Shown: one piece after another, positions 1 through 64,000 of the stretch | Numbering within the stretch: position 1 is the first letter of the stretch | How the letters are laid out: every line of letters begins with the position of its first letter | Origin: Emticicia sp. C21 | GTDB lineage: Bacteria > Bacteroidota > Bacteroidia > Cytophagales > Spirosomataceae | DNA: 64,000 nt | Direction: 5' to 3' | Assembly (NCBI RefSeq): GCF_003418935.1 | Contig: NZ_QVMT01000014.1 | Coordinates: 27,143-91,142 of the forward strand | The notes under the pieces: generated by a model | The model's input: only the letters and a program-made list of their open reading frames with translations | Told to the model about the DNA's origin: nothing | Database searches by the model: none | Program-made: the position numbers and the translations under genes

Positions 1-15
1 CCTCTATGGAGCCGT

Positions 16-810
16 ATGGATACTCGACTGGATAGTTTGTTGTCAAAGAAAAACGTAAGGGTATTTAATGTGGCTATTCCCGGACATACTTCTCTGGACA
101 ATGCTATTAAGTATGATTTATTGAAAGACAAAGAGTTTGATCTGGTGATTTATTATGAAGCTATCAATGAGAATCGGGCCAATAATGCTGCTCCTGAGAG
201 ATTCAAAGAAGATTACTCCCAAATGGAGTGGTATCATCATATCGGGCTCATAAGAAAACATCCTGAGCTCAATATTACTACCTTGCCATACCTGTTGCAT
301 AAAGCAATTGTTACTATTGGCCGAAAAATTACCAGAACACCTTTCCTCGAAAATGATAATGTGCGCGAAGAAAATCGCCAATATGGAAGTGATATAAAAA
401 CGGCAGGGCCGTATAAAAAGAATCTGGAAGATATTATTGCTTTATCGGAGAAAAAGAATGAAAAACTATTGTTAATGGCTTATACCTCCTTTTTTCCGGA
501 TGTGAAGTTTTTAGGTGACCCATCTGATGCACAATATTTTTCCAAAAATTGTGTCAGAGCCGCAATTGTCACGGTATGGGGAGATACCAAAAATACCCAA
601 AAAGGAATTGAAGTCCATAATGATATTCTGACAAAACTAGCCACTGAACATAAAACTTATTACCTGGATATGCGTAAAATGATACCTCAGGAGGTTGACT
701 GTTTTTGTGATATATGCCACTTAAGTGAAAAGGGATGTATTATATTTGCCGAGTCGTTGGCTAATTATATCACTACTAATCATATTCTGGAAGATAAACC
801 GAAGATATAG
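16..810 (+). CDS. SGNH/GDSL-like hydrolase family protein (possibly 5'-truncated by window edge)
   Basis: 264-aa ORF with a C-terminal DxxH block (DICH) typical of SGNH hydrolases. The reading frame stays open back to position 1, so the real start may lie upstream of the window. Confidence 0.4.
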   Translation: MDTRLDSLLSKKNVRVFNVAIPGHTSLDNAIKYDLLKDKEFDLVIYYEAINENRANNAAPERFKEDYSQMEWYHHIGLIRKHPELNITTLPYLLHKAIVTIGRKITRTPFLENDNVREENRQYGSDIKTAGPYKKNLEDIIALSEKKNEKLLLMAYTSFFPDVKFLGDPSDAQYFSKNCVRAAIVTVWGDTKNTQKGIEVHNDILTKLATEHKTYYLDMRKMIPQEVDCFCDICHLSEKGCIIFAESLANYITTNHILEDKPKI

Positions 811-924
811 ATTAGTGAATTTTTGACTGTTGTAATAAAAAGTGAGTTTTCTCTATAAAAACGATCAGGGGATATTTGATTCAAATATCCCCTGATCGTT
901 TTTATTCTGGATCGATTTATTCTG

Positions 925-1443
925 TTAAAACCTGAGAGTTAAGCCTATACCATTAGATTCTGTAAAACCGAAGTCTACTTTCTGGATAAAAGCAGCCAAA
1001 GGTTTTTTATTCTTCAATTTGGCATTATAAATATCAGCTGAATGCTGGATTAATTCATTGGAAGACTCCATGATACACAATCCTGCTCCGGCCAAGCCAA
1101 TACCAATCAATAACTTAGGTAAACTCCGTATTTTATATTGAACCTCCCGGCCTTTTACCATAGCAGTAGCATTGTGTCCTTTTAAAGCTATTGCTGCCAG
1201 CCCTACACCTGCAATAGTTAATACAGGTGCTACCGGGTTCATATAGTATCCCCATTTATATTTTACTTTAGGTTGCCAGGTATCTTTATAGATACTTAAA
1301 ATTTTACTATGTGAAAGTTTAAAGCCATTTCTATAAATTTTTGTAGTGATAAACACTCTTTTAGTAGTAAGAGTATCTAAATTCTGGGCAGAGGTATGCA
1401 AACTAATAACTACAAGAATTAACAGGACGGCTAATGATTTCAT
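925..1443 (-). CDS. hypothetical secreted/membrane protein
   Basis: 172 aa with an N-terminal signal peptide (MKSLAVLLILVVISLHTSAQ) and C-terminal hydrophobic, Gly/Ala-rich segments. Confidence 0.45.
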   Translation of the reverse strand: MKSLAVLLILVVISLHTSAQNLDTLTTKRVFITTKIYRNGFKLSHSKILSIYKDTWQPKVKYKWGYYMNPVAPVLTIAGVGLAAIALKGHNATAMVKGREVQYKIRSLPKLLIGIGLAGAGLCIMESSNELIQHSADIYNAKLKNKKPLAAFIQKVDFGFTESNGIGLTLRF

Positions 1444-1476
1444 TGAAGAGTATGGTTATTTCTGATATCAGGATAT

Positions 1477-3756
1477 TTAGATTCGGCTTTCGGCATCAAC
1501 ACGTGTTACCTGATGAACACCCTCTATCTCACCTAATTGCTTCATCAAGGTCTCTAAATGTTGTGTGTCTTGTACATATAACTTTATATCACCCGTAAAT
1601 ATACCATCATTTGTATCAACTGCCAAAGAACGCATATTAATATGTAGTTCACTTGAGATAACTTTAGAAATATCCTGTATCATTCCCATACGGTCTATAC
1701 CGTCTAGATGCACGGTTGCTACAAAAGCTTTCGCTACCTGAGAAGACCAACGTGCTTTAATAACCCTATTGCCATATTGTGACAATAGTTGTTGGGCATT
1801 AGGACAAGAGTTTCTATGAATTTTAATTCCCTCATTCACGGTCAGGAACCCAAAAACATCGTCTCCCGGTATCGGATTACAACAACGGGCTAAGGTAAAA
1901 TCAATTTCCTGTAAATCATCTCCAATGAAGAGTGTATCATTACCTTTTACTTTCTTAATCTCTTTCTCAAAACTCTTGGCATCAATAAAAGCCTTGTTAT
2001 CTATCTCAATTTTGGCTTGCTTATTCAATCGGGCATCTCTGTCTGCCTTAAATTTCTTTATTTCGTCTGGCTGAATATAAGCCTTGCCAAAGGCATAATA
2101 GAGGTCGTTATAATCTTTTTTATTGAAATAAGCCCTTAACTGGTTAAGCGTTTCGAGATTGTTTTCCAGACCTAAAAGTTTAAATCTCTTAGCAATTATC
2201 TCTTTTCCATCACTATAATATACCTTATTTTCTTCTTTGAGTAAGTCTTTAATACGGGCTTTTGCCTTGCTGGTGGTCACAAACCTAAGCCAATCTTCTG
2301 ATGGTTTCTGGTTTTTGGTGGTTAATATTTCAACCTGATCGCCATTCTGTAAAGTATAACTAATAGGTACTAATTGACTATTTACTTTTCCGGCCGTACA
2401 TTTCTTACCAATATCAGTATGTATTTCAAAGGCAAAGTCTAATACAGTAGCTCCTTTTCTTAATACTTTTAAATCTCCTTTAGGGGTGAAGACAAATACC
2501 TCTTCATTATAAAAATTACCTCTGAAATCTTCTAAAAACTCAATAGCCGATTTATCGCCTGATTGTAAAGTTTCTCTTACTTGATTAATCCAGCGGTCAA
2601 GCGGGGCATTCATCGAGGTATCATTACCTTTATATTTGAAGTGTGCCGCATAACCTCTTTCCGAAATTTCGTCCATACGTTCGGTACGTATCTGCACTTC
2701 CACCCACTGTCCTGTATGGCTCATCACAGTGGTATGCAAAGACTCATAACCATTGGCTTTTGGAATAGAAATCCAGTCTTTCAAACGATCCGGATTCGGT
2801 TTATATTCATCTGTCACAATTGAGTATACTTGCCAACAAGCCGATTTTTCTTTTTCCGGTGTTGTATTGGTTAAGATAATTCTGATGGCAAACAAATCGA
2901 AGATCTCTTCAAAAGTGGTATTCTGCTTTTTTAACTTATTCCAGATAGAATAGATATGTTTTGGCCGACCCTTTATTATAAATTCAATTCCTGTGTCTTG
3001 TAGCTTCTTCTTAAGTGGCTTAATAAAATTATCAATAAATCTATCACGGGTAGATTTTGTACTTTTAAGTTTTTGCGCAATATCTTTAAATACCTCCGGC
3101 TCAGTATATTTCAGATAGAGATCTTCTAACTCAGACTTTATTTTATACAAACCTAAGCGGTGGGCTAAGGGGGCATAGATAAAAATAGTTTCATGCGCAA
3201 TCTTAAGTTGTGAGTTGCGAGCCATGCTACCCAAAGTACGCATATTATGCAGGCGGTCAGCCAGTTTTATCAGAATTACCCTAACATCTTCTGAAAGTGT
3301 AATGAGCATTTTCCGGAAGTTTTCAGCCTGTGCCGAAGTACCCTGTTCAAAATTGCCTGATATTTTGGTAAGCCCATCTATGATGCGTGCCACTTTTGGG
3401 CCAAAATCTTTTTCAATTTCTTTCAGAGTCATGTCTGTATCTTCCACTACGTCATGTAGCAGAGCACAGATAATAGAAGTAGCACCTAATCCGATTTCTT
3501 CTACACAGATTTGTGCTACTTCAAGCGGATGATATATATATGGTTCTCCCGATTTGCGACGCATATCTTTATGCGCCTCCATCGAAATCGTAAATGCTTT
3601 TTTTATCTGCCTGGCATCGTCTCCTTTCAGGGTGGGTTTAGCCGCCCGAAGTAATCGACGATATTTCGTTAATATCTCTGCTCTTTCTTTCTCAAAATCT
3701 ATCATTGGCTCAGACTGACGGCTGGTTTCCACTTTTTCTGCTATTGCTCCTAACAT
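1477..3756 (-). CDS. relA: bifunctional (p)ppGpp synthetase/hydrolase, RelA/SpoT family
   Basis: 759 aa with an HD domain motif (HPLEVAQI...LHDVVEDT), a RelA_SpoT synthetase region, and TGS and ACT-like C-terminal regions. Confidence 0.9.
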   Translation of the reverse strand: MLGAIAEKVETSRQSEPMIDFEKERAEILTKYRRLLRAAKPTLKGDDARQIKKAFTISMEAHKDMRRKSGEPYIYHPLEVAQICVEEIGLGATSIICALLHDVVEDTDMTLKEIEKDFGPKVARIIDGLTKISGNFEQGTSAQAENFRKMLITLSEDVRVILIKLADRLHNMRTLGSMARNSQLKIAHETIFIYAPLAHRLGLYKIKSELEDLYLKYTEPEVFKDIAQKLKSTKSTRDRFIDNFIKPLKKKLQDTGIEFIIKGRPKHIYSIWNKLKKQNTTFEEIFDLFAIRIILTNTTPEKEKSACWQVYSIVTDEYKPNPDRLKDWISIPKANGYESLHTTVMSHTGQWVEVQIRTERMDEISERGYAAHFKYKGNDTSMNAPLDRWINQVRETLQSGDKSAIEFLEDFRGNFYNEEVFVFTPKGDLKVLRKGATVLDFAFEIHTDIGKKCTAGKVNSQLVPISYTLQNGDQVEILTTKNQKPSEDWLRFVTTSKAKARIKDLLKEENKVYYSDGKEIIAKRFKLLGLENNLETLNQLRAYFNKKDYNDLYYAFGKAYIQPDEIKKFKADRDARLNKQAKIEIDNKAFIDAKSFEKEIKKVKGNDTLFIGDDLQEIDFTLARCCNPIPGDDVFGFLTVNEGIKIHRNSCPNAQQLLSQYGNRVIKARWSSQVAKAFVATVHLDGIDRMGMIQDISKVISSELHINMRSLAVDTNDGIFTGDIKLYVQDTQHLETLMKQLGEIEGVHQVTRVDAESRI

Positions 3757-3901
3757 TCTCTTCTTTTTATTGTATTCCTAAAGACTAATGTAATCAATCA
3801 TTGGCTTAAGCGCAAATAATTCTTAAAGCAATTAATAAATTTTTACTTTTCAACCCTCCGAAAAAAAAGTTTGAAAAAAAATAAAGTTTTTTTGGAAAGG
3901 T

Positions 3902-3933
3902 GTTGACATGAACAAGAAAAGTCATTACCTTTG
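3902..3933 (+). promoter_or_regulatory. Bacteroidetes-type promoter (TTG -33 / TAccTTTG -7) for tRNA-Leu
   Basis: gTTGaca at 3902-3907 and TACCTTTG at 3926-3933, separated by a 20-nt spacer, about 40 nt upstream of the tRNA. Confidence 0.5.
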
Positions 3934-3972
3934 CAGCCCGATTCAGTTACAACTGACCGGAAAATGAGCGAT

Positions 3973-4054
3973 GCGGGCGTGGCGAAATTGGTAGACGTGC
4001 CAGACTTAGGATCTGGTGTCGCAAGGCATGGGGGTTCGAGTCCCTCCGCCCGTA
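3973..4054 (+). tRNA. tRNA-Leu (anticodon TAG), long variable arm
   Basis: Manual cloverleaf fold. The acceptor stem GCGGGCG/CGCCCGT has a terminal G-T wobble. The anticodon loop is CTTAGGA, the T-loop TTCGAGT, and a long variable arm follows. Confidence 0.85.
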
Positions 4055-4061
4055 CAGACAA

Positions 4062-4094
4062 CCCTCTGAACCTTGCCTGGTCAGGGGGTTTTTT
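4062..4094 (+). terminator. rho-independent terminator after tRNA-Leu
   Basis: Hairpin CCCTCTGA...TCAGGGGG followed by a T6 run. Confidence 0.6.
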
Positions 4095-4192
4095 AATAAT
4101 ACCAGTTATAGCTCCTACAAAACTTTATTTCATTCAGTTTCATAGATTCTGAATGCGACGATTTTATCAAATAAACCTCATATTCCAACATA

Positions 4193-5536
4193 ATGGAAAC
4201 AATATTCGACAAGACTTCTGCTACAAACGGCAGACTTAAAGTAACTGTTACAGAGGCAGACTACAAGCCGGAAGTAGATAAAAAAATTAAGCAATATACA
4301 AAAACTGCACAGGTGAAAGGTTTTCGCCCGGGCATGGTTCCTAAAGAATATATCCAGAGATTATACGGTAAAAGTATTTTAGTTGACGAAGTGATTAACC
4401 TCGTTTCTAAAAATACGAACGAATACATTACTTCTAATAAATTACGTGTAGTTGGTGACCCGATGCCTGACAACGAACTTTCGTCTAAAGTTGATTGGGA
4501 TAATAGCAAAGAGTTTTCATTTGAATATGATTTAGGATTGGCTTCTGACTTTACGGTTGATTTAAGTGCGATTCCTGCTATTACTAACTATGATATTGAG
4601 CCTACTGAAGAAAGAGTAAACGAAGCGATTGAAGATATTCGTCGTCGTTTCGGAAAAGACACTGAGGCAGAAGAAGTAGAGAAAGAAGATTTAGTATTCG
4701 GTACATTGAAACAGGAGTCATCAGAAACTGAAATCAATGATGCCACTATTTCAACAGGCCGTGTGCGTGAAGATGCTTTCCATATCTTTAAAGGCTTAGA
4801 GAAAGGAAGTAGCGTGAAATTTGACATCCAGTCAGTTTTTGAAAATACCAAAGATTTAGGTTATGCTACAGGCAAAAGTGAAGAAGAAGCGGTGGCTTTG
4901 GCAGGTGAGTTTGAGTTTACAGTAGAAAAAATTACCAGAGTTGCCCCGGCTGATATTGACCAGGAGTTTTTTGACAAGGCAATCGGTGCTGGTAAAGTAA
5001 CTACTGAAGAAGAATTCAGAGAAGAAATCAAGAAGATTGTAAAAGAAAACTACGAGCGTGAAAGCGACTATCTATTAGATTTTGAAGTAGAGAAAACGCT
5101 TTTAGATAATATTCATATCGAATTGCCTGATGCATTTTTGAAAAAATGGTTATTGAACATTAATGAAGGTAAATTTACAGAAGAAGACATCGAAAAAGAT
5201 TATGATGCTTTTGCCCGTGGTTTACGTATGGATTTGATTCGTAATGAAGTAGCCACTAACAACGAAATCAAATTAGAGTACAATGATATTGTGGAAGAAG
5301 TAAAAGCAGAAATGCGTAACTATTTCGGTGCCTACTCTTACGAAGGTTTAGAAGACATCATCGACAATATGGCTCGTAAGCAATTGAAAGAAAACAAAGA
5401 CAATGCCGTGCGTCGTTATACTGATCGTGCTTTTGGTAAGAAAGTACGCGAGTTTTTGAAAGCAAATCTGACAGTAGAAAAGAAAACTGTTAAAGTTGAC
5501 GAATTCAATAAAATTGCAGAAGAAGTTTACGCTTAA
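4193..5536 (+). CDS. tig: trigger factor
   Basis: 447 aa. The N-terminus (KVTVTEADYKPEVDKKIKQYTKTAQVKGFRPGMVPK) is characteristic of the trigger-factor ribosome-binding domain, and the size is typical. Confidence 0.9.
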   Translation: METIFDKTSATNGRLKVTVTEADYKPEVDKKIKQYTKTAQVKGFRPGMVPKEYIQRLYGKSILVDEVINLVSKNTNEYITSNKLRVVGDPMPDNELSSKVDWDNSKEFSFEYDLGLASDFTVDLSAIPAITNYDIEPTEERVNEAIEDIRRRFGKDTEAEEVEKEDLVFGTLKQESSETEINDATISTGRVREDAFHIFKGLEKGSSVKFDIQSVFENTKDLGYATGKSEEEAVALAGEFEFTVEKITRVAPADIDQEFFDKAIGAGKVTTEEEFREEIKKIVKENYERESDYLLDFEVEKTLLDNIHIELPDAFLKKWLLNINEGKFTEEDIEKDYDAFARGLRMDLIRNEVATNNEIKLEYNDIVEEVKAEMRNYFGAYSYEGLEDIIDNMARKQLKENKDNAVRRYTDRAFGKKVREFLKANLTVEKKTVKVDEFNKIAEEVYA

Positions 5537-5562
5537 GCTTTTGTAATAAAAAAATAATAAAA

Positions 5563-5593
5563 AACCTCGTAGTTCAACTGCGAGGTTTTTTTG
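5563..5593 (+). terminator. rho-independent terminator of tig
   Basis: Hairpin aacctcgtagttcaactgcgaggtt followed by T7. Confidence 0.7.
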
Positions 5594-6198
5594 TTTCCCT
5601 CCCAGCAGTATGATTTTAAACAAAATCTCCCAAAACCCTTGCCAATCCCCTCATAAACCCCGAAATTTAGGGTACATCCAGTCGTCGGGTCTTGCATTAT
5701 AATCCATGTAATAACTATTGCCATGAAGGAAGGGAAAAAGAAAGTCGGAGGTATAATTGACTATATATCTGACTATAACCAACAAGCCTGCAATTACTGG
5801 CGAACGGCTAGTTGCGGACGGCCAGTTATGGACGGTCAGTTGCAGATGGCTATTTCTTGTCAGGTGCAACCTATGAGACTCCCGCCCGGTTTTTGGGGAT
5901 ATGTCAGAACCCAAAAAGGTAGTCAATAGGGTGACTACCTTTTTGAATGAAGACAACAGCGCACTAATGGTTTTCAAGTACAAACCACTAAAAAGGAACC
6001 GGAAAAAGGTGACCAATACGGTGGGAACCTTTTTGACGAGTGACAGCGATGGTCACCGGATTATCACTGAGATTTTAAGACTACACGATGTCATTTTATA
6101 ATAGTTGAATTACAAATTTAAACAAGTTCAGTACTTTTGTGAGTCCATTCCAACTAATTGACTGCTAAACCAGTCTTTAAAAGAAAAAGCGTTGTGCC

Positions 6199-8991
6199 AT
6201 GAAAAAAGTTTTACTTCTTGTATTAATATCCCTCAACACTTTTTCACAGGTTTTCTATCTCGATACCACCTTTGTATCTGAGCCTCTTTTAAAGCCATTT
6301 GGTGTTCAGGAGCCTTTGGTAAATCAATTCCCGAATGGATTACTTTATCTTAAATCAAGCGAAAAAATACTTAATGGTGGTTTAGAGGAATCCGGTACTT
6401 TCCTTTTAAATACCGAGGCTAAAATTTTAAAATATCTTACGAATGAAGCCCTGACCGATTATGATTATCGGTACGAAAATTCTGTTATTACACCTGATAA
6501 TAAAATATTGCTTACCCGACTTATTGGTCCATCATCCTATTCATTAATAAAAATCTCTCAGGAGGGTGTGATTGATACAACGTTTAAATTCAGTAATCAT
6601 AAGCGTTATATCTCAAAAATAGCCTTGCTGAAAAATGAAAATTTTGTCTTGTTCTTTTTTAGCCAAGATAGTTACCTGTTACATGAGATGTATGATAAAA
6701 ACGGAAAATTTATCAGATCACTTGCCCCATCTATGTTTACAAATGCCACAGGTGCACAGCTTACAGATATAATATCAAATGATTTGAATGAGTATTTTTT
6801 ATTACTTATTGATAGCAAGCGAAATGCGGAGATAATTAAAACAAACGCAGATTTTGAAATTGATAAGAACTTCTCTCCAGTAAAGTTTAGTGGCATTGAA
6901 GCATATACCCACAAGTTGGAAAGGGTTGGTAATGATTTTCTGGTGTATCAGACAGGTGTTGAAGGGTTAAGAGATAAAGTCGAAAAAATAGACAGAAATG
7001 GTACCAGAATATGGAATATAAGTTTCGATAAAATAAGTGCCTATGAAGAGCGTGTTAATTTTTTTGAGCAGAGTGATGGTAGCATTGATATGATTTATTA
7101 TGATAACAAACACTTAAAAATTAATGCAAAAGGTATAATAGACTCTACTTTGTATGATAGAGAATTTCACAAAAATACGAGTTTTTTACATGCTTTTGCT
7201 GATGGAAGCTATTGGATTATGCGGGATAAAAGCGGTATTATTGAAAAGATGAATGCAGACGGGAGCATTGATAAGGATTTGAGAGTCATAATTCAAGTCC
7301 AAAAACAACTATTCCCTGATCAGATTCTAAAACTACCTACTAATACCTATCTGGTTGATTTTATCAGTCATACCCACGATAATTCTCCATACAGCATCAG
7401 ATACTCTCCATATCCGAAAGCTGTGCAGGTATATGACAATAAGCATAAACTCTTGCATGAGTTTTTTGATAGTAAAACTATCTGGAAAACGTATAAGACT
7501 ACTCATTCATTTGTAGTAAGAGGTGACGGCAAATTCTATACAATTGATGAAGCGAATAAAATGACGGTTTCAAAAGATACGTTGGAAGCAAATGATGTAA
7601 TAGACTGGGATAATAATTTCGTGTATCGGTTGATAAAAAAAGATAGTTTGATAAGATATAAAATAGGGCAGGGGCTTGATAAAACCTTTTTAATTAAGGC
7701 GCAGCAAATAAGCAATTTTATTATTATGGAAGATAAACGAATTGCGATAGAAACCTATGAAAATGGTATACCAGCACGATCCTATATTAATATGTACCAT
7801 ATCAATGGAACATTGGATAGAGCTTTCAAAACTATTGTATTGGATTACAGCTTTTATCAGTTTACAGGTGGATTACCAATAACGATTAAAAATGCAAATG
7901 GATTAATTGTTAACCAGATGGCTGCCGGGGAATATGCGAATATAGTAAAACAGCAATTTCTGAAATATGATAGCAATGGGAATCCGGATAAAGATTATCA
8001 ATCAAATATTTATCGGGGAGGGTATTTCAGACAATACGAAAAAGATGGAAGTATTTTTATGAATACATCTAATGAAGTAAAAGAGCATGGCGAAGAAATT
8101 ATACATAATTTTCTGAAAATTACTCCAAAGGGAAGAATAGATAGTTCATTTACGCTTTTAGGAGCCGATGCAATTTATGGATTTGAGTTCTTTGATGAAA
8201 ATACTTTATACGCCGCAGGGCAGAATAGTTTACTAAGATTTATTAAACAACCATTGAAGAAAGATGAATATTTCCATTATAAAGCTTTACCAAGCCAAAT
8301 GACCTGGGATATTGCTCTACCGAGGAAATTGATTATCAATACCAATATTAAAGATATAAAAGTAGAGGTATCCGGCAATGGTAGTTTTAAAAATGAATTT
8401 ATTTCTTTTGAACCCAAAGCAGGTATTACCTCAATAACTATTAAGGATAATAACAATAGAATACTGGCTAAACAAAAAATAGAACTAACCAGGATTTATC
8501 CACAGCTTATTTATGATGAATCTCAATTCTCTAAGGCTCAGGAACCATTCGAATTTAAAGTACAATCATCATCTGGTTTGCCAGTGAAGATTAGTATAGA
8601 TGGAGGGAATGAACACACAGGAAGTATAATTTTAGACCCTAAAAGAGATAAGGGGCGGAAACTTAAATTGAGAAGTGAACAAACTGAGAAATATGAAACC
8701 CTGGAGATAGAGATAACTTTAGACAAACTGATCCCTTTAGCTACTGAATCAGAAAATATTGGTGTGAGATCCTACCCTAATCCAGTTACTGACAAATTAA
8801 TTGTTGAAAAGAATGGCTTTATAATAGACACATTCAAATTGATAAGTACTGACGGAAAAGCGAACACTTTTGAATTGACTGAATATACTGATAAATACGA
8901 ACTGGTTTTAAGAAATGTATCGAGCGGATTATATTTTCTAGTATTAAGGGCAAAGGACAGACAATTTGTCCGTAGAATCTGGAAAGAATAA
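6199..8991 (+). CDS. large secreted protein with T9SS (Por) C-terminal sorting domain
   Basis: 930 aa with a signal peptide. The last ~80 aa (SYPNPVTDKLIVEKNG...LYFLVLRAKDRQ) match the type-A T9SS CTD pattern. No recognisable catalytic domain. Confidence 0.7.
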   Translation: MKKVLLLVLISLNTFSQVFYLDTTFVSEPLLKPFGVQEPLVNQFPNGLLYLKSSEKILNGGLEESGTFLLNTEAKILKYLTNEALTDYDYRYENSVITPDNKILLTRLIGPSSYSLIKISQEGVIDTTFKFSNHKRYISKIALLKNENFVLFFFSQDSYLLHEMYDKNGKFIRSLAPSMFTNATGAQLTDIISNDLNEYFLLLIDSKRNAEIIKTNADFEIDKNFSPVKFSGIEAYTHKLERVGNDFLVYQTGVEGLRDKVEKIDRNGTRIWNISFDKISAYEERVNFFEQSDGSIDMIYYDNKHLKINAKGIIDSTLYDREFHKNTSFLHAFADGSYWIMRDKSGIIEKMNADGSIDKDLRVIIQVQKQLFPDQILKLPTNTYLVDFISHTHDNSPYSIRYSPYPKAVQVYDNKHKLLHEFFDSKTIWKTYKTTHSFVVRGDGKFYTIDEANKMTVSKDTLEANDVIDWDNNFVYRLIKKDSLIRYKIGQGLDKTFLIKAQQISNFIIMEDKRIAIETYENGIPARSYINMYHINGTLDRAFKTIVLDYSFYQFTGGLPITIKNANGLIVNQMAAGEYANIVKQQFLKYDSNGNPDKDYQSNIYRGGYFRQYEKDGSIFMNTSNEVKEHGEEIIHNFLKITPKGRIDSSFTLLGADAIYGFEFFDENTLYAAGQNSLLRFIKQPLKKDEYFHYKALPSQMTWDIALPRKLIINTNIKDIKVEVSGNGSFKNEFISFEPKAGITSITIKDNNNRILAKQKIELTRIYPQLIYDESQFSKAQEPFEFKVQSSSGLPVKISIDGGNEHTGSIILDPKRDKGRKLKLRSEQTEKYETLEIEITLDKLIPLATESENIGVRSYPNPVTDKLIVEKNGFIIDTFKLISTDGKANTFELTEYTDKYELVLRNVSSGLYFLVLRAKDRQFVRRIWKE

Positions 8992-9033
8992 TAAGTGCGG
9001 AGCTATTACTCGCTTCGCACTTATTTATAAGTT

Positions 9034-10572
9034 TTAAGAAATCAACACATTTCCGGTCATTTCTTGTGGAATCTCCACTCCCATCAAAGTCAGGATGGTA
9101 GGGGCAATGTCTCCTAATTTACCATCTTTCACCTGAAAACGGTCGTTTTTATCTACAATAATACACGGTACCAAATTAAGAGAGTGTTGTGTATTAGGCG
9201 TTTTATCATCATTAATCATATAATCGGCATTACCGTGGTCGGCAATTACGATAGAGGTATAGCCATTTTCAAGAGCCGTATCTACAACTTGCTCCAAACA
9301 TTTATCAACCGCCTCAACTGCTTGAACTACTGCGCTGAATACACCCGTATGACCAACCATGTCAGGATTAGCGAAATTCAGACAAACAAAATCGACCTCA
9401 TGTTTTTGTAGTTCAGGAAGAATCGAATTATCAATGTCATACGCTGCCATTTGTGGTTTTAAATCATAAGTAGGCACATCTTTTGGCGATGGACATAACA
9501 AGCGGCTCTCGCCTGCAAATGGTTCTTCACGACCACCTGAGAAGAAGAATGTCACGTGTGGATATTTCTCTGTTTCAGCAATACGAATCTGCTTTTTACC
9601 CGCTCTTTCTAAAACCTCTCCCAATGTATTAGTCAGATTATCTTTCTCATAAATCACTTGTACATTATGGAAAGACTCATCATAATTAGTCATGGTGACA
9701 TAATATAGTTGAAGGGCTTTCATTTCATATTCAGGGAAATCCTGTTGCGTTAGCACCTCTGTTATTTCTCTGCCGCGGTCAGTACGGAAGTTGAAACACA
9801 TTACTACATCACCTTCTTCAATTAAACCAACCGGTGCACCGTTTTCCGTGATAACCATCGGTTTCAAAAATTCATCAGTAATATTCTGGTCATAAGAATT
9901 CTGGATAGAATCTGATAATTGTTCAATAGTGATTTTGCTATCGCCCACACCGCGTACCATGGCATCATAGGCCAGCTTCACACGCTCCCAGCGTTTATCT
10001 CTATCCATCGCATAATAACGACCCACAACTGTAGCGATTTTACCTGTAGATTGGCTTAAATGTGCTTGCAAATCAGTCAGGAAACCTTTGCCACTTTTAG
10101 GGTCACAATCACGCCCGTCAGTAAACGCATGAACAAATACATTTGATAGACCATAGTCGTTTGCAGCACTACATAGTCCTTTCAAGTGCTCAATATGAGA
10201 GTGCACACCACCATCAGAAGCCAGGCCGATAAAGTGTACTTTTTTGTTATTGGTTTTTGCGTAGGCAAAGGCATCAACCAAAGCTGGTTCTTTAGCTAAT
10301 TTACCTTCTTCTACCGCTATGCTTATTTTCTCTAATTCCTGATAGACCACGCGGCCGGCACCTAAATTCATATGTCCTACTTCAGAGTTACCCATCTGCC
10401 CATTTGGCAAACCCACTGCACGTCCACACGCCTCTAAAGTGCTATGCGGATATTCTTGCATTAATTTTCTGAAATAAGGTACATGAGCGGCATCAATGGC
10501 AGAGCGCCATTCTTCGCCCGGTTTGGGAATTCCCCAGCCATCAAGGATTATTAAAATTACTTTCTTGTTCAT
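9034..10572 (-). CDS. gpmI: 2,3-bisphosphoglycerate-independent phosphoglycerate mutase
   Basis: 512 aa. The N-terminus (ILIILDGWGIPKPGEE) and overall length match iPGM. Confidence 0.9.
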   Translation of the reverse strand: MNKKVILIILDGWGIPKPGEEWRSAIDAAHVPYFRKLMQEYPHSTLEACGRAVGLPNGQMGNSEVGHMNLGAGRVVYQELEKISIAVEEGKLAKEPALVDAFAYAKTNNKKVHFIGLASDGGVHSHIEHLKGLCSAANDYGLSNVFVHAFTDGRDCDPKSGKGFLTDLQAHLSQSTGKIATVVGRYYAMDRDKRWERVKLAYDAMVRGVGDSKITIEQLSDSIQNSYDQNITDEFLKPMVITENGAPVGLIEEGDVVMCFNFRTDRGREITEVLTQQDFPEYEMKALQLYYVTMTNYDESFHNVQVIYEKDNLTNTLGEVLERAGKKQIRIAETEKYPHVTFFFSGGREEPFAGESRLLCPSPKDVPTYDLKPQMAAYDIDNSILPELQKHEVDFVCLNFANPDMVGHTGVFSAVVQAVEAVDKCLEQVVDTALENGYTSIVIADHGNADYMINDDKTPNTQHSLNLVPCIIVDKNDRFQVKDGKLGDIAPTILTLMGVEIPQEMTGNVLIS

Positions 10573-10682
10573 AGTGTTTTACCCCTAAACCTCAATTAAG
10601 GTAGTTTTATTAGAAACTTTTCATGCCTTGGGGTACGGTTAATGGCACAAAAGCCTCATAAATTTTTACTCCACAAATTTAC

Positions 10683-11225
10683 TTATTTTTTCTTCAAGTC
10701 TGCTAAAATCTTCTTTCCTCTGCTTAGAATAGCTGCCGAACCATCCTGATTTTTCATCAGTACATCTTCCACTATCAATCGTAACTCCTGTTTAAGTTCA
10801 GGTATTTTTCTTGAAATGTTGTAGCAGACAGTCATAGAAAAAACTCTGATGGCAATAGCTTCATTGCTATTAATAAAACCAAAGCAGATGTCGTAAATAT
10901 CGTCGATGTATTCATCGGGTATATCTACATACTGCCATACCCGTATAATATTTCTTTTGACAGAATCAGTAGCATGAGGTTCTTGTAATTTCTGAATAAA
11001 ATTCCTGAAATAAGGAATAATCAGAAGGGGATAATTATCGGCACATTCGCTTAAAACCCAACCTGCTTTTTGGGTATTGATGTATTGACCTCGTAGGAAA
11101 ACATTCATTAAAATGGCAAAGCGTTCTGTATCAGCACCGATATAGTTGGCAATTTTGGTTACCTGGGCCTTTGAGAACTCTCTGTTTATCTCGCTTTCAA
11201 TATCTAAATCCGGAAGATTGAGCAT
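10683..11225 (-). CDS. hypothetical protein
   Basis: 180-aa ORF with good coding appearance and no recognised motif. Confidence 0.45.
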   Translation of the reverse strand: MLNLPDLDIESEINREFSKAQVTKIANYIGADTERFAILMNVFLRGQYINTQKAGWVLSECADNYPLLIIPYFRNFIQKLQEPHATDSVKRNIIRVWQYVDIPDEYIDDIYDICFGFINSNEAIAIRVFSMTVCYNISRKIPELKQELRLIVEDVLMKNQDGSAAILSRGKKILADLKKK

Positions 11226-11334
11226 TTAGTGATTGTTTTAATCGTGAATTATGAATGGCGAATCAGCGAATAATGTGGTGCAGATTTGCTTTTCAAATAT
11301 TTGCTAATTCGCTATTCACCATTCGCAATTACTC

Positions 11335-11841
11335 TTAAATAGTTTCTTCTACCAGTCTATGTTTTTCAATCAGACTATCCAATAAAGCTTTACAACTTCT
11401 TTGTATAATATGATAAACTTCCTCAAAATCTAATTCTGAACCATAATATGGGTCAGGGACTTCTTTTACGCCTGTTACTTTCGGGTCGTAATCGCGGAGT
11501 AAGAAGAGTTTTTCGGTAGAGGGAGTTGTATTCTTTGTTTTGTAATACATTTCATACACGTCTTTAAAATTACTTTCGTCCATCACTACAATGTGGTCAA
11601 AAGCATCTAAATCAGTTGCATGAATCTCTCTGCCTTTATGAGTTAAGGCAATGCCATTATCTAAGGCATTTTTAATAGCCCGATGGTCGGGAAGTTGTCC
11701 CGCATGCCAACCTTTAGTTCCTGCCGAATCACAAGAGATTTTATCTTCTAAATTGTGTTTTTGAATCAGGTCATTGAAGACCCCTTCGGCAACCGGAGAA
11801 CGGCAAATGTTGCCCAGACAAACAAAAAGTACTTTTACCAT
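11335..11841 (-). CDS. low molecular weight protein-tyrosine-phosphatase
   Basis: The N-terminal CX5R P-loop (VLFVCLGNICRS) and a DPYY motif identify the LMW-PTP family. Confidence 0.85.
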   Translation of the reverse strand: MVKVLFVCLGNICRSPVAEGVFNDLIQKHNLEDKISCDSAGTKGWHAGQLPDHRAIKNALDNGIALTHKGREIHATDLDAFDHIVVMDESNFKDVYEMYYKTKNTTPSTEKLFLLRDYDPKVTGVKEVPDPYYGSELDFEEVYHIIQRSCKALLDSLIEKHRLVEETI

Positions 11842-11923
11842 AGCGTTTGTGTAAATTTAATTTTCGTAAATTTATAGGATTGTTGCACTCGTTGAATAGC
11901 ATAAAGGCTATTTTAATGCACAT

Positions 11924-13570
11924 TTAATAAACTTTCTCGCCGCCAACAAAGGTATTGCTCACCTTAATATTGCGGAGTTTTTCTTTGGGTTCCTTCATAA
12001 TATCGGCTTCTAATATTACAAAATCTGCCATTTTCCCATTTTCAATGCTGCCACGTTCTTTTTCTTCAAAATTGGCATAGGCACTCCAGATAGTCATGGC
12101 TTTTAAGGCCTGTTCGCGGCTCAGTGCATTTTCCATCTGAAACCCTCCGTCAGGATAATTTTTATCGTCTTGACGTACCACTGCAGAATGAAAACCAAAT
12201 AATGGGTTCACATGTTCGACAGGGAAGTCACTTCCGTTGGCAATTACCCCATTTTGTTTCAATAAATCCTGAAACGCATAGGCCGTTTTTACACGTTCAT
12301 TGCCCAGACGTTCTTCAGCCCAATACATATCAGAAGTAGCATGTGTGGCCTGAATTGATGGAATAACTGAATATCTGCCAAATTTAGGTACATCTTCTTT
12401 GGATACTACCTGACTATGCTCTATTCTCCATCGACGTGCATTTTTACCTTTCAATAATTTGCCATATAAATTCAGAATCAAACGGTTGGCTGAATCTCCG
12501 ATACAATGTGTATTGGCTTGAAAATCTGAATTGTAAATAGCTGCCAGGCTTCTTTCTAATTCAGCAGGACTCAATAATAGAAATCCGGTTTTGGTAGGTT
12601 CATCGCTATAAGGTTTAAGTAAACAGGCACCACGAGAACCTAATGCTCCATCGGCATAAAGTTTAAAAGAACGCACATTAAGGCGATCGGTTTTATAGAT
12701 GCCTTTTTTGATAAAATACTCAAGATTACGGATACCCAGAGACACCATCGCATAGTTACGTATTTTAAGTGTTCCCGCTTTATTCATTTTATCTATTAAC
12801 TCAATATCATCCTGATTCAAACCTGCATCAGAAACCGTAGTCAAGCCATATTTAAAGCATTCTTTCTGAGCGGCCAGAAGCATAGCTTGCTTTTCTTTCC
12901 CGGTTGAGCTAGGGATTACTCTTCTAACCAACCCCATGGCATTATCAACCAGAATACCTGTTAATTGTCCGTCTATTATTTCTACATCACCACCATTTAC
13001 TTTACTGGCAGGCGAGATTTTGGCTAGTTGGATAGCCTTTGAATTAATAATGGCAGCATGACCGTCAATACGGGTCAGAAGTACAGGTTTATTCGGGAAG
13101 GCCTTATCTAATAATTCTTTAGTCGGAAAAACTTTTACAGGCCAGTCGTTCTGATCCCATCCACGGCCGATAATCCATTGGTGGTCTGGATGTTCTGCTG
13201 CAAACTTTTTTAAACGCTCAATAATTTCTTCATAAGATTTAGTATCTACTAAATCGCATTGGTTGAGCATTTGCCCTAAACCCAGAAAATGACTATGCGG
13301 GTCATAAAACCCCGGATATACAGGTTTTCTATTAGCATCTATTTTTTGTTTGGCATTATATTTAGCTAATATATCTTTTGAGCTACCCACGCCAATAAAC
13401 TTACCGTCTTTTATAGCAAAGGCTTCTGTAGTACTGAACTGATTATTAACCGTATAAACAACAGCATTGTGCACAACCAGATCGGCCTGTTGTATCTGCG
13501 CCAATAGCGGAGACGAAAGACTTAAACCGATGCAAGCGCCTAGTAAAAATGTTTTTGAAGTGAAAATCAT
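11924..13570 (-). CDS. secreted amidohydrolase family protein (amidohydrolase_3-like)
   Basis: 548 aa with a signal peptide and the metal-binding HxH motif (YDPHSHF). Confidence 0.75.
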   Translation of the reverse strand: MIFTSKTFLLGACIGLSLSSPLLAQIQQADLVVHNAVVYTVNNQFSTTEAFAIKDGKFIGVGSSKDILAKYNAKQKIDANRKPVYPGFYDPHSHFLGLGQMLNQCDLVDTKSYEEIIERLKKFAAEHPDHQWIIGRGWDQNDWPVKVFPTKELLDKAFPNKPVLLTRIDGHAAIINSKAIQLAKISPASKVNGGDVEIIDGQLTGILVDNAMGLVRRVIPSSTGKEKQAMLLAAQKECFKYGLTTVSDAGLNQDDIELIDKMNKAGTLKIRNYAMVSLGIRNLEYFIKKGIYKTDRLNVRSFKLYADGALGSRGACLLKPYSDEPTKTGFLLLSPAELERSLAAIYNSDFQANTHCIGDSANRLILNLYGKLLKGKNARRWRIEHSQVVSKEDVPKFGRYSVIPSIQATHATSDMYWAEERLGNERVKTAYAFQDLLKQNGVIANGSDFPVEHVNPLFGFHSAVVRQDDKNYPDGGFQMENALSREQALKAMTIWSAYANFEEKERGSIENGKMADFVILEADIMKEPKEKLRNIKVSNTFVGGEKVY

Positions 13571-13632
13571 ACTTGAGTTTTAGTTTGTGATGCAAAGTAT
13601 AAAAATGCCTGTTGATTTATCAAACAATCAGT

Positions 13633-15054
13633 CTAATTTGTTGTCTTTGACAGGCTTATAATACCCTCTTCGTTTCTTATCACTTCTAACCCCAGTAATT
13701 GCAGATAACGATTCAGTAAATCGAAGAGAGATTCATTTCCTTTAATGCACACATCAAAATACCAGTCTAGTTTTTCGTTGGCTATTTCCTCACATATCAG
13801 CTGATAATCTTCCATTGTATAACCTTTAAAAGGTTTTCCGAATTGCTCCCACATCAGTTTCATTACATCATCTAAAGAGAGTGTATGGCTTGATACTTTT
13901 CTGATATGTAAATCCAGAATCTGTGCAGCAATTGCTCCTTTGTGATAAACAGATACTTTGCGGTCTGGTATACTCGGATTATAGCCATCCAGCCATAAAT
14001 CCCATGATGATTCAACAAGTGATTGAGACGCCTTATCGGCATGGTCAAAATGGCGTTTGAAACATGCTTCCAGTTCTTTTAGGTACTGAGTTTCATCAAA
14101 AACCTTTGAGCGGCTCAGCATCAAATCGCCATAATAGGTAGTTACTCCCTCAGCTACAAAGCAGGTCTGGAAATAATTTTCCTTAGTGAAATCGTAAGGT
14201 AAAAGCTCGATTGGACGGATCTTGCAGATATTCCAGGTATGGAAGAGTTCGTGAGATGCCAACCCTAATAAATCAATATATAATTCTTCAAAATTCTGAC
14301 TATCTGGACCTAAGACCTGCATCGTTGAACTTCTATGCTCTACCCCATGATAATAAGGGACAGGAAGTATCCATGTCAGAAAATGGTATTCTTTTTCAGG
14401 AAATTCTCCAAAAACATTGATTTGCTCTTGTGTGAATTTCTTGAAATCTGCTTTAATGCGCTTAAAATCGGGCTGAAAATTACCCTCAAACCAGAGATGG
14501 AACTTTACTTTACCAACCTTATAAAAATCGTGCTTAAGCGTAGGGCTTACAATAAATGGGCTATCTGCCAGATGATAAAAATCATCAAAATGAAGTAGAT
14601 GAGTGCCTTTTTCCTGAGAAGAACTGATATTGTTAATTCCGGCAATTTTCTCTTTTTCTCTTAAATGTAATTCAACAGTGCATGATTCATTAATTTTTCC
14701 TTCGGCATAGATACATAAGTTGACAGGGTTTACATAAAAAGTATGCTCATCTATATAGCTGCTTCCAGCATTGATGATTTGGGCAAAGTAATTATAACGA
14801 GCAACGATGCTCTTTGCCCCATGAGTCAATACTTCCCATCTGTCCTTGGCGATTTTTCGGGCTGATAATTTTTCTCCACTTTCATCAAAGACCTCGAAAG
14901 TCTGTATGTTTTTGGCAAAGTTCTGTAGCTCGTAGCGCCCCGGGCGCCAGGCCGGCAATTGTAATTCAACTTTATCACCGGTGAGATTATCGATAAAACA
15001 CTCTACATCAATAAAATGTGAGGTTCGTTCTTTAGAATAAATTTTATAATGCAT
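13633..15054 (-). CDS. M61-like zinc metallopeptidase (HExxH)
   Basis: 473 aa. The HELFHTWN zinc-binding motif is followed by a glutamate about 19 residues downstream, resembling the M61 / glycyl aminopeptidase family. No PDZ domain. Confidence 0.5.
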   Translation of the reverse strand: MHYKIYSKERTSHFIDVECFIDNLTGDKVELQLPAWRPGRYELQNFAKNIQTFEVFDESGEKLSARKIAKDRWEVLTHGAKSIVARYNYFAQIINAGSSYIDEHTFYVNPVNLCIYAEGKINESCTVELHLREKEKIAGINNISSSQEKGTHLLHFDDFYHLADSPFIVSPTLKHDFYKVGKVKFHLWFEGNFQPDFKRIKADFKKFTQEQINVFGEFPEKEYHFLTWILPVPYYHGVEHRSSTMQVLGPDSQNFEELYIDLLGLASHELFHTWNICKIRPIELLPYDFTKENYFQTCFVAEGVTTYYGDLMLSRSKVFDETQYLKELEACFKRHFDHADKASQSLVESSWDLWLDGYNPSIPDRKVSVYHKGAIAAQILDLHIRKVSSHTLSLDDVMKLMWEQFGKPFKGYTMEDYQLICEEIANEKLDWYFDVCIKGNESLFDLLNRYLQLLGLEVIRNEEGIISLSKTTN

Positions 15055-15167
15055 GAAACAATTTTTTGCCGCTGTGTTGGCTTTCTAAAAATTAATACGT
15101 ATTTTTGCAGTCCGTTATGAAAGGCACGGGTTATTTTGCATTAAAAGAACAAAAATAAATTAATATA

Positions 15168-15323
15168 ATGAAACGTACATTCCAACCATCAAACAGAAAG
15201 CGTCGTAACAAACACGGATTCCGTGAGCGTATGGAAACTGCAAATGGCAGACGCGTATTGGCTGCACGTCGTGCACGTGGCAGATGGAAATTGACTGTTT
15301 CTGACGAGAAAAAACACAAATAA
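15168..15323 (+). CDS. rpmH: 50S ribosomal protein L34
   Basis: 51-aa [25 protein letters not shown]...GRW that was not in the ORF track because it is under 60 aa. It sits immediately upstream of rnpA in the conserved linkage. Confidence 0.9.
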
Positions 15324-15443
15324 TCTCGTTTTTAGCAGTTTGATAGTTCAAAATTTACGATTTGTAAATGCGACATAATCAAGATATTGTAGCCACCATC
15401 TGGTGGCTTTTTTATTAGCTTTGTATGTGACTCAACTGAATGA

Positions 15444-15794
15444 TTGGTGAAAAAAACTTTCAAAAAAAACGAAAGACTGTGTAGTATAAAGGTAATAGAC
15501 AGCCTTTTTGACAGAAAAAATTCTGCCAACGAAGGTGCTTTTGCTTATCCAATCAGAGTTGTTGGTAAGCCATCAGATGAAGGAATTACACAAGTACTTT
15601 TTTCAGTACCTAAACGTCAGTTCAAACACGCCGTTGACCGAAACCAGATTCGCCGACGAATGAAAGAAGCTTATAGGCTAAATAAAGAACTACTCACAAA
15701 ACCCTACTATATTTCTTTTATTTATGTAGGCAAAGTGATAGAAAACTATGCTCAAATTGAAAAAGGGATGAAAAACTGCCTTAAAAAATTATAA
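15444..15794 (+). CDS. rnpA: ribonuclease P protein component
   Basis: 116-aa basic protein directly downstream of rpmH. The KNERL...FAYPIRVV segment is typical of Bacteroidetes RnpA. Confidence 0.8.
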   Translation: MVKKTFKKNERLCSIKVIDSLFDRKNSANEGAFAYPIRVVGKPSDEGITQVLFSVPKRQFKHAVDRNQIRRRMKEAYRLNKELLTKPYYISFIYVGKVIENYAQIEKGMKNCLKKL

Positions 15795-15802
15795 GGAGAG
15801 CA

Positions 15803-16225
15803 TTATTTTCTTGCGTTATCAACACTCCATTTACCCGGTCCTGTGAAGAAATAGACCAAAGCCAGCAGTACAAATAAGAAGGGATGCTGGGCTTCATACC
15901 AGAATTTGCCACCCCCTATTTTGAAGGTGATGAAAAGCATAGTTCCGGCAATAAGTATAGCTGCAGTCCTTGTCATGAAACCAACAGCTAATAAAACTCC
16001 ACCAACTAATTCTGCTCCTTTACCTAAGTAGGCCCAGAATGCCGGAAAAGGCATATCTTTGATTGAATCCCAGGAGGCGTATTCCTGCATCTGAGAACTT
16101 TGAAAAATTTCAAGTCCATGATAGACCATCAATAAACCTGTGATGATACGGATAATGGCTAGTCCGGTAGCATTGGCTTCTTTCATTCTGGAGAGGGTTT
16201 TGAGGTTAAAAAAATCCTCGCCCAA
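15803..16225 (-). CDS. DoxX family membrane protein
   Basis: 140 aa with four TM helices; GLLMVYHGLEIF is the DoxX signature region. Confidence 0.75.
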   Translation of the reverse strand: MGEDFFNLKTLSRMKEANATGLAIIRIITGLLMVYHGLEIFQSSQMQEYASWDSIKDMPFPAFWAYLGKGAELVGGVLLAVGFMTRTAAILIAGTMLFITFKIGGGKFWYEAQHPFLFVLLALVYFFTGPGKWSVDNARK

Positions 16226-16334
16226 GCTTCTCCTTTAGGAGAGGGCTAAAGTGTTCACCTTTAGGTAAAAGACTGGGATGGAGTCAAATATAAAGAATAT
16301 TTATATTATTCCGTCAAATGGTAGCTTAATGATA

Positions 16335-17024
16335 TTAACTTTTAAGCTTCTCCCGAATCTCCACTAATTTATCTTCATAAGATGCTCCAACAGAAATTTC
16401 ATTACCTGCTATCCAGACTGCCTGACGGGTAATTTTCTGAATTTTATTGATGGCTACAATATACGAACGATGGATGCGGACAAATTGACTTGGGGGAAGA
16501 GAGTTGAGCGTTTCACTGATATTCTGACGGCTCAGTAGTTTTTTATTTTTTAATATAAAGGACATATAATTGCCTTCGGCTTCTATGTATAGAATATCAT
16601 CAAAGAAGACTTTTTCTTCTTCATAACCTGTTTTCAGAAATACAAACTCAGGGGTACTTTCTTTTGTTAATTGGCTTATTTCTAAGGCTTTATTACAGGC
16701 TTTGGTAAAGCGTGCCAAAGAAAAAGGTTTCAGGAGATAATCAATGGCATCTAAATCGAAACCTTTTACTGCATATTCAGAATAAGCAGTGGTGAATACC
16801 ACCATCGGCACTTTCTGTAGGATGTGAATAAACTCAATGCCTGAAATGTCAGGCATTTTTATGTCGAGAAATAATAAATCAATCTTATTTTGTTGCAAAT
16901 AGGGAATGGCCTCAAAAGCATCAGTAAAAGTGGCTTTCAGATCAAGAAAAGGTACTCTTGAAGCGTGCATTTCTACTACTTCCAGGGCACGAGGCTCATC
17001 ATCTATGGCAATGGCGGTTAGCAT
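16335..17024 (-). CDS. LytTR-family two-component response regulator
   Basis: Receiver domain (IDDEP...FLDIKMPDISG) plus a C-terminal LytTR DNA-binding domain. Confidence 0.85.
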   Translation of the reverse strand: MLTAIAIDDEPRALEVVEMHASRVPFLDLKATFTDAFEAIPYLQQNKIDLLFLDIKMPDISGIEFIHILQKVPMVVFTTAYSEYAVKGFDLDAIDYLLKPFSLARFTKACNKALEISQLTKESTPEFVFLKTGYEEEKVFFDDILYIEAEGNYMSFILKNKKLLSRQNISETLNSLPPSQFVRIHRSYIVAINKIQKITRQAVWIAGNEISVGASYEDKLVEIREKLKS

Positions 17025-17079
17025 TAGCAGGTTTTTAGAAACAAAAATAGTGTTTTTATTAAATTGATTTATATCAGTT

Positions 17080-18624
17080 TCAGGGTTTATTGGTTAAAAT
17101 ACGGTTCAACATTTCTTTACCACCTTTATTATCAGGATTCATCGCTATCGATTTCTGATACATAATAATAGCCTCTTCCCGCTTACCATTGGCATTCAGT
17201 GCTTCGGCATAACTATCGTAAACATTAAAGCTATTCGGAAATAGAAGCGTGTTTATCTTGAAAGTCTCTAAAGAATAGTGCTTTTTATTGGCTTTAAACA
17301 GTAAATCATATCCCAACCAGTTCATTTCTTTTTCTGATACATAATAGTGTGTAATATCAGTTTTCAGTTCATTAAATATAGTTACGGCCCGGTCAATGCC
17401 ATGGTGCATCAAAGTAGAACCATATTTGCGAGCCAATGATTTTTTATAGAATATCCTCTGAGGTGTTTTGCCATTCAGAATCTCTAAAGAAGCCTTTATT
17501 TTACCATAAAACGCAAGGTTTTCTAACTCTACATTCTGATAGATAATTACGGTTTGATTCTTACTTAGATTTCGATAAAAATTAGTTGCCAGACCAAAGA
17601 GATGACCACCATGGCTCACGGCTTTTCCTAACTCTGCATCTTCATAAATCTCCCAACCTAAACCATAAGAACTTTTACCTAAAAGAGACATTTCATCTCC
17701 TAATGGGTCGTAATAGATAGTGCCATTATTCAATCGGGTAGGGGTAAAGGCTTCATCCAGACTACTTTCCGAAAGTAGTTTTCCACTATACAATGCCTGG
17801 TCATAATTCAGCATATCTGCAGTGGTTGTCATAATATTGCTATCACCATATGTGCCTCCACAGTTATAAGTACAATATTTAATGGCTCCGAATCTGATAG
17901 AATCTACGCTTTTATAAGTATCATCATACCAGGTAATCATTCTATGATTTACCACCTGATTTGTAGGAGTTTCGATAGCGCCTATTCGCAGATACGTATC
18001 AGTCATATTAGCAGGCTCTAAGATATTTTTCTTCAAATAATTGGCAAATGGCATTTTACTTACTTTTTCAACTAATAGCGCCAATAGTGCATAATTGGTA
18101 TTGCAATATTTCCATTTATCTCCCGGTTCGAAATAGAGTTTTTGATTCCAGTTTTTTAGAATAGGAATAATCGCCTGATTTCTGATAATACTATCTGCTT
18201 TGGCATTGACTACCGATTCATATAATTCTAAATCAGGTAAGCCGGAAGTATGCGAAAGCAGGTGTTTAATAGTAATGGTAGGAAATGGAAACTCAGGGAA
18301 GTATTTGGCAAAAGTATCCTCCAATTTAATTTTCTTCTTTTCTTTTAATTGCAGAATTGCAACCGAAGTAAAAGTTTTAGAAATAGAAGCCAGATTGAAA
18401 CGGGAGTCAATCGTATTAGTTTTTTTGTTAGCAAAATCGGCATAACCAAAGCCTTTTTGGAACATAATTTTACCTTTTTCGGCTACTAATATGCCGCCAT
18501 TGAAATCACCGTTTTTAGCTATTTGTGTAAATAGCGAGTCTAGTTTTTGAGTAGCTGTGCTTTGTGCCTGCGAATTGACTAAGGCACTAAAATAAATAAT
18601 AGTAATAATAATAAGCTTTTTCAT
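17080..18624 (-). CDS. serine hydrolase, beta-lactamase/PBP-like, with C-terminal TPR region
   Basis: Signal peptide; the SxxK active-site motif (ASISKTF); 514 aa; a TPR-like tail (YAEALNANGKREEAIIMYQKSIAMNP). Confidence 0.8.
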   Translation of the reverse strand: MKKLIIITIIYFSALVNSQAQSTATQKLDSLFTQIAKNGDFNGGILVAEKGKIMFQKGFGYADFANKKTNTIDSRFNLASISKTFTSVAILQLKEKKKIKLEDTFAKYFPEFPFPTITIKHLLSHTSGLPDLELYESVVNAKADSIIRNQAIIPILKNWNQKLYFEPGDKWKYCNTNYALLALLVEKVSKMPFANYLKKNILEPANMTDTYLRIGAIETPTNQVVNHRMITWYDDTYKSVDSIRFGAIKYCTYNCGGTYGDSNIMTTTADMLNYDQALYSGKLLSESSLDEAFTPTRLNNGTIYYDPLGDEMSLLGKSSYGLGWEIYEDAELGKAVSHGGHLFGLATNFYRNLSKNQTVIIYQNVELENLAFYGKIKASLEILNGKTPQRIFYKKSLARKYGSTLMHHGIDRAVTIFNELKTDITHYYVSEKEMNWLGYDLLFKANKKHYSLETFKINTLLFPNSFNVYDSYAEALNANGKREEAIIMYQKSIAMNPDNKGGKEMLNRILTNKP

Positions 18625-18645
18625 AATTGTATATTGTAAAGAGTA

Positions 18646-20274
18646 TCACCAATAAGTAATTGTAAGAGAAACAAAGAAATCCTGTTCGCTTTTCTGAATA
18701 TCCAGCACATAACGGTTTTTGTAAATCAGGTCTAAGCGTTTCCGTACATTTTCCAGCCCTATGCCATTATTGTCTTTTTCAGGATCCAGTTCAGATTTAG
18801 CATGCAACGAATTGTGGACTTTAAAGTATAGCCTGGTATCATCAAATGTGAGTGTAATATAAATCCATGATGGATTACGGAAACTGATGCCGTGCTTAAA
18901 AGCATTTTCGATGAAGGGATTCAGCAGCATGGGAGCAATAAAAATATCTCTGTCTGATGTTTGAATATTTACCTTGATTTCGATATTGTCAGACTCAGCA
19001 ATGCGCATGCGTTGTATCTCAATATAGTTTTGCAGATATTCTATTTCCTTATTGAGCGGAATTCTGTCCTGATTATTTTCATTGAGCATAAAGCGCATCA
19101 TATCACCTAATTTCTGTATACCATCTGCCGTTTTATCAGCATTCTCTTTGAGAGAAACCGAATAAAGGGTATTCAAGGCATTGAATAGAAAATGTGGGTT
19201 TATCTGCGACCTGAGTGAAGAAAGTTCAGCTGTTTTTTGCGTAAAGAGCGTACGTAATTGCAGTTTTTCTTTGAAGAAAACATTTTTCAAGAAAGCGATT
19301 ATGGCTGACGCAAAAACAATAATAAAAAATACAATGAAAAATTCTTCGAAATGAAAACCTATTCTCACAAAGCCATTGGCAGTCCAGTAAACTAATCGAA
19401 CGGCGTAAAAAATGAGACTACCCACGCCACAAATAGCCAGAAATATGGTAATACCTACCGAAAACTCTTTTGAGCGCGGATTAGCTATAAAAGGCATTAT
19501 CCGATTAGTAAAAATCTCCTGAGCTAAATAAGTAGTGCCAAACACAATAGCTATAAATACGATATCGCGAAGCTCTCCATTCCAGTAACTGACAGGCAAT
19601 TGCGCAAACAATGCGAATAGCAAAATAAATAAAGCAGCAAAAGTCACCAGCAAATAGTCGAGATATTGGTAATTCTTCTCGGGTTCTTCATGCAGTTTAG
19701 TTTTGATAAAATAATAAAACTGCATAGCCAATTCATACAAGCCTATAATAGCCAGTAAAGCAATGGTATTAGTTAGTAAACTTGCTTTACGAAATAAGGA
19801 ATAAACTTTAAAATCAATAATTTGACCCGCATTATCTAACCTGAAACGCCAGTAGAGTTTAAAGAAATCATAAATAAAGATACTTGCCAGACTAAAAACG
19901 GCCGTCAGAAACAAGTAGGTAAAAAACAAACTTTGCTCTTGTCCTTTCGATTTCCAGCGAGGAAACGCCAGATAGTGAAAGGTGGCCCAGGCTAAAAAGA
20001 AAAATATGCCACCGGCAATGGTTGGAAAAATAGTATTAAGAACATGATTATAAGAAACCAGACTTTCCCAGACATCATGGACTGTTCTTGGAAGCAAATC
20101 GGCAGAGGCGTTTTGGGTGGAACGCTCGGCCAGTTCGACATCTCTATCGAACTGGGCGGCCAATTGAAACAAACGACGAGTGATATAAATGGTAAATGCC
20201 AGAAGCATAAACCAAAACTCGAAGCGTCTGAATTGTTTAAATGATTGCATAGCTTTTTCGTAATTTTTCAACAA
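18646..20274 (-). CDS. sensor histidine kinase, LytS/YehU-type (His_kinase domain)
   Basis: Multi-TM N-terminus, then the INPHFLFNALNTL motif of the LytS-type HK domain, then a HATPase-like C-terminus. Sits in an apparent operon with the beta-lactamase-like gene and the LytTR regulator. Confidence 0.85.
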   Translation of the reverse strand: MLKNYEKAMQSFKQFRRFEFWFMLLAFTIYITRRLFQLAAQFDRDVELAERSTQNASADLLPRTVHDVWESLVSYNHVLNTIFPTIAGGIFFFLAWATFHYLAFPRWKSKGQEQSLFFTYLFLTAVFSLASIFIYDFFKLYWRFRLDNAGQIIDFKVYSLFRKASLLTNTIALLAIIGLYELAMQFYYFIKTKLHEEPEKNYQYLDYLLVTFAALFILLFALFAQLPVSYWNGELRDIVFIAIVFGTTYLAQEIFTNRIMPFIANPRSKEFSVGITIFLAICGVGSLIFYAVRLVYWTANGFVRIGFHFEEFFIVFFIIVFASAIIAFLKNVFFKEKLQLRTLFTQKTAELSSLRSQINPHFLFNALNTLYSVSLKENADKTADGIQKLGDMMRFMLNENNQDRIPLNKEIEYLQNYIEIQRMRIAESDNIEIKVNIQTSDRDIFIAPMLLNPFIENAFKHGISFRNPSWIYITLTFDDTRLYFKVHNSLHAKSELDPEKDNNGIGLENVRKRLDLIYKNRYVLDIQKSEQDFFVSLTITYW

Positions 20275-20340
20275 AGCTATGGTTCAATTAACTGTATGAG
20301 TTGATAATGTTATGAAAACCCTTAAAAATGTGATGAATTT

Positions 20341-20751
20341 TTAGAAGCCAATCTTTTGGCGTTCTTCCTGGGGTTCTGATTGTTGAGTTCCCAAACGTAG
20401 CAAATCACCCAATAAACGTTGTTGCTCAAATTTTTCACGCCAGTAATGAGCAGCCAACTGCCATTTTTCTACATCTGCTTTTAGTTTTTCGTTTTCCAGT
20501 TGTAATTTTTCCAAAGCAAAATCTACTGGTTGCAGCTCTACACCCAACCATTCTAATAGATTTGATTTTAGTAAATTGGCTATTTCTGTGGCTCTGGCAA
20601 TGGTTAATTCGGTTTTATTACGTTCAATATCGCCATAAGCAGTGGTTGAAACCCCTAACATATCGGCCATATTTTCCTGCGAAAAACCTTTCTGCAGGCG
20701 TGCCTGACGAATTTTTTCTCCAATATTTATCGCTTTAATTTCCATAAGCAA
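20341..20751 (-). CDS. XRE-family helix-turn-helix transcriptional regulator
   Basis: HTH_XRE motif (IRQARLQKGFSQENMADMLGVSTTAYGDIERNK) plus a C-terminal coiled coil. Confidence 0.7.
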   Translation of the reverse strand: MLMEIKAINIGEKIRQARLQKGFSQENMADMLGVSTTAYGDIERNKTELTIARATEIANLLKSNLLEWLGVELQPVDFALEKLQLENEKLKADVEKWQLAAHYWREKFEQQRLLGDLLRLGTQQSEPQEERQKIGF

Positions 20752-21064
20752 TAGTCAAAAATTAATAGGTGTTTCTTGAAAAAGTATAAAAAGCCATTTA
20801 TGCATTACTAACGTTTTTTAGCCTATAATGTGTTCAATTGTAAGTATTTATCTCGTCATAAATATATTACACTCTAAGTTCTTAATAAACTCCTCAGACT
20901 GCAAAATCAGTTTATCCGATAAAATATCTGAAATTCTGACTACAATTTACTGAAAGAAATGACATCTTTGTACCGAACAAAACGGAAATATAGAAAGTTC
21001 TACTATCGAACTTCACACAGATTTTTCGTGTTGAATAATAAATAGACACATATTAAATAGAAGA

Positions 21065-21745
21065 TTGAAAATGCATTTTGGAGAAGAATTTCGTAAGTAT
21101 GCTGTAAATCATCTCGGTATGAGTGGTTTGGCACTTGATGATTACATGAAACACAATGTTACTAACATGACGCCTAACATCATTGAGGAACGCCCGATGC
21201 GTTTCGCTGCCATTGATGTATTCTCGCGTCTGATTATGGACAGAATTATTTTCCTGGGTACAGCTGTAGATGATTATGTAGCCAATGTGGTAGTAGCACA
21301 GTTGTTATTTCTGGAATCGGTTGATGCGAAAAAAGACGTGTTAATGTATATTAATAGCCCTGGTGGCTCGGTATATGCCGGTTTGGGTATGTATGATACT
21401 ATGCAGTATGTACGTCCTGACGTAGCTACTATCTGTACATCTTTAGCCGCTTCTATGGGAGCAATATTGTTGGCAGGTGGCGCAGCAGGTAAACGTTCGG
21501 CATTACCTCATGCACGTGTCATGATTCACCAACCAAGTGGTGGTGCACAAGGACAATCGCGTGACATGGAAATTACGGTTAAAGAAATCATCAAACTTCG
21601 TAAGGAGTTATATGAAATCCTGGCAAGTCATACCGGAAAATCTGTAGAACAAGTGGAAGCAGATTCAGACCGTGACTACTGGATGAAAGCTGAAGAAGCA
21701 AAAGCGTATGGCTTGATTGACGAGGTTTTAACACGCGATAAATAA
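21065..21745 (+). CDS. clpP: ATP-dependent Clp protease proteolytic subunit
   Basis: 226 aa. The region ([18 protein letters not shown]...ASMGA) contains the catalytic Ser of ClpP. Confidence 0.9.
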
Positions 21746-22139
21746 TCGTTAAAGTAGCTTTATAGCTGCGATAGAAATGGGGTTTTTCTATGCTTTAAAA
21801 AAGCTTAGGGAAACCCTTTTTTTATAGTTGATAGACGTATTATGAGTGTTTTTGAATATTAGAAAAATACAATTCTGTTTTACTTGTTTTTTTGATTCTC
21901 TGGCAGTTAAATCTAACTGTTCTTTTGGTAGAAAAATAACCATAGCAAAATGGTAAAATCTGGAAACATAATGTAAGCAAATTGTTAAGTCTTTTCGAAT
22001 TCTAAAATTATTTAGTAGTAGGGATATATATGCTTTTAAGATTATTTTAAGAAATTTTAATTCTTAAAATACTTATTATCAATGATTTAAAAAATATTTT
22101 AAAAAAAGTTGAAAAAATATTTGGAAAGTTAAAAATAAA

Positions 22140-22326
22140 ATCCGCTATCTTTGCAGCATCAAAAACAAGAGAACAATGTACCAATCAGAAAAACACATAG
22201 CACCGATTAATAGCACAGACATGCTATCGTTTGCGAGAGGGAATTGTTGGGCTTTATGTAAATTGAGGTAGAAGTTTTACACCAAAATATACAAAGCCCG
22301 GCCTTCAAAGAAAGTCGGGCTTTTTT
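22140..22326 (+). ncRNA. candidate small transcript (sRNA or 31-aa micro-ORF) with a -7 box and intrinsic terminator
   Basis: TAtcTTTG -7 box at 22147-22154. A short ORF follows (MYQSEKHIAPINSTDMLSFARGNCWALCKLR), then hairpin AGCCCG...CGGGCT plus T6 at 22294-22326. Confidence 0.3.
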
Positions 22327-22474
22327 AATGCAAAAAGCCGCCAGTAAATCAATTGTAGAACCAAAATTTTAAAGTAATAATTTTTCAATGTTCATCAGAA
22401 ATACATATCAACATCAAAGTATTTCCCTAAGTCCGAAACGATTTAAGGTGACCTTCCTATGCCGGATTGAAAAT

Positions 22475-22624
22475 TTAGGCGGAGCGTCATTTGTCAATTG
22501 GACAGGAGAACCGGATATGGGGAAACGGCCGAGGTATAAGTATTTATGCACATAGATTGTTCTGTTTAGAACGCTCCGCATAAAGCCCGACCTCAGCTAC
22601 AAACGAGGTCGGGCTTTTTGTTTT
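22475..22624 (+). ncRNA. candidate structured small RNA ending in a strong intrinsic terminator
   Basis: A 9-bp long-range inverted repeat (GCGGAGCGT...ACGCTCCGC) encloses about 85 nt. It is followed by an 11-bp-stem terminator (AGCCCGACCTC/GAGGTCGGGCT) plus a T run. There is no ORF over 60 aa in the 21746-22662 stretch. Confidence 0.35.
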
Positions 22625-22662
22625 AGCCCGATTGATTTCAAACAATTCAAATTGAAACGATT

Positions 22663-23961
22663 ATGGGCAAGCATATATCAAAACTTGAACGCCAGAAAAA
22701 TTTACAAGAAAAGCAGGCGCTCGAACAACAAATCAAAATAGCGCTTGAAAAAGCAGCTAAAATCAACGAGAGTTTTGTGGCAATTATCAATGAAGCTCTT
22801 GACCCAAGTCGAACAGACAATTATTGGAGTAATGCAAGATTTCGTTTTTTTATGGAATTTCTGGGTTATAACCAGAAGAGAAACAAGAAAGAAGTTTTTA
22901 AAAAATGGATTGAAAATTTAGTTTTTCTGACCGAAAAACTGGAGAGCAAAAATCCAAAGTGGTTTAAAGATACCTATTTTTTAGGTGCATTAATTCAGAT
23001 TTCCAAATACAGAAGTTTATGGATTCGTCCACTGGAGGAATGGAAACCAAAAACCAAAAGCGAGCACGAAAGATTTAAGGAATTAGTGGCTTTTTTATTT
23101 GCAGAATATCCTTTTCCAGCTTTTTTGAATTATATATTTTTTTATCAGGAAGATTTTTTCTTTATCCGTGATTTTATCTTTCTGGCACAAGGTGGTAGTA
23201 TCAAACATATGAATTCAAGCATTCCTCTAAGCCAAAAGATGAAAGTTGAATTTATGAGAAGCCCTGAAGGGTTTAGAGTATTTGAGGCTTTCAGACATGC
23301 ACAGGTATTGAGTTTGGGAGGAGATGAATTATTAGCTCATCGAATTGCCTACTCGTGGTTAGGTCGAAAAGAAAAGAGGGATGAACCCTTTTGGGAAAAA
23401 TTCATTCAAATCCTAATTGCAGGTGGAATGTTTAATTATGATAAAATTGGTGAATTAATAGACTATGTTCGCCATGAAATCAATGAAAATAAAGCCTATA
23501 CGCTAAAGGGCAGAACTTTAAACTCGCTTATCCGTCAGAGTGAGTTGTGGCATGAAGGCCTGACTTTCACCAAGGAACAAAGGATGGAAAAATTCGCAGT
23601 ATGGAAACCTCTATTTTCTGAATCTTTTGAGGTGATAGAGGGAGTTGGAGAAAAAGCCAATCAGTACAAAATGGTTGAGCTATTATCTAATAAAGAGTTG
23701 ATGGACGAAGGTAATAAAATGCATCATTGCGTTGCTACTTACAGCTCTTATTGCTCAAAAGGAAGAACCAGAATTGTATCATTACGAAAATACCAGTGTG
23801 GATTTGAAATGGAAAGACAGGCCACTATAGAAGTAAATCTGGCAAGTGGGAGAGTGGTGCAGGCAAAATATCGCTACAATAAGCCAATTAGCGAAAAAGC
23901 ACAGAGTTTATTAACCCAATGGGTTGATGCTCAAGGATTTAGAATAGATAAGTATTTATAA
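22663..23961 (+). CDS. PcfJ-like domain protein
   Basis: 432 aa. The C-terminal region (LMDEGNKMHHCVATYSSYCSKGRTRIVSLR) resembles the conserved EG..M.HCV..Y core of the PcfJ-like family, as I recall it. Assigned from memory of the motif only. Confidence 0.45.
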   Translation: MGKHISKLERQKNLQEKQALEQQIKIALEKAAKINESFVAIINEALDPSRTDNYWSNARFRFFMEFLGYNQKRNKKEVFKKWIENLVFLTEKLESKNPKWFKDTYFLGALIQISKYRSLWIRPLEEWKPKTKSEHERFKELVAFLFAEYPFPAFLNYIFFYQEDFFFIRDFIFLAQGGSIKHMNSSIPLSQKMKVEFMRSPEGFRVFEAFRHAQVLSLGGDELLAHRIAYSWLGRKEKRDEPFWEKFIQILIAGGMFNYDKIGELIDYVRHEINENKAYTLKGRTLNSLIRQSELWHEGLTFTKEQRMEKFAVWKPLFSESFEVIEGVGEKANQYKMVELLSNKELMDEGNKMHHCVATYSSYCSKGRTRIVSLRKYQCGFEMERQATIEVNLASGRVVQAKYRYNKPISEKAQSLLTQWVDAQGFRIDKYL

Positions 23962-23979
23962 GATTATTAAAATAAAACA

Positions 23980-24996
23980 ATGAGAAAATTAGCGAGTATT
24001 CAAAGAATTATCGCACTGGAGCCAATTGAGGGTGCCGATAATATCTTGAAAGCTAAAGTTCTGGGTTGGGAGCTTGTGACTAAAAAAGATGAATTTGCTG
24101 TAGGAGATTTGTGTATCTATTGCGAGGTCGACAGTTTGCTCCCGGATAAGCCAGAATTTGAGTTTTTGAAGTCAAAAAGTTTTCGTATCAAAACTATCAG
24201 GCTTCGTGGGCAAATCTCACAAGGAATTTGTTTCCCTTTGAGTTTCCTACCAGAAAATTTTGAAATCGAAGAGGGAGCAGATTGTACAGACGTATTGGGT
24301 ATTATCAAATATGAACCACAAATCCCTGCGAATCTGGTTGGTATAATGAAAGGAGGTTTTCCTTCATTTATTCCTAAAACTGATGAAACCAGGGTACAGA
24401 TTTTACAAAATGTATTGGCAAAATATAAGGGTGAAGCCTGCTATATTGCCGAAAAACTGGATGGTAGCTCAGCAACTTATTATATCAGAGATGGTGTATT
24501 CGGGGTATGTTCAAGGAATCTTGAAATTGAAGAGGACAACGAAAATACCTACTGGAAAGTGGCCAAAGTATTGAATATTGAGGAAAAGCTGAGGTCTTTG
24601 AATGGTAATTATGCTTTGCAGGGCGAGCTGGTAGGGGAGGGTGTTCAGTACAATAAGATGAAAATGAAGGGAAATACTGTATTCTTTTTCAACCTTTTTA
24701 AGATTGATACTTTTGAGTACGTTTCTTATGCCGATTTTATGCAACTGATGAAAGCACTGGAATTGCCAACTGTACCAGTATTGAATGATAACTTTATCTT
24801 GCCGAACAGCATTACCGACTTGGTGGAGATGTCAAAGATTAAGTCAACCATTCAACCGGCAATGTGGGCTGAGGGTATCGTCATCAGGCTTCTGAATGAG
24901 AAACTGGATAAAACTCTTTTGAGAGATTTGGGCGGACACGGACGGATTTCATTTAAGGTAATTAATCCGGAATTTTTGTTGAAATTTAACGAATAA
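23980..24996 (+). CDS. ATP-dependent RNA ligase, DRB0094/DraRnl-like (Rnl5-type)
   Basis: 338 aa. The N-terminal segment (KLASIQRIIALEPIEGADNILKAKVLGWELVTKK.EFAVGDL) matches the DraRnl N-terminal OB-like module. A KxDG adenylation motif follows (AEKLDGSS). Confidence 0.65.
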   Translation: MRKLASIQRIIALEPIEGADNILKAKVLGWELVTKKDEFAVGDLCIYCEVDSLLPDKPEFEFLKSKSFRIKTIRLRGQISQGICFPLSFLPENFEIEEGADCTDVLGIIKYEPQIPANLVGIMKGGFPSFIPKTDETRVQILQNVLAKYKGEACYIAEKLDGSSATYYIRDGVFGVCSRNLEIEEDNENTYWKVAKVLNIEEKLRSLNGNYALQGELVGEGVQYNKMKMKGNTVFFFNLFKIDTFEYVSYADFMQLMKALELPTVPVLNDNFILPNSITDLVEMSKIKSTIQPAMWAEGIVIRLLNEKLDKTLLRDLGGHGRISFKVINPEFLLKFNE

Positions 24997-25015
24997 CCAT
25001 TTTAATATTACCCAT

Positions 25016-25684
25016 ATGAACTATCAGATTATCAGGGACGAAAAGCTTTTTCTCAACTTTATTGACTGGTTGCCGGAGCTTAAAAGAAATGAGACCTATT
25101 ATGTATCATTATTGGCTCGCAGCAAGTATCATCAGGCAGTAGGAAGCGATAAAGCTCAGGTAAAGCGATTCACAGCTACCAAAGATTTTCTCTTTGATAA
25201 GGTGAAACAACTGGAATGTGAATTGGGTACGTATAAATATAAGGGTGTAGGTATTCCGCAAGAGGCTTTGGCACTATATATCAGCCTGAATCCACGTGAT
25301 ATGGAGAAGGCCTGCAAGAGCGCTTTAATACGATTTGCTGAACTGATTACCAAAGAATATAACGGGTATAACCCACATCAGGAAGTATTATCAGAGATAC
25401 AGAAGTCGTGTACCAGGAAGGTATATTTTGACCTTGATTTCGATAAAGTAGATATTACAGAAACTTTAACAGAGATTAAGAACTATATCAACGAAGATTG
25501 TCTGACAGTATTGAGAACCCGGGGTGGCTTTCATTTATTGGTTGAATTATCCAGAATTGAAAAGCAATACACCAAAACCTGGCATCAATCGCTAGCTAAA
25601 ATAGAAGGTTGTGATGTGAAAGGAGATAATCTGATACCTTTGCCAGGATGCACACAAGGTGATTTTACACCACATTTTATGTAG
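25016..25684 (+). CDS. hypothetical protein (RNA-repair island)
   Basis: 222 aa with no P-loop or 2H motifs. Immediately follows the RNA ligase on the same strand. Confidence 0.45.
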   Translation: MNYQIIRDEKLFLNFIDWLPELKRNETYYVSLLARSKYHQAVGSDKAQVKRFTATKDFLFDKVKQLECELGTYKYKGVGIPQEALALYISLNPRDMEKACKSALIRFAELITKEYNGYNPHQEVLSEIQKSCTRKVYFDLDFDKVDITETLTEIKNYINEDCLTVLRTRGGFHLLVELSRIEKQYTKTWHQSLAKIEGCDVKGDNLIPLPGCTQGDFTPHFM

Positions 25685-25689
25685 CAGTT

Positions 25690-26335
25690 CTATTAAATCA
25701 ACACAATACGCATGGAGAATTGCAGGAGTTGCTTGATGCTCCTGCTCCATGCAAACAACAAAAAGATAGCCTGAATGGACGAGGAGCTTGTCTTGAAAGC
25801 AAGTAATATTGAAAGGTGTTATAGGTTCGATTCCTATTGCCTCCGCAAAAATTAATAAGTAATACCGAGAGGTTTTTGGGCGGTCGCCGCGCGATTCGAT
25901 TCCTATTGCCTCTGCAAAATTAAATGAGCATGTACTCCAATCGGAAGAGAGAGCTGTCTCAGAAGCAGTTTAGTATTGGTTCGAATCCAATCATGCTTAC
26001 TAAATTCTAGCTTTTATAGCTGAATTTGTAAAAAAATAGGGAAAATAGTCCGTAAGTGGAAGCGGGGCGGTCTGTAAAACCGTTGCATTGTGCCTTGCAT
26101 GCGGCCGCCGCGCGGTTCGATTCATGCTTTTCCCACTATGGAGTTGATGAATCAGGGTAATTGCAATATTGCCGCAATTACCCTAGCTGCGACAGATTAT
26201 GCAGTTTGATTCATAATTTTTCAGTAAAAATAATAGAGAGTAAATCCTGCTGGGCAGGGCACTGCCTGCTACGCAGTTGGTTCATACATGAATGAAGTTC
26301 GAGTCTTCTGCTCTCTGCTGAGTGATGATTGTATT
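25690..26335 (+). ncRNA. cluster of degenerate tRNA-like / Y-RNA-like fragments (T-arm-containing remnants and stable hairpins)
   Basis: T-arm motifs: ATAGG-TTCGATT-CCTAT (25818-25834), a degenerate copy (~25893), ATTGG-TTCGAAT-CCAAT (~25975), GTTCGATTC (~26115) and GAAG-TTCGAGT-CTTC (~26296). A 14-bp interrupted hairpin lies at 25711-25753. A Tyr-like unit has a GGGAAAA/TTTTCCC acceptor. None of these folds as a full canonical tRNA. Confidence 0.4.
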
Positions 26336-26337
26336 AT

Positions 26338-26410
26338 GGAAAAATAGCCGAGTTGGTCAAGGCGTTAGTCTGAAACACTAAAGATGTAAGTTCGAATCTT
26401 ACTTTTTCCA
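26338..26410 (+). tRNA. tRNA-Phe-like (anticodon GAA), atypical all-A/T acceptor stem, CCA encoded
   Basis: Folds as GGAAAAA-TA-GCC(G)...D-loop GG...anticodon stem TTAGT/ACTAA, loop CTGAAAC, T-arm GTAAG-TTCGAAT-CTTAC, acceptor 3' TTTTTCC, then A and CCA. The D-stem has only 3 bp. Confidence 0.5.
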
Positions 26411-26505
26411 CCAAAAATTATGAGAAAGTATATAAAATGCTCTGGTTTGAAACGCAAACAACATAAACAGAGCACCATTTAATAAATGTTTTGCTGACTA
26501 AAAAA

Positions 26506-26576
26506 TACTGGATCGTTTAGAGGAAAGATATAACGATACGAACGTTAAGACCAAGGTTCGACTCCTTGTCCGGTAA
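26506..26576 (+). ncRNA. tRNA-like element (Arg-type ACG anticodon arm, irregular D-arm)
   Basis: Acceptor TACTGGA/TCCGGTA; perfect anticodon arm TAACG-ATACGAA-CGTTA; perfect T-arm CAAGG-TTCGACT-CCTTG. The D region does not form a canonical stem. Confidence 0.4.
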
Positions 26577-26622
26577 CAAATAAGTAAAAAGCTATTATAT
26601 TGATTGTTTAAATAAACGTAAA

Positions 26623-27129
26623 ATGATACTTGCAGTAGATGTTTTTTATAAACAGAGTAGCGCTAAAATAGTAGGATTGATTTTTAATGATTGGAATGAT
26701 GCCAAATATGCCCAGAAAATTGAAAAGTTTAGAAACGATATAGCCGATTATGAGCCAGGGGCATTCTATAAACGAGAGTTGCCATGTATTATGGATATTC
26801 TCACAGACCTGGATCTGACACAACTGAAGTATATAATAGTAGATGGCTATGTATTTCTGGATGATGATGGGAAACCTGGACTAGGGGCGCATTTATATGA
26901 AGCACTACCAATAAAGGTTCCGATAATAGGTGTAGCTAAGACTTCTTTTGCCAACAATAAAAAGTACGTGGCGGAGGTATTTAGGGGCATAAGCCAGAAA
27001 CCATTGTTTATTACTGCCATAGGAGAGGATTTAACAAATGCTGCCGCTATGGTACACAGCATGTCTGGAGAATATCGCTTTCCGACTATGCTAAAAGAGC
27101 TGGACGACTTCACAAAAGTGATACGGTAG
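26623..27129 (+). CDS. nfi: endonuclease V-like protein (divergent)
   Basis: 168 aa. Conserved EndoV blocks are present with E. coli-like spacing: A-VDV (catalytic Asp), YEPGAFYKRE (the FRE block), IVDGYV (the VDG block), and PIIGVAKTSF (the GVAK block). The His-Pro-Arg block after the VDG motif is replaced. Confidence 0.55.
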   Translation: MILAVDVFYKQSSAKIVGLIFNDWNDAKYAQKIEKFRNDIADYEPGAFYKRELPCIMDILTDLDLTQLKYIIVDGYVFLDDDGKPGLGAHLYEALPIKVPIIGVAKTSFANNKKYVAEVFRGISQKPLFITAIGEDLTNAAAMVHSMSGEYRFPTMLKELDDFTKVIR

Positions 27130-27302
27130 TAACAGAATAAAAGTTTTTGGAAAATATTTTCAGTTGCAAATATTTGACTATCAGATGTTTGTCGTAATGC
27201 TAAGAGAATATTTTTTACTACGCAAAAAGACTGCGTAGGTGGTGTGAACTTTTGTAGCATCAAATTGATAATTAAGTTCTTTAATAATGATAAAAAGAAG
27301 TG

Positions 27303-27440
27303 CCGTAGAACAGAGTTACTTCGCTTTAGGAGCCGTGTGTCATTGGTTCGAATCCAATCTGCCTGACTAAATAAGTCATTCAGGCAGTAGCTCAGTCCGG
27401 TAGAGCAACGTAAAAGGCTCTTTTCGCTCTTTGCCTTCTT
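27303..27440 (+). ncRNA. circularly permuted tRNA-like module 1 (candidate YrlA-type Y RNA)
   Basis: Order along the strand: T-arm ATTGG-TTCGAAT-CCAAT (27342-27358); closed acceptor hairpin CTGCCTGA-13nt-TCAGGCAG (27359-27387); TA; D-arm GCTC-AGTCCGGTA-GAGC (27390-27406). The flanking helix GGAGCC (27329-34) / GGCTCT (27416-21) covaries with module 2. Confidence 0.45.
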
Positions 27441-27445
27441 TAAAA

Positions 27446-27521
27446 TCTGGGTGTTATGCAAATGGTTATACAACGGTGTTTTGGAGACATCGGTTCGCTG
27501 GTTCGAATCCAGCTACCCAGA
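27446..27521 (+). ncRNA. tRNA-like element (Pro-type TGG anticodon loop, irregular core)
   Basis: 7-bp acceptor TCTGGGT/ACCCAGA; D-arm TATG-CAAATGGT-TATA; anticodon arm GGTGT-TTTGGAG-ACATC; T-arm GCTGG-TTCGAAT-CCAGC. There are 4 extra nt between the D and anticodon stems. Confidence 0.4.
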
Positions 27522-27693
27522 CTATCAAGTGTCGTAGAGAAGTCATACCTCGTTCCAAGGGTTGAGATATAGGTAGTTACCGCAAGATACAAGTCCTATC
27601 TGCAAAGAATTGCAGTGGTCGATATTAAGACGCAACCGTGCTCATGAAAGATGAGCCCATAGCAGACTGCTCGCTTGTTACCTTGATTATTTC

Positions 27694-27783
27694 GCTCGGT
27701 TGGGCAAATTGGTTAAGCCGCCACTCTTTCACAGTGGAGATTACGGGTTCAACCGCGGTGGCGGACCACCCCCGTACCGAGTA
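27694..27783 (+). pseudogene. tRNA-Glu-like (TTC) element with a 16-nt hairpin insertion in the T-loop
   Basis: Acceptor GCTCGGT/ACCGAGT; 3-bp D-stem GGC/GCC; perfect anticodon arm CCACT-CTTTCAC-AGTGG; T-stem ACGGG/CCCGT enclosing a 23-nt loop that contains hairpin CCGC-GGTG-GCGG. Confidence 0.4.
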
Positions 27784-27814
27784 CATGAAGTTTTAAAATT
27801 TAACAGTTAATGCA

Positions 27815-28129
27815 ATGAAAAATGATGTTATCAGATATTTCTTGGTAAACTCTGAAGAGACCGGAAGACATATTGTCACTTCTTTCCGCACAGGCAGAAA
27901 ATATTATATTGAGCCTATCGGTAATGGAAGAATGGCAGATTGGGGAAGTTATAATCCAGGTACGGGTAATATAGAAAATAAGAAAGGAGCAGGAAAGCAC
28001 ACAGGCTCTGTTATGGCCGAAGATTCTGTAATTACACCAGAAAACGGATTCGTGAATATTCATTTGATTGAAAGCGGAAGTCCTTATTCAATCATTGATG
28101 AAATGGATGCAAAACATCCGAGTATATAA
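27815..28129 (+). CDS. hypothetical protein (within tRNA-like array)
   Basis: 104-aa ORF between tRNA-like modules with no recognisable motif. Whether it is really coding is uncertain. Confidence 0.3.
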   Translation: MKNDVIRYFLVNSEETGRHIVTSFRTGRKYYIEPIGNGRMADWGSYNPGTGNIENKKGAGKHTGSVMAEDSVITPENGFVNIHLIESGSPYSIIDEMDAKHPSI

Positions 28130-28142
28130 ATTAAAAATAAGC

Positions 28143-28275
28143 AAGTGTCGTAGACAAGAGATACTTCGCATTGATAACGCAGAGGTCGCACGTTCGAGTC
28201 GTGCATAGATTTCGGTCTATTAGCTCAGGTGGTTAGAGCACTTAAAAGCCTCTTTTCGCTATTTACCTTGCTTAT
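28143..28275 (+). ncRNA. circularly permuted tRNA-like module 2 (candidate YrlA-type Y RNA)
   Basis: T-arm GCACG-TTCGAGT-CGTGC (28188-28204); acceptor hairpin ATAGAT-TTCG-GTCTAT (28205-28220); TA; D-arm GCTC-AGGTGGTTA-GAGC (28223-28239). Flanking helix AGAGGT (28181-86) / GCCTCT (28248-53). Confidence 0.45.
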
Positions 28276-28284
28276 TTTTAAAAT

Positions 28285-28357
28285 GTTGCGATTAGTGTAG
28301 TGGTTTACACGAGGGCTTGTGGAGCCGTTAAGATGAGTTCGAATCTCATATCGCAAC
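28285..28357 (+). tRNA. tRNA-His (anticodon GTG) with encoded G-1 and C73
   Basis: G-1 at 28285; acceptor TTGCGAT/ATCGCAA; D-arm GTGT-AGTGGTTT-ACAC; anticodon loop TTGTGGA; T-arm ATGAG-TTCGAAT-CTCAT; discriminator C. There is one G-G mismatch in the anticodon stem. Confidence 0.7.
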
Positions 28358-28549
28358 CAATCAAATGCCATTGAATGGCTTTGGTTAATTACCCGATTAG
28401 GCAAATGCTGTGACTAAGCTGTGACTAATGCCTAATCAGGGTACAATGAGGTGCCGTAAAAAAGTGATACTTCGCTTGGTGACCAGAAGAAATTCTGGAA
28501 GGTTCGAATCCTTAAACACACTTTTTGCTTTTTGCCCTCATTTTAAGAT

Positions 28550-28622
28550 TACCTCATAGCTCAGTCGGTAGAGCAGCACCCTGTTAAGGTGATGGCCGTT
28601 GGTTCAACCCCAATTGAGGTAG
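28550..28622 (+). tRNA. tRNA-Asn (anticodon GTT)
   Basis: Acceptor TACCTCA/TGAGGTA; TA-GCTC-AGTCGGTA-GAGC; anticodon loop CTGTTAA; T-arm GTTGG-TTCAACC-CCAAT; discriminator G. Confidence 0.8.
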
Positions 28623-28649
28623 CATTTTTAGTCAATGCTGTGATTATAC

Positions 28650-28722
28650 AATCGGATCGTCTAATTGGTAAAGACATCGGGATTTGGCCCCGAAGATTGA
28701 GGTTCAAGTCCTTATCTGATTA
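28650..28722 (+). tRNA. tRNA-Gln (anticodon TTG)
   Basis: Acceptor AATCGGA/TCTGATT; D-arm GTCT-AATTGGTAA-AGAC; anticodon arm TCGGG-ATTTGGC-CCCGA; T-arm TGAGG-TTCAAGT-CCTTA. Confidence 0.8.
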
Positions 28723-28739
28723 CTGAATAGTTTATTTAT

Positions 28740-28813
28740 TACTTTGTAACTCAGTTGGTTAGAGTACCATCCTTTTAAGATGGGAGTCGTCAGTTCGAGC
28801 CTGACCAGAGTAA
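28740..28813 (+). tRNA. tRNA-Lys (anticodon TTT)
   Basis: Acceptor TACTTTG/CAGAGTA; TA-ACTC-AGTTGGTTA-GAGT; anticodon arm CCATC-CTTTTAA-GATGG; T-arm GTCAG-TTCGAGC-CTGAC. Confidence 0.8.
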
Positions 28814-28886
28814 CATCAGGTGCCGTGGATAAGGGTTACTTCGTCTCTAAAACTCTGTTGACTCTTATCGCTTATTGCCCTGAAAT

Positions 28887-28958
28887 GGTCTGATAACTCA
28901 GTGGTAGAGTTGTTTTCTGATACGAAACAGGTCGAAGGTTCGAATCCTTCTCAGACTA
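28887..28958 (+). tRNA. tRNA-Ile (anticodon GAT)
   Basis: Acceptor GGTCTGA/TCAGACT; TA-ACTC-AGTGGTA-GAGT; anticodon arm GTTTT-CTGATAC-GAAAC; T-arm GAAGG-TTCGAAT-CCTTC. Confidence 0.8.
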
Positions 28959-28978
28959 CAATGATTATTTGTTTTTAC

Positions 28979-29051
28979 TACTCTGTAGCTCAGTTGGAAG
29001 AGCGTCATCCTTCTAAGATGAGGGTAATTGGTTCGAATCCAATCAGGGTAA
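28979..29051 (+). tRNA. tRNA-Arg (anticodon TCT)
   Basis: Acceptor TACTCTG/CAGGGTA; TA-GCTC-AGTTGGAA-GAGC; anticodon arm TCATC-CTTCTAA-GATGA; T-arm ATTGG-TTCGAAT-CCAAT. Confidence 0.8.
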
Positions 29052-29187
29052 CATCAAGTGCCGTAGAGAAGAGTTACTTCGTCCGCTAATAGGGGAGGAA
29101 TAGCGAAGTTGTAAAATCAGCAAGACTATCCAGTTCGATTCTGGCTTTGACATGCCCCGTCACTCTTTTCGATTTTTGCCTTGAATT

Positions 29188-29259
29188 GGTTTGATAGCTC
29201 AATGGTAGAGCGGTTCTCTCATAAGGAACAGGCCGATAGTTCGATTCTATCTCAGACTA
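29188..29259 (+). tRNA. tRNA-Met/fMet-type (anticodon CAT)
   Basis: Acceptor GGTTTGA/TCAGACT; TA-GCTC-AATGGTA-GAGC; anticodon arm GTTCT-CTCATAA-GGAAC; T-arm GATAG-TTCGATT-CTATC. Could alternatively be the lysidine-modified Ile2 type. Confidence 0.75.
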
Positions 29260-29333
29260 CAAGTTTGGTGCATCAAATACTTCCTCTCAGAACGGTTCTG
29301 AGATGGCGTTATTCAAACAAAATTTTTTCAACC

Positions 29334-30854
29334 ATGAAATTCAATATTTTGAATCGTGAGAAAAATACAGTTATCAATCACGCAGGAGCTAAAGCTTATA
29401 CACTTACTCCAGCTATGGAACTATACACCAGCGTGGTAACGAGTATCCTGTCAGATACTTTCTATGAAAAGGCTGATGATCGTCTGGCTCGTATTCAGGC
29501 GCTCATCCGTAAAAACGATGCCCAATTTGTAGCAAAACTGGCTGTATATGCCCGTGAAAAAATGTACCTGCGTTCAATCCCTTTGGTATTGCTGACAGAG
29601 CTGGCGCAAACCCATAAAGGTGATAATCTGGTAAGCCGTACGGTTGGCCGTGTGATTCAGCGTGCTGACGAAATTACCGAATTGCTGGCTTGCTACCAGA
29701 TGGCTAACCAGCGTAAAGAAACCAAAAAACTGAACCGTTTGTCAAAACAGATTCAGAAAGGTCTGGCTGAGGCTTTCAATAAATTTGATGAATACCAGTT
29801 CAGCAAATACAACCGTACAGGTACTGATGTAAAACTGCGTGATGCCTTGTTTCTGGTTCACCCAAAGGCAAAAAATGAAGCACAGCAAGTCATTTTTAAC
29901 AAAATTGCTAAAGATGAACTGGTTACAGCTCAAACCTGGGAAACTACTTTGTCAGCCGTGGGTCAGAATGATTTTGATTCAGAAACTCATAAACTGGAAG
30001 CAAAATCACAGGCATGGGAGCAACTGATTCTTAATGGAAAACTAGGATACATGGCTATGCTGCGTAACCTGCGTAACATTATTGAAGCGAACGTAAGCCA
30101 GGAGGCTATCGAAAAAGTATGTGCTACTTTGAGCAATGCTCGTGCAGTAGCTAATGCTAAACAATTTCCTTTCCGTTTCTTGTCAGCTTACCGAGGGGTA
30201 AAGCATCTGCAAAACGGACGGGTAAGCAATATTCTGACTGCTTTAGAAACGGCCGTTCAGCATTCGGCGAATAATATCCGTGGTTTCGATGCTCGTACGC
30301 GTGTAGTAATTGCTGCCGACGTATCAGGTTCAATGCAACGGGCAATTTCTCCAAAAAGTACTGTTCAGAACTTTGATATCGGTTTGATGTTGGCCATGTT
30401 GCTGCAAAACCGTTGCGAGGATGTAGTAACAGGTATGTTTGGAGATACGTGGAAAATCATTAGCGTGCCAAAAAACAATATTCTGGCAAACGTATTGGAG
30501 TTCCATCGTCGTGAGGGGGAGGTAGGTTATTCAACCAACGGACATCTGGTAATTCAGGATTTGATTAACCGAAGAAAAAAAGTTGATAAAATCATGATTT
30601 TTACCGACTGTCAACTTTGGAACAGTAATGGTGGAAGCCCGATTGCTCAGGCATGGGCCGAATACAAAAAAATAGCACCAAATGCTCGTTTGTATTTGTT
30701 TGACTTGGCTGGATACGGAAATACTCCAGTTAATACAGTTAACGAGGGTTCTGTATTTCTGATGGCCGGATGGTCAGATAAAATTTTTGACATTCTTACA
30801 GCTATTGAAGAAGGAAGCAATGCAATTGCTGAAATCAATAAAATTGAAATTTAG
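29334..30854 (+). CDS. rsr: Ro60-related protein (Rsr; TROVE domain + vWA/MIDAS)
   Basis: The vWA MIDAS motif DVSGSM and the Ro60-like blocks KQFPFRFLSAY, LRDALFLVHPKA and IMIFTDCQLWN align with metazoan Ro60 (RIHPFHILVAL / LLRLSHIKP / IFIVFTDCETN). The start was moved to the ATG at 29334 (MKFNILNREK) because the upstream part of track ORF 29181 overlaps tRNA-Met. Confidence 0.85.
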   Translation: MKFNILNREKNTVINHAGAKAYTLTPAMELYTSVVTSILSDTFYEKADDRLARIQALIRKNDAQFVAKLAVYAREKMYLRSIPLVLLTELAQTHKGDNLVSRTVGRVIQRADEITELLACYQMANQRKETKKLNRLSKQIQKGLAEAFNKFDEYQFSKYNRTGTDVKLRDALFLVHPKAKNEAQQVIFNKIAKDELVTAQTWETTLSAVGQNDFDSETHKLEAKSQAWEQLILNGKLGYMAMLRNLRNIIEANVSQEAIEKVCATLSNARAVANAKQFPFRFLSAYRGVKHLQNGRVSNILTALETAVQHSANNIRGFDARTRVVIAADVSGSMQRAISPKSTVQNFDIGLMLAMLLQNRCEDVVTGMFGDTWKIISVPKNNILANVLEFHRREGEVGYSTNGHLVIQDLINRRKKVDKIMIFTDCQLWNSNGGSPIAQAWAEYKKIAPNARLYLFDLAGYGNTPVNTVNEGSVFLMAGWSDKIFDILTAIEEGSNAIAEINKIEI

Positions 30855-30907
30855 TTTAGGGTTAGAATCACTTTCCGGGTCTGGTTTCCGGACCTGGAAA
30901 TTTAAAT

Positions 30908-30979
30908 GGAACATTGGTGAAATGGTTATCATCCTACCCTGTCACGGTAGAATCATGGGTTCGATTCCCATATGTTCCG
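30908..30979 (+). tRNA. tRNA-Asp (anticodon GTC)
   Basis: Acceptor GGAACAT/ATGTTCC; TG-GTGA-AATGGTTA-TCAT; anticodon arm CTACC-CTGTCAC-GGTAG; T-arm ATGGG-TTCGATT-CCCAT; discriminator G. Confidence 0.8.
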
Positions 30980-31112
30980 CGATAGAAACGTAGTTGAACC
31001 TGATGAGGGTTTCATTAAGGCCCCATAGTATTGGAGCAATTGCTTTCAATATGCTGTCAATGAGGGTTCTGTTAATTTATGTAGGTTCGAATCCTGCCAA
31101 GCTAATAAATAT

Positions 31113-31155
31113 GGGCTTGTCGTGTAATGGTTAACACAATGGACTTCCACTCCAT
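31113..31155 (+). pseudogene. 5' fragment of a tRNA-Gly-like (TCC) gene lacking a T-arm
   Basis: GGGCTTG-TC-GTGT-AATGGTTA-ACAC-A-ATGGA-CTTCCAC-TCCAT: acceptor 5' strand, perfect D-arm and anticodon arm. No TTCGA T-arm follows. Confidence 0.4.
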
Positions 31156-31453
31156 AATTTAGAAAACAAGTAAATCAGTCTGAAACTATTCGGGTGTTTT
31201 TACCTTCGCAAAAACACAGTTCAGTACAGACTTGCAAAGAGGAGGATACCGATAGATAGAGGTGATTGCTTCAATGCTGGCGACTACATATATTATAGGG
31301 TGGCTGTCTCGTGGTTACGAGAGACAAACAATTTAGAATTATAGACTAGCCCAAGGCTATTGAACCGATTATCGAAGTCCGTCTTAATCTGATTTCCGTT
31401 TCAATGAATCGGATAGTGTAAGACTGATTTTTAACAAAGTAATTATTAAAATC

Positions 31454-32548
31454 ATGAAAAATATACAAGTAAATGCCAATCAGGTAGCATTGGTTTTGAA
31501 AAATAAGGCTTTCAAGCGATTGCTTGGTGAGGGTTCTTATTGGTTTTGGGGAAATGAAGAAGTTTTTATATATGAGAAAGGAAATGCCTTTGCTGCTCCC
31601 GTTGAACTAAACGTGCTATTGCAACATCCTGAAATCACAGAGGCCTTGGATGTCATAGAGGTAAAAGATAATGAAATGATGGTTCAGTTTGAAGACAATC
31701 GCTTCAAAACTGTCTTTGGTCCGGGTAAATACGCTTTCTGGCGCGGTATTAAAAACTATACTTATACGGCTATTGATTTAAACAAAATCGAGATTACTGA
31801 AGATTTTAGCCCACAGCTAATCAGCACTAAATTATTGTCGTATGTGAGAAGTTATACTGTAGAGTCTTACGAAAAAGGAGTTTTGATTGTTGATGGTAAA
31901 TTTGTACGTGTGTTAGACGGAGGTACTTATTACTGGTGGAAAAATACCATCAGCATTCAGGTAGCTAAAGCGGATATGCGTCAATTGCAAATGGAGATTT
32001 CAGGACAGGAGATTCTGACGAAAGATAAAGCCAGCTTGCGTTTAAATGCCTTTGTGCAATATCGTATCACCGATATTGTGAAAGCGATGTATGAAAACAA
32101 AGACTACGAAAAACAAGTATATGTTGTATTGCAATTGGCTTTAAGAGAGTATATTGGTGGATTAACTTTGGACGAATTGCTGGATAAAAAAGATAGTATT
32201 GTGGATTTTGTATTGAAAAATACTGCCGACAAATTGGTAGGTTTGGGTATTGAAATCAAAGGCTGTGGTATCCGTGATATTATTTTACCCGGAGACATGA
32301 AAGATATCATGAATCAGGTATTGATGGCTGAGAAAAAAGCACAGGCCAATATCATTATGCCTAGGGAAGAAACCGCTTCTATGCGTAGCTTGTTGAACAC
32401 TGCCAAATTGATGGAAGAAAATGAAACCTTGTGGAAATTGAAAGAGATGGAATATGTAGAGAAAATCGCGGATAAAATCAATACTATTTCAGTTTCAGGC
32501 AATGGACAGATTCTCGACCAATTGAAGCAAATTTTTGTAAAAAATTAA
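31454..32548 (+). CDS. SPFH/band-7 domain protein with ~170-aa N-terminal extension
   Basis: The C-terminal half (QEILTKDKASLRLNAFVQYRITD...KGCGIRDIILPGDMKDIMNQVLMAEKKAQANII) is a typical SPFH/band-7 core. Confidence 0.7.
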   Translation: MKNIQVNANQVALVLKNKAFKRLLGEGSYWFWGNEEVFIYEKGNAFAAPVELNVLLQHPEITEALDVIEVKDNEMMVQFEDNRFKTVFGPGKYAFWRGIKNYTYTAIDLNKIEITEDFSPQLISTKLLSYVRSYTVESYEKGVLIVDGKFVRVLDGGTYYWWKNTISIQVAKADMRQLQMEISGQEILTKDKASLRLNAFVQYRITDIVKAMYENKDYEKQVYVVLQLALREYIGGLTLDELLDKKDSIVDFVLKNTADKLVGLGIEIKGCGIRDIILPGDMKDIMNQVLMAEKKAQANIIMPREETASMRSLLNTAKLMEENETLWKLKEMEYVEKIADKINTISVSGNGQILDQLKQIFVKN

Positions 32549-32555
32549 AAATAGG

Positions 32556-32583
32556 GTAGGGGTTGAAAATTTTCAACCCCTAC
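32556..32583 (+). promoter_or_regulatory. perfect 28-nt palindrome between the SPFH gene and rtcB
   Basis: GTAGGGGTTGAAAA|TTTTCAACCCCTAC. Forms a 12-bp stem with a 4-nt loop as RNA. There is no downstream T-tract. Confidence 0.4.
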
Positions 32584-32597
32584 ATAAAATACTTTAA

Positions 32598-34124
32598 ATG
32601 GAAACAACGATTTCATTAGAAGAAATATTAGCATTAGGGAATATACCAGAAAACCTGCAAGGTAGTTTCCTGAGAATAGCTAACGGATTGCATCAAAAGG
32701 CTGAATATCCAAAAGAAAAGGTATTAAGAATGTTTGCTGAAATGTTGGCTAGCCCAAAGAAATTTGCCTATTCAAAAAATAAGGTAACTAACCTGGCAAA
32801 AGAGATTTTTGACCTAGAAAAGAAAGGGATGAAAGTCGAGCTTTCAGAAGAAGGCAAGACTTATTTACCTGCTGAGTCGCCTGTGTATGAGATGGAGGAA
32901 AAAGAAAAGCAAAAAACAGTTGCTTTTGATTTAAGAACATCTCCATTGCCATATCAGATTTACGGCGCTGAATATATCGAAGAGGGCGCATTGAAGCAAA
33001 TGGAAACTGCTTTGAGTTTGCCTGTGGCTGTAGCAGGTGCTTTAATGCCTGATGCCCATCAAGGCTATGGGCTACCTATCGGTGGTGTATTAGCTACGAC
33101 CAATAATACGGTTATTCCGTTTGCGGTCGAAGTAGACATTGCCTGCCGGATGTGTTTGTCAATTTTTGATATTCCAGGTGATTTTTTCAAACGTCAGCCG
33201 CATTTGCTGAAACGTGCTTTAGTAGAGAATACCAAGTTTGGTATGGGTGGAGAAACGGCTCACAAGTTTGATGAAAGTGTCATGGATAAAGCAGAATGGA
33301 CAGCCACAAAAATCATTCGTGATTTGAAAGATAAAGCTTATCGACAATTAGGTACCTCAGGTACTGGAAACCACTTTGTAGAGTGGGGTATTGTAGAGGT
33401 ATTTTCAGCTGATGATTTGCTGGCAGTACCTAAAGGCGAATATCTGGCGCTCCTATCTCATTCGGGTTCAAGAGGTTTTGGTGGGGCAGTAGCTAATCAT
33501 TATTCAAAAGTAGCTATGAAGAAAACCAAATTGCCAAAAGAGGCAGCTCATCTGGCATGGTTGGATATGAATACCGAAGAAGGGCAGGAGTATTGGATTG
33601 CTATGAATCTGGCAGGAGATTATGCTTCGGCCAATCACCACGAAATTCATAAGAAGATTGCTAAAATGTTGGGTGAACAACCTATAAAAATGGTTGAAAA
33701 TCACCACAATTTTGCCTGGAAAGAAAATTTGGCTGATGGTACAGAAGTAATTGTACATAGAAAAGGAGCAACACCTGCCAATCGCAATGACTTAGGGATT
33801 ATTCCTGGCTCTATGACTGACCCAGGCTTTATCGTTCGTGGTAAAGGTATAAGCGAATCATTAAATTCAGCTTCACATGGCGCAGGTCGTTTGATGTCGA
33901 GAACTAAAGCACTTAATTCTATAACTAATAGTGCCTTGAAAAAAGTATTAGAAGAAAAAGGAGTACAACTGATAGGTGGAGATTTAGATGAAGCACCAAT
34001 GGTTTATAAGAATATTGAAACGGTAATTGCTTCGCAAACCGATCTCGTAGAGATTTTGGCTAAGTTTAGCCCAAAGATTGTAAGGATGGCAGATGCCAAT
34101 CGCAAAGAAGGACGAGAGGATTGA
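32598..34124 (+). CDS. rtcB: RNA-splicing ligase RtcB family, with ~100-aa N-terminal extension
   Basis: RtcB hallmarks are present: MPDAHQGYGLPIGGV, DIACRMC, ENHHNFAWKE...VHRKGATPA and SHGAGR. Confidence 0.85.
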   Translation: METTISLEEILALGNIPENLQGSFLRIANGLHQKAEYPKEKVLRMFAEMLASPKKFAYSKNKVTNLAKEIFDLEKKGMKVELSEEGKTYLPAESPVYEMEEKEKQKTVAFDLRTSPLPYQIYGAEYIEEGALKQMETALSLPVAVAGALMPDAHQGYGLPIGGVLATTNNTVIPFAVEVDIACRMCLSIFDIPGDFFKRQPHLLKRALVENTKFGMGGETAHKFDESVMDKAEWTATKIIRDLKDKAYRQLGTSGTGNHFVEWGIVEVFSADDLLAVPKGEYLALLSHSGSRGFGGAVANHYSKVAMKKTKLPKEAAHLAWLDMNTEEGQEYWIAMNLAGDYASANHHEIHKKIAKMLGEQPIKMVENHHNFAWKENLADGTEVIVHRKGATPANRNDLGIIPGSMTDPGFIVRGKGISESLNSASHGAGRLMSRTKALNSITNSALKKVLEEKGVQLIGGDLDEAPMVYKNIETVIASQTDLVEILAKFSPKIVRMADANRKEGRED

Positions 34125-34140
34125 TTATCTTCTCGTTTTT

Positions 34141-34770
34141 TTATCCTATATCTTTAATGATTTCGATTAATTCAGCAATCATCATGGCAGTGGCACCCCA
34201 TACGATTTGTTCCTGAATAATAAAGCCCGGAGTTTCAAATTTGTACCCTCTGGCTTCTACTAATCTGGTTTGCACAGTGTCTGGGTTTACAAAATCAGAG
34301 AGAGGAACTTCAAGAATCGCTGCTACTTCACGTTCGTCAGGATAAAAATCGGGTCTATAATTGATATAGCCTAATACCGGCTGGCAAAGCAGATTTGAAG
34401 GATTAATGTATAGCTCAGTAATGTCTCCTAAAATTTTTACATCAGATGCCTTAATGCCTATTTCTTCCTGGGCTTCTCTTAATGCTGTTGCCTGAATATT
34501 TTTATCTTTCAATTCAGCCCTACCACCTGGAAACGCCATTTGTCCACCATGCACACCATCATATTGTGGCCTAAGAATAAGAGGTAAATAAATGTCTTCC
34601 CCTTTAGGATAGAACAAAATCAAAACACCGCTTCTACGGGTGCTTTCATTAGGTTCTCCTTTCAATCGCATACGATTAGGCGACATCTTCTTTACGATTT
34701 CTTCATGACCTGGTAATGGTTCATTAGCCAATCGATAGGAAAGTTTACTGATAAAGTCAGCGAAATTCAC
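34141..34770 (-). CDS. NUDIX hydrolase (CoA pyrophosphatase-like)
   Basis: Nudix box GGRAELKDKNIQATALREAQEEIGI. Confidence 0.8.
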   Translation of the reverse strand: MNFADFISKLSYRLANEPLPGHEEIVKKMSPNRMRLKGEPNESTRRSGVLILFYPKGEDIYLPLILRPQYDGVHGGQMAFPGGRAELKDKNIQATALREAQEEIGIKASDVKILGDITELYINPSNLLCQPVLGYINYRPDFYPDEREVAAILEVPLSDFVNPDTVQTRLVEARGYKFETPGFIIQEQIVWGATAMMIAELIEIIKDIG

Positions 34771-34829
34771 AGTGTTATAATGACGTTAGGTTAATATATA
34801 GTTGTTGCAATGTAAGCAAAAAACTTCAT

Positions 34830-36464
34830 TTAAGCACCGTAAAATTTAGCCAATTGCTCAGCACATCTTTCGCCATCCATCGCTGCTGAAACAATTCCGC
34901 CTGCAAAACCAGCTCCTTCTCCACAGGGAAAAAGTCCTTTAATCTGTAAATGTTCAAGTGTTTCTTTATCTCGTGGAATCCTGACAGGGGAGGATGTGCG
35001 GCTCTCAATACCTATTAATTGCGCTTCGTTAGTGACGTAGCCTTTTATCATTTTTCCAAATTGCTTAAACCCATCTTGTAGTGGTTTGGCAATGATATCC
35101 GGCAAAATTTCTGCCATATCTAAAGAAGCAAGTCCGGGTTGATAAGAGGTATCATTTAAAGATGATGAAATTTTTCCGTTCAAAAAATCAAGTAATCGTT
35201 GAGCGGGGGCTAACTGGCAATGAGTTATTGAATTTTCTTCCTGAAGATTTTTCTTTTGATTGATTTGAGCAAACTGATGACTTTTTACTGCATAATTAAA
35301 AGCTTTCTGTTCTATTTCTTTTTGCAGCTCTAAACCTGCTAGTGCACCCAGTTTTTTATTTTTCTGCCAATCAGCTTCGTTAATAGCTACTACAATACCT
35401 GAATTGGCATATTTAGAATCCCTACGATTAGGAGACATACCATTTACTACCATTTCACCCTCATCTGTTGCCGCAGGAACAATAAAACCACCCGGACACA
35501 TACAAAAACTGAATACGCCTCGCTGAATATTTTTATAATACGTCTGCGCTACCAGACTATAAGCTGCCGCAGGTAATATGCCTCTTTCTTCTCTATGGTA
35601 TTGGTGCTGATCTATCAAAGATTGTGGATGCTCAATGCGCACACCCATTGCAAATGGCTTGGCTTCAATAAGGATATTCTTTTTGAACAATAATTCAAAA
35701 ATATCTCTTGCTGAATGACCTGTGGCTAATACTACGGCTATTCCCTCGAAATGGTGTCCATCATGAGTATCAACACCTTTAATCTGGTTATTGACAATGG
35801 TTAAATCAGTAACCTTTGTATTAAAATGAATTTCCCCACCTGCTTTTAAAATGCTTTCCCGTAAATCGGCTACTACATTTGGCAACTTATTGGTACCGAT
35901 ATGTGGATGAGCATCTACTAATATCTGTGAAGTAGCACCATGTGCTACCAAGATCTCTAAAATCCGTCTGACATCACCACGTTTTTTGGAACGGGTATAA
36001 AGCTTGCCGTCTGAATAAGTACCTGCGCCACCCTCGCCAAAACAGTAATTAGAGTCAGGGTTAACAATATGGTCTTTATTAATAGCAGATAAATCTCTTC
36101 TGCGGGCTTGTACATCTTTGCCACGTTCTAACACTATTGGCTTAATACCTAGTTCTATCAGGCGCAAAGCAGCAAATAATCCAGCGGGACCAGCTCCAAC
36201 CACAATGGCCTGTTTGTTTTTGCTGACATCCCGATATTCTTTCTGAAACTCCATAACCGGAGCAGGTTTTTCTCCAATATATAATTCAACTTCCAGGTTG
36301 ACTTTAACCTGTCTGTTACGGGCATCAATAGATTGGCGGAGTCTTTGGATATAAACTTCTTCGGTTGTATCAGGCAAAGAAGCTTGTTTAAGTAGAAACC
36401 GGCGTAAAGCCGAATCGTCAAGAGCTAATTCGGGCTCTAATGTAAGCGTGAATAATTGTCGCAT
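34830..36464 (-). CDS. FAD-dependent oxidoreductase (COG2509-like)
   Basis: Rossmann dinucleotide-binding motif VVGAGPAGLFAALRL; 544 aa. Confidence 0.7.
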   Translation of the reverse strand: MRQLFTLTLEPELALDDSALRRFLLKQASLPDTTEEVYIQRLRQSIDARNRQVKVNLEVELYIGEKPAPVMEFQKEYRDVSKNKQAIVVGAGPAGLFAALRLIELGIKPIVLERGKDVQARRRDLSAINKDHIVNPDSNYCFGEGGAGTYSDGKLYTRSKKRGDVRRILEILVAHGATSQILVDAHPHIGTNKLPNVVADLRESILKAGGEIHFNTKVTDLTIVNNQIKGVDTHDGHHFEGIAVVLATGHSARDIFELLFKKNILIEAKPFAMGVRIEHPQSLIDQHQYHREERGILPAAAYSLVAQTYYKNIQRGVFSFCMCPGGFIVPAATDEGEMVVNGMSPNRRDSKYANSGIVVAINEADWQKNKKLGALAGLELQKEIEQKAFNYAVKSHQFAQINQKKNLQEENSITHCQLAPAQRLLDFLNGKISSSLNDTSYQPGLASLDMAEILPDIIAKPLQDGFKQFGKMIKGYVTNEAQLIGIESRTSSPVRIPRDKETLEHLQIKGLFPCGEGAGFAGGIVSAAMDGERCAEQLAKFYGA

Positions 36465-36675
36465 TGTTGAAAGGTGTTTATCCTTTAATATATATTAAAT
36501 AAAGATGAGCAGATTTTTAATTATGCAGAGACTTTTTCAATATAAACCTCAATCATACAAATCTTTTTGTCAAAATTAGGGTTTTACAAATGAAATGGCA
36601 AATTTGAGTTTATATTTGCACAAGGATTAACCTACAGAGCCTATAGAATTAAGCTCTAATGAATGGAGATTGTAA

Positions 36676-38052
36676 ATGGGATATTTTAAAGATATAAGAT
36701 TGGGGATAAAAACAACTGTAAAAGGCATGAGCCTCACGTTGCGACATTTCTGGAATGCACGTGAAAGCAGAAAACCCATTTCGATACAGAGCCCCGATTA
36801 TTTTGAACAGAGTACTGGAATTGTCACGCTTCAGTTTCCGCACGAGTCGATGTTAGTGCCGGATAATGGTCGTTATCAGCTAGATTGTGAGATAGACGAT
36901 TGTATTGTATGTGATAAGTGTGCCAAGATTTGTCCTGTTGATTGCATTGATATTGAGCCGATTAAGTCTTCTGAAATCATCAGTTATGCGTCTGATGGTT
37001 CTCCGATACGTCTATATGCTGCAAAATTTGACATTGACATGGCTAAGTGCTGTTTCTGCGGATTGTGCACAACCGTTTGTCCGACAGAATGCCTGACCAT
37101 GACAAATGAGTATGATTTCAGCGTAGTTGATATTACGCAAATGAATTTTGAGTTTTCGAATTTATCACCTCAACAGGCAGATGAAAAGCGGAAGCTATAT
37201 GAACAGTTTGTGGCAGAAAAAGAAGCAGCAAAAGCCGCTCCAAAGACTCCTGTGGCGCCAAGTACAGAAACTAATGTACCAAAACCTGCATTTAAACCGA
37301 ACTTCAAACCTATAGTAAAACCAACTGTTGCAGAGCCGGAGGAAACAAAAGAAGAAAAAGTAGAGGAAGAAGCTCCAAAGCCTAAGCCTGTTTTTAAACC
37401 TGTGATGAAGACAGTGAAAAAGGAAGAACAGGAAACACCGCAGGTAGAGGAAAAAGCAGCAGATGAGGTGCCAAAAGCACGGCCTGTGTTTAAGCCTGTC
37501 ATGAAAACGGTTCCTAAACCTGTTGAAAATATAGAACAGAAAGAAGCAAAAGAAGAAAAGACAGAGGAGGAAATAAAACCAAAAATATCGTTTAAACCGG
37601 TTTTCAAAACTGCGCCAAAGTCAGTTGAAAATGTAGCATCTAAAGAAGTGCAAGAAGAAAAGATTGAGGAAGAAGTACCTAAGCCAAAGACATCTTTCAA
37701 ACCTGTATTTAAAACGGCACAGAAACCAGTTGAAAATGCGGCACCCGAAGAAGTGAAGGAAGAAAAGATTGAGGAAGAAGCACCAAAGCCAAAGACATCT
37801 TTCAAACCTGTATTTAAAACGGCACCTAAGCCAGTGGAGAATGTAGCGTCTGAAGAAGTGAAAGAAGAGAAGATTGAGGAAGAAGTGCCAAAACCAAAAA
37901 CATCTTTCAAGCCAGTATTCAAAACTGTGCCTAAGCCAGTTGAAAATGTTGCACGAGAAGAAATAAAAGAAGAGAAGATTGAGGAAGTGGCGCCAAAACC
38001 GAAACCGGTTTTCAAGCCAACAATGAAAATTCAACCTAAAAAACCAGAATAG
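36676..38052 (+). CDS. nuoI: NADH-quinone oxidoreductase subunit I with long K/P/E-rich tandem-repeat C-terminal tail
   Basis: Two 4Fe-4S ferredoxin motifs (CIVCDKCAKICP and CCFCGLCTTVCP) sit in the first ~160 aa. They are followed by about six 35-aa repeats of the form KPVFKT.PKPVENVA.EEVKEEKIEEE.PKPKTSF. Confidence 0.8.
   Translation: MGYFKDIRLGIKTTVKGMSLTLRHFWNARESRKPISIQSPDYFEQSTGIVTLQFPHESMLVPDNGRYQLDCEIDDCIVCDKCAKICPVDCIDIEPIKSSEIISYASDGSPIRLYAAKFDIDMAKCCFCGLCTTVCPTECLTMTNEYDFSVVDITQMNFEFSNLSPQQADEKRKLYEQFVAEKEAAKAAPKTPVAPSTETNVPKPAFKPNFKPIVKPTVAEPEETKEEKVEEEAPKPKPVFKPVMKTVKKEEQETPQVEEKAADEVPKARPVFKPVMKTVPKPVENIEQKEAKEEKTEEEIKPKISFKPVFKTAPKSVENVASKEVQEEKIEEEVPKPKTSFKPVFKTAQKPVENAAPEEVKEEKIEEEAPKPKTSFKPVFKTAPKPVENVASEEVKEEKIEEEVPKPKTSFKPVFKTVPKPVENVAREEIKEEKIEEVAPKPKPVFKPTMKIQPKKPE
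37590..37990 (+). repeat. 105-bp tandem DNA repeats (~4-6 copies) encoding the NuoI tail
   Basis: Near-identical units (aagccaaagacatctttcaaacctgtatttaaaacggcac...gaagaagtgaaggaagaaaagattgaggaagaag) are visible directly in the sequence. Confidence 0.75.
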
Positions 38053-38068
38053 AGCTATCGAAGATTTA

Positions 38069-38608
38069 TTGAAAAATATCGACCAACAATTAGTATTGCA
38101 AATTGCATTTTTCACATTTGCTTCTATTACCATTGGTGGCGCAGTTTATCTGCTATTCACGAGAAATGTGCTATATGCTGCTTTTAGCTTATTGGTTACA
38201 CTCTTAGGTGTAGCAGGACTCTATGTGTTTGCCGGAGCCGATTTCTTAGCAGTAAGTCAGATTATGATTTATGTAGGAGGTATTCTGATTCTGATGATTT
38301 TTGGAATTATGCTCACCAACAAGAAAAAAGAGCAACAGAAGTCGGACCAATTGAATAAAATTCTGGTAAGCCATCATAATCGTTTTTGGGCAGCTATTGT
38401 AGCGGTTCTTCTTTTCTTAGGTTTTTTAAAAGTAGTTTTTGCCGCTAATTTCCAATTAGTCGGTAAAGAAATTCATCAGGGTACAACCGTTCAGAAAATA
38501 GGCATAGAATTAATGACTAACTATGTCTTTGCCTTTGAAATCATCGGCTTATTGCTATTAGCAGCGTTAATAGGGGCGGCTTATGTTGCCAAGAAGGAGA
38601 AGATTTAG
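38069..38608 (+). CDS. nuoJ: NADH-quinone oxidoreductase subunit J
   Basis: 179-aa polytopic membrane protein directly downstream of nuoI and upstream of nuoK. Confidence 0.75.
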   Translation: MKNIDQQLVLQIAFFTFASITIGGAVYLLFTRNVLYAAFSLLVTLLGVAGLYVFAGADFLAVSQIMIYVGGILILMIFGIMLTNKKKEQQKSDQLNKILVSHHNRFWAAIVAVLLFLGFLKVVFAANFQLVGKEIHQGTTVQKIGIELMTNYVFAFEIIGLLLLAALIGAAYVAKKEKI

Positions 38609-38710
38609 ATTATAAATTTAGTAATTGAATGAGTAAGTGATTGAGTGATTAAAAATGAGAATTAAAATTAATTATTCACTCATTCACACAATCACTCAAT
38701 AAATAAACAA

Positions 38711-39016
38711 ATGATATATATTCAAAATTATCTCATCATTGGGGCTTTGTTGTTTTCAATTGGTTTGGCAGTAGCTGTTACCAAGCGCAATGCTATTCTG
38801 GTATTAATGGGGATTGAGTTAATGCTCAATGCTGTTAATCTGAATATGATTGCATTTAGTCAATATGACCCTAATCGCTTACAGGGACAGATGTTTGCTT
38901 TGTTTGTAATGGTGATTGCAGCGGCAGAAATAACCGTAGCATTGGCGATAATTTTGAAAATATATGACTATTTCAAGAATATTGACCTTGAAGCAACAAA
39001 TGAATTAAAAAAGTAA
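38711..39016 (+). CDS. nuoK: NADH-quinone oxidoreductase subunit K
   Basis: 101 aa; LVLMGIELMLNAVNLNMIAFS is the NuoK signature region. Confidence 0.85.
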   Translation: MIYIQNYLIIGALLFSIGLAVAVTKRNAILVLMGIELMLNAVNLNMIAFSQYDPNRLQGQMFALFVMVIAAAEITVALAIILKIYDYFKNIDLEATNELKK

Positions 39017-39023
39017 AAAAGTA

Positions 39024-39055
39024 TTTGACAAATATAAAGAGACTTGCTACCTTTG
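39024..39055 (+). promoter_or_regulatory. Bacteroidetes-type promoter for tRNA-Arg (TTTG-N20-TACCTTTG)
   Basis: TTTG at 39024-27 and TACCTTTG at 39048-55, about 20 nt upstream of the tRNA 5' end. Confidence 0.55.
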
Positions 39056-39075
39056 CAGTCCCAAATCGGGGATAT

Positions 39076-39149
39076 GGCTGCGTAGCTCAACTGAATAGAG
39101 CGTCTCACTACGGATGAGAAGGTTAGGGGTTTGAATCCCTTCGCGGTCA
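39076..39149 (+). tRNA. tRNA-Arg (anticodon ACG)
   Basis: Acceptor GGCTGCG/CGCGGTC; TA-GCTC-AACTGAATA-GAGC; anticodon arm TCTCA-CTACGGA-TGAGA; T-arm AGGGG-TTTGAAT-CCCTT; discriminator A. Confidence 0.85.
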
Positions 39150-39218
39150 CAAAAAGTTCAAAAACCCTTCAAATAGCGCTATTTGAAGGGTTTTTTGTTT
39201 TATGGTGATACCGTTTTT
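39134..39218 (+). repeat. left copy of an ~85-bp direct repeat (tRNA-Arg 3' end + terminator)
   Basis: About 94% identical to 43142-43226. The left copy is part of the intact tRNA. Confidence 0.7.
39163..39196 (+). terminator. rho-independent terminator after tRNA-Arg
   Basis: Perfect 13-bp palindromic stem CCCTTCAAATAGC/GCTATTTGAAGGG followed by T6. Confidence 0.75.
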
Positions 39219-39389
39219 TACATCTTTTTTATAAGTATTTAATATTACATAGTGCCTGAACATCACCTTTGCCTCATTGCGTATTCCGATGAGTTCTACT
39301 TTGTGCAGTTTTGATAAAGCACAAGACGATGGGGGGAATACCCGGGATATGCAGAGAGTATTACGCAAGTGCTGTGGCGGTTATTTGAA

Positions 39390-41852
39390 TCAATCTACCC
39401 TAAGATTATCCACAGGATTTGTATTGGCCGCCTTCAACGTTTGTGAGAAGATGGTTGTCAGTCCAAGAGCTAACACGACCGCCAGGCTAACGACGATTTC
39501 AAAGGCACCAATAGTTGCATGATAATATTGTGCCTCTTGTAGCATCAACTCCATTAAAAGGTAGACGCCTGGAATGGTGATGATACCCGCGATGCCCAGC
39601 AGCATCATGAAGTCTCTGGATAACAGGTACACCAGGCTTCCGGAAGAGGCACCCATCACTTTCCGGATGCTCACTTCTTTGACCCGGTTTTTGATCGTGA
39701 ACACAACCGTGCCCAATAGTCCCAGGCACGCTATGGTGATGGCTAAGATTCCCATGAATCCCCACAGCTTCATCATTTTGTTATAAGACGAATAGGCATC
39801 GTGGATCTGGTCGGTGAGTAATTCGGCTTTGAACTTCTGGCCTTTCCCGACAGATTTCCAGGCTGCTTCCATTTCCGGAAAAACACGGCTTTGGTTGGTT
39901 GATTGCAACTGAAAATTCGCATAGTTGAAATGCTCAGGTGCATATTCGAAGAAGAAATTTCCAATAGGTGATTGCAGGCTTGCGTAATGAAAATCTTTCA
40001 GAATACCCACCACTGTCACTTTTCTTTTATCGGGCAGGATGACCTCCTGACCAATGGCTCTGGAAGCGTCATCCGGGCTCAGTTTTTTTGCAAACACTTC
40101 ATTGATGATAATCCAACGTGAGTTTTCGCCGGCGTTTTTGACGAAGTTCCTTCCCAACACAAGATGCAGCCCCATATTTGTTATAAAGTTTTCATCAACA
40201 GACATCTTGCTCGCGTCTATAGAATCTGAATCGGCCACCCGCTTTACATACAATCCTGGTACGCTTCCAATGCCAAGCGGGTGCGACGATAGAGAGATCA
40301 TAGAAATGGAGGAAAGCTTTCCAAATTCATTTTTGACCAATTGGGGATCAGCCTGTTGAAGATCAACGTTGAGTATTTTCTCCTGGTCGAATCCGAAATC
40401 ATAATTTACAGAGTACCGATGCTGTTGTGCCATAATAAACACGGCAAAAGTAAAACCAAGAGACAGAATGAACTGGAATGTAATTACCAACTTACGTAAC
40501 GAAAACAGGTGGCCCGTTTTTGTTTGCAGTTCCTTCCCTTTCAGTGCCTGAACTGCACCGGTCTTTGAAAAATGAAGTGCCGGAACAATGCCCGAAACAA
40601 AGCCAACAAAAATGGCGAAAGTTATGAAACCGGCATACGTGCCAAGGGTAGGATTCAGATCGACCCAATCAACGCTGTTGAAAAGCGACAGGGTTTCACC
40701 GCGAATAATCTCAAAGAAAAAATACGACAGTATCACAGCCAGCAGCATAATGATCGTGCTTTCCATCATAAACTGCATAAAGATATGTCTCTTCCGTGCA
40801 CCCATCACCTTTCGCACACCCATCTCTTTCATTCGTTTGAGTGACTGGGAGATAGCCAGGCTAACGTAGTTACTGCATGCTGCGAAGAATATAATGATGG
40901 GTATAACTCCAAAGAGTAGCATTTCCTGGTAGCTCCATTCGTTGCCCATGTCATTGTCGAGCTCAGGCCCGGGAACAATCTTATCTAACCGCTGAAGTTC
41001 GAAAGAAGCCTTGAACTCAGGTTTCGTGTATTTTTCTTTGGCAACGCCATTCAGAAACACTTCAAGAGCAGAGGGACTCAGATTGTCAGAGAGTTGCAGA
41101 TAGGCGTATGAATTGCGGAAGCTATTCCAGTTTTTTTCGTCGTCTGTAAAAGAAGCACCATGATGAGAGATGAGCGTGGCGAATGAGACCAGCGCCTCAA
41201 CCCTTAGGTGCGAGTTCTTAGGCATGTTTTTTGCTACACCTGTCACCATCACTTCACCATATGGCTCTATGGATACAAGTTTGCCCATTGGGTCCTTGTC
41301 GCCAAAAATTCTGGCAGCTGCGGCCTCGGTAATAACCATCGAATTAGGATTGGCAAGCGAAGTGGCAGGGTTGCCCTGCAGCAGTGGAAAGTTAAACATA
41401 GAAAGATACGATGCATCCGCAAAGTATCCGTCTAAAGAAATTTTCATTTCGCCATAACGAACATTACGGGGAAGCGACTGATGAATACGAACAACCTTTT
41501 CTACACCGGCGAAATTGCCTTTCAGCAGTTGAGCGGCACCTATAGGCACGGATGCGAGCGACGGGTCCTCCTGTCGATCCTGCACGTGAGTGATGATCCG
41601 GTAAATGCGCTCTTTATTCGGATGGAAGTTATCGAATTGATACATGAACACGATCATGGCAACGTACAGCAGGTTAAGCGACATGCCCACTGCCAGGCCA
41701 AAGACATTTAAAATGGTGAAGAATCTGTTTTTCGCCAGGTTACGGGTAGCGGTCTTGAAATAATTTTTCAACATGGCGGGTTCCAGGATTTTTCTAAACA
41801 AATCCTGAGTTTGCCCGGTTGAATTTACAGAAGGAGGTAATTGTTTTTTCAT
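39390..41852 (-). CDS. ABC transporter permease, FtsX/MacB-like, two FtsX domains
   Basis: About 820-aa polytopic protein of the Bacteroidetes FtsX-permease family. The track ORF extends to 41936, but the MKKQLPP start at ~41852 is more plausible. Confidence 0.75.
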   Translation of the reverse strand: MKKQLPPSVNSTGQTQDLFRKILEPAMLKNYFKTATRNLAKNRFFTILNVFGLAVGMSLNLLYVAMIVFMYQFDNFHPNKERIYRIITHVQDRQEDPSLASVPIGAAQLLKGNFAGVEKVVRIHQSLPRNVRYGEMKISLDGYFADASYLSMFNFPLLQGNPATSLANPNSMVITEAAAARIFGDKDPMGKLVSIEPYGEVMVTGVAKNMPKNSHLRVEALVSFATLISHHGASFTDDEKNWNSFRNSYAYLQLSDNLSPSALEVFLNGVAKEKYTKPEFKASFELQRLDKIVPGPELDNDMGNEWSYQEMLLFGVIPIIIFFAACSNYVSLAISQSLKRMKEMGVRKVMGARKRHIFMQFMMESTIIMLLAVILSYFFFEIIRGETLSLFNSVDWVDLNPTLGTYAGFITFAIFVGFVSGIVPALHFSKTGAVQALKGKELQTKTGHLFSLRKLVITFQFILSLGFTFAVFIMAQQHRYSVNYDFGFDQEKILNVDLQQADPQLVKNEFGKLSSISMISLSSHPLGIGSVPGLYVKRVADSDSIDASKMSVDENFITNMGLHLVLGRNFVKNAGENSRWIIINEVFAKKLSPDDASRAIGQEVILPDKRKVTVVGILKDFHYASLQSPIGNFFFEYAPEHFNYANFQLQSTNQSRVFPEMEAAWKSVGKGQKFKAELLTDQIHDAYSSYNKMMKLWGFMGILAITIACLGLLGTVVFTIKNRVKEVSIRKVMGASSGSLVYLLSRDFMMLLGIAGIITIPGVYLLMELMLQEAQYYHATIGAFEIVVSLAVVLALGLTTIFSQTLKAANTNPVDNLRVD

Positions 41853-41959
41853 AACTTTATTTTTTAATAAAGGCTTTATATTATATGATGCTGAAAAAAT
41901 GTATTTGGTTACAGCTAAGCACGTTTTGATGAACAAGATTAAATTTATATCTGATGAGA

Positions 41960-42765
41960 TTTATGTGAGGTTATATTTCTAAATGTATGATGTTTTATAA
42001 TTTCTATAGTGCATAGTTAATTTAATAGCTTGCCAATGATTGAATACCTTCTTTGAAAAGCTTGTTGTCCTTCTTTTTAACCTCTTGCAACTGTTTCTTA
42101 ATGAGGTGTTTACACCCTCAATTGTTCTGGTGAATTTCTTGCCAATTAGATGTTTATCATAAGGTAAAACTTGTTTAAAGGCTTCCCATCTATCGGTACA
42201 GAACCAGTCAATTGTAAGCCCTTGAAGACGTTTAAAAAGGTCTTTTACTTGCCTTTTGCTGCGTTTACCTGCTGTAACCGCAATAATCTCATTAGTTTCA
42301 ACAGCGTAGGCGTAAATAATCCAGACCTTTTTCCCTTTCTTACTTACGAAACTATGTAGTTCATCTATCTGCACTTTGTGATAATGCTTTTTACTTGGTT
42401 TCAGGGTAATAGACAATCCTATTTTTAGCATTGTTCTGATAACACACCCTTTGCTAATACCTAATACATTCGCAATATCTGTAATTCCACTTCCATGAAC
42501 TAACATCCTGATAATCTGACGCTTAACTCTAATATTGGCTCCCCAGTACAGATATTCATATTGGAATTGTTTCTTACAATCTGAACATTTGTAATTCTGA
42601 ACCTTGTTCTTTTTTAAGCCATTCTTTACTACTTTTGCACTGAAACAATGGGGGCAATCTAACTTTATTATTATTTGAGACATAATCGTAAAGTTCGCTC
42701 CCTTGTTTTATCTTTTCAAATTATCATACATTTTATCTACAACCTATGTGATTGCCTATAATCAA
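41960..42765 (-). mobile_element. IS1-family insertion sequence (~0.8 kb)
   Basis: Contains the fused InsAB-type transposase ORF. Imperfect terminal inverted repeats share the core AAATGTATGAT at ~41966-41976 and ~42741-42751 (complement). Confidence 0.7.
41979..42683 (-). CDS. IS1 family transposase (fused InsA-InsB)
   Basis: InsA zinc finger CPHCFSAKVVKNG...YKCSDCKKQF; HTH GISKGCVIRTMLK; InsB-like block KKVWIIYAYAVETNEIIAVTAGKRSKRQVKDLFKRLQ. Confidence 0.85.
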   Translation of the reverse strand: MSQIIIKLDCPHCFSAKVVKNGLKKNKVQNYKCSDCKKQFQYEYLYWGANIRVKRQIIRMLVHGSGITDIANVLGISKGCVIRTMLKIGLSITLKPSKKHYHKVQIDELHSFVSKKGKKVWIIYAYAVETNEIIAVTAGKRSKRQVKDLFKRLQGLTIDWFCTDRWEAFKQVLPYDKHLIGKKFTRTIEGVNTSLRNSCKRLKRRTTSFSKKVFNHWQAIKLTMHYRNYKTSYI

Positions 42766-43141
42766 GGAAACTACCCATACCCAAGCCTCTATTTATTAAA
42801 TAAAAAACAAAGTGAGATCTGTTACAATTCTCATGTTTAGTCCAGATATTAGCACAAAATAAAAGCCCTCATAAAATAAGGGAATTCATTACTAAATGAG
42901 GATTCTAATAACTTTAATAAAATTAATAATTTCAATTATCAATTAAAAAAAGCACCCTTATTCTGTATGGAAATAACTGCGTATAGTTGATAGGGTCTAT
43001 GGCACCTGATTATTTACTAAAATAAATCTAGCAGAAGAATAGATAATTATCTAAATGTGCTTATTATTATCGATAATCAAGGTATTATAATACTATGAAT
43101 CCTTATTCAAAAACATTAGGATTCGTTACGAATCCGGCATA

Positions 43142-43226
43142 AATCCCTTCGCGGTCACAAAAAGTTTAAAAACCCTTCAAATAGCGCAGTTTGAAGGGTT
43201 TTTTGTTTTATAGTGCTACCTTTTTT
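43142..43226 (+). repeat. right copy of the ~85-bp direct repeat (orphan tRNA-Arg 3' fragment + terminator)
   Basis: aatcccttcgcggtcacaaaaagtttaaaaacccttcaaatagcgcagtttgaagggttttttgttttat matches 39134-39218 with about 5 mismatches. Confidence 0.7.
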
Positions 43227-43659
43227 GCCACCTTTCTCTGGGTGAAAAATATCAGGAATCGCACTAAATACCTTGCCACACAAATCACTTACGATTTGCA
43301 GCACAATACGGCTCAAGCGAAAAAGCTAGGGGCTAAGCATAAATTTTAGTGAGTCCAAAATAGTAAAATCTAAAACCACCTTATCAAAGCCATTCAGGAA
43401 TATAACGCTATAAATGGCGTTACTGCAGATATTACTTCATTTGAATAACCTAATGATTTATCACCAGGCGTGCAAGAAAAGCTAAATAATTTATTTTAAA
43501 AGTTTCCACACTTTGGTTAATTAATTTAGCTTTAAAGCGTTCATTCTATACAGAAGAATCGGAATTCAGTAAAAACTTCTATTAGCAACTGGCTATATAC
43601 TGGATTATTTTTTTTTAATTGTATTGACCTGACAAAAAAGCATTTTTAAAATTACTTCT

Positions 43660-44316
43660 ATGAAAAGAATATTTTTTTTTATTTTGTTACTACTCCATCT
43701 GTGTATAAGCTGTGGTGATAAAAGTAAAACTAAAGAATTGAAAAATTCAGTTTTAAGCCTTTTGAAAACAGATGAGTATTACTACCATTCAGATAGCTTA
43801 GTAAAAGCTAAATCAAAAGAAGCACTCAACTATTGCAAAGCCAGAAACTGGAATACAGAGGTTTGCTTTATGCTGGATATGAGTATTCACTCTGGTAAAA
43901 AGAGATTCTTTATCTGGGATTTAAAAAATAATAAAACCCTTGATTCGGGGTTGGTTGCCCATGGTTGTGGAAAGAAAAACTGGGGAAAAGATGATACCAA
44001 AGAGGCCGCAGTGTTTAGTAATATCCCCGAAAGCTATTGTTCCTCTCTTGGAAAATACAAAATTGGAAATAGAGGAGTAAGTACATGGGGGATTAAAGTA
44101 AATTACCTAATGCATGGAATGGAGCAAACCAATAATAATGCTTTAAAAAGACAAATCGTTTTACATTCCTGGAATGCTGTTCCCGATAATGAAACATATC
44201 CAGATGGAGTTCCAGAAGGTTGGGGATGTCCGGCGGTGAGTAATAACTTTATGAGGAAATTGGATAGGGTTATAATCCAATCAAAAAAGCCCATATTACT
44301 ATGGACTTTCAAGTGA
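43660..44316 (+). CDS. lipoprotein, possible L,D-transpeptidase-like catalytic domain
   Basis: Signal peptide plus lipobox (LLLHLCISCG). The C-terminal segment HSWN...GWGCPAVS is loosely reminiscent of the YkuD His/Cys catalytic pair. Weak call. Confidence 0.35.
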   Translation: MKRIFFFILLLLHLCISCGDKSKTKELKNSVLSLLKTDEYYYHSDSLVKAKSKEALNYCKARNWNTEVCFMLDMSIHSGKKRFFIWDLKNNKTLDSGLVAHGCGKKNWGKDDTKEAAVFSNIPESYCSSLGKYKIGNRGVSTWGIKVNYLMHGMEQTNNNALKRQIVLHSWNAVPDNETYPDGVPEGWGCPAVSNNFMRKLDRVIIQSKKPILLWTFK

Positions 44317-44550
44317 GTTTTTATAACATAACTTTATAATCTCTCTTTTTCAATATCATTCTCAGGCACTGCTATTTTCTCTTTATAGTGAGTACATTTA
44401 TTAGGACACGAAGATTTTTTATAATGCTTTCCAGTCCGAGAACTAGTAAATGTTATTTAATCTACTAACGACTATAACAAAACATATATGACCTTAAAAA
44501 TAACCCTCACAAGAGTAAGGATATTTTAGCAATACTGCATTGTAAAACTA

Positions 44551-45126
44551 TTAAACGAAATCCCCCATCAATCTAACACCTCTACTAAACTTCTCCCGAA
44601 ACACTCCCTGCTGTCCGCTCCCCGGATACGGTATTCGTTCATGATAAGCATTGTACCCATTTGCTACTAACGGAGCATAGCAAATATCATAGACATTTGC
44701 CTTGATTAAAATAATCGGGATGCTCTTGTCAATTTGATTTTTCAGGCGTTCGAGAAGAGAAGGTAGAAAGTTTTCGAGAGGTTCTTCAACAAGACTGCAA
44801 GGCACTTCGGATAAACTGATAAACCAATATCCATCTTCCTGAAATCTTTCCAGAAGTTCTTCTTTCAGAGAAGTAGCACGACGAGAGGCTAGATATTCCT
44901 TTTTTTGTTCAGGATACAAAACTCCCATGACTTCTAAAAAAAGCGAATCATGTTTCTTTACATCGGCAAAATAAAAATATCTATCAAGATTATCCGGCGG
45001 GCCTTCACCAATAAAAACCATTTTTATATTCCTGGGCTTAAATTGGTTTCTTGCTTTGGCATAACGGGCTTTGATAAACTCAATATCTAAACGAGAATGT
45101 TCCATACACGAGATTTTATTAAACAA
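44551..45126 (-). CDS. hypothetical protein
   Basis: 191-aa ORF with no recognised motif. Confidence 0.4.
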   Translation of the reverse strand: MFNKISCMEHSRLDIEFIKARYAKARNQFKPRNIKMVFIGEGPPDNLDRYFYFADVKKHDSLFLEVMGVLYPEQKKEYLASRRATSLKEELLERFQEDGYWFISLSEVPCSLVEEPLENFLPSLLERLKNQIDKSIPIILIKANVYDICYAPLVANGYNAYHERIPYPGSGQQGVFREKFSRGVRLMGDFV

Positions 45127-45192
45127 AACTCATTCATACGGGCAAAAGTTGCAGATATGAATGAGTAAGTTCCTGAATTCTCAGATGAAATA

Positions 45193-47325
45193 TCAACCGC
45201 ACCCTTTAATCTCTATTTTAAAAGTACTTCCGGTATTGGCATTAAATGGAGGATTCAATACGACGTTTTTTCCTGCATTATAGGTAGTATTAACTCCGTT
45301 TGGAATGACTTGTGTAGAAGTTATAGTTTTATTAGCAGTTCTTACGCCAGCCGTTGCAGTTCCGCTCAATGTTAAATTCTCTGGTGCACCCGATACACCA
45401 CTTGTAATGGTTAAGACATTACTATTTGGGCTTATGCAACCATTAACCGTACACTTGGCCGCATAAGTACCAGTTGTATTCACCGAAATACTACTTCCAC
45501 TTAGCCCATTCGACCAGGTGACTGTTCCGCCGCATCCTGTGGCAGTCAATGTAACACTTTGCCCATTGCAGATAGCTGTACCCGATGCAGAGGCAGTAGG
45601 CGCAGTAGGAGATGGGCCGATAGTAACTGTTGTTGCTTTGCGCGAACTTTCACAACTGACCGTACAACTCACATAATACGTGGTATTGCTATTCAATACA
45701 GGCGTAGTATAACTGGCAGTTGAGGCAAGAATGGTAGTAGAAGTATTAGAACTATACCATTTATAGGTACCAGCGCAGCCTGTCGCAGTTAAAGTGGCTG
45801 TTTTACCCGCGCAAATCGTTTGTCCTGTTGAATTGGGCTGATTGGGTGCAGCAATTATGTTAACAGTGATTGATTTTTTAGCGCTTTCACAGTTACCATT
45901 TTTACAATTGACGTAATAAGTAGTCTGGCTATTTAAAGCAGGGGTTGTGTAAGAAGAAGAATAGGCAATGGGTGTATTAGAAGTATTAGAGGTAAACCAT
46001 TGATAATTTAAACTACAGCCACTTGCAGTTAAAGTAACACTTTTACCTGCACAGGCAGAGGCATTTGGAGAAACCTGAACATCAACAGTTGTAACTGTGA
46101 TAGCAATTGTATTACTAGTATTTGAGCATTCACCTTGCGAGCAGGTGGCAGTATAGCTGGTAGTTGTGGTTGGATATACTGTGATGGAGGCCCCTTGCGC
46201 TCCCGTAGACCACTTGACAGTTCCCCATGAACAATTGCTGGCACTAAGTGTTACACTCTGGCCTGAACAAATAGTAGTATTTGATGGACCGGAAATTGTT
46301 ATAGCAGGAAGTGTAGGATAGCCGCTTATTTTTTTTATCTCGTTTGCATAAAAAGTATTGCCGCCAAATGAGCTACAAATGCTACCAGTCTGGCCTACAT
46401 TGACCCAACCCTCAGGGAAAGAATTGTCACCACATATGGTGATAATGGAATTTACGGGCATACAGGTGACTTTTTTTATGTGTCGGGCAATATAGGCACT
46501 ATTAGGTCCGCAATTACCACCGATAGTTAAAGTAACCCATCCGGCAGGTGGAAGATCACCGCAGATGTCTAATTCGGTATCTGAGGGTAAACCATCAGCT
46601 TTTATGATATGTCTTGCTATATAAGTACTATTAAAGCCACAATTACCATTGATGCTTTTAGTAAGCCATCCGGCCGGAGGATGCGCATTTTCATCACAGA
46701 TATCTAACTCGGTTCCTGCAGCCATGCCCTCAATTTTTAAGATTCTTCTGGAGATATAATTACTACTCGGGCCGCAATAGCCTGAAACACTCTTGGTAAC
46801 CCATCCGGCAGGCGGAAGGTCTCCACAAATATCCAGCTCAGTTCCTGTAGATAGTCCGCCCACTCTTTTAATGTTTCTGCTCTCATAATTAAATCCATCT
46901 AATGAGTAGCAATTGCCATTAAAGCCTACGGTAACCCATCCTTCGGGTGCCGCAGGGTCACCACAAATAGTCAGGTCATTTTCTGTGGTTAATCCCTCTA
47001 CTTTTTTAATAGTTCTGCCGACGAATTTCGTCCCATTAATTTCAGAGGCACAATAACCATTAATACTTATCGTAACCCATCCGGCAGGCGTTGGGTCACC
47101 ACAGATACCCATTTGGTGTCCCGGCGACTTACTGCCGAGATATTCGATTGTTCGACTGATATCAGTGCCACCACAAGTGCCATTGACTGAAATGGTTACC
47201 CATCCATCCGGAACAGAGCCACCGCATATGGTTTGTGTTTGTGACTGGCCATCAAACGAAATAGCCATGAATAAGAAGGTGAAAAGAGAGAGAAACAGAA
47301 CTTGCGTAGTTTTCATATCATGCAA
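45193..47325 (-). CDS. secreted cysteine-rich multi-repeat protein
   Basis: Signal peptide, then seven ~36-aa repeats of the form [ED]LDICGD.PPAGWVT.S..G.CG, then several ~75-aa TLTA.GC..Y.W repeats (Ig-like). No T9SS CTD. Confidence 0.6.
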   Translation of the reverse strand: MHDMKTTQVLFLSLFTFLFMAISFDGQSQTQTICGGSVPDGWVTISVNGTCGGTDISRTIEYLGSKSPGHQMGICGDPTPAGWVTISINGYCASEINGTKFVGRTIKKVEGLTTENDLTICGDPAAPEGWVTVGFNGNCYSLDGFNYESRNIKRVGGLSTGTELDICGDLPPAGWVTKSVSGYCGPSSNYISRRILKIEGMAAGTELDICDENAHPPAGWLTKSINGNCGFNSTYIARHIIKADGLPSDTELDICGDLPPAGWVTLTIGGNCGPNSAYIARHIKKVTCMPVNSIITICGDNSFPEGWVNVGQTGSICSSFGGNTFYANEIKKISGYPTLPAITISGPSNTTICSGQSVTLSASNCSWGTVKWSTGAQGASITVYPTTTTSYTATCSQGECSNTSNTIAITVTTVDVQVSPNASACAGKSVTLTASGCSLNYQWFTSNTSNTPIAYSSSYTTPALNSQTTYYVNCKNGNCESAKKSITVNIIAAPNQPNSTGQTICAGKTATLTATGCAGTYKWYSSNTSTTILASTASYTTPVLNSNTTYYVSCTVSCESSRKATTVTIGPSPTAPTASASGTAICNGQSVTLTATGCGGTVTWSNGLSGSSISVNTTGTYAAKCTVNGCISPNSNVLTITSGVSGAPENLTLSGTATAGVRTANKTITSTQVIPNGVNTTYNAGKNVVLNPPFNANTGSTFKIEIKGCG

Positions 47326-47701
47326 ATAATTTTTAGGATCTCAATAGATTCTAAATTTACTACATGTGATTTGAAGAAAGATTTTTTTTCGGGATTTCTT
47401 TCTAAGTGGTCATTTGGGAAGGTCTTTTTATGTGGTTGGGATTTCTAGGAGTTACCATTGAAACTTAATTATCCCTGCAACGAATTGTCTTTTGGTAGGT
47501 TAGATTTAGCTTTTAACACTGCTAATCTATGGTGAAAAAAACGCTCATAGTCATCTGAATTAATTCTATATTCACTAGATATATACGTTCCCAGTTGAAC
47601 TTCTTCACCATTCAAAATTAAATGAACTACATCTAATAATTCTGGATATTTTTCTAAATAATGTAATATAAAAGAGTAATAAAAATAAGGAATAAGCCCC
47701 C

Positions 47702-47998
47702 CTAAAACACCATTATTCGTACATTAGGTTTAATAATTACTATTTTTTGCATCAATTTTAATGGACTAAATCTTATTTTCCTACCTATCATTCTGAAGAA
47801 AACAATAGTATAATCGAGGATTTCAACAGCAATCATTAAATCTTTCTTTTTACTAACCCGGAAAATTTCAACTTCAGTTTTTTTTTCAAGAATATTATTT
47901 TTTATTATTTCAAAAGCTCTATCAATACCTTCAATAATTAGAATTTTCTTTACTCCTTTATGCCAAAGTGTCTGTTCAATTTCTTCTTGATGATTCAT
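47702..47998 (-). CDS. hypothetical small protein in AT-rich region
   Basis: 98-aa ORF in a low-GC stretch; weak. Confidence 0.25.
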   Translation of the reverse strand: MNHQEEIEQTLWHKGVKKILIIEGIDRAFEIIKNNILEKKTEVEIFRVSKKKDLMIAVEILDYTIVFFRMIGRKIRFSPLKLMQKIVIIKPNVRIMVF

Positions 47999-48360
47999 AA
48001 ATATCTAACCCGTTGTTTATAGTTCTTCTTATTTACCTATTGTGGGTATAATAATAATATAAATCTTTAATTGTGTATTGAAATTTTTTAGAAACCATCT
48101 ATTATTTATTTATAGACTCCTTATATTCAATATAATATTAATTTTCTTCAATCAACTTATTATTGTAACTATTGTATAATTCAAATATCCATTATCCTTC
48201 AATCCCTTATGCTCCCACATTTGCCACTTAAATTTCTAGTAATTAATCCTTTTCTGAATTTCAATCTTTGTTGAGCTGAATGTTTGTATTTTTCCATACA
48301 CAGGCACGTTATTTTAGTTTGAACCAATAGAATCCAATTCACAACTAAATAACACGCATT

Positions 48361-48798
48361 ATGAAAGAATTTATTGTAAAAAGAAAAACCGTATTAAAGG
48401 CAACTCCTGCCGAAGTATGGGATGCTTTGACTAATCCAGAGCAAACCAGAAAATACTTTTTTCATTGCAAGGTCTTTTCTGATTGGGAAGTAGGTAGTAC
48501 TATCAGGTTTGTAGGGCGGATATTTCTGATTAAGAAAATAGAAATGACGGGAACGATATTAGAACTCATCCCACAAAAATTGCTGAAATACAGTTTAAAT
48601 AATGCCAACGCCAAAGATGGTACCTCAAGTTTTTCGATAGTAACTGACTCACTCAGCTATGAAGATGGCAAAACAACCTTAACTATTACTGACGATGTTG
48701 GTCAGGGTACAAGGGCAGAAGAAAGATTTAAAAAATCACAAAAAGGGTGGACAAAAATTATTAAAGGTCTGAGAGCACTACTTCATAAAAAGCAATAA
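48361..48798 (+). CDS. SRPBCC-family (AHSA1/polyketide-cyclase-like) protein
   Basis: 145 aa; the N-terminus KATPAEVWDALTNPEQTRKYFF is typical of SRPBCC/Aha1-like proteins. Confidence 0.7.
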   Translation: MKEFIVKRKTVLKATPAEVWDALTNPEQTRKYFFHCKVFSDWEVGSTIRFVGRIFLIKKIEMTGTILELIPQKLLKYSLNNANAKDGTSSFSIVTDSLSYEDGKTTLTITDDVGQGTRAEERFKKSQKGWTKIIKGLRALLHKKQ

Positions 48799-48885
48799 AA
48801 TCAACAAACAGCAGGAGTGTTTTCCAAAAAATAATTCGTTTATTGGAACAATTTCAATCCTCAAACAACCTATTCCAACCTATCT

Positions 48886-50016
48886 ATGAAAAAAGTCATT
48901 TTTCTGTTATGCTTCGTACAATGGGCTTATGCACAGCAAGGGCCTTTGAAATTCCGCCGTCAGAATATATCCTCAGAGTCTTTCGAGACTGCAGGGGTTT
49001 TTGATGTAGATAATGACGGAACTCTTGATATTGTTTCCGGCTCTTTCTGGTACAAAGGTCCGGCTTTTCTTGACCGTTTTTTTATTGCCGAAGCCAAACG
49101 TCATGGAGAATACTGGGACGACTTTTCTACCCTTCCTATGGACGTAAATGGCGATGGCAAAATGGATTTTATCTCTGGTGGCTGGTGGGGAAATAATGTA
49201 CGTTGGTACGAAAATCCGGGAAATACCAATGTATGGAAAGAGCATATCGTAGGTGAAGGTTTAAGAAATGTAGAGGGCATAAGGCTATGTGATGTAGACG
49301 GCGATGGAGAAGAGGAAGTGGTGCCGAATAATCTGGGTTATCCGCTGGTTTATTTCAAAGCAAAGAAAGATGCCTTAGGTAAAAAGACAGGGGAGTTTGA
49401 TAAAGTTCAGGTCTTTGAAAAGCACGGTCATGGCTTGGGCTTTGGCGATGTGAATGGTGATGGACGCGGCGATTTTGTTATCTCAAACGGCTGGCTGGAA
49501 GCCCCTGTGGATAGAAAAAACGGCAAATGGACGATGCACGAGGAATTTAAACTGGGTGATATGAGTCTGCCTGTAATTGTAGCAGATGTCAATAAAGACG
49601 GAAAGAGTGATTTAATTGTAGGTCAGGGGCATGGCTATGGTCTTGACTGGTATGAACAACAAGCCAACGGCGCATGGAAAAAACACCCGATTGATCCTTT
49701 TAATTCTCAATTTCACGAACTCAAATGGGTTGATATAGATGGAGACCAACAACCGGAACTGATTACAGGCAAAAGATACCGCGCCCACGATAGCAAAGAC
49801 CCGGGCGGCAAAGATGACATTGGATTATACTATTATCAATGGAATGGAGAGTCATTTAGCAAACAGGTAATAGCGTTTGGACCGTTGGGTATTGGCAAAG
49901 GAACAGGTAATTATTTCTCGATAGCTGATGTAGATAAATCCGGTACGCCTGATATTATTGTGGGGGGGAAAGACGGTCTGACGGTCTTTTATAATGAAGG
50001 AAGGGTTAAGTACTAG
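48886..50016 (+). CDS. FG-GAP/VCBS repeat secreted protein
   Basis: Signal peptide plus repeated D.D.DG..D motifs (DVDNDGTLDIV, DVNGDGKMDFI, DVDGDGEEEVV, DVNGDGRGDFV). Confidence 0.7.
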   Translation: MKKVIFLLCFVQWAYAQQGPLKFRRQNISSESFETAGVFDVDNDGTLDIVSGSFWYKGPAFLDRFFIAEAKRHGEYWDDFSTLPMDVNGDGKMDFISGGWWGNNVRWYENPGNTNVWKEHIVGEGLRNVEGIRLCDVDGDGEEEVVPNNLGYPLVYFKAKKDALGKKTGEFDKVQVFEKHGHGLGFGDVNGDGRGDFVISNGWLEAPVDRKNGKWTMHEEFKLGDMSLPVIVADVNKDGKSDLIVGQGHGYGLDWYEQQANGAWKKHPIDPFNSQFHELKWVDIDGDQQPELITGKRYRAHDSKDPGGKDDIGLYYYQWNGESFSKQVIAFGPLGIGKGTGNYFSIADVDKSGTPDIIVGGKDGLTVFYNEGRVKY

Positions 50017-50049
50017 TACTTAATCCTTCCTTTTGGTAGTAATGCTGAA

Positions 50050-50424
50050 TCATGGTTCAAAGATTAGTCTTTCATCTTTTTCAACTACCGGAATTTCTTT
50101 TACGAAATCATCATAGCCCTCTTCGTTTTCGTGGGTACTATAAGCACCATAGGCATCTATGGTATAACCTATCTGACCGTTGTTAGACTCAATGATATAC
50201 AGAATAGCTGATTCTGATGGACTAGACTCACCCTCAAAACGATAAGTTTTGATGATTTTAAGGTCTTCTGGTGCAAAATACTCTTCAGCATCAGCGAGAT
50301 GAAAACCTTTATCAGTCCAACGGAATTCTTTATCAACTCCTTTTTTTCTTAGTTTCTCCAGGATGGTGACCATGGTGGTCATCTCAGTACTTTTGTCGGA
50401 ATATTCTTTTTTCGGTGTTTCCAT
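50050..50424 (-). CDS. hypothetical protein
   Basis: 124-aa acidic ORF with no motif. Confidence 0.4.
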   Translation of the reverse strand: METPKKEYSDKSTEMTTMVTILEKLRKKGVDKEFRWTDKGFHLADAEEYFAPEDLKIIKTYRFEGESSPSESAILYIIESNNGQIGYTIDAYGAYSTHENEEGYDDFVKEIPVVEKDERLIFEP

Positions 50425-50622
50425 AGCTTTAACGTTTAATACTTTATCATATACAATTATTATTCCCTATACGGACGCTTAAAAAATGGCTTTATACGCA
50501 CTCAAATTGTGAGATAAAATACACATCCAGCCTTGAAATGTAGAAAATTTTGCCAAACCGAACCAAATAGTTTTTGGAAGTGTATTTTATTCAGACAGGT
50601 ATCTGTCTATCGAACATTTTGA

Positions 50623-51510
50623 TTGGATTCATTCATGCGTCTCACTTATCTGAAACTGGTTGCTACGGTATTTTTCTGGGGTTCTAATTTTGCAGCCGGA
50701 AAAATAGCTGTACAATCATTCGGGCCATATTCCACCGCCTTTCTTCGATTTACTGTTGGGGCATCCTTATTGATGCTCATGCTCTATAAACAAGAAGGAA
50801 AACTACCAAAAACCAACGCAACCCAATGGAAGTGGGCGGCTATATCTGGTATACTGGGTGTTGTGTTATATAATATCAGTTTTTTTATCGGTATTCAATA
50901 TATGCCTACGGTCAGGGCTTCACTCATTGTTGCCTTTTCGCCCATTACGATTACTTTAGGAAGCGCGATTTTCTTTGGCGAAAAAGTAACGCTGCTCAAA
51001 TGGCTGGGCATTCTTATATCCATTGCAGGGGCAATGTTAGTAATTGTCAGAGGCGATTTCGGTAATCTATTAGCGCAAAGCACCTGGGGAGTAGGAGAGT
51101 GGTTTATTCTGGGAGCAGTTATGGCATGGACTGCATATACCTTAACTGCCAAATCGGCTTTAAAAGCAATGCCCGCCTTGACATTAAGTGCTTTCTCGGC
51201 TTTTATTGGTTGTCTATTGTTATTTGTTCCCGCCTGGCAGCATGGTCTTTTCGAGCGTATGGCTTCTGCACCATGGTCTTCTTATGTAGCCGTTATTTAT
51301 ATGGGAGCAGCTGCGACTGCACTCGGTTTCATCTGGTATTATGATGCCGTTCGACTGATTGGAGTTACCAAATCGGCTATTATTGGGAACCTTACCCCTG
51401 TTTTTGCCGTGCTGATTGCCATAAGCTTTTTGGGAGAAAAGCTCACTATCCCTACTATTATTGGCGGAATTCTGGTACTTTTGGGTATATTGCTTACAAG
51501 CCGGAAATAA
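50623..51510 (+). CDS. DMT (EamA-like) family transporter
   Basis: 295 aa with about 10 TM helices and two EamA-like halves. Confidence 0.8.
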   Translation: MDSFMRLTYLKLVATVFFWGSNFAAGKIAVQSFGPYSTAFLRFTVGASLLMLMLYKQEGKLPKTNATQWKWAAISGILGVVLYNISFFIGIQYMPTVRASLIVAFSPITITLGSAIFFGEKVTLLKWLGILISIAGAMLVIVRGDFGNLLAQSTWGVGEWFILGAVMAWTAYTLTAKSALKAMPALTLSAFSAFIGCLLLFVPAWQHGLFERMASAPWSSYVAVIYMGAAATALGFIWYYDAVRLIGVTKSAIIGNLTPVFAVLIAISFLGEKLTIPTIIGGILVLLGILLTSRK

Positions 51511-51753
51511 ATTAACAGCAACAATTAAATTTATTTTAACGGATTGATCAATATCACCCATAATGGGTGTTTGCTGATAAAAATTTAAGCAATAACTTAG
51601 CACTTTAATTATACTAAACTAGATTGTTTGAAACCTATCAGTTTTTATAACTGTAAAATCCCTAATAGCTTAATTTCTCTGACAACAAGGTCAGATGGAT
51701 TTTCTTTTTCTTATTTTTTGACAAATACCCAATCAATCTTCATTTATCAGACT

Positions 51754-53940
51754 ATGTTCAGAAAACTCTTATGCCTTTATGCCTTATTGCTGGCATTAGG
51801 TACTAACGCTCAACCCGGCCGTTCTTCTAAATGGACAAAAGATGGCAACGGGTACTATTCAGCCGAACAACAACAGATTATTAAGTTCGACCTCACAACT
51901 CAGCAAGCTAATGTGATGGTGAGCAAAGATTTATTGACCCCTAAAGGAAGTACTACTCCTTTAGAAGTTAAAGATTTCAGCTTTACTGATGACCAAAAGA
52001 AATTATTGATTTTTACGAATACCCAACGTGTTTGGCGTTACGAAACCAGAGGAGATTACTGGGTATTGGATTTAAGTACTAAAGCATTGAAGAAGTTAGG
52101 AGCTTCTCTGCCTGCATCATCCCTAATGTTTGCCAAAATTTCTCCCGATGGGAAAAAAGCGGCCTATGTAAGCAAAAATAATGTATATGTCGAAGATTTG
52201 GCTATTGGTAAGCCTAAAGTATTGACTTCAACCAATGGTACAAAAAAACTTATCAACGGTACGTTTGACTGGGTGTACGAAGAAGAATTTGGTTGCAGAG
52301 ATGGATTCCGTTGGAGCCCTGATAGTAAGACGATTGCGTACTGGCAGATAGATGCCAATACCATCCGTGATTTTTATATGATTAATAATACCGATTCTAC
52401 TTATTCTTTTGTAGTACCTGTTGAATATCCTAAAGTGGGAGAATCACCATCGGCCTGTAAAGTTGGGGTTGTAGATGTAGCAACCGCAAAAACTATCTGG
52501 ATGAAAGTGCCAGGCGATAGTCGCCAGAATTATATCCCCCGCATGGAATGGGCAGGGAATTCAAACGAATTGATTTTACAGCAACTGAACCGCAAGCAGA
52601 ATCAGAGTAAATTGATGTATGCTAATGCCAAAACGGGTGCGGTTAATACTATTTATGAGGAAACAGATGATGCATGGGTGGATATTCGTTCACGTTGGAC
52701 AGATGATAATCCGGCAGGATGGGAATGGCTGAGCGGCGGTAAAGAATTTGTGTGGGTAAGCGAAAAAGATGGTTGGAGACACTTATTCCGTGTATCAAGA
52801 GACGGCAAGAGCGAGACTTTGATTACGAAAGGTAATTATGATGTCATAACTCCTGAGCAGATAGACGAAGCCAATGGCTATGTGTATTTTACAGCTTCAC
52901 CAACAAATGCTACGCAAAGAGCTTTGTATCGTACTAAATTAGACGGAACAGGTGAAGCGGAAAGAGTATCACCTGCGATTGAAGAGGGTTCACACGATTA
53001 CCAGATTTCACCAAATGGCAAGTTTGCGTATCATAGTTTTTCTAATTACTATACGCCACCAGCTACTGAATGGGTTTCATTACCTAACCACCAACCTTTG
53101 AATGAAAAAGATGATATTTCGAAGAAAATTGACCCGGCAAAAAAGAAAAATTCGAATGTAGAGTTTTTTAAAGTGACTACAGAAGATGGGGTTGAAATGG
53201 ATGGCTGGATAGCTAAACCTAAAAACTTTGACCCCTCAAAAAAATACCCGATTGTATTTTATGTCTACAGCGAGCCAGCCTCACAAACGGTGATAGATCG
53301 TTATGGAGTAGGCAGAAATGGTCTTTATGTAGGTAATATGGCAGAAGATGGCTATATCTATCTATCGCTTGATAACCGTGGTACTCCTGCACCAAAAGGA
53401 AGATCCTGGAGAAAATCAATTTATCGTAAAATCGGTTTGCTTAATACTCACGACCAGGCGATGGCGGCTAAGAAAATCTTGCAATGGCCTTATGTAGATA
53501 ATGAACGCGTGGCAGTACACGGTTGGAGTGGGGGCGGTTCGTGTACCCTAAACCTAATGTTCCAGTTTCCTGAAATATACAAAACAGGTATTTCTGTAGC
53601 AGCAGTAGCTAATCAATTAGAATACGATAATATTTATCAGGAGCGATATATGGGCTTGCCGCAGGAAAATAAAGAAGATTTCCTGAAAGGTTCGCCTATT
53701 ACTTATGCCAAGAATCTGAAAGGGAATCTACTATATATTCATGGTACTGGTGATGATAATGTGCATTATCAGAATGCAGAGCTATTGCTTAACGAATTGA
53801 TTAAACACAATCGTCAGTTCCAGTATATGCCTTATCCGAACCGTTCGCATGGTATTTATGAAGGGGAGGGAACAAGAGCGCATTTGAATACCTTGTTCAC
53901 CAATTACCTGAAAAAACATTGCCCTCCGGGCGCGAAGTAA
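51754..53940 (+). CDS. S9 family peptidase, dipeptidyl-peptidase IV-like
   Basis: Catalytic serine motif HGWSGGG plus a DPP-IV N-terminal beta-propeller region. The start was placed at the signal-peptide Met (MFRKLLCLYALLLALGTNAQ) at 51754 rather than the track start at 51628. Confidence 0.85.
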   Translation: MFRKLLCLYALLLALGTNAQPGRSSKWTKDGNGYYSAEQQQIIKFDLTTQQANVMVSKDLLTPKGSTTPLEVKDFSFTDDQKKLLIFTNTQRVWRYETRGDYWVLDLSTKALKKLGASLPASSLMFAKISPDGKKAAYVSKNNVYVEDLAIGKPKVLTSTNGTKKLINGTFDWVYEEEFGCRDGFRWSPDSKTIAYWQIDANTIRDFYMINNTDSTYSFVVPVEYPKVGESPSACKVGVVDVATAKTIWMKVPGDSRQNYIPRMEWAGNSNELILQQLNRKQNQSKLMYANAKTGAVNTIYEETDDAWVDIRSRWTDDNPAGWEWLSGGKEFVWVSEKDGWRHLFRVSRDGKSETLITKGNYDVITPEQIDEANGYVYFTASPTNATQRALYRTKLDGTGEAERVSPAIEEGSHDYQISPNGKFAYHSFSNYYTPPATEWVSLPNHQPLNEKDDISKKIDPAKKKNSNVEFFKVTTEDGVEMDGWIAKPKNFDPSKKYPIVFYVYSEPASQTVIDRYGVGRNGLYVGNMAEDGYIYLSLDNRGTPAPKGRSWRKSIYRKIGLLNTHDQAMAAKKILQWPYVDNERVAVHGWSGGGSCTLNLMFQFPEIYKTGISVAAVANQLEYDNIYQERYMGLPQENKEDFLKGSPITYAKNLKGNLLYIHGTGDDNVHYQNAELLLNELIKHNRQFQYMPYPNRSHGIYEGEGTRAHLNTLFTNYLKKHCPPGAK

Positions 53941-53991
53941 GATAAAAGAAAGATTAACGAAATCCTCTTGATTTGCTCAAGGGGATTTTGT

Positions 53992-55734
53992 TTAATATCT
54001 ATACTTTGCTCCTTGCAAATCAAAAATCAATATGTCCTGTCCATTAGCTTTTTTAAGCACAATCTTATCGCGCTCTGCCGGATTCACTCTTTGAATAATT
54101 TGAGAATCTTTTGGTAAATAGAAGTTTGTTAGCTGGGCATCAACTACCGAATATTGAGGCGTACCTTGTCCGCCCGGCATGGGGTCTTTGTAAGAACAGT
54201 AAATCACTGTATCGCCTTTGGCATACAAACTTTGAATCTTATTGGCTGATAGTATATAAGGATTTTGTTGTCGGGGTTCAGCAAAACTCATAAAGTAACG
54301 AGGTGGATTATCTTGCCAGATATTCTGGATGATTCCACCAATTAAATAGAGTTGAATAGCCAGAAGTAAGAAAAGAGCATACTTAAAATTTGATTTCATC
54401 AACCATATTTGCCTGATTAGTAAAGCTATAAGAATAATTCCAAACGCATAAGAGTAACCAATGTATCGGGGAATAATCCTGAATGTATTGCCATCTTGTA
54501 AAGAGAAAAGAATCAGAAATAAAAAAGGTAGCACAACTAATAAAAGCAGAAAGATCAACAAATGATTATCCGGCTTTTTAAAATTTCTGGCAACATAATT
54601 CAGTAGAATACCAATTAAAACAATATTGAGCGAGAGTACCAGAAATTGAAGTTTTGCCGTAGAATAGAGCAGGAGAGAGACACCTATTAATGTGCTTACC
54701 ACAACCACTTTTAATCTGTCTGATGGAATCCATCTAAAACAAGCAAATCCAACAATTGTACTGCCGATGGCTATTATTGTATTCTTCAAACCGGATAAAT
54801 GCAGATAAAGCCCTTCACTACTGATAAAAGCGGAAGAAATTACATGTTTGAGCTGTTTGAAAATATTTGGCAACGTAGCAACTGAAAGATAATCATCGGG
54901 AGAAGTTTGTGCCAGATAATTATAAACTTTTACGCTATTCTGCACATAGTCAAATAGCCATTGCCCACCCTCTGATTTTAGCCAGGCTATCACTCCTGCC
55001 ACAGGAATCAGCATAGCTAAACTCAAGCCAATCCATACTCTTAATTGTCTTATATAAATTAATACATACAAACCGTGAATTAAGAAAAGAGGAAATGTTG
55101 AGATATGACACAATTCACATGCAAGCGCTGATAACCCGTAATAAAAATAATAGATTACAGTTCTTTGTCCATTTTTCTCCCTTTTAATAATGACTAAAAA
55201 CAAATGTGTAGCTAATAGTGAAAAGAAAAATAACATGGCATAATTACGTGCTACCTGCGAGTAATTGATATAAAAAGGAGAGATAGTAGATAGAAACGCC
55301 GCTAAAAGCGCCAGTTTCTCTGATTGAAAATGTGTTTTTACAAAGACAAAAATCAATACAACTGTCAGTAAATTAAATAACAATGAAAGTATCCGAAGAT
55401 TACCATCTTCAAGCCCAAAAATCTTTGACCAGTAGTGGAGTGTGTAAGTATATAAGGAACCGTTCCCAGTATCTACACGAGCAATAGAGTCAAAAAAATC
55501 GTGAATATTTTTCTCAGACCAGAATTCCTGCGGTGTAAAATAGGGACTATTTGGTTTTCGAACAGAATTTCGTTGATTATTTCCCTCATAACTCACAAAC
55601 TGACTGACAAATAGGGAATATTTTTCATCTCCGGCAAGCCCGTGTTTACCGATATTATGGAAACGTAAAAAAAAAGCAAGCACCAGAATACTTGCTAATA
55701 GAATATAAGTAGATAATTTACTAAGGCTTGCCAT
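53992..55734 (-). CDS. PMT/ArnT-family glycosyltransferase (membrane)
   Basis: 580-aa polytopic protein. The N-terminal region (AFFLRFHNIGKHGLAGDEKY) is typical of the GT39/GT83 family. Confidence 0.6.
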   Translation of the reverse strand: MASLSKLSTYILLASILVLAFFLRFHNIGKHGLAGDEKYSLFVSQFVSYEGNNQRNSVRKPNSPYFTPQEFWSEKNIHDFFDSIARVDTGNGSLYTYTLHYWSKIFGLEDGNLRILSLLFNLLTVVLIFVFVKTHFQSEKLALLAAFLSTISPFYINYSQVARNYAMLFFFSLLATHLFLVIIKREKNGQRTVIYYFYYGLSALACELCHISTFPLFLIHGLYVLIYIRQLRVWIGLSLAMLIPVAGVIAWLKSEGGQWLFDYVQNSVKVYNYLAQTSPDDYLSVATLPNIFKQLKHVISSAFISSEGLYLHLSGLKNTIIAIGSTIVGFACFRWIPSDRLKVVVVSTLIGVSLLLYSTAKLQFLVLSLNIVLIGILLNYVARNFKKPDNHLLIFLLLLVVLPFLFLILFSLQDGNTFRIIPRYIGYSYAFGIILIALLIRQIWLMKSNFKYALFLLLAIQLYLIGGIIQNIWQDNPPRYFMSFAEPRQQNPYILSANKIQSLYAKGDTVIYCSYKDPMPGGQGTPQYSVVDAQLTNFYLPKDSQIIQRVNPAERDKIVLKKANGQDILIFDLQGAKYRY

Positions 55735-55749
55735 AAGATTTCAGGCGAA

Positions 55750-56418
55750 TCAGAGACCCGCCTCACAAATATTTTTTAAGTCCTGAATTGTTTGGGTCGG
55801 ATTCTCCGAATTAAATACAAAACTGCCTGCTACCAGCGCATCAGCACCTGCGTCTACTAATCCCCTTGCATTGGCAGTAGTTACACCGCCATCAATTTCA
55901 ATGATAGTATTTAATCCACGTTCGTCAATCATTTTTCTCAATTTTCTTACTTTTTCGTAAGTATGCTCAATGAATTTTTGCCCTCCAAAACCCGGATTTA
56001 CTGACATAATCAATACCAGATCAATATCATGAAGAATATCTTCCAAGACATTAACAGGCGTATGAGGATTAAGTGCTACACCGGCTTTACAACCTAAATC
56101 TTTTATCTGTTGCAGATTTCTATGCAAATGTGGGCAAGCTTCGTAATGGATTGTAATGATTTCAGCGCCTAATTTTCTGAATGTCTCTACATATCTTTCC
56201 GGCTGAACAATCATTAAATGAACATCTAATGGTTTTGTGGCATGGTGCTGAATGGCTTGTAATACAGGCATTCCAAACGAAATATTCGGTACAAATACAC
56301 CATCCATAATATCAATATGAAACCAATCCGCTGCCGAATTATTCAGCATTTCTGAATCTCTCTGTAAATTAGCAAAGTCAGCCGCCAGAACTGATGGGGC
56401 AATAATCGTATTTTTCAT
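55750..56418 (-). CDS. rpe: ribulose-phosphate 3-epimerase
   Basis: The motif APSVLAADFANL...HIDIMDGVFVPN is diagnostic. The start is taken at MKNTII; the track ORF extends 9 codons further upstream. Confidence 0.85.
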   Translation of the reverse strand: MKNTIIAPSVLAADFANLQRDSEMLNNSAADWFHIDIMDGVFVPNISFGMPVLQAIQHHATKPLDVHLMIVQPERYVETFRKLGAEIITIHYEACPHLHRNLQQIKDLGCKAGVALNPHTPVNVLEDILHDIDLVLIMSVNPGFGGQKFIEHTYEKVRKLRKMIDERGLNTIIEIDGGVTTANARGLVDAGADALVAGSFVFNSENPTQTIQDLKNICEAGL

Positions 56419-56584
56419 GCCGCAAAGGTAGGGGATTTTCATCAAAAAAAGCCTTAGTCAGAAAAGACTATTTGTCAGCTGTGCACAACATTTCACAGAT
56501 ATTCAATGTTTTTTATGATAAAGCGCATCATTTTTTTAATTTAGACGCTGAAAAATCCTTAATTTTGCAAAAAAACTTCATCTC

Positions 56585-57541
56585 ATGGAACAAGCATTGC
56601 TTGACGAAATACCGTCATTAGATTTAGCAGATTTTACCTCTGAAGATACTGAGCGCAAAGCTAAATTTGTACAGGAAATAGGGAAAGCCTTTAATAATAT
56701 CGGTTTTGTTGCTATCAAAAATCATGGTCTTTCAGAGGAACTGAGAGGAAAGCTCTATGAAGCTGTACAGAAATTCTTCTATCAGGCCGATGATCTAAAG
56801 AAAAAATATGAGTTTCCTGAACTAGCCGGGCAAAGAGGTTATGTAGGAAAAGGAAAAGAAACAGCTAAAGGACATAGCCGCCCAGACCTTAAAGAATTCT
56901 ATCATGTAGGGCAACCGGAAGCCGAAGAAGGAATGTATAAAAATATTTTTCCGGCAGAAGTACCAGAGTTTGAGAAATATACAACAGAAGTTTACAGGAC
57001 TTTTGAGAATACGGGAAAAACACTTCTAAGAGCTATTGCTTTATATCTGGATTTACCAGAAGATTATTTTGAGGAGAAAGTACGAGGTGGTGATAGTATT
57101 TTAAGAGCACTACATTATTTCCCGATTGAGAATCCTGATGCTTTGCCGGAGGGAGCAGTACGTGCCGCAGCGCATGGTGATATTAATCTGATTACTTTGT
57201 TAATGGGAGCCTCGGCAGAGGGGCTGGAAGTATTACGTTTAGATGGTAAGTGGATTCCGGTAACGGCATTACCAGACCAGATTATCATCAATGTAGGTGA
57301 TATGCTCGACCGCCTGACCAATCATAAACTGAAATCTACAATTCATCAGGTTGTGAACCCACCGCGTGAGAAAATGAAAACTTCTCGCTTTTCTATTCCT
57401 TTCTTTATGCACGCTCGTCCGGAAACTGACCTAACTTGTCTGGACAGCTGTATTGATGTAAACAACCCTCGCCGTTATGAAAATATGACCGCAGGAGAAT
57501 TTCTTGACGAGAGATTAAGAGAGTTGGGCTTGAAAAAATAG
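56585..57541 (+). CDS. 2OG-Fe(II) oxygenase / isopenicillin-N-synthase family protein
   Basis: 318 aa with an H.D...H facial triad region (AAHGDINLITLL...KSTIHQV). Confidence 0.75.
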   Translation: MEQALLDEIPSLDLADFTSEDTERKAKFVQEIGKAFNNIGFVAIKNHGLSEELRGKLYEAVQKFFYQADDLKKKYEFPELAGQRGYVGKGKETAKGHSRPDLKEFYHVGQPEAEEGMYKNIFPAEVPEFEKYTTEVYRTFENTGKTLLRAIALYLDLPEDYFEEKVRGGDSILRALHYFPIENPDALPEGAVRAAAHGDINLITLLMGASAEGLEVLRLDGKWIPVTALPDQIIINVGDMLDRLTNHKLKSTIHQVVNPPREKMKTSRFSIPFFMHARPETDLTCLDSCIDVNNPRRYENMTAGEFLDERLRELGLKK

Positions 57542-57636
57542 CTGTTCGTAGCCAAAAAATTGCGTGTAGCACAGAAAATCTGGTTTTTCTGTGCTATATT
57601 GAGTTTCTTTACTCACACAAAAATAATCGAGTAGAT

Positions 57637-58821
57637 TTGATGCGAAAAACCCGCCAGATTCGATACATCATTTTTTTGAAAGATGTCATGATTCTTGCAC
57701 TGACCTGCTTCGGTGGGCCGCAGGTGCATTTAACCATGTTTCTGGACAGGTTCGTAAAAAAAAGAAATTATCTGACCGAAGCCGAACTTCTTGAACTACA
57801 ATCGCTTTGCCAGATTCTACCCGGTCCTACTTCTACCCAGACTATCACTGCTTTAGGTTTTCGCTTAGGTGGTGCTAATCTTGCTTATATTACGCTTCTT
57901 ATCTGGGTACTACCAGGTGCCATTCTGATGACTTTGGCTGCTTTAGGTATTACCTATATAGAAAAGGGTCAGTTGGCTAATCTTACGCGTTTTATTAAAC
58001 CTATGGGAGTGGCTTTCATCATATTTGCGGCTTTTTCTATTGGTATGAAAGTAATTAAAACACAGGTTAGTGTTTTGTTAATGATAATTGCGGCTATTGC
58101 AGGATATTTTTTTCCGTCACCTTATATTACACCTATCTGGATTCTGTTGGGGGGGCTTGCCACTGCATTAAAGTTTGGAGAGCAGGAAAAAATGAAGAAA
58201 GAGCCAATCATAATCGAGTGGGGGAATTTCTTTTTGTGGCTAGGTGTATTGTTATCTTCAGCCGCATTAGGAGCTATTACACATTCTTTGCCTATTCGTT
58301 TATTTGAGAATTTCTATCGTAATGGCAGTCTGACCTTTGGTGGTGGGCATATCCTGAAACCGCTGCTCTATAATGAATTCGTAAAGTTTAAGCATTATTT
58401 ATCTGCCGATGAATTTCTGTCCGGTTTAGCTATTGTCGAGGTTGCTCCCGGTCCGGTTTTCTCCATATCATCTTTTGTAGGTACTTTATCTATGCGTGAT
58501 TGGGGGATAAGTGGCGAGCTTTTAGGAAGCTTTGTAGCTACTATTGGCATTTTTCTGCCCGGTACTTTTCTGATATTTTTTGTTATCCGTTTCTGGGATC
58601 AGTTGAAAAAATATCGGGGTATCAGAGCCTCTCTAGAAGGTATAAATGCCGCCAGTACTGGTTTAACAGCTGCGGCGGCATTCTCTCTCTTTCAACCTAT
58701 GTACGTGGATTTAGTATCGGTTATGACTATTGTCCTGACCTTAATTCTACTGCAGACCCGGTTTGTGCCTGTTTATTTAATTATTCTTGGTGGTTTATTT
58801 ATGGGCTGGGCAAGTGCCTGA
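57637..58821 (+). CDS. chrA: chromate transporter ChrA (two CHR domains)
   Basis: 394 aa. CHR motifs GGPQVHL...LPGPTSTQ and FGGGHILKP...APGPVFS appear in both halves. Confidence 0.8.
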   Translation: MMRKTRQIRYIIFLKDVMILALTCFGGPQVHLTMFLDRFVKKRNYLTEAELLELQSLCQILPGPTSTQTITALGFRLGGANLAYITLLIWVLPGAILMTLAALGITYIEKGQLANLTRFIKPMGVAFIIFAAFSIGMKVIKTQVSVLLMIIAAIAGYFFPSPYITPIWILLGGLATALKFGEQEKMKKEPIIIEWGNFFLWLGVLLSSAALGAITHSLPIRLFENFYRNGSLTFGGGHILKPLLYNEFVKFKHYLSADEFLSGLAIVEVAPGPVFSISSFVGTLSMRDWGISGELLGSFVATIGIFLPGTFLIFFVIRFWDQLKKYRGIRASLEGINAASTGLTAAAAFSLFQPMYVDLVSVMTIVLTLILLQTRFVPVYLIILGGLFMGWASA

Positions 58822-58858
58822 TCGTGGTTGTGAAAGCCCGAATATATTTTATGCCAAT

Positions 58859-59344
58859 TTATTTAATAGCAAAGCGCACTGTTACAGCAACATCATCGAG
58901 CCATAGCCCTTGATAACCAATCAGGTTGATAGCCGGTTTCCAGTCGAGGCTCAGATTGAGCGGTATTTCTCTGAATGTGTACTCTAATCCTAGTATACCA
59001 TCGCCGCCAATAACTGTATAAGCATTATAATTATCAAACCAGGGGTTCCCATATCTTGGTCCATCTCTCCAGAACCCTATATGTCCGCCTACGCCATAGT
59101 ACCAACGCCATCCGGCTGTTTTAAAGGCAGGTGCATGGATCTGATACAAACCTGTAATATTAACACCTTTCCAACGCGTATAAACAATACCTTCTACCGA
59201 TTTTTTCTGAGTCATATTATATTTTACACTCAATCCATACCCATAATTCAGCCTGACACCTACACCTACTTTATAGGCACTTTGGGCTGACGCTGTTAAT
59301 CCTAAAAGACTCATGAAACCCGTTAACAATAGTATTTTACGCAT
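58859..59344 (-). CDS. outer-membrane beta-barrel protein (OmpW/OprG-like small porin)
   Basis: Signal peptide, alternating amphipathic strands, and a C-terminal aromatic residue (FAIK). Confidence 0.6.
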   Translation of the reverse strand: MRKILLLTGFMSLLGLTASAQSAYKVGVGVRLNYGYGLSVKYNMTQKKSVEGIVYTRWKGVNITGLYQIHAPAFKTAGWRWYYGVGGHIGFWRDGPRYGNPWFDNYNAYTVIGGDGILGLEYTFREIPLNLSLDWKPAINLIGYQGLWLDDVAVTVRFAIK

Positions 59345-59644
59345 TATAATAGTTGGTTTGCCGAAGCGATAAGAATGATTTAAAAAAGCTTTTGTCGTAT
59401 ATAAACGTAAAAATCCTGTTCCATTTGGCGCATTGGCTTATTAAATGGCCACTTTTGTAGGAATTCTGTAAAACCATGGGGAATAAAATCTACACTGTTT
59501 GTGGATAAACCGACGTATTAATAGTGGTATGAAATTTTTATTTAAGGTTTTGGCTAACTTTGTCAGAATTATAAGAATTGATCTATATACGTTATGAACA
59601 GACTTGTACCTTTCAGTTTATTTTTTCACTAATTCCTAAGTTTT

Positions 59645-60622
59645 ATGAAAGTTTCAAGAATGTTTTTTAGTGCCGTGCTTATTGGTACGTTAGGTTTTTT
59701 CCAGATGTCTTGTGAAGATTCCACTAATGATCCAGACCCTAATTCAACAACTGGTACATTAAAAGTTAGTATTACCGATTCTCCTATTGATTCGCCGGAT
59801 GTAAAAGCTGTTTTTGTAACAGTAACAGCAATTAAAGTAGATGGGAAAACATTTGACGGTTTTAAAGGTCCTAAAACAGTCAATCTATTGGAACTACAAA
59901 ATGGTAATTCATTAAGTTTGGGTGATGGCAATTTTAATACCGGTACTTTCAATAAGATTTCGCTTGTATTAGATTATGAAAAAGACCAATCTGGTGCAGC
60001 GCCGGGTTGTTATGTGCAGAAAGCCGATAACACCAAACAGAAATTACAATTAACGGGGAGTACACAAAATTCAATTGATTTAACCACCAAAGAATTCCTT
60101 GTCAAGGAGGGTACCACTACAGATATTGTTCTAGACTTTGATTTACGCAAAGCTATCAAGAGCGAAACATCAGGTAGCCAGACAACGTATTCTTTTGTAA
60201 GTTATGGAGAGTTACAATCATCTATCAGAATGGTGGAACGTAATTCGGCAGGTAATATCACAGGTAAAATAGATAACTACAATGCCAATACGATGGGAAA
60301 TGTAGTTGTGTATGTATATAAGAAAGGTACTTTCAACCAAGCTACTGAAACACAAGGACAAGGTGATGGAAAAATTCAGTTCAAAAATGCTATTACAAGT
60401 GCTAAGGTAGATGCAAACGGAAATTTCAAAGCGGCATTTTTAGAGCAAGGTGATTATGAAGTGCATTGTGCTTCTTATAATAAACCTACTGGAGGAATAT
60501 TCGGATTGGTAGCTTTATTGAATCTGACCAGTAAAAACAGTATTGATTTATCAAGCATTGCTGTTAAATCAAGCACTGATGTCAATCTGTCTATTTCAGC
60601 CAGTACATTATTAGGTTTGTAA
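59645..60622 (+). CDS. DUF4382-like lipoprotein
   Basis: Lipobox (FFQMSC); the N-terminal region GTLKVSITDSPID...VFVTVTAIKVDG resembles DUF4382 lipoproteins. Confidence 0.45.
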   Translation: MKVSRMFFSAVLIGTLGFFQMSCEDSTNDPDPNSTTGTLKVSITDSPIDSPDVKAVFVTVTAIKVDGKTFDGFKGPKTVNLLELQNGNSLSLGDGNFNTGTFNKISLVLDYEKDQSGAAPGCYVQKADNTKQKLQLTGSTQNSIDLTTKEFLVKEGTTTDIVLDFDLRKAIKSETSGSQTTYSFVSYGELQSSIRMVERNSAGNITGKIDNYNANTMGNVVVYVYKKGTFNQATETQGQGDGKIQFKNAITSAKVDANGNFKAAFLEQGDYEVHCASYNKPTGGIFGLVALLNLTSKNSIDLSSIAVKSSTDVNLSISASTLLGL

Positions 60623-60721
60623 TCCTGTTTATTCGTACATATATAAAATAGCCATGAAAAAAATGTGTTGCCTGTCTTCGGAATAGAAACACATTTATAT
60701 TGAAGTAGAATTGTTTTAACT

Positions 60722-60762
60722 CACACATCAGGCCGCTAAAAGCGGCCTGATGTGATTATATG
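60722..60762 (+). terminator. strong hairpin downstream of 59645..60622
   Basis: cacatcaggccgc-taaaa-gcggcctgatgtg: a 13-bp perfect stem without a clear T-tract. Confidence 0.4.
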
Positions 60763-61138
60763 CCTATAGTATTTAGCGTATATTAAATCTACTTAGCATC
60801 ATTGCTTTTATGACAAGAACTAATAGATTCTAAAGTATTATTCGGTACTCTTTTGTTGTGAAAATATTATTGTTATGCTGGTGACTAAAGTTAGTGGGGT
60901 CTTCTTCTTAATAGCTAATGCTTAATATTTTTCTGCAATTTTGTTTAAAAAGCCTGTAGAATCAGGTTTGTTTTTTTGTTTGACTATTCTTTGCTACATA
61001 TAATCAATTATCAACTTTTAAACATAATCAAACGTGCAAAATTTAAGTGCAACCAAACTAATTTCGTAAAAATTAGCGGCTATTGCTATTAGCCGCTTTC
61101 TTCTGATTTCTTGTTCAGATCAAAAAACAGAAGCTCCT

Positions 61139-61606
61139 ATGCCTAATACGTTTAATCTTAAAAATTATGTGTTCAAGAATCAGGATCCACAATCGATAGC
61201 GGCAAGAAACGCGATTAATAGAGGTACAAGACCAAAAAATGCAAGAACAATATCTGACTCTACAGGTTATGCAAATATCGGGTTTAATCCATCTGGGTTT
61301 CAGTATATTAGTGGAAGTTCAGTGTATAGACCAAGTGCCTATGTTCAAAATTATTTTCCACATTCAATTACAGTAGAAATTCAATCTTCAAAGGCCAATA
61401 TTTCTAATATATCAACAGGGTCTGCAGGTTCACATTCTCAACTCAATAGTAAAACATATAGGATTACTGTTGGGGCTGGTTCGTCAGTACTTTCAAATTT
61501 TGATATGACTCTTGATAGTACTGAGGCTTCGGCTAGTATATACATGGTTTCACCATATTATGTTGCTCCAAATTGGTCAAATGATTGGGTATATCCGATT
61601 AAATAA
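61139..61606 (+). CDS. hypothetical protein
   Basis: 155-aa ORF with no motif. Confidence 0.35.
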   Translation: MPNTFNLKNYVFKNQDPQSIAARNAINRGTRPKNARTISDSTGYANIGFNPSGFQYISGSSVYRPSAYVQNYFPHSITVEIQSSKANISNISTGSAGSHSQLNSKTYRITVGAGSSVLSNFDMTLDSTEASASIYMVSPYYVAPNWSNDWVYPIK

Positions 61607-61713
61607 TATTTTTAGATAATGTAATTTGGCATTCGGGGATATTGATTTAAAATCAATATCCCCGAATTTGTTTTAAACGCTTTTGTCAAAACCTAATAGA
61701 ATATTAAGATAGA

Positions 61714-63147
61714 TTAAACAGAAAGAAGCTTTTGTATCTGATTGTTACTAACTAGATTTGGTGTTTTTGGGAAGAATAAGTGAAACTTAGCGCCTTTATC
61801 TAATTCACCTTCGGCAAAGATAAAACCGTTATGATTACCCATTACCCGCTTGCAGATAGCTAAACCAATACCTGTACCTTCATAATCCTGGCGACCATGC
61901 AGGCGTTGGAAAATGACAAAAATCTTTTCGGCATAATCGCGCTCAAATCCAATACCATTATCCTGAAAACAAAGATGGTAGAAGGTACTTTCTTCTCTGA
62001 TACCCTCAATAAAGAATATATCTTTCCCCGACATCTCTTCTGATGTGATTTCAATTAACGGAGCCACACCCTTTTGGGAAAATTTTATTGAATTACTCAG
62101 AAGATTATAAAAGAGTTGCTTGAGTTGAAACGAAAAGCCTAATATAAGAGGTAGATCTTCTGTAATAATTCTCACTTTCTTTTCATCTATAGATATAGAA
62201 ATATCACTTTCTACTTCCTCCAGTATTTCGTTTAAATTAACTACTTCAAATTCCTGGTCTCGATGATTCACTGTGCGGGAAAAAGTGAGTAAGTCATCAA
62301 TAAGTAATTGCATCCGCTCGGCAGATTTATCTATTTTATCAAGCGATTCCTGCCCATCCTGATTTAGTGCCTGATAATGTCTTTTCATCAGGATGCCACT
62401 AAAAGCTCTTATTTTACGTAGCGGCTCTTTTAAATCGTGTGAAGCTACATAAGCAAACTGTTCCAGTTCTGAATTAGAACGTTGTAATTTATCAACATTA
62501 TTCTCCAATGCTTTCTGGAAATTAATACGCTTGCGAAGCTCATAGATAAGAAAGCCAAATGAAGCAAATAATAGCAGCACTGAAAAAGTAGAAAGGGCTA
62601 TAATATAGGCTGGTAAATTCTTATCATTAGTGATTTTCAGATCATATTTATTGTTCAGAATCTGCTTTTCGGTTAATTGAAACAGGTTCATCGTATTGCT
62701 TATCTCATCCATCTTGTTTTTATCCTCTCTGAGGTTGTCAGGACTGATAGGCTGCTTGGCTCTGGCTAATTTGACGTTGGCGTCAGTAATTTTAATTTTA
62801 TCGGCAATCAATTTCTTCAGGTGCGTAAGTCTTGACATTTGCCGTTCGTTATGCTCTACCAAATCTTCCAGATCGTTAATGATTTTCCCAACCACCCGAT
62901 AAGCATCATAATAAGGATTCAGAAATACATTGCGCTGTGTAAGAAGATAGCCCCGCTGCCCCGCTTCCATGTCTTTCATTTTCGAGATCAACTCTTCTCC
63001 TTTCATCATTACCTGATAGTTACGCTCAATATCGTCCATATAAGCCAATGTCTGATGCACTTTTACATACGAGATGATAGTAAGTATCAGCAAAAGGATA
63101 ATACAGGAGATAAACGAAAGCGTTACATATCTGAACGGTTTACGCAT
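61714..63147 (-). CDS. sensor histidine kinase with CHASE3 domain
   Basis: N-terminal TM plus a CHASE3-like region; HisKA H-box ASHDLKEPLRKI; HATPase_c (GTGIGLAICKRV). Confidence 0.8.
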   Translation of the reverse strand: MRKPFRYVTLSFISCIILLLILTIISYVKVHQTLAYMDDIERNYQVMMKGEELISKMKDMEAGQRGYLLTQRNVFLNPYYDAYRVVGKIINDLEDLVEHNERQMSRLTHLKKLIADKIKITDANVKLARAKQPISPDNLREDKNKMDEISNTMNLFQLTEKQILNNKYDLKITNDKNLPAYIIALSTFSVLLLFASFGFLIYELRKRINFQKALENNVDKLQRSNSELEQFAYVASHDLKEPLRKIRAFSGILMKRHYQALNQDGQESLDKIDKSAERMQLLIDDLLTFSRTVNHRDQEFEVVNLNEILEEVESDISISIDEKKVRIITEDLPLILGFSFQLKQLFYNLLSNSIKFSQKGVAPLIEITSEEMSGKDIFFIEGIREESTFYHLCFQDNGIGFERDYAEKIFVIFQRLHGRQDYEGTGIGLAICKRVMGNHNGFIFAEGELDKGAKFHLFFPKTPNLVSNNQIQKLLSV

Positions 63148-63438
63148 AAATTATAGGTTTATGTAGCAATGTAACGTTGGTCTTAGCCTTAAAAACGAAA
63201 AGTAATGAGATTTAGTAAGTCAAAGTTAAAAATTCTCTTCCTAATTTTCAGACTAATCTCAATATAATTTAGACTTCAATAAGTAATCTTATACTGGAAA
63301 ACAAAGATTCTGGGGTGTATTTTCCCCAGTTTGTATAACAAATATAAGTAAAAAATAGAGAAAAGAATTGTGGTACGGTTATTTTCTCTATTAATAAAAA
63401 TTGCTTATAAGAGCTTTACACACAAACACTTATAATAT

Positions 63439-64000
63439 TATGGCAGAGTTAACAGATTCACGGAAAAGAGCCTTTACAGGGGTACTTGTAGGAGCTTTGG
63501 CAGTAGCTACAGCTTTCGGAGTATATCAGGCTTACCGGTCGAGCGAAATAGCAGATGAACGTGATAGATTTACTATACAATCAGACTCATTGAATACAGT
63601 AAAGAAAAATCTTGAAGATGAAATCAACGGGTTAACCAAAGATTTGAACGATGAGCGTGACGAAAATGCTGAGTTGGTAAACAAAACTGAATATATCAAC
63701 GGTTTATTGGCCGAAAAAGAAAAGGTCGTAACACGTTTGAACAGAGAAACAGCCAATTTAAGAAAACAAGGCAAATCGAAAGATGAGCAACTGACTATTC
63801 TGAATAATCAGATTATTGCTTTGAACGATGTTAAAGCTTTAATGGAAAGAAACTTAACAGATTTGCAGGCAAATAATGCTACTTTGGTTTCTGAAAATAC
63901 TGAATGGAAAGCTAAATATGATGAATTGAGAACGCAAAGCGACGAATTGAATACGCGTATTGCCTCATTAAACAAGAAAGTAGATGATATTATATACGAT
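63439..64000 (+). CDS. coiled-coil protein (3' partial, runs off window)
   Basis: ATG at 63439, with the open frame continuing to the end of the window. There is an N-terminal TM helix followed by heptad-rich sequence. It is not in the ORF track because no stop codon falls within the window. Confidence 0.4.

What the first reader, a model, noticed from the sequence alone, without database searches (positions are those of the whole stretch)
27303..28275. Two circularly permuted tRNA-like modules (T-arm, closed acceptor hairpin, D-arm) with a covarying flanking helix: candidate YrlA-type Y RNAs
Module 1 (27342-27406) reads ATTGG-TTCGAAT-CCAAT | CTGCCTGA-loop-TCAGGCAG | TA | GCTC-AGTCCGGTA-GAGC. 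Module 2 (28188-28239) reads GCACG-TTCGAGT-CGTGC | ATAGAT-TTCG-GTCTAT | TA | GCTC-AGGTGGTTA-GAGC. Both have the tRNA element order rotated so that the acceptor stem is a closed hairpin and the position of the anticodon stem is open, bridged by a helix formed from the flanks. That flanking helix is GGAGCC/GGCTCT in module 1 and AGAGGT/GCCTCT in module 2, and it shows a compensatory C-G to G-C swap. This is the architecture reported for bacterial YrlA RNAs that bind Rsr, and an rsr gene lies about 1-2 kb downstream.
Basis: partly seen in the sequence, partly recalled or inferred. Interest (0 to 1): 0.85.

Follow-up and report, generated by a model that had tools for sequence, protein, structure and literature searches.

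The report
Six phage Y RNAs among tRNAs
The two tRNA-like modules are real and are divergent YrlA-type Y RNA genes, probable RNA partners of the Ro60/Rsr protein encoded just downstream; they are two of six related small-RNA genes interleaved with tRNA genes in a probable phage RNA-repair region, which is a known kind of system in a poorly annotated variant.

Summary
At 27342-27406 and 28188-28239 (+) there is a T arm, a closed acceptor-like hairpin and a D arm. A TROVE/Ro60 (rsr) gene lies at 29334-30854. A covariance model built only from 23 homologues in other contigs scores the two modules 70.6 and 71.5 bits (E about 1e-17) across the whole window. In 25 homologues the T, acceptor and D helices covary and the 15:48 Levitt pair switches G:C to A:U without exception.

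The YrlA reading is supported, with three corrections.
1. Its two 5' strands are not homologous positions. The real flanks are an 8-bp helix (P2) and a terminal helix (P1) around a conserved loop with GYCGUAG, one base from the published Rsr motif GNCGAA(N)G.
2. This stem occurs six times (27294-29184). Only two copies carry the full tRNA mimic.
3. Each copy ends 3-7 nt before a tRNA gene.

The same architecture is found next to rsr, on the same strand, in at least 17 viral and 48 bacterial (mostly Bacteroidota) loci. Rfam's YrlA model does not reach its threshold on any tested locus. Verdict: new variant of a known kind. Rsr binding and expression are inferred, not shown.

The parts
27294..27441 (+). 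Element a: Y RNA-like gene with a full tRNA mimic (148 nt). P1 is 27294-27300 with 27435-27441, bulged U at 27301, G-C and C-G pairs 27302-27303 with 27433-27434. The 5' loop is CGUA; the 3' loop is G plus CUCUUU (27426-27432). P2 is 27308-27315 with 27418-27425. UUACUUCG lies at 27316-27323.
27302..27308 (+). GCCGUAG, the presumed Rsr-recognition motif of element a (published consensus GNCGAAN0-1G). The same motif starts at 27531, 28147, 28453 (GCCGUAA), 28822 (GCCGUGG) and 29060.
27342..27358 (+). T arm of element a (ATTGG TTCGAAT CCAAT)
27359..27387 (+). Closed acceptor-like (AS) hairpin of element a: 8 bp with a 13-nt loop
27390..27406 (+). D arm of element a (GCTC AGTCCGGTA GAGC), preceded by U8-A9-like TA at 27388-27389
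27329..27334 (+). This is an alternative pairing that competes with P2 and is not conserved in homologues.
27524..27687 (+). Element b: the same P1/loop/P2 stem (P2 is 27537-27544 with 27665-27672) around a 116-nt apical domain with no tRNA-like arms. It starts 1 nt after tRNA-Pro.
28134..28278 (+). Element c: Y RNA-like gene with a full tRNA mimic. P1 is up to 12 bp (28134-28145 with 28267-28278), bulged U at 28146, G-U with A-C, P2 is 28153-28160 with 28250-28257, AUACUUCG at 28161-28168.
28188..28204 (+). T arm of element c
28205..28220 (+). Closed acceptor-like hairpin of element c (6 bp, UUCG loop)
28223..28239 (+). D arm of element c, preceded by TA at 28221-28222
28181..28186 (+). It is part of the conserved ..GAGAGGUC (end of the V hairpin plus the variable loop), not a conserved helix strand.
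28445..28542 (+). Element d: the same stem (A6-U pair replaces G6-C). The apical part is one hairpin plus a T-arm-like hairpin (AAGGTTCGAATCCTT).
28816..28883 (+). Element e: minimal 68-nt form (P1, loop, P2, apical loop). It starts 1 nt after tRNA-Lys.
29054..29184 (+). Element f: the same stem. The apical domain has a T-arm-like hairpin (CCAGTTCGATTCTGG). It starts 1 nt after tRNA-Arg.
29334..30854 (+). rsr (Ro60/TROVE plus vWA), 506 aa. The closest solved structure is the Ro60 of Thermus phage phiLo (9KOP/9L5Y).
27447..27522 (+). tRNA-Pro, 5 nt after element a. The other downstream partners are tRNA-Glu 27694-27767 (after b), tRNA-His 28286-28358 (after c), tRNA-Asn 28550-28623 (after d), tRNA-Ile 28887-28959 (after e) and tRNA-Met 29188-29260 (after f).

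Best explanation
Window 27294-29184 encodes six paralogous Y RNAs of 68 to 164 nt for the Rsr (Ro60) protein encoded at 29334-30854.

Architecture (shown by covariation). Each RNA closes on itself through a terminal helix P1, a bulged U and two further pairs (G-C, N-N'). A conserved asymmetric internal loop follows, with CGUA on the 5' side and G plus a 6-nt U-rich strand on the 3' side. Then come an 8-bp helix P2 and an invariant (U/A)UACUUCG.

Rsr binding (inferred). This stem presents GYCGUAG, the local form of the GNCGAA motif that Ro60 proteins contact. I infer that this is where Rsr binds.

Apical modules (shown). Elements a and c are near-complete tRNA mimics: T arm, closed acceptor stem, U8-A9, D arm and the Levitt pair. 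That is the YrlA type. Elements d and f keep only a T-arm-like hairpin, b has an unrelated 116-nt module, and e is minimal.

Processing (inferred). All six lie 3-7 nt upstream of a tRNA gene, and three start 1 nt after one. All genes in the region are on the + strand and no promoter or terminator signal stands out. The RNAs are therefore most likely cut out of a polycistronic tRNA transcript: RNase P would make their 3' side and tRNA 3'-end processing their 5' side.

Function (inferred by analogy with D. radiodurans, S. Typhimurium and Thermus phage phiLo). The stem would gate the Rsr ring, and the different apical modules would tether it to partners such as host PNPase or proteins that bind the tRNA elbow. 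The setting is a probable phage RNA-repair and tRNA island carrying a DRB0094-type RNA ligase, an EndoV-like protein, RtcB and 15 tRNAs.
For: Presence and significance:
- The Rfam YrlA core matches both modules.
- The leave-out model R2 gives 70.6 and 71.5 bits, E about 1e-17.
- The tight 5' motif occurs exactly six times in 64 kb, all on the + strand, against 0.8 expected by shuffling. The repeat finder independently finds the six-copy family.

Structure:
- tRNA-like core, 25 sequences: 95.4% of cells paired against 71.7% shuffled, covariation score 0.679 against 0.192 (0 of 500 shuffles). Pairs with double changes: AS 7 of 7, T 4 of 5, D 3 of 4, P2 6 of 8.
- 15:48 is G:C in 20 and A:U in 5, with no exception. 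U8:A14 holds in 25 of 25.
- Shared stem, 59 sequences: 91.9% paired against 57.2% shuffled, score 0.923 against 0.222, slide controls at most 0.22, 17 of 18 pairs with double changes.

Link to Rsr:
- Of 23 viral loci found by RNA motif alone that hold a validated element, 17 hold a TROVE gene on the same strand.
- In 80 bacterial loci, 48 of 57 with elements hold a TROVE gene, all on the same strand. Only 1 of 23 without elements does.
- The Rsr is closest to phiLo Ro60 (E 1e-27), which binds two phage-encoded Y RNA-like RNAs that carry CGAA in a stem-bulge-stem.
- The published YrlA signatures GNCGAAN0-1G and YUAY match with one substitution.

Context: tRNA adjacency is 6 of 6.
Against: - Below Rfam's gathering score (39 against 69 bits), and the Rfam Rsr-stem positions do not align.
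- The motif is GNCGUAG, not GNCGAA. In the Rfam consensus that motif is drawn inside a helix, whereas here it is partly in an internal loop.
- Single-sequence MFE folds are unimpressive (z from -0.7 to -2.8). They do not recover the full T/AS/D junction in a, and only T plus AS in c.
- No promoter or terminator signal stands out.
- There are no expression or binding data. The element set was selected for pairing, with a false-partner rate of about 3.7% in shuffles.
- Tight tRNA interleaving is not general in relatives: 11 of 66 elements.
Confidence: 0.78

Rival explanations
1. Elements a and c are true circularly permuted pre-tRNA genes, as in Cyanidioschyzon merolae. The ends held together by P1 and P2 would be cut and ligated (for example by the RtcB encoded 3.4 kb downstream) and the closed acceptor loop opened by RNase P and RNase Z, giving a working tRNA.
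For: - All tRNA elements are present. In relatives the hairpin before the T arm has a 5-bp stem and a 7-nt loop, often with U at the second position, followed by a 5-nt AGGUC 'variable loop'. The tandem tRNA-Ile/tRNA-Arg pair aligns its anticodon arm to this hairpin.
- RtcB is nearby.
- M. smegmatis YrlA is cut by RNase P and receives CCA.
- The resemblance to permuted pre-tRNAs is noted in the literature.
Against: - In the window copies that hairpin is degenerate: about 3 of 5 pairs in a, and no clear 5-bp stem in c.
- Its stem sequence (UUCGN/N'CGAG) and its loop ends (UAA or GGA) are conserved across lineages, not varied as in isoacceptors.
- D and T stems are nearly invariant, as in YrlA.
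- The same outer stem carries non-tRNA modules in b, d, e and f.
- I saw no bulge-helix-bulge motif at the junction by eye, and no CCA in the acceptor loops.
- The elements track rsr. No RtcB homologue was detected in any of the 54 related viral loci.
Confidence: 0.04
2. The modules are decaying remnants of tandem tRNA genes (T arm of one, D arm of the next) with no function of their own, and the repeated flanks are hitch-hiking spacer duplicates.
For: - They sit in a tRNA cluster.
- Tandem tRNAs do score with the models (36.8 and 42.6 bits at about 28.8-29.0 kb).
- tRNA plus element units e and f are segmental duplicates (D3 and D5).
- A dimeric-tRNA origin is the published model for YrlA.
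Against: - The acceptor hairpin is closed by 4-13 nt, which leaves no room for two genes.
- Compensatory changes in every helix across 25-59 homologues show selection on structure.
- The Levitt pair covaries.
- The architecture is kept across phage and bacterial loci whose Rsr proteins are 26-60% identical to the window's.
Confidence: 0.04
3. The six stems are real structured RNAs but are not Rsr ligands. They could be processing or stability modules of the tRNA operon, or ligands of another locus protein such as the RNA ligase, RtcB or the EndoV-like protein.
For: - Every window copy abuts a tRNA.
- The invariant UACUUCG and the 3' U-rich loop have no counterpart in the published Rsr-site description.
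- The motif differs from CGAA.
- Binding is untested.
Against: - In most relatives the elements are not next to tRNAs: 55 of 66 have none within 12 nt downstream.
- They are next to rsr on the same strand.
- No RtcB homologue was detected in any related viral locus.
- The stem-bulge-stem with a CG(A/U)A loop is the layout shown to bind a phage Ro60.
Confidence: 0.1

Closest known systems
YrlA (Y RNA-like A; Rfam RF02553; S. Typhimurium, M. smegmatis, mycobacteriophages; Chen et al. 2014, PMC4201824; structure in Wang et al. 2018, bioRxiv 10.1101/312249)
   Same: - Encoded within 4 kb of rsr on the same strand.
- 5' and 3' ends pair into a long stem with the Ro-site motif near the 5' end.
- The order is T arm, closed acceptor-like stem, UA, D arm.
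- The T-loop, D-loop, U8:A14 and 15:48 tertiary signature is kept.
- There is a YUAY-like motif.
- Reported in phages and next to tRNAs.
   Different: - Scores 39 bits against Rfam's threshold of 69, and only model positions 23-87 align.
- The motif is GNCGUAG, sitting partly in a conserved 4 x 7 internal loop between two covarying helices.
- There is an invariant UACUUCG after P2.
- Relatives keep an anticodon-arm-like hairpin plus a 5-nt variable loop before the T arm instead of the 4-bp P3 of the Rfam consensus.
- Elements occur in arrays of 2-7.
YrlB (S. Typhimurium) and Yrl1/Yrl2 of Thermus phage phiLo (PMC12135203)
   Same: - Shorter Y RNAs encoded beside rsr. phiLo Yrl1 and Yrl2 are described as a stem-bulge-stem with a CGAA motif; YrlB carries the GNCGAAN0-1G motif.
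- phiLo Yrl1 and Yrl2 lie upstream of the phage Ro60 gene and bind it in EMSA and cryo-EM.
- The window Rsr's closest solved relative is that protein.
- Elements b, d, e and f fit this class.
   Different: - CGUA instead of CGAA.
- Six copies instead of two.
- Binding is untested.
Deinococcus radiodurans Yrn1 and metazoan Y RNAs
   Same: Modular logic: a conserved Ro-binding stem with a bulge, plus a variable effector module. Several paralogous Y RNAs serve one Ro protein.
   Different: Different motif (GGUCCGA with a bulged C in metazoa). Yrn1 has the T and D arms in the other orientation. Metazoan Y RNAs have no tRNA-like domain.
Circularly permuted tRNA genes (Cyanidioschyzon merolae and others)
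   Same: The 3' half precedes the 5' half. [quoted passage not shown]
   Different: Those mature into tRNAs through a circular intermediate made at a bulge-helix-bulge junction (my own knowledge; only states that they are processed to mature tRNAs). Here the outer stem is a conserved protein-site-like module shared with non-tRNA paralogues, and the window copies lack a sound anticodon arm.

Membership tests
YrlA sensu Chen et al. 2014 | Encoded within 4 kb of a Ro60/Rsr orthologue, on the same strand | tested here: met
   Elements lie at 27294-29184 (+) and rsr at 29334-30854 (+). The same holds in 17 viral and 48 bacterial loci.
YrlA sensu Chen et al. 2014 | GNCGAAN0-1G motif near the 5' end (presumed Rsr site) | tested here: not met
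   All six copies have G(C/U)CGU(A/G)(G/A), that is GNCGUAG with U where the consensus has A. At least 90% of the 59 aligned relatives have U there. This is a one-base variant, not the literal motif.
YrlA sensu Chen et al. 2014 | Conserved YUAY after the 5' stem strand | tested here: met
   UUAC in a, e and f; AUAC in b, c and d. UAC is invariant in all 59 sequences.
YrlA sensu Chen et al. 2014 | T-arm-like and D-arm-like stem-loops with an AS stem-loop between them, in the order T, AS, D | tested here: met
   Elements a and c. Helices are 96.6-100% paired with compensatory changes in 25 homologues. Not met by b, d, e and f, which therefore are not YrlA proper.
YrlA sensu Chen et al. 2014 | tRNA tertiary signature, including a covarying Levitt pair G15:C48 or A15:U48 | tested here: met
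   G:C in 20 and A:U in 5, with no exceptions. U8:A14 in 25 of 25. T loop UUCGAAU or UUCGAGU; GG in the D loop.
Rfam RF02553 (YrlA) | Bit score at or above the gathering threshold (69) | tested here: not met
   39.5 and 38.8 bits on model positions 23-87 only, and no hit at gathering. None reach threshold in 13 viral or 18 bacterial relatives' loci either. In E-value mode, six YrlA matches in viral and cultured-phage loci also stayed below threshold, at 32.6-52.3 bits.
Y RNA (functional definition) | Physically bound by Ro60/Rsr | not testable with these tools
   Needs EMSA, RIP-seq or CLIP. Only genomic association and motif similarity are available.
Y RNA (functional definition) | Expressed as a discrete small RNA | not testable with these tools
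   No transcriptome is available. Processing by the tRNA-processing enzymes is inferred from the 3-7 nt spacing to tRNAs.
Circularly permuted tRNA gene | Intact anticodon arm, plus a junction motif that allows end-joining to a circular intermediate | tested here: inconclusive
   An anticodon-arm-like hairpin is present in relatives (86% paired, inner pair covaries) but is degenerate in window a and c. I saw no bulge-helix-bulge motif by eye. Maturation cannot be tested.

The most novel reading that the evidence does not exclude
The array is a toolkit of interchangeable adaptors for one phage Ro60 ring. Six RNAs share the Rsr-docking stem but carry graded apical modules: a full tRNA mimic, a T arm only, an unrelated domain, or none. 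They would be released stoichiometrically with the phage's own tRNAs. Different adaptors would direct Rsr, with host PNPase or the phage RNA ligases, to different damaged RNAs, or would decoy host tRNA-targeting defence nucleases. The locus, including the separate permuted T/acceptor/D/anticodon(UCC) unit at 31076-31172, would also be a living series of intermediates for the proposed birth of Y RNAs from dimeric tRNA transcripts.
Probability: 0.15. Interest if true: 0.7.

Novelty: new variant of a known kind. Interest (0 to 1): 0.45.

Why it matters
Y RNAs and Ro60 are conserved from bacteria to humans, yet the role of the tRNA-like module and the rules of Ro recognition in bacteria remain open.

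- **A large unannotated lineage.** The window belongs to a YrlA-like lineage with at least 66 elements in phage contigs and 182 in 57 bacterial loci, mostly Bacteroidota. Rfam's threshold missed it in every locus tested, and tRNA finders sometimes call these elements tRNAs.
- **A sharper structural definition.** The lineage gives a two-helix stem with a conserved asymmetric loop, backed by heavy covariation.
- **A natural series of modules.** The apical modules vary on one constant docking stem.
- **Tractable relatives.** Cultured relatives exist in which binding and function could be tested.
- **Annotation.** Six genes, and similar unannotated arrays upstream of TROVE genes in deposited phage genomes, should be labelled as ncRNA rather than left as intergenic gaps or as doubtful ORFs such as 26847-27473 (-).

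Tried and rejected
- **Rfam at gathering score.** Only tRNAs were found in the window, in 13 related viral loci and in 18 bacterial loci, so the family cannot be assigned by Rfam's own rule.
Tested in both registers on homologues and rejected. Energy evaluation shows it is only a competing local pairing: weaker than P2 in c, comparable in a.
- **Single-sequence MFE folding.** It recovers P1 and mostly P2, but not the full tRNA-like junction. z-scores are weak, so it is not decisive either way.
- **Promoter and terminator scans.** Nothing above shuffles.
- **DNA similarity to GenBank phages.** Only tRNA-sized matches. The best Rsr protein matches in annotated phages are at most 35% identical.
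- **Coding alternatives.** The minus-strand ORF 26847-27473 and the + ORF 27815-28129 have no PHROG match. ORF 27815-28129 also has no Pfam match.
- **Pairing of the 5' C-G with the 3' C-G, as in the Rfam P1.** Rejected, because the 3' C covaries with position 6: G6-C becomes A6-U in element d and in 5 of 59 sequences.
- **Homologues of the extra permuted unit at 31076-31172.** An exact 19-mer scan returned only ordinary tRNAs.
- **Literature.** Two Y RNA reviews and the supplement of Chen 2014 are not held. I could not check whether individual Bacteroidota or phage arrays were already listed there.
Full report
**1. What is in the sequence**

The stretch 25.9-31 kb of the window is a + strand cluster of tRNA genes. 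Rfam and ARAGORN 15.
- Module 1: T arm 27342-27358, closed 8-bp hairpin 27359-27387, TA, D arm 27390-27406.
- Module 2: T arm 28188-28204, 6-bp hairpin with a UUCG loop 28205-28220, TA, D arm 28223-28239.

ORF 29181-30854 matches Pfam TROVE (E 1.8e-25) and the Ro60 vWA domain. Its real start is most likely the in-frame ATG at 29334, because tRNA-Met occupies 29188-29260.

The surrounding genes are:
- a DRB0094-type RNA ligase at 23980-24996, which scores above the NCBIfam cut-off;
- an EndoV-like protein at 26623-27129;
- a Band 7 protein at 31454-32548;
- RtcB at 32598-34124.

The replicon looks like a divergent large phage; this is an inference.
- One tail-lysin PHROG matches and most ORFs are orphans.
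- The nearest Rsr genes lie in IMG/VR contigs, at up to 60% identity.
- Annotated phages reach at most 35% identity.

**2. Are the modules more than chance?**

Rfam's YrlA model does not reach its gathering score of 69 bits. In E-value mode it matches both modules at 39.5 and 38.8 bits (E 8e-7 and 1.3e-6). Only the tRNA-like core aligns, model positions 23-87 of 114.

I built a covariance model (R1) from 20 homologous cores and collected 25 strong matches in 20 contigs. A second model (R2) used only the 23 sequences from outside the window. Across all 64 kb and both strands it scores element c at 71.5 bits (E 2.5e-17) and element a at 70.6 bits (E 4.1e-17). The next hits are junctions of tandem tRNAs, the artefact that Chen et al. 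warned about. The window modules cannot be that artefact, because their acceptor hairpins are closed by 4 and 13 nt.

**3. Structure of the tRNA-like core**

On the 25-sequence alignment, 95.4% of cells pair against 71.7% in shuffles. The covariation score is 0.679 against 0.192 (0 of 500 shuffles), and the slide controls are at most 0.15.

| Helix | Cells paired | Pairs with changes on both sides |
|---|---|---|
| AS | 96.6% | 7 of 7 |
| T | 99.2% | 4 of 5 |
| D | 100% | 3 of 4 |

The tertiary Levitt pair is G15:C48 in 20 sequences and A15:U48 in 5, with no exception. U8:A14 is invariant. This is the signature that defines YrlA.

**4. The flanks**

They fail in homologues.
- The module-1 register is 46.2% paired, against 45.3% in shuffles.
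- The module-2 register is 52.4% paired, against 55.3% in shuffles.
- The two 5' strands are 7 and 1 nt from the T stem, so they are not the same alignment columns.

AGAGGUC is a conserved sequence in its own right: the end of a hairpin plus a 5-nt variable loop. It happens to complement the window's P2 strand.

A constrained fold of a does use a reader-like helix, so it may be an alternative conformer there.

**5. The real outer stem, and four more genes**

The sequence GTGYCGTARA occurs at 27300, 27529, 28145, 28451 and 29058, with a one-mismatch copy at 28820. A 3' motif TTTCGCTNTTTRCCTT follows each one. A tighter 18-nt pattern hits exactly these six sites, all on the + strand, against 0.8 expected from shuffles. 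The repeat finder reports the same six-copy family (D2).

All six fold into one architecture:
- P1 of 5-12 bp;
- a bulged U;
- a G-C pair and an N-N' pair, with C:G, U:A, G:C and A:U all seen;
- an internal loop, CGUA on the 5' side and G plus 6 nt on the 3' side;
- P2 of 8 bp;
- (U/A)UACUUCG.

On 59 such elements from the window and viral contigs, 91.9% of cells pair against 57.2% in shuffles. The covariation score is 0.923 against 0.222 (0 of 500), the slide controls are at most 0.22, and 17 of 18 pairs show double changes. The element finder picks a false partner in 3.7% of shuffled trials, against 51% of real sites.

MFE folds recover P1 in all six and P2 in five.

| Element | Coordinates | Apical module |
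|---|---|---|
| a | 27294-27441 | full tRNA mimic |
| b | 27524-27687 | unrelated 116-nt domain |
| c | 28134-28278 | full tRNA mimic |
| d | 28445-28542 | hairpin plus T arm |
| e | 28816-28883 | minimal |
| f | 29054-29184 | T arm |

**6. Link to Rsr**

GNCGUAG differs by one base from GNCGAAN0-1G, the motif Chen et al. relate to the Ro60 contact site. UUAC fits their YUAY.

The genomic association is strong.
- An exact-pattern scan of IMG/VR returned 40 contigs.
- Of the 23 loci among them with a validated element, 17 carry a TROVE gene in the fetched stretch, always on the same strand.
- A scan of GTDB genomes stopped at its 120-locus limit. The hits are mostly Bacteroidota.
- In 80 of these loci, 57 hold validated elements: 182 in all, 2-7 per locus in 51 of them, 65 of them tRNA-like.
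- Of those 57, 48 have a TROVE gene, all on the same strand. Only 1 of the 23 loci without an element does.
- R2 finds 69 tRNA-like members there at 50-81 bits, so the window copies are typical.
- None of 18 such loci reaches Rfam's YrlA threshold, and a few elements are scored as weak tRNAs.

The window Rsr is closest, among solved structures, to the Ro60 of Thermus phage phiLo (E 1e-27). That protein binds two phage-encoded Y RNA-like RNAs of stem-bulge-stem form with CGAA in the bulge, and forms a complex with host PNPase.

Deposited phage genomes show the same arrays in unannotated gaps upstream of their TROVE genes.
- Xanthomonas phage MET23-P3 has R1 matches of 102, 61 and 27 bits, and about five elements by eye.
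- Brevundimonas phage Bambus has three matches.

**7. Processing and mechanism (inferred)**

Each window element ends 3-7 nt before a tRNA (Pro, Glu, His, Asn, Ile, Met). Elements b, e and f begin 1 nt after a tRNA. No promoter or terminator signal exceeds chance. Release by RNase P and tRNA 3'-end processing from one long transcript is the simplest reading.

This interleaving is a feature of the window rather than of the family, seen in 11 of 66 elements elsewhere. Units [tRNA-Lys | e | tRNA-Ile] and [tRNA-Arg | f | tRNA-Met] are 76-80% identical, so the array grew by segmental duplication.

By analogy with characterised systems, the stem would dock and gate Rsr, and the apical modules would recruit partners. 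The tRNA-elbow mimic is the candidate site for an unknown tRNA-binding factor. None of this was tested here.

**8. Comparison with what is known, and novelty**

Several features are already published:
- YrlA next to rsr;
- YrlA in phages;
- YrlA adjacent to tRNAs;
- its resemblance to permuted pre-tRNAs;
- a dimeric-tRNA origin model.

The features new or different here are:
- the GNCGUAG loop between two covarying helices, with a conserved 3' strand;
- the invariant UACUUCG;
- retention in relatives of an anticodon-arm-like hairpin plus a 5-nt variable loop, where Rfam draws a 4-bp P3;
- arrays of 2-7 elements with graded apical modules;
- the strict tRNA alternation in this window;
- the failure of Rfam's threshold on every locus of this lineage that I tested.

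Two literal membership criteria fail: the Rfam gathering score and the exact motif. I therefore file the elements as a new variant of a known kind, not as a plain member.

I could not read the supplement of Chen 2014 or the two reviews. Some of these loci may already be listed there.

**9. Verdict**

- Confidence that a and c are YrlA-type Y RNA genes is about 0.85.
- Confidence that all six are Rsr ligands processed with the tRNAs is about 0.75.
- The overall figure reported for the best explanation is 0.78.
- Interest is moderate (0.45).

Noticed in passing
window 31076-31172 (+): A third permuted tRNA-like unit lies downstream of rsr and tRNA-Asp. It has a T arm (GUAGG-UUCGAAU-CCUGC), a closed acceptor hairpin (CAAGCU...GGCUUG), a D arm (GUGU-AAUGGUUA-ACAC) and then an anticodon arm with UCC (Gly) after the D arm, all closed by a 5-bp helix UUCUG/UAGAA. 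It has no GNCGUAG or UACUUCG stem. R2 scores it 26.8 bits. Rfam tRNA scores 25.9 bits for an alternative T-armless reading. None of the 15 called tRNAs is tRNA-Gly. An exact 19-mer scan of viral contigs found only ordinary tRNAs.
   Followed up: partly
window 25780-25925, 26040-26140, 26230-26330 (+): Several T-arm-plus-acceptor-3'-end-like sequences, for example two near-identical copies of TTCGATTCCTATTGCCTC(C/T)GCAAAA, are called as tRNAs by neither ARAGORN nor Rfam. They may be odd tRNA-like genes or debris between tRNA-Leu and tRNA-Phe (D4 and D8).
   Followed up: no
window 28385-28440 (+): A long imperfect hairpin (TACCCGATTAGGCA ... TGCCTAATCAGGGTA) has a tandem GCTGTGACTAA repeat (two copies) in its loop. 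It lies between tRNA-His and element d. A related TGCTGTGATTATAC follows tRNA-Asn at about 28637.
   Followed up: no
window 28761-29083 and 28861-29262 (+): The tRNA plus Y units are segmental duplicates. [tRNA-Lys 3' half + e 5' part] against [tRNA-Arg 3' half + f 5' part] is 76% identical over 85 nt. [e 3' end + tRNA-Ile] against [f 3' end + tRNA-Met(CAU)] is 80% identical over 101 nt, so the 'tRNA-Met' may be an Ile-type CAU tRNA (D3 and D5).
   Followed up: no
L055 2350-2960 (Xanthomonas phage MET23-P3, OK913680.1) and L056 3294-3907 (Brevundimonas phage Bambus, ON529853.1): Deposited phage genomes carry unannotated tandem arrays of the same Y-like elements in the gap upstream of their TROVE gene. 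The Xanthomonas copies use GGUGUAG or GGUGAAG in place of GNCGUAG.
   Followed up: partly
L056 7756-8013 (Brevundimonas phage Bambus): A permuted tmRNA (Rfam RF04321, 57.9 bits, above threshold) lies about 2.5 kb downstream of the TROVE gene and is not annotated in the record.
   Followed up: no
L112 4668-4735 and 5756-5823, L133 5337-5477, L120 1280-1333 (bacterial loci): Rfam's tRNA model just passes its threshold on stretches that overlap the Y-like elements, and ARAGORN called tRNA-Thr and tRNA-Lys over elements in L003 and L008. Members of this family are probably annotated in places as tRNAs or pseudo-tRNAs.
   Followed up: no
window 27815-28129 (+): A 104-aa ORF with no Pfam or PHROG match sits inside the array, between tRNA-Glu and element c. 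It is the only protein-coding candidate between 27129 and 29334.
   Followed up: partly

Follow-up and report, generated by a model that had tools for sequence, protein, structure and literature searches.

Two described systems come closest to the locus considered here, which adds a variant to both. L-arrays are horizontally acquired, supernumerary tRNA arrays that are induced by translational stress and co-regulated with rtcB (PMC8421152), while the rsr-yrlBA-rtcBA operon is induced by tRNA halves (PMC7790460). Mycobacterial YrlA is an RNase P substrate (PMC4201824). Further afield, TROVE genes are present in 20 of 29 archaeal tRNA clusters (PMC6333295), phages can carry Ro60 with Y-like RNAs (PMC12135203, PMC7824862), and phage-encoded tRNAs allow infection to succeed despite tRNA nucleases (PMC10264068, PMC11464382, PMC11555353).

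The locus is chromosomal, in Emticicia (Bacteroidota), and was analysed within a 64-kb window, by which we mean the whole stretch of DNA studied. An RNA-repair cluster at about 22.66-34.12 kb encodes Rsr (Ro60), RtcB, a DraRnl-type RNA ligase, an EndoV-like nuclease, an SPFH protein and a PcfJ-like protein, and surrounds an array of 15 same-strand tRNA genes (25926-30980, + strand) whose long "spacers" are filled by six Y-RNA-like genes. Two RNA ligases, RtcB and the ATP-dependent DraRnl-type enzyme, are encoded within one cluster. Gene identities and gene order were established from sequence with ARAGORN, Rfam, Pfam, NCBIfam and PHROG. The protein genes and an accompanying structured region are as follows (L numbers denote related loci).

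22663..23961, + strand: PcfJ-like protein (432 aa), with which the cluster begins
23980..24996, + strand: ATP-dependent RNA ligase, DRB0094/DraRnl family (TIGR02306, 179.8 bits, cut-off 151; also matches Pfam PF21189, PF09414 and PHROG RNA ligase)
25016..25684, + strand: protein of unknown family (222 aa), with orthologues confined to L002 and L003; zero matches in Pfam, NCBIfam, PADLOC and PDB
26623..27129, + strand: short Endonuclease V-like protein (168 aa; Pfam PF04493, 35.3 bits, cut-off 23.4), among related loci in L002 and L003 only
27815..28129, + strand: small protein of unknown family (104 aa), without match in family searches including Pfam, NCBIfam and PHROG; homologues (41-98% identity) adjoin rsr in L001, L002, L020, L023, L026, L028 and L073
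29334..30854, + strand: rsr, Ro60 orthologue with TROVE and vWA domains (Pfam PF05731, PF25045); 95%, 92% and 86% identical to Emticicia proteins
30981..31453, + strand: conserved structured non-coding region upstream of the SPFH gene (fold z-score -2.3)
31454..32548, + strand: SPFH/Band-7 protein (Pfam PF01145, E 8e-30)
32598..34124, + strand: RtcB RNA ligase (Pfam PF01139, E 1.2e-81)

The structured region has many invariant columns over four Emticicia species and holds a permuted tRNA-like core at about 31085-31172 (Rfam tRNA 25.9 bits, partial). The placement of tRNA-Asp and a tRNA-like element immediately ahead of a Band-7 gene, with RtcB next in order, matches a known system by description only. 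RtcB lies within 10 kb of rsr, on the rsr strand, in 37 of 80 related loci. Like the Salmonella operon (PMC7790460, PMC4201824), the Emticicia cluster combines Rsr and RtcB with neighbouring Y RNAs on the same strand, some of which resemble tRNAs. It differs in having six Y RNAs rather than two, in adding 15 tRNAs and the ATP-dependent ligase, EndoV-like, SPFH and PcfJ-like genes, and in that neither RtcA nor RtcR was found among the cluster's ORFs with Pfam. Promoter and terminator scans returned the same counts as shuffles, with Bacteroidota promoters outside the scan's coverage.

The sequence-only reading had reported eight tRNAs, and all eight were recovered by ARAGORN on the + strand in their places, with Rfam scores of 49.6-67 bits; the gathering score of RF00005 is 29 bits, and the two housekeeping tRNAs in the window score 55.6 and 58.

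28285..28358 (28286-28358 without G-1), + strand: tRNA-His(GTG) with encoded G-1 and C73 (ARAGORN; Rfam 49.6 bits)
28550-28623, + strand: tRNA-Asn(GTT) (ARAGORN; Rfam 62.6 bits)
28650-28723, + strand: tRNA-Gln(TTG) (ARAGORN; Rfam 57.7 bits)
28740-28814, + strand: tRNA-Lys(TTT) (ARAGORN; Rfam 61 bits; covariation)
28887-28959, + strand: tRNA-Ile(GAT) (ARAGORN; Rfam 64.6 bits)
28979-29052, + strand: tRNA-Arg(TCT) (ARAGORN; Rfam 64.4 bits)
29188-29260, + strand: tRNA with anticodon CAT, probably of the tRNA-Ile2 type (ARAGORN; Rfam 67 bits)
30908-30980, + strand: tRNA-Asp(GTC) with G73 (ARAGORN; Rfam 62.1 bits)

The 5' ends given for these genes (TACCTCA, TACTTTG, TACTCTG, AATCGGA, and TTGCGAT with G-1 before it and C73 after) were correct, as was the description of their acceptor stems as AT-rich: two or three of the seven pairs are G:C, against five or six in the housekeeping tRNAs, and overall GC content is 43-53% against 53-63%. 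The G-T wobbles said to occur in most of these stems are present in five of the eight and absent from His, Asn and Asp. U1 in tRNA-Asn and tRNA-Gln is normal for bacteria; what is unusual is the U1:A72 pair of Lys and both Arg tRNAs. The gene called Met(CAT) is real, but its isotype is probably otherwise: 79% identity to Ile(GAT), together with a 90% identical orthologue in Emticicia sp. BO119 (L001) whose anticodon is TAT, suggests an AUA-reading tRNA of the Ile2 type.

Eight was an underestimate, since ARAGORN also finds Leu(CAG), Phe, Arg(ACG), Pro and Glu, and at relaxed threshold Tyr(GTA) and Ser(GCT). The supernumerary tRNA set around rsr numbers at least 15. Spacers said to be 20-130 nt in fact run from 16 to 191 nt, and the long ones are occupied by the Y-RNA-like genes.

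25766..25917, + strand: rearranged tRNA-Ser(TGA)-like pseudo-fragments (sequence reading; Rfam tRNA 23.6 bits, partial)
25926..26000, + strand: tRNA-Leu(CAG), 75 nt, without long variable arm (ARAGORN; Rfam 53 bits)
26039..26134, + strand: tRNA-Tyr(GTA) with a 14-nt GC-rich insert at 26102-26115 (ARAGORN, relaxed threshold)
26235..26318, + strand: tRNA-Ser(GCT) (ARAGORN, relaxed threshold; 85-92% identity in L001 and L002)
26338..26413, + strand: tRNA-Phe(GAA) (ARAGORN; Rfam 75.6 bits), the only array tRNA with an encoded CCA
26506..26577, + strand: tRNA-Arg(ACG), array copy (ARAGORN; Rfam 47.4 bits)
27447..27522, + strand: tRNA-Pro(TGG) with C1:G72 and A73 (ARAGORN; Rfam 30.3 bits)
27694..27783, + strand: tRNA-Glu(TTC) with a 16-nt T-loop insert at 27753-27768 (poor score as called)
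39076..39150, + strand: housekeeping tRNA-Arg(ACG), comparator outside the cluster (ARAGORN; Rfam 58 bits)

Several of these are atypical. The tRNA-Tyr insert sits at the junction of T stem and T loop; with it removed the gene is detected at ARAGORN's default threshold, and the orthologues in L001, L002 and L005 have no insert. Removal of its insert likewise turns tRNA-Glu into a canonical 75-nt tRNA, and the L001 orthologue is insert-free. The second Ser(TGA)-like fragment bears a GC-rich T-arm insert (25880-25893), and its counterparts in L001 and L002 are full tRNA-Ser once the insert is removed. Across the locus, T arms carry GC-rich inserts of 14-22 nt. Leu(CAG), which is 91-96% identical to its orthologues in L001-L003, the insert-bearing Tyr and Glu, the weak Pro and the Ser fragments may be inactive.

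The Y-RNA-like genes and the RNA-repair setting of Rsr, RtcB and Rnl had both been overlooked in the sequence-only reading. The six genes are:

27296..27439, + strand: Y1, with YrlA-type tRNA-like domain (5' and 3' motifs; Rfam YrlA 38.8 bits, E 8.7e-7, model positions 23-87); ends 7 nt before tRNA-Pro
27525..27686, + strand: Y2, with other internal modules (5' motif; fold closes the same basal stem); starts 3 nt past N73 of tRNA-Pro, ends 7 nt before tRNA-Glu
28141..28271, + strand: Y3, with YrlA-type tRNA-like domain (motifs; Rfam YrlA 39.5 bits, E 5.3e-7); ends 13 nt before G-1 of tRNA-His
28447..28540, + strand: Y4, with T-arm-like hairpin (5' and 3' motifs, fold); ends 9 nt before tRNA-Asn
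28816..28883, + strand: Y5, minimal Y-RNA-like gene of 68 nt (5' and 3' motifs, fold); starts 2 nt past N73 of tRNA-Lys, ends 3 nt before tRNA-Ile
29054..29184, + strand: Y6, Y-RNA-like gene (5' and 3' motifs, fold); starts 2 nt past N73 of tRNA-Arg(TCT), ends 3 nt before the CAT tRNA

All six share a 24-nt 5' motif (six matches against none expected) and a covarying bulged stem. Pairing of the proposed stem reaches 78% over 203 unique units drawn from related loci, where shuffled sequences give 60% (61% at most), and it covaries through many pair types, with A-T 80 times and G-C 73 times at one position and C-G 90 and T-A 65 at another. Over the 80 loci, 334 copies of the motif lie within 5 kb of rsr on its own strand (77 loci) and three more at greater distance; the opposite strand has none. 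Y1 and Y3 resemble YrlA (RF02553; PMC4201824, bioRxiv 10.1101/312249) in their order of T arm, closed "acceptor" hairpin and D arm and in lying on the rsr strand at most 2.1 kb upstream of rsr. Unlike YrlA proper, they reach 39 bits where the gathering score is 69, and leave the model's Ro-binding part unmatched, the Bacteroidota stem having its own conserved 5' strand, GUGYCGURRA-N7-UACYUCG; Y2, Y4, Y5 and Y6 have no YrlA domain.

The junctions are tight, Y units in the window ending 3-13 nt before a tRNA and starting 2-3 nt after the preceding N73, and across loci a tRNA starts 0-19 nt downstream of 47 of 100 Y units. Together with the tRNA mimicry of Y1 and Y3, the structural oddity of several array members and the proposal by Hughes et al. 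that the YrlA tRNA-like domain may inhibit anticodon nucleases (PMC7790460), this invites an account in which the tRNAs are not mainly translational, acting instead as punctuation for Y-end processing, as nuclease decoys or competitive inhibitors, or as Rsr/RtcB cofactors or substrates, with decoy or cofactor roles extending to the tRNA-like Y domains. We consider it unlikely. Numerous rsr loci, including some from Flavobacterium and Chryseobacterium, carry 3-8 Y units without any tRNA, so tRNAs are dispensable for making Y RNAs, and the conserved isotype-specific discriminator bases and anticodon loops would be needed by neither a decoy nor a punctuation mark.

That conservation also argues that the array tRNAs still function, as had been claimed. 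Sequence comparison shows compensatory changes preserving the cloverleaf, at 17 of 20 pairs in tRNA-Lys, and discriminator bases that follow isotype (His C73 in 26 of 27, Asp G73 in 24/24, Cys U73 in 9/9, Lys A73 in 36 of 37). Their non-housekeeping character was likewise upheld. The array and housekeeping copies of Arg(ACG), 12.5 kb apart, share 60% identity, and in this sole host/array pair compared loop positions 32 and 37 differ. Between congeners array tRNAs are 75-99% identical, against 97-100% for housekeeping tRNA-Arg(ACG) (L001, L002), and array content differs among Emticicia species at the syntenic locus. That these are merely the organism's housekeeping tRNAs in a cluster, as the lack of a second copy in the window for seven of eight anticodons might suggest, is barely credible given the canonical second Arg(ACG) and this far faster divergence; moreover, the E. 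soli locus lacks the His, Asn, Ile, Arg(TCT) and CAT tRNAs and many rsr loci have no tRNA, which implies housekeeping copies elsewhere in the genus. Redundancy is shown directly for Arg(ACG) only and would extend to the other array tRNAs.

Same-strand tRNA arrays adjoin rsr in 47 of the 80 Bacteroidota loci and on 8 of 14 viral contigs. The repertoire of the 47 arrays leans towards split-box tRNAs (Lys 36, Phe 34, Asn 29, Gln 28, His 27, Arg-ACG 24, Asp 24, Glu 23) and away from Thr (8), Val (6), Gly (5) and Ala (4). A device for tRNA dosage or codon supply, providing more high-demand tRNAs for fast growth or for the cluster's own genes, would fit the presence of Lys, Ile, Glu, Asn and Phe, common amino acids in this AT-rich genome, and codon compensation is the classical account of phage tRNAs (discussed in PMC10264068). 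We find it quite improbable, as 25% of local codons are for Ala, Gly, Val and Thr, whose tRNAs are absent here and rare in the 47 arrays, arrays often hold His (1.9% of codons), Trp (1.2%) and Gln (3.6%), and the rapid divergence and low GC content set these genes apart from strongly expressed housekeeping tRNAs. A replacement of tRNAs depleted by anticodon nucleases is plausible in view of this skewed repertoire and of the two ligases in the cluster. The set resembles phage anti-nuclease sets (T5 and others) in consisting of divergent extra copies of typical nuclease targets with a proposed replacement role, and differs in lying on a cell's chromosome with no cognate nuclease known; no anticodon nuclease, toxin or defence gene was found in the 64-kb window, and the cluster proteins have no PADLOC match.

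The comparison of the array to phage or plasmid types holds in part: relatives of the rsr/Y/tRNA module are present on phage-like contigs, but here the cluster is chromosomal and syntenic across four Emticicia species, and is therefore not a recent phage or plasmid insertion. A decaying mobile-element relic without present function would account for those contigs, for the pseudo-fragments and insert-bearing genes, and for the variation in content between species. It is very improbable in view of the synteny, of the compensatory changes and identity nucleotides kept across families, and of a cluster in which Pfam and PHROG reveal no integrase or other phage gene among the ORFs. Archaeal TROVE-tRNA clusters (PMC6333295) and phage Ro60 (PMC12135203, PMC7824862) share the linkage of Ro60/TROVE to tRNA clusters and the viral occurrence, in another domain of life or other hosts; interleaved Y RNAs and RtcB linkage are not described in those reports. 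With L-arrays the locus shares many close, same-orientation tRNA genes redundant with housekeeping genes, a patchy phylogenetic distribution and RNA-processing neighbours including rtcB. It differs in its 15 genes, under the 20-gene "array unit" definition, its interleaved Y RNAs and arrangement around rsr, its chromosomal, syntenic position, and a strongly biased anticodon set where that of L-arrays is near-complete.

The earlier interpretation is, as a whole, partly supported. Our preferred explanation, a battery of non-coding RNAs within an RNA-repair cluster with a proposed role in stress and repair, seems to us reasonably probable. In this model, the RNAs would be transcribed as long precursors, from which RNase P cleavage at tRNA 5' ends and tRNA 3' processing would free the tRNAs and the neighbouring Y RNAs, the latter being loaded onto Rsr. 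When translation is stressed or tRNA-cleaving toxins strike, the divergent tRNAs, mostly of split codon boxes, would serve as replacements, while broken tRNAs could be resealed by RtcB and the ATP-dependent ligase and damaged RNA handled or degraded by Rsr-Y RNPs. The tRNA/Y arrangement, which recurs across Bacteroidota, probably provides spares and repair for tRNAs that have been damaged.

ARAGORN found 15 tRNA genes in the window, 13 of which form a single plus-strand series at 25926-30980. An earlier sequence-only reading had described an array of eight (His, Asn, Gln, Lys, Ile, Arg(TCT), Met(CAT) and Asp); all eight are present where they were claimed to be, as judged by both ARAGORN and Rfam RF00005, but the array as described was incomplete. 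Upstream of the eight lie Leu(CAG), Phe, Arg(ACG), Pro and Glu, called at the ARAGORN default, and Tyr(GTA) and Ser(GCT) were detected at a relaxed threshold. The two tRNAs outside the series are the following.

3973, isolated tRNA-Leu(TAG), ARAGORN
39076, isolated tRNA-Arg(ACG), ARAGORN

The eight score 49.6-67 bits against RF00005 over model positions 1-71, exceeding its gathering score of 29 bits and falling in the same range as the isolated tRNAs (55.6 and 58 bits), while the weaker members of the array reach 30.3 (Pro), 28.6 (Tyr) and 24 bits (Glu) against the same 29-bit score. The unusual features attributed to the eight largely hold. Their 5' ends read TACCTCA (Asn), TACTTTG (Lys), TACTCTG (Arg-TCT) and AATCGGA (Gln) as claimed, and tRNA-His has the TTGCGAT start, the encoded G-1 and C73. 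The acceptor stems are indeed AT-rich, with two to three G:C pairs as opposed to five to six in the isolated tRNAs, and a G-T pair, ascribed to most of them, is present in five of the eight. The spacers, put at 20-130 nt, actually measure 16-191 nt, and the long ones are occupied. CCA is encoded in Phe only and in none of the eight; tRNA-Pro keeps C1:G72 and A73.

Several members of the series have individual peculiarities. The gene named tRNA-Leu(CAG) by its anticodon (25926-26000) is a class-I tRNA of 75 nt whose variable loop measures 4 nt, where a bacterial tRNA-Leu is expected to have a long arm; it is 91-96% identical to its counterparts in three sister species and 72% identical to the array Arg(TCT). 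At 25766-25917 there are two copies of a tRNA-Ser-like T arm and acceptor 3' strand, the first joined to Ser(TGA)-like D, anticodon and variable arms with no 5' acceptor strand. These pieces look like rearranged pseudo-tRNA fragments, and in Emticicia sp. BO119 (locus L001) and E. agri (L002) the corresponding site is occupied by a complete Ser gene that carries an insert. Finally, the 'Met(CAT)' gene at 29188-29260 has a 90%-identical orthologue in BO119 (L001 9855-9927) with the anticodon TAT. Ile genes with a TAT anticodon are rare in bacteria. This CAT/TAT switch, together with the frequency of TAT Ile genes in related arrays, suggests that the window gene reads AUA.

The array lies within a run of genes (22663-34124) that are all on the plus strand and encode the following proteins.

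plus strand, PcfJ-like protein
plus strand, ATP-dependent RNA ligase of the DRB0094/DraRnl family (TIGR02306, above cut-off)
plus strand, 222-aa protein of no family
plus strand, EndoV-like nuclease, directly 3' of tRNA-Arg(ACG)
plus strand, 104-aa protein of no family
29334-30854, plus strand, Rsr, the Ro60 orthologue, with TROVE and Ro60-vWA domains
plus strand, SPFH/Band-7 protein
plus strand, RtcB, starting 1.7 kb 3' of rsr

PADLOC gave no defence-family match for any of these proteins, and a PDB sequence search returned nothing usable for the PcfJ-like, 222-aa and 104-aa proteins. The short EndoV-like gene, which together with the preceding tRNA-Arg(ACG) spans 26506-27129, deserves comment. 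In bacterial tRNA-Arg(ACG), A34 is deaminated to inosine, and EndoV cuts adjacent to inosine; the juxtaposition of the two genes may be meaningful. Between tRNA-Asp and the SPFH gene (30981-31453) there is a 470-nt non-coding region that is strongly conserved in four Emticicia species, and which at about 31085-31172 contains a circularly permuted tRNA-like core consisting of a T arm, a closed acceptor hairpin, a D arm and an anticodon-like arm; in BO119 and E. soli (L001 and L003) the region holds an additional YrlA-like module. Compared by description, this core may be the 'Band-7-associated tRNA' of Burroughs and Aravind, which, according to that description (bioRxiv 10.1101/312249), adjoins RtcB. 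Outside the cluster the window holds ordinary chromosomal genes (RelA/SpoT, trigger factor, iPGM, ClpP, nuoI/J/K, peptidases). It includes a 458-aa NuoI homologue (36676-38052) with long C-terminal Lys/Pro/Glu-rich tandem repeats (KPVFKP..., EEKIEEE...) and, 8 kb outside the cluster beside an FtsX-type permease, an IS1-like transposase ORF (41979-42683, minus strand). A sigma-70 promoter and terminator scan gave counts equal to those in shuffles, the model being one that does not cover Bacteroidota promoters.

The long spacers between the tRNAs are central to our interpretation of the locus. Six spacers open with a common 24-nt motif, GTGYCGTRRA-N7-TACYTCG, which is matched six times in the 64 kb and never in 100 shuffles, and five of the six units share the 3' terminal TTTTYGMTNTTTRCCYT. 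Every unit folds with its two ends paired, a 7-bp basal helix with one bulged U leading through an asymmetric internal loop to a second helix of about 9 bp and then to a variable apical module. In a local search Y1 and Y3 match YrlA (RF02553) with 38.8 and 39.5 bits (E about 1e-6), below the gathering score of 69, and align with model positions 23-87 only, which comprise the T arm, closed acceptor hairpin and D arm. At the gathering score the YrlA model finds nothing in six other Bacteroidota rsr loci, so the curated family does not capture these RNAs. The 5' strand of the units presumably resembles that of metazoan Y RNAs, a likeness on which we do not rely since the metazoan Rfam Y_RNA family gave no match to the window's units at E <= 1. 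Given their fold, the likeness of Y1 and Y3 to YrlA and the presence of rsr downstream, the units are most readily interpreted as Y RNAs whose Ro-binding stem is specific to the lineage.

A survey of the 80 closest rsr loci, allowing up to two substitutions in the 5' motif, places this family firmly beside rsr. There are 334 copies within 5 kb of rsr and on its strand, in 77 of the 80 loci (median 4 per locus, maximum 8); the three loci lacking the motif are short or truncated contigs. Farther from rsr we found three copies in 699 kb, and on the opposite strand none. Furthermore, in 203 unique units whose 3' strand was anchored by its own conserved motif and not by pairing, the 18 proposed stem pairs are 78% paired, compared with 60% (maximum 61%) when 3' strands are shuffled among units, and several stem positions show balanced covariation. 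The end-pairing helix is thus backed by covariation and by linkage to rsr, and Rsr would be expected to bind these units. In two related loci, Rfam tRNA matches covering model positions 7-64 only (L022 11936-11994 and 8354-8416; L013 12058-12118) lie within the Y-unit region or just 5' of the Band-7 gene; they seem to be tRNA bodies with the acceptor stem swapped for another stem, and would be a second kind of tRNA mimicry among these Y RNAs.

The units in the window are joined to the tRNAs almost without intervening sequence.

Y1, 3' end 7 nt upstream of Pro
Y2, 5' end 3 nt downstream of Pro N73, 3' end 7 nt upstream of Glu
Y3, 3' end 13 nt upstream of His G-1
Y4, 3' end 9 nt upstream of Asn
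Y5, 5' end 2 nt downstream of Lys N73, 3' end 3 nt upstream of Ile
Y6, 5' end 2 nt downstream of Arg-TCT N73, 3' end 3 nt upstream of the CAT tRNA

With this geometry the ends of the Y RNAs would be set by RNase P and by tRNA 3'-end processing. Cleavage by RNase P is already documented for a mycobacterial YrlA (PMC4201824). Between tRNA-His and Y4 (28390-28443) there is also an imperfect 14-bp inverted repeat, TACCCGATTAGGCA / TGCCTAATCAGGGTA, enclosing a direct repeat of GCTGTGACTAA.

The window Rsr has counterparts in Emticicia sp. BO119 (95% identity), E. agri (92%) and E. soli (86%), all Spirosomataceae (Bacteroidota). In these three the gene order HTH, ClpP, PcfJ, cluster, Nudix, FAD protein, nuoI/J is maintained, with flanking proteins 88-99% identical across the species and nuoI 74-75%. 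The cluster itself is more variable: BO119 has no ligase, 222-aa protein or EndoV, E. soli has no 104-aa protein, the identity of PcfJ falls to 56-60% in two of these sister species, and ARAGORN counts 12, 16 and 5 tRNAs per locus of about 21.5 kb (BO119, E. agri and E. soli, respectively). Beyond Emticicia, 3-20 same-strand tRNAs flank rsr in 47 of the 80 closest loci, within the flanks retrieved, and such arrays occur in Spirosomataceae, Chitinophagaceae, Ferruginibacter, Chryseolinea and some Chryseobacterium. RtcB is on the rsr strand in 37 of the 80. Eight of 14 IMG/VR contigs carry tRNAs, up to 27, and two viral contigs whose Rsr is 56% identical encode DNA polymerase, topoisomerase, CCA-adding enzyme and phosphoesterase. 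A recently mobile island was considered as the origin of the Emticicia cluster and rejected, because the locus is syntenic in four species and no integrase is present; nor does the window contain a phage structural gene.

The non-housekeeping character proposed for the array tRNAs is borne out by comparison. Array Arg(ACG) and its isolated counterpart at 39076 share 60% identity, and the isolated gene is itself 97-100% identical between Emticicia species, as opposed to 75-99% for the array orthologues; between the species, Lys is 77-80%, Ile 82-86% and Asp 86-92% identical. The E. soli locus has no His, Asn, Ile, Arg-TCT or CAT tRNA and many rsr loci carry no tRNAs at all, so other genes for these isoacceptors must exist in these genomes. 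Redundancy is established for Arg(ACG) and, judging by the variable content between congeners, is likely for the remaining array tRNAs. Their U1:A72 pair and non-G starts mark the array tRNAs as a lineage of their own: U1:A72 is found in 26 of 35 rsr-linked tRNA-Lys, T1 starts in 32/39 Lys, 23/39 Arg and 21/33 Ile, and 210 of 437 array tRNAs lack G at position 1.

Among 35 tRNA-Lys, compensatory double changes are seen at 17 of the 20 helix pairs, and neither the anticodon loop CUUUUAA nor the T loop varies. Discriminators are isotype-true across 429 array tRNAs, namely His C73 in 26/27, Asp G73 in 24/24, Lys A73 in 36/37, Asn G73 in 24/28 and Cys U73 in 9/9. The suggestion that the genes are functional, made from the G-1 and C73 of tRNA-His, is strengthened by these discriminators and compensated helices, and we take the whole as evidence that the array tRNAs are still tRNAs under selection.

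The set of anticodons is strongly biased. Counted as the number of arrays carrying each tRNA, among the 47 rsr-linked arrays, Lys-TTT (36), Phe (34), Asn (29), Gln-TTG (28), His (27), Arg-ACG (24), Asp (24) and Glu (23) are followed by Tyr (19), the CAT anticodon (19), Ile-TAT (18), Pro (17) and Trp (16), and then by Thr (8), Val (6), Gly (5) and Ala (4). Amino-acid demand does not explain this set, since Ala, Gly, Val and Thr together make up 25% of the codons in the window's proteins and His and Trp only 1.9% and 1.2%. The preference is for tRNAs that serve split codon boxes and have heavily modified wobble positions, the typical targets of anticodon nucleases: PrrC cuts Lys tRNA, colicin E5 those for Tyr, His, Asn and Asp, colicin D Arg tRNA, and gamma-toxin those for Glu, Lys and Gln. 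The repertoire fits, short of proof, the idea in the sequence-only reading that such arrays replace tRNAs depleted by nucleases.

Some array tRNAs carry a precise, GC-rich hairpin insert of 14-22 nt in the T arm. Those located in the window and in related loci are as follows.

26102-26115, 14-nt insert in Tyr, at the T-stem/T-loop junction
27753-27768, 16-nt insert in Glu, inside the T loop
BO119 (L001), about 9745-9760
E. agri (L002), about 7778-7793, 8700-8715, 9333-9348 and 9557-9572
Ferruginibacter array (L045), 372-393, 476-497 and 671-692, one identical 22-nt hairpin in three adjacent tRNAs

Insert-free orthologues exist for Tyr (L001, L002 and the related locus L005) and for Glu (L001); conversely, Lys has a 16-nt insert in L001 and L002 and none in the window. 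The same insert family occurs in Pro, Ile and one Y-unit T arm of E. agri, the Glu type recurs in a second Asp 3' of rsr in three species, and Ser is among the carriers in sister species. In-silico removal yields a canonical tRNA at default threshold in 17 of 19 cases, nine of these 17 being undetectable with the insert present, and in the insert-bearing Glu a D-stem change between species is compensated. The inserts of full-length array tRNAs could be small introns cut out of the RNA by some endonuclease, with the exons rejoined by the cluster's RtcB or DraRnl. If true, this would be a first case of protein-dependent tRNA splicing in Bacteria and would account for the association of ligases with these arrays.

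An exact 21-mer of insert and T loop was found in 51 metagenome contigs, with no exact match in the viral contigs. There the 16-nt insert ACGGTCGGCCGCTGCC sits between nt 52 and 53 and mostly marks partial 3' copies of a tRNA or tmRNA, each located one terminator-like hairpin 3' of an intact, insert-free gene and having a terminator-like hairpin of its own (L139 3918-4310, with three tandem 110-nt units; L137 7053-6560, minus strand; also L105, L115, L130 and L098). Because most of these copies are partial tRNAs, removing the insert at the 53|54 or the 52|53 boundary gave the same outcome. Integrative-island att sites were considered as the source of the partial copies and rejected, only one of ten downstream ORFs being an integrase. 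The prevalence of partial copies weakens the intron reading. Likewise, by inspection the inserts are simple hairpins abutting the T stem or loop with no 3-nt bulges, unlike archaeal-type protein-spliced introns; no bulge-helix-bulge was seen at the junctions and no EndA-like splicing endonuclease in the cluster. A regex scan for T-arm inserts gave similar numbers on the two strands (27 and 22), its matches beyond Emticicia and L045 being mostly noise, and a literature search for T-arm inserts or bacterial non-canonical tRNA introns returned nothing relevant. We regard splicing as very improbable; the evidence points to a T-arm-specific insertion at the DNA level or to a hairpin that is functional in itself. 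If functional, the inserts would be a new feature of bacterial tRNA genes.

The component parts of this locus are already known, each separately. L-arrays are supernumerary, horizontally acquired, stress-induced and co-regulated with rtcB (PMC8421152); here, arrays flank rsr at 47/80 loci and also occur on viral contigs, a spread that may reflect horizontal transfer, yet within Emticicia the locus is syntenic. A tRNA array unit as defined in PMC4758250 has at least 20 tRNA genes and at least two per kb, and this array has 15 in 5.06 kb, or about three per kb including rsr. Rsr (TROVE and vWA) and a same-strand RtcB are shared with the rsr-Y RNA-rtcBA operon, which in addition has RtcA and RtcR; neither the RtcA cyclase nor the RtcR activator has a counterpart domain in the eight cluster ORFs or the scanned neighbours. 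The signal that turns on rsr-yrlBA-rtcBA is tRNA halves (PMC7790460). Of 29 archaeal tRNA clusters, 20 contain a TROVE gene (PMC6333295); Ro60 accompanied by Y-like RNAs is found in phages (PMC4201824, PMC12135203), and phage tRNAs counter tRNA nucleases (PMC10264068, PMC11464382, PMC11555353). What appears new in the searched literature is the joining of these parts in one locus, and likewise the biased repertoire with its U1:A72 lineage; the Bacteroidota Y family, with its multiple copies directly abutting tRNAs, also appears new.

The observation that began this work was right and its interpretation partly so, the real object being larger than eight tRNAs. The identity of its parts rests on the tool results, and from these we infer a mechanism in which tRNAs and Y RNAs would be co-processed, the array would supply spare tRNAs under tRNA damage, the ligases would repair damaged tRNAs and Rsr with its Y RNAs would provide quality control under the same conditions.

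Bacterial Ro60/Y RNA systems and 'cryptic' tRNA arrays have so far been studied apart; here they are physically joined. Precursors and processing sites appear to be common to genuine tRNAs and several Y RNAs, two RNA ligases lie alongside, and the arrangement recurs in dozens of Bacteroidota and on phage-like contigs. The Y-RNA family involved has over 300 members and escapes the curated YrlA model at the gathering score. The locus therefore provides a tractable setting in which to study whether spare tRNAs and Y RNAs work jointly under attack on tRNAs or damage to them, and its biased anticodon set makes a clear prediction of which tRNAs would be under attack in these bacteria.

What the first reader, a model, noticed from the sequence alone, without database searches (positions are those of the whole stretch)
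39134..43226. ~4-kb insertion downstream of tRNA-Arg(ACG), bounded by an 85-bp duplication of the tRNA 3' end + terminator
The sequence from the T-loop of tRNA-Arg through its palindromic terminator (39134-39218) is repeated at 43142-43226 with about 5 mismatches. The two copies bracket an FtsX/MacB-type permease gene, an IS1-family element and ~0.9 kb of non-coding DNA. This is the signature of a tRNA-targeted integrative element, but no integrase is present, so it is either a decayed island or an IS-mediated rearrangement. The nuoIJK genes end abruptly at this junction, and nuoL-N are not nearby.
Basis: seen in the sequence. Interest (0 to 1): 0.55.

Follow-up and report, generated by a model that had tools for sequence, protein, structure and literature searches.

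The report
Decayed tRNA-Arg genomic islet carrying a permease
A small piece of horizontally acquired DNA (a transporter gene, later hit by an insertion sequence) sits behind a tRNA-Arg gene between two copies of the tRNA's tail. This is the ordinary scar of a mobile element that integrated into the tRNA and then lost its own integrase.

Summary
A 94-nt direct repeat (39134-39227 / 43142-43235, 90% identical) starts in the T-loop of tRNA-Arg(ACG) and runs through its terminator. It brackets an intact duplicated FtsX/MacB permease gene and a 776-bp IS1-family element.

The window is from an Emticicia species. The two closest "empty" relatives (L048, L033) go straight from tRNA-Arg and terminator to the gene at 44551. 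The whole 39.2-44.55 kb segment is therefore an insertion, and repeat copy 2 lies inside it.

At least eight other cargo states occupy this site in relatives. They include a prophage with a tyrosine integrase.

The permease is foreign: dS to E. agri is 0.27 against about 1.0 for flanking core genes. E. agri carries the same permease at the same site, with a decayed distal terminator copy. It also has the same unique motif (AAGGTATTAT-N7-TGAA) at the right junction.

A phage contig (L035) has the same tRNA fragment, also starting in the T-loop, next to its integrase.

The IS1 is a late simple insertion, with a 7-bp target duplication and an IS-free allele in L028. It did not cause the repeat.

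The nuoIJK/tRNA-Arg adjacency is ancestral.

Verdict: an integrase-less, CIME-like relic at a tRNA integration hot spot. It is ordinary, a new member of a known kind.

The parts
39076..39150 (+). tRNA-Arg(ACG), intact. This is the integration target (attL side). The T-loop is 39130-39136.
   Evidence: ARAGORN; Rfam RF00005 at 58 bits; identical or near-identical in relatives.
39134..39227 (+). Repeat copy 1: the tRNA 3' end from the T-loop, the bidirectional terminator hairpin (39160-39195) and about 26 nt of downstream spacer.
   Evidence: The terminator is conserved after tRNA-Arg in L001, L003, L004, L033, L048 and L051.
39241..39389 (-). 3' trailer of the permease gene. It travels with the gene in unrelated genomic contexts.
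   Evidence: 86% nucleotide identity to L030/L031 across win 39241-41869.
39390..41852 (-). Cargo: an intact 820-aa duplicated MacB_PCD/FtsX-type ABC permease. It is horizontally acquired and no partner ATPase lies nearby.
   Evidence: Pfam and NCBIfam. Homologues are 80-85% identical across genera and one is on a Fibrella plasmid. dS is 0.27 to E. agri against 0.74-1.8 for flanking genes. GC is 0.43-0.45 against 0.32-0.35 for neighbouring DNA.
41962..42751 (-). IS1-family insertion sequence (41969-42744, 776 bp; transposase ORF 41979-42683), flanked by the 7-bp target duplication TATGTGA (41962-41968 and 42745-42751). It is a late, simple insertion.
   Evidence: NF033558, PF03400 and PF03811. 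The inverted repeats, the target duplication and the IS-free allele in L028 were read.
42752..43078 (.). AT-rich non-coding right-hand part of the permease module. No homologue was found.
   Evidence: No blastn match in any fetched locus beyond 42776. No Rfam hit.
43079..43102 (+). Right-junction motif AAGGTATTAT-N7-TGAATCC. It is the element-side arm abutting a T-loop-like TGAATCC.
   Evidence: Unique in the window. The only other occurrence in 53 loci is L001 13915-13935, directly upstream of E. agri's distal terminator copy.
43103..43146 (.). A 44-nt stretch containing the palindrome GGATTCGTTACGAATCC (43119-43135), bounded by AATCC on both sides. Removing it would give AAGGTATTATAATACTA|TGAATCCCTTCGCGGTCAC, so it is possibly a small later insertion into attR. 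This is inference.
   Evidence: Sequence read; hairpin listed.
43142..43235 (+). Repeat copy 2: the displaced tRNA 3' fragment, terminator (43168-43203) and spacer. It is the attR-like junction.
   Evidence: The sequence upstream of it is not tRNA.
43236..44550 (+). Older distal module: non-coding 43236-43590, the YkuD_2 L,D-transpeptidase-domain gene at 43660-44316, and a spacer with a hairpin at 44503-44522. It is absent from the empty-site relatives.
   Evidence: PF13645. The only close homologue (94%) is in L032, where homology is limited to 43591-44385 and the neighbourhood is phage-like. L048 and L033 lack the module.
44551..45126 (-). Conserved right flank: a 191-aa gene of unknown function that directly follows the tRNA-Arg terminator in the empty-site alleles.
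   Evidence: L048 1400-2604 matches win 44576-45772. L033 2696-2774 matches win 44587-44665. L001 and L004 also carry it.

Best explanation
The segment is the relic of a small integrative element that entered the T-loop of tRNA-Arg(ACG) by site-specific recombination, catalysed by a phage-type tyrosine integrase supplied in trans or since lost. Integration rebuilt the tRNA from the element's own copy of the 3' end plus terminator (copy 1, attL). It pushed the resident 3' end, terminator and downstream DNA about 4 kb away (copy 2, attR). The cargo is an orphan duplicated FtsX/MacB-type permease gene that circulates horizontally among Cytophagia. The element landed in front of an older insert, the YkuD_2 module, so the locus is a tandem accretion at a genus-wide integration hot spot. 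Afterwards an IS1-family element inserted, 86 nt of the permease leader was lost, and possibly 44 nt were added in attR. What is shown: the repeat, its T-loop boundary, the empty sites, the foreign origin of the permease, the independence of the IS, and the shared junction motif with E. agri. What is inferred: that an integrase made the crossover, the order of accretion, and any present-day mobility.
For: (1) The repeat begins in the T-loop and includes the whole 3' tRNA part. The T-loop is a documented integrase crossover sublocation (bioRxiv 10.1101/2020.11.02.365908; PMC1762012). (2) The IMG/VR contig L035 carries tgAATCCCTTCGCGGTCACA outside any tRNA. It lies about 105 nt upstream of a complete tyrosine integrase with Arm-DNA-bind_5, Phage_int_SAM_5 and Phage_integrase domains. 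This is an attP-like site with the same boundary. (3) In relatives the position right after tRNA-Arg holds a prophage with an integrase and tape-measure gene (L007) and an Arm-domain ORF (L005). (4) Empty sites exist. L048 is the closest relative (core dS about 0.6) and L033 is a second one. Both join the terminator to the 191-aa gene. (5) At least eight other cargo states occupy the same site. (6) The permease has dS 0.27 to E. agri against 0.74-1.8 for flanking genes. It is 85-86% identical at nucleotide level to copies in unrelated contexts, and its GC is raised. (7) E. agri has the same permease at the same site. It carries a decayed second terminator copy 31 nt from the 191-aa gene (22/26, 0/300 shuffles). 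It also has the motif AAGGTATTAT-N7-TGAA at the right junction, which is otherwise unique. (8) The IS1 has its own target duplication and an IS-free allele.
Against: No integrase lies in the element or the window, and no intact parent element was found (viral scans were negative). The repeat runs 77 nt past the tRNA end into a terminator that is native to the genus. That is longer than a normal att core, and it would also allow RecA-dependent recombination. Copies 1 and 2 are more alike (48/51 and 20/26) than either is to any relative. This fits a within-lineage duplication or gene conversion as well as it fits a donor/recipient pair. No allele with tRNA-Arg joined directly to the 43.2-kb flank was found. 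No third repeat is detectable at the distal end of the YkuD_2 module. The shared junction motif is short and was noticed post hoc; a general local alignment of the two regions is not significant.
Confidence: 0.62

Rival explanations
1. Campbell-type insertion by ordinary homologous recombination. A circular or transformed DNA from another Emticicia carried the tRNA 3' end, terminator and permease. It recombined with the chromosomal copy through the 94-nt homology, without any site-specific integrase.
For: The repeat is long (94 nt) and includes a terminator native to the genus. The permease is shared with E. agri at low dS, so inter-species DNA exchange happened. No integrase is present.
Against: The left edge of the homology falls exactly in the T-loop, as in the phage attP-like site of L035. 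The same non-tRNA junction motif precedes the distal copy in two species. A 94-nt stretch at 90% identity is a poor RecA substrate (established knowledge).
Confidence: 0.17
2. Copy 2 is the stump of a second, tandemly duplicated tRNA-Arg gene whose 5' part was deleted, with the permease and other DNA later inserted between the two genes.
For: Copy 2 keeps its own terminator and spacer. The two copies are closer to each other than to those of any other genome.
Against: All Emticicia-clade relatives examined have a single tRNA-Arg at this locus. The deletion end-point would have to fall in the 7-nt T-loop by chance. E. agri shows the same bracketing of the same permease.
Confidence: 0.08
3. IS1-mediated rearrangement (cointegrate resolution, adjacent duplication or a composite transposon) created the duplication.
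For: An IS1-family element lies between the repeats.
Against: The window holds a single IS copy. It has intact inverted repeats, a 7-bp direct target duplication and an uninterrupted allele in L028. The IS ends are 2.7 kb from one repeat copy and 0.4 kb from the other. E. agri has the bracketed permease without any IS.
Confidence: 0.02

Closest known systems
tRNA-targeted genomic islands and prophages integrated by tyrosine integrases at the T-loop sublocation (for example mycobacteriophage Ms6 in tRNA-Ala; Klebsiella tDNA islands)
   Same: Direct repeats made of the tRNA 3' part starting in the T-loop, an intact tRNA at the proximal end, foreign cargo, empty-site alleles in relatives, and a hot spot with many alternative occupants (PMC1762012; bioRxiv 10.1101/2020.11.02.365908).
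   Different: There is no integrase, excisionase or transfer gene. The unit is only about 4 kb with a single cargo gene. The repeat extends 77 nt beyond the tRNA into the terminator.
CIMEs (cis-mobilizable elements) and tandem accretion of islands, as described for ICESt1/ICESt3-related elements in Streptococcus and for pathogenicity islands in Streptomyces (reviewed in PMC5704250)
   Same: [quoted passage not shown] It lies in tandem with another decayed insert at the 3' end of the target gene, with the newest layer next to the target.
   Different: Derivation from an ICE or IME is not shown and mobilisation was not tested. The host is a member of the Cytophagia (Bacteroidota), and the candidate helpers seen at this site are phage-like rather than conjugative.
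IS1 family insertion sequences
   Same: A zinc-ribbon InsA-like N-terminus plus the DDE_Tnp_IS1 domain, a 776-bp length, roughly 23-bp terminal inverted repeats starting GGT, and a short target duplication.
   Different: It has one continuous 234-aa ORF rather than the insA/insB' frameshift arrangement of E. coli IS1 (own knowledge). The target duplication is 7 bp rather than the usual 8-9 bp.
MacB/FtsX-type duplicated ABC permeases (ADOP / DarB-like architecture)
   Same: Two MacB_PCD + FtsX repeats in about 800 aa.
   Different: Scores are below the NCBIfam ADOP and DarB cut-offs. No adjacent ABC ATPase or adaptor gene is present, so the substrate is unknown.

Membership tests
tRNA-targeted site-specific integrative element (genomic island) | Flanked by direct repeats that contain the 3' part of the target tRNA, with the tRNA reconstituted at one end | tested here: met
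   39134-39227 / 43142-43235, 90% over 94 nt. The first 25 nt, which include the 17 tRNA nt, are identical.
tRNA-targeted site-specific integrative element (genomic island) | Repeat boundary at a recognised crossover sublocation (anticodon loop, T-loop or 3' end) | tested here: met
   The boundary falls at T-loop position 5. The attP-like fragment next to the integrase in L035 has the same boundary. Literature.
tRNA-targeted site-specific integrative element (genomic island) | Encodes its own integrase next to an att site | tested here: not met
   The only ORFs with family hits between the repeats are the permease and the IS1 transposase.
tRNA-targeted site-specific integrative element (genomic island) | Empty-site allele in related genomes | tested here: met
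   L048 and L033 run tRNA-Arg, terminator, then the 191-aa gene. This holds for the whole 39.2-44.55 kb segment. An allele lacking only 39.2-43.1 kb was not found.
tRNA-targeted site-specific integrative element (genomic island) | Cargo of foreign origin | tested here: met
   dS 0.27 against about 1.0. 85-86% nucleotide identity in unrelated contexts and a plasmid-borne homologue. GC 0.43-0.45.
tRNA-targeted site-specific integrative element (genomic island) | Excision to a circular form with attP and a restored attB | not testable with these tools
   Needs PCR or long reads from the source strain.
CIME (cis-mobilizable element) | Retains attL and attR but has no integration or transfer genes | tested here: met
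   Definition from PMC5704250.
CIME (cis-mobilizable element) | Derived by decay from an ICE or IME, and mobilisable by a helper with the same att specificity | tested here: inconclusive
   The same element ends appear in two species, and integrase-bearing elements sit at this tRNA in L007, L005 and L035. No parent element was found and there was no functional test.
IS1 family insertion sequence | DDE_Tnp_IS1 transposase with an InsA-type zinc ribbon | tested here: met
   PF03400 at 1.3e-23, PF03811, and NF033558 at 193.5 bits against a cut-off of 100.
IS1 family insertion sequence | Terminal inverted repeats and a direct target duplication | tested here: met
   Inverted repeats GGTTATATTTCTAAATGTATGAT / GGTTGTAGATAAAATGTATGAT. 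Target duplication TATGTGA. IS-free allele in L028.
Composite transposon / IS-mediated duplication | Two IS copies, or an IS end at the duplication junction | tested here: not met
   There is one IS copy, and its ends are 0.4 kb and 2.7 kb from the repeat copies.
MacB/FtsX-type ABC exporter | MacB_PCD and FtsX domains | tested here: met
   PF12704 and PF02687, two stretches each.
MacB/FtsX-type ABC exporter | Cognate ABC ATPase encoded alongside | tested here: not met
   No ABC_tran hit among the large ORFs of the window.

The most novel reading that the evidence does not exclude
The permease unit is still a functional integrase-less hitch-hiker. It would be a roughly 4-kb att-flanked cassette that tRNA-Arg-specific phage integrases excise and re-insert in trans. 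That would make the tRNA-Arg locus of Emticicia a cassette-exchange platform where single cargo genes (permease, YkuD_2, SIR2-like, QueC-like sets) are stacked and swapped between species. Such CIME-type mobilisation by temperate phages has not, to my knowledge, been described in Bacteroidota.
Probability: 0.2. Interest if true: 0.45.

Novelty: new member of a known kind. Interest (0 to 1): 0.22.

Why it matters
The finding mainly serves annotation and genome-plasticity bookkeeping. It marks tRNA-Arg(ACG) downstream of nuoIJK as the integration hot spot of the genus Emticicia. It shows that a widely shared orphan FtsX/MacB permease moves horizontally. It also gives a clean example of layered accretion and decay, with an att scar, a late IS hit and small indels. 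It does not open a new mechanism. If the cassette proved mobilisable in trans, it would extend the CIME concept to Cytophagia and to phage helpers.

Tried and rejected
- Exact-protein look-ups of window genes (nuoJ, nuoK, YkuD_2, IS1 transposase) found nothing, so the source genome is not in that collection.
- The right-junction 19-mer is absent from IMG/VR. The permease and YkuD_2 are also absent from IMG/VR, so no intact parent element was recovered.
- A search for a third repeat copy at the distal end of the island gave nothing by blastn-short. Smith-Waterman with shuffles was not significant: 76/300, 229/300, 301/1000 and 266/1000.
- The hairpin at 44503-44522 lies where a decayed native terminator would be, but homology could not be shown.
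- A second hit in E. agri (L001 19114-19164) resembles the terminator. It follows a protein-coding gene and has no window counterpart, so I treated it as an unrelated or very old terminator.
- General alignment of the E. agri and window right-junction regions is not significant. Only the exact motif and its position are informative.
- The global test of a tRNA-fragment remnant in E. agri's distal copy was uninformative.
- The acceptor stems of tRNAs next to integrases (L007, L005) are fully compensated, so they give no evidence of a recent junction.
- The conserved permease leader has no Rfam match.
- The IS-mediated model was rejected on the target duplication and the empty site.
- The idea that the insertion broke the nuo operon was rejected on conservation in relatives.


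Full report
OBSERVATION. ARAGORN and Rfam place an intact tRNA-Arg(ACG) at 39076-39150 on the plus strand. The repeat finder reports a direct repeat at 39134-39227 / 43142-43235, 94 nt and 90% identical. The tRNA-derived 18-mer and the palindromic terminator each occur exactly twice in the window, with none expected in shuffles. Reading the cloverleaf from the sequence, the T-loop TTTGAAT is 39130-39136, so the repeat starts inside the T-loop. The sequence upstream of copy 2 shows no similarity to the rest of the tRNA.

Between the copies lie three things. The first is an intact 820-aa duplicated MacB_PCD/FtsX permease at 39390-41852, minus strand. The longer ORF call in the listing is an upstream TTG artefact, since homologues are 820 aa. 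The second is an IS1-family transposase ORF. The third is non-coding DNA.

SOURCE AND RELATIVES. A nuoJ-based scan of genome representatives shows the window is from an Emticicia species (Spirosomataceae). The best matches are E. agri (L001), Emticicia sp. BO119 (L003) and E. soli (L004) at 92-93% NuoJ identity. Further relatives came from a metagenome pattern scan (L033) and from protein look-ups (L028, L032, L048, L051-L053). nuoI-J-K followed by tRNA-Arg(ACG) is conserved in all Emticicia-clade loci. A stand-alone nuoIJK cluster is also seen in Siphonobacter. The abrupt end of the nuo genes is therefore ancestral and unrelated to the insertion.

EMPTY SITES AND THE TRUE EXTENT OF THE INSERT. 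L048 is the closest relative found, with nuoJ, nuoK and the 191-aa gene at dS about 0.6. It runs from tRNA-Arg and its terminator, after about 40 nt, straight into the homologue of the 191-aa gene at window 44551-45126, and then into the 710-aa gene. L033 shows the same join. Relative to these, the window carries about 5.3 kb of extra DNA (about 39228-44550), and repeat copy 2 lies inside it.

The extra DNA has two parts: the permease module (to about 43141) and a distal module with a YkuD_2 L,D-transpeptidase-domain gene (43236-44550). The YkuD_2 gene has a single close homologue (94%), on L032. There the homology is confined to 43591-44385, and the neighbouring genes are a phage-like repressor, primase and helicase set. 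So the YkuD_2 gene is also a separately travelling piece.

A GENUS-WIDE HOT SPOT. The position just after the tRNA-Arg terminator holds different DNA in almost every relative.
- E. agri has the permease only.
- BO119 has an epimerase.
- E. soli has a QueC-like gene, a deoxyribosyltransferase/PfkB fusion and a small ORF.
- E. fluvialis has a SIR2-like gene.
- L051/L053 have a 128-aa membrane protein and a DUF4238 protein.
- L007 has a prophage with a Phage_int_SAM_5 integrase-like gene and a tape-measure gene.
- Emticicia sp. 17c has an Arm-DNA-bind_5 ORF at a contig end.
The conserved right anchor across the genus is the 124-aa gene plus the EamA transporter (window 50050-51510). The permease unit is therefore the newest, tRNA-proximal layer of a roughly 10.8-kb variable region.

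THE CARGO IS FOREIGN. Nei-Gojobori dS between the window and E. agri is 0.27 for the permease. For the genes on either side it is 0.74-1.8: nuoJ 0.98, nuoK 0.97, the 544-aa flavoprotein 1.0, the 191-aa gene 1.75. The closest relative, at core dS 0.6, lacks the gene altogether. Homologues 80-85% identical occur in Dyadobacter, Catalinimonas and Nibrella, and one at 77% lies on a Fibrella plasmid. Copies 85-86% identical at the nucleotide level sit in unrelated neighbourhoods without any tRNA (L029, L030/L031). GC content is 0.43-0.45 across the gene against 0.32-0.35 on either side. No ABC ATPase is encoded in the window.

THE IS1 ELEMENT IS A BYSTANDER. Aligning the window with L028 fixes the IS at 41969-42744 (776 bp). 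L028 is a Logan contig whose permease is 95% identical. The IS has imperfect terminal inverted repeats beginning GGTT and a 7-bp direct duplication, TATGTGA. L028 reads straight through the uninterrupted target. This is a simple, late transposition, and it rules out an IS-mediated origin of the 94-nt repeat. The same alignment shows the window has lost 86 nt of a roughly 110-nt leader. That leader is conserved upstream of the permease in L001, L028, L029 and L030.

WHY AN INTEGRASE-TYPE EVENT IS THE BEST EXPLANATION. First, the repeat's left edge is in the T-loop, one of the recognised crossover sublocations for tRNA-targeting tyrosine integrases.

Second, an IMG/VR contig (L035) carries tgAATCCCTTCGCGGTCACA outside any tRNA gene. 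It begins at the same place in the T-loop and lies about 105 nt upstream of a complete tyrosine integrase with Arm-DNA-bind_5, Phage_int_SAM_5 and Phage_integrase domains. Integrases with exactly this target and boundary therefore exist.

Third, integrase-bearing elements occupy the same tRNA in relatives.

Fourth, E. agri has the same permease in the same place and orientation. Between it and the 191-aa gene there is a decayed second copy of the terminator (L001 13961-13987; 22/26 to its own proximal copy; 0 of 300 shuffles reach the score).

Fifth, directly upstream of that distal copy, E. agri has AAGGTATTAT-N7-TGAA. The only other occurrence of this pattern in the window and in 53 loci is at window 43079-43099, just upstream of copy 2. 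Two species thus share the element-side arm of the right junction, abutting a T-loop-like TGAA.

In the window this TGAATCC (43096-43102) is separated from the rest of the tRNA fragment by 44 nt. Those 44 nt contain a 17-nt palindrome and are bounded by AATCC on each side. Removing them would give a seamless junction, so I read them as a later small insertion. That reading is inference only.

WHY THE REPEAT IS SO LONG. The terminator and about 26 nt of spacer are native to the tRNA-Arg locus of the clade. They are present in L001, L003, L004, L033, L048 and L051. The element's tRNA-proximal arm must therefore itself have come from an Emticicia tRNA-Arg locus. The most economical origin is excision from an earlier host between the tRNA T-loop and a distal site, carrying the downstream DNA with it. 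This step is inferred. It also means homologous recombination over the 94 nt cannot be excluded as the means of insertion. That is the main rival, at about 0.17. A truncated tandem tRNA duplicate (about 0.08) is disfavoured because the locus is single-copy in all relatives and because of the T-loop boundary.

COMPARISON WITH KNOWN SYSTEMS. The anatomy matches a tRNA-integrated genomic islet that has lost its recombination module. This is what the ICE/IME literature calls a CIME, lying in tandem with an older decayed insert (accretion; PMC5704250). Membership of "integrative element" fails on the integrase criterion. Membership of "CIME" is met on structure, but derivation and mobilisation are untested. 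The IS is a bona fide IS1-family member.

VERDICT. The finding is real, correctly spotted and largely correctly interpreted. It is ordinary: a decayed, integrase-less islet at a tRNA integration hot spot, with a later IS insertion. I rate it a new member of a known kind, interest about 0.2.

Noticed in passing
window 22663-34124: An array of 13 tRNA genes (25926-30980) is interleaved with RNA-repair-type genes. The array includes a second, different tRNA-Arg(ACG) at 26506-26577, and several members have low Rfam scores. The interleaved genes are PcfJ-like, an RNA ligase with a PHA02142 OB fold, endonuclease V-like, a Ro60/TROVE+vWA (Rsr-like) protein, Band 7 and RtcB. Relatives L001 and L003 have differing arrays with unusually long 'tRNAs' of 89-91 nt. 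It looks like an Rsr/RtcB RNA-repair island with a tRNA array, and some 'tRNAs' might be Y-RNA-like. It may be more interesting than the assigned finding.
   Followed up: no
window 36676-38052: NuoI is 458 aa instead of about 180. It has a Lys/Pro/Glu-rich tandem-repeat C-terminal extension, with repeats of the KPxFKPVxKT type. The extension is present, with variable length, in relatives and in Siphonobacter (576 aa). nuoIJK forms a stand-alone cluster, and no other nuo genes are in the window.
   Followed up: partly
L001 13679-13790; L028 158-242; L029/L030 about 7880-8000 (upstream of the permease start): A roughly 110-nt non-coding leader is conserved upstream of the permease gene across unrelated genomic contexts. 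The window has lost 86 nt of it. It has no Rfam match. It is possibly a promoter/operator or a regulatory RNA.
   Followed up: partly
window 43103-43146: A 44-nt stretch with a perfect 7-bp-stem palindrome (GGATTCGTTACGAATCC) and three GAATCC/GGATTC motifs. It is bounded by AATCC on both sides and sits inside the attR-like junction. Its origin is unexplained: a mini-insertion, or recombinase-binding sites.
   Followed up: partly
L004 11135-13256; L006 11374-12546: Cargo at the same tRNA-Arg site in other species looks defence-like. One is a QueC-like gene with a nucleoside 2-deoxyribosyltransferase/PfkB fusion and a 104-aa ORF. Another is a SIR2_2-like protein.
   Followed up: no
L032 4590-4660: In the relative carrying the 94%-identical YkuD_2 gene, a phage-like module (repressor, primase, AAA_25 helicase) ends about 400 nt upstream. 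At that end there is a GGTGGGCCCACCA motif followed by a terminator hairpin. This resembles the 3' end of another tRNA and may be an att site.
   Followed up: no
L028 2776-2987: In this close relative the permease unit has a different left neighbour: a protein-coding gene followed by another hairpin. Homology to the window starts in the loop of the tRNA-Arg terminator. This is a third rearrangement breakpoint within about 100 nt.
   Followed up: partly
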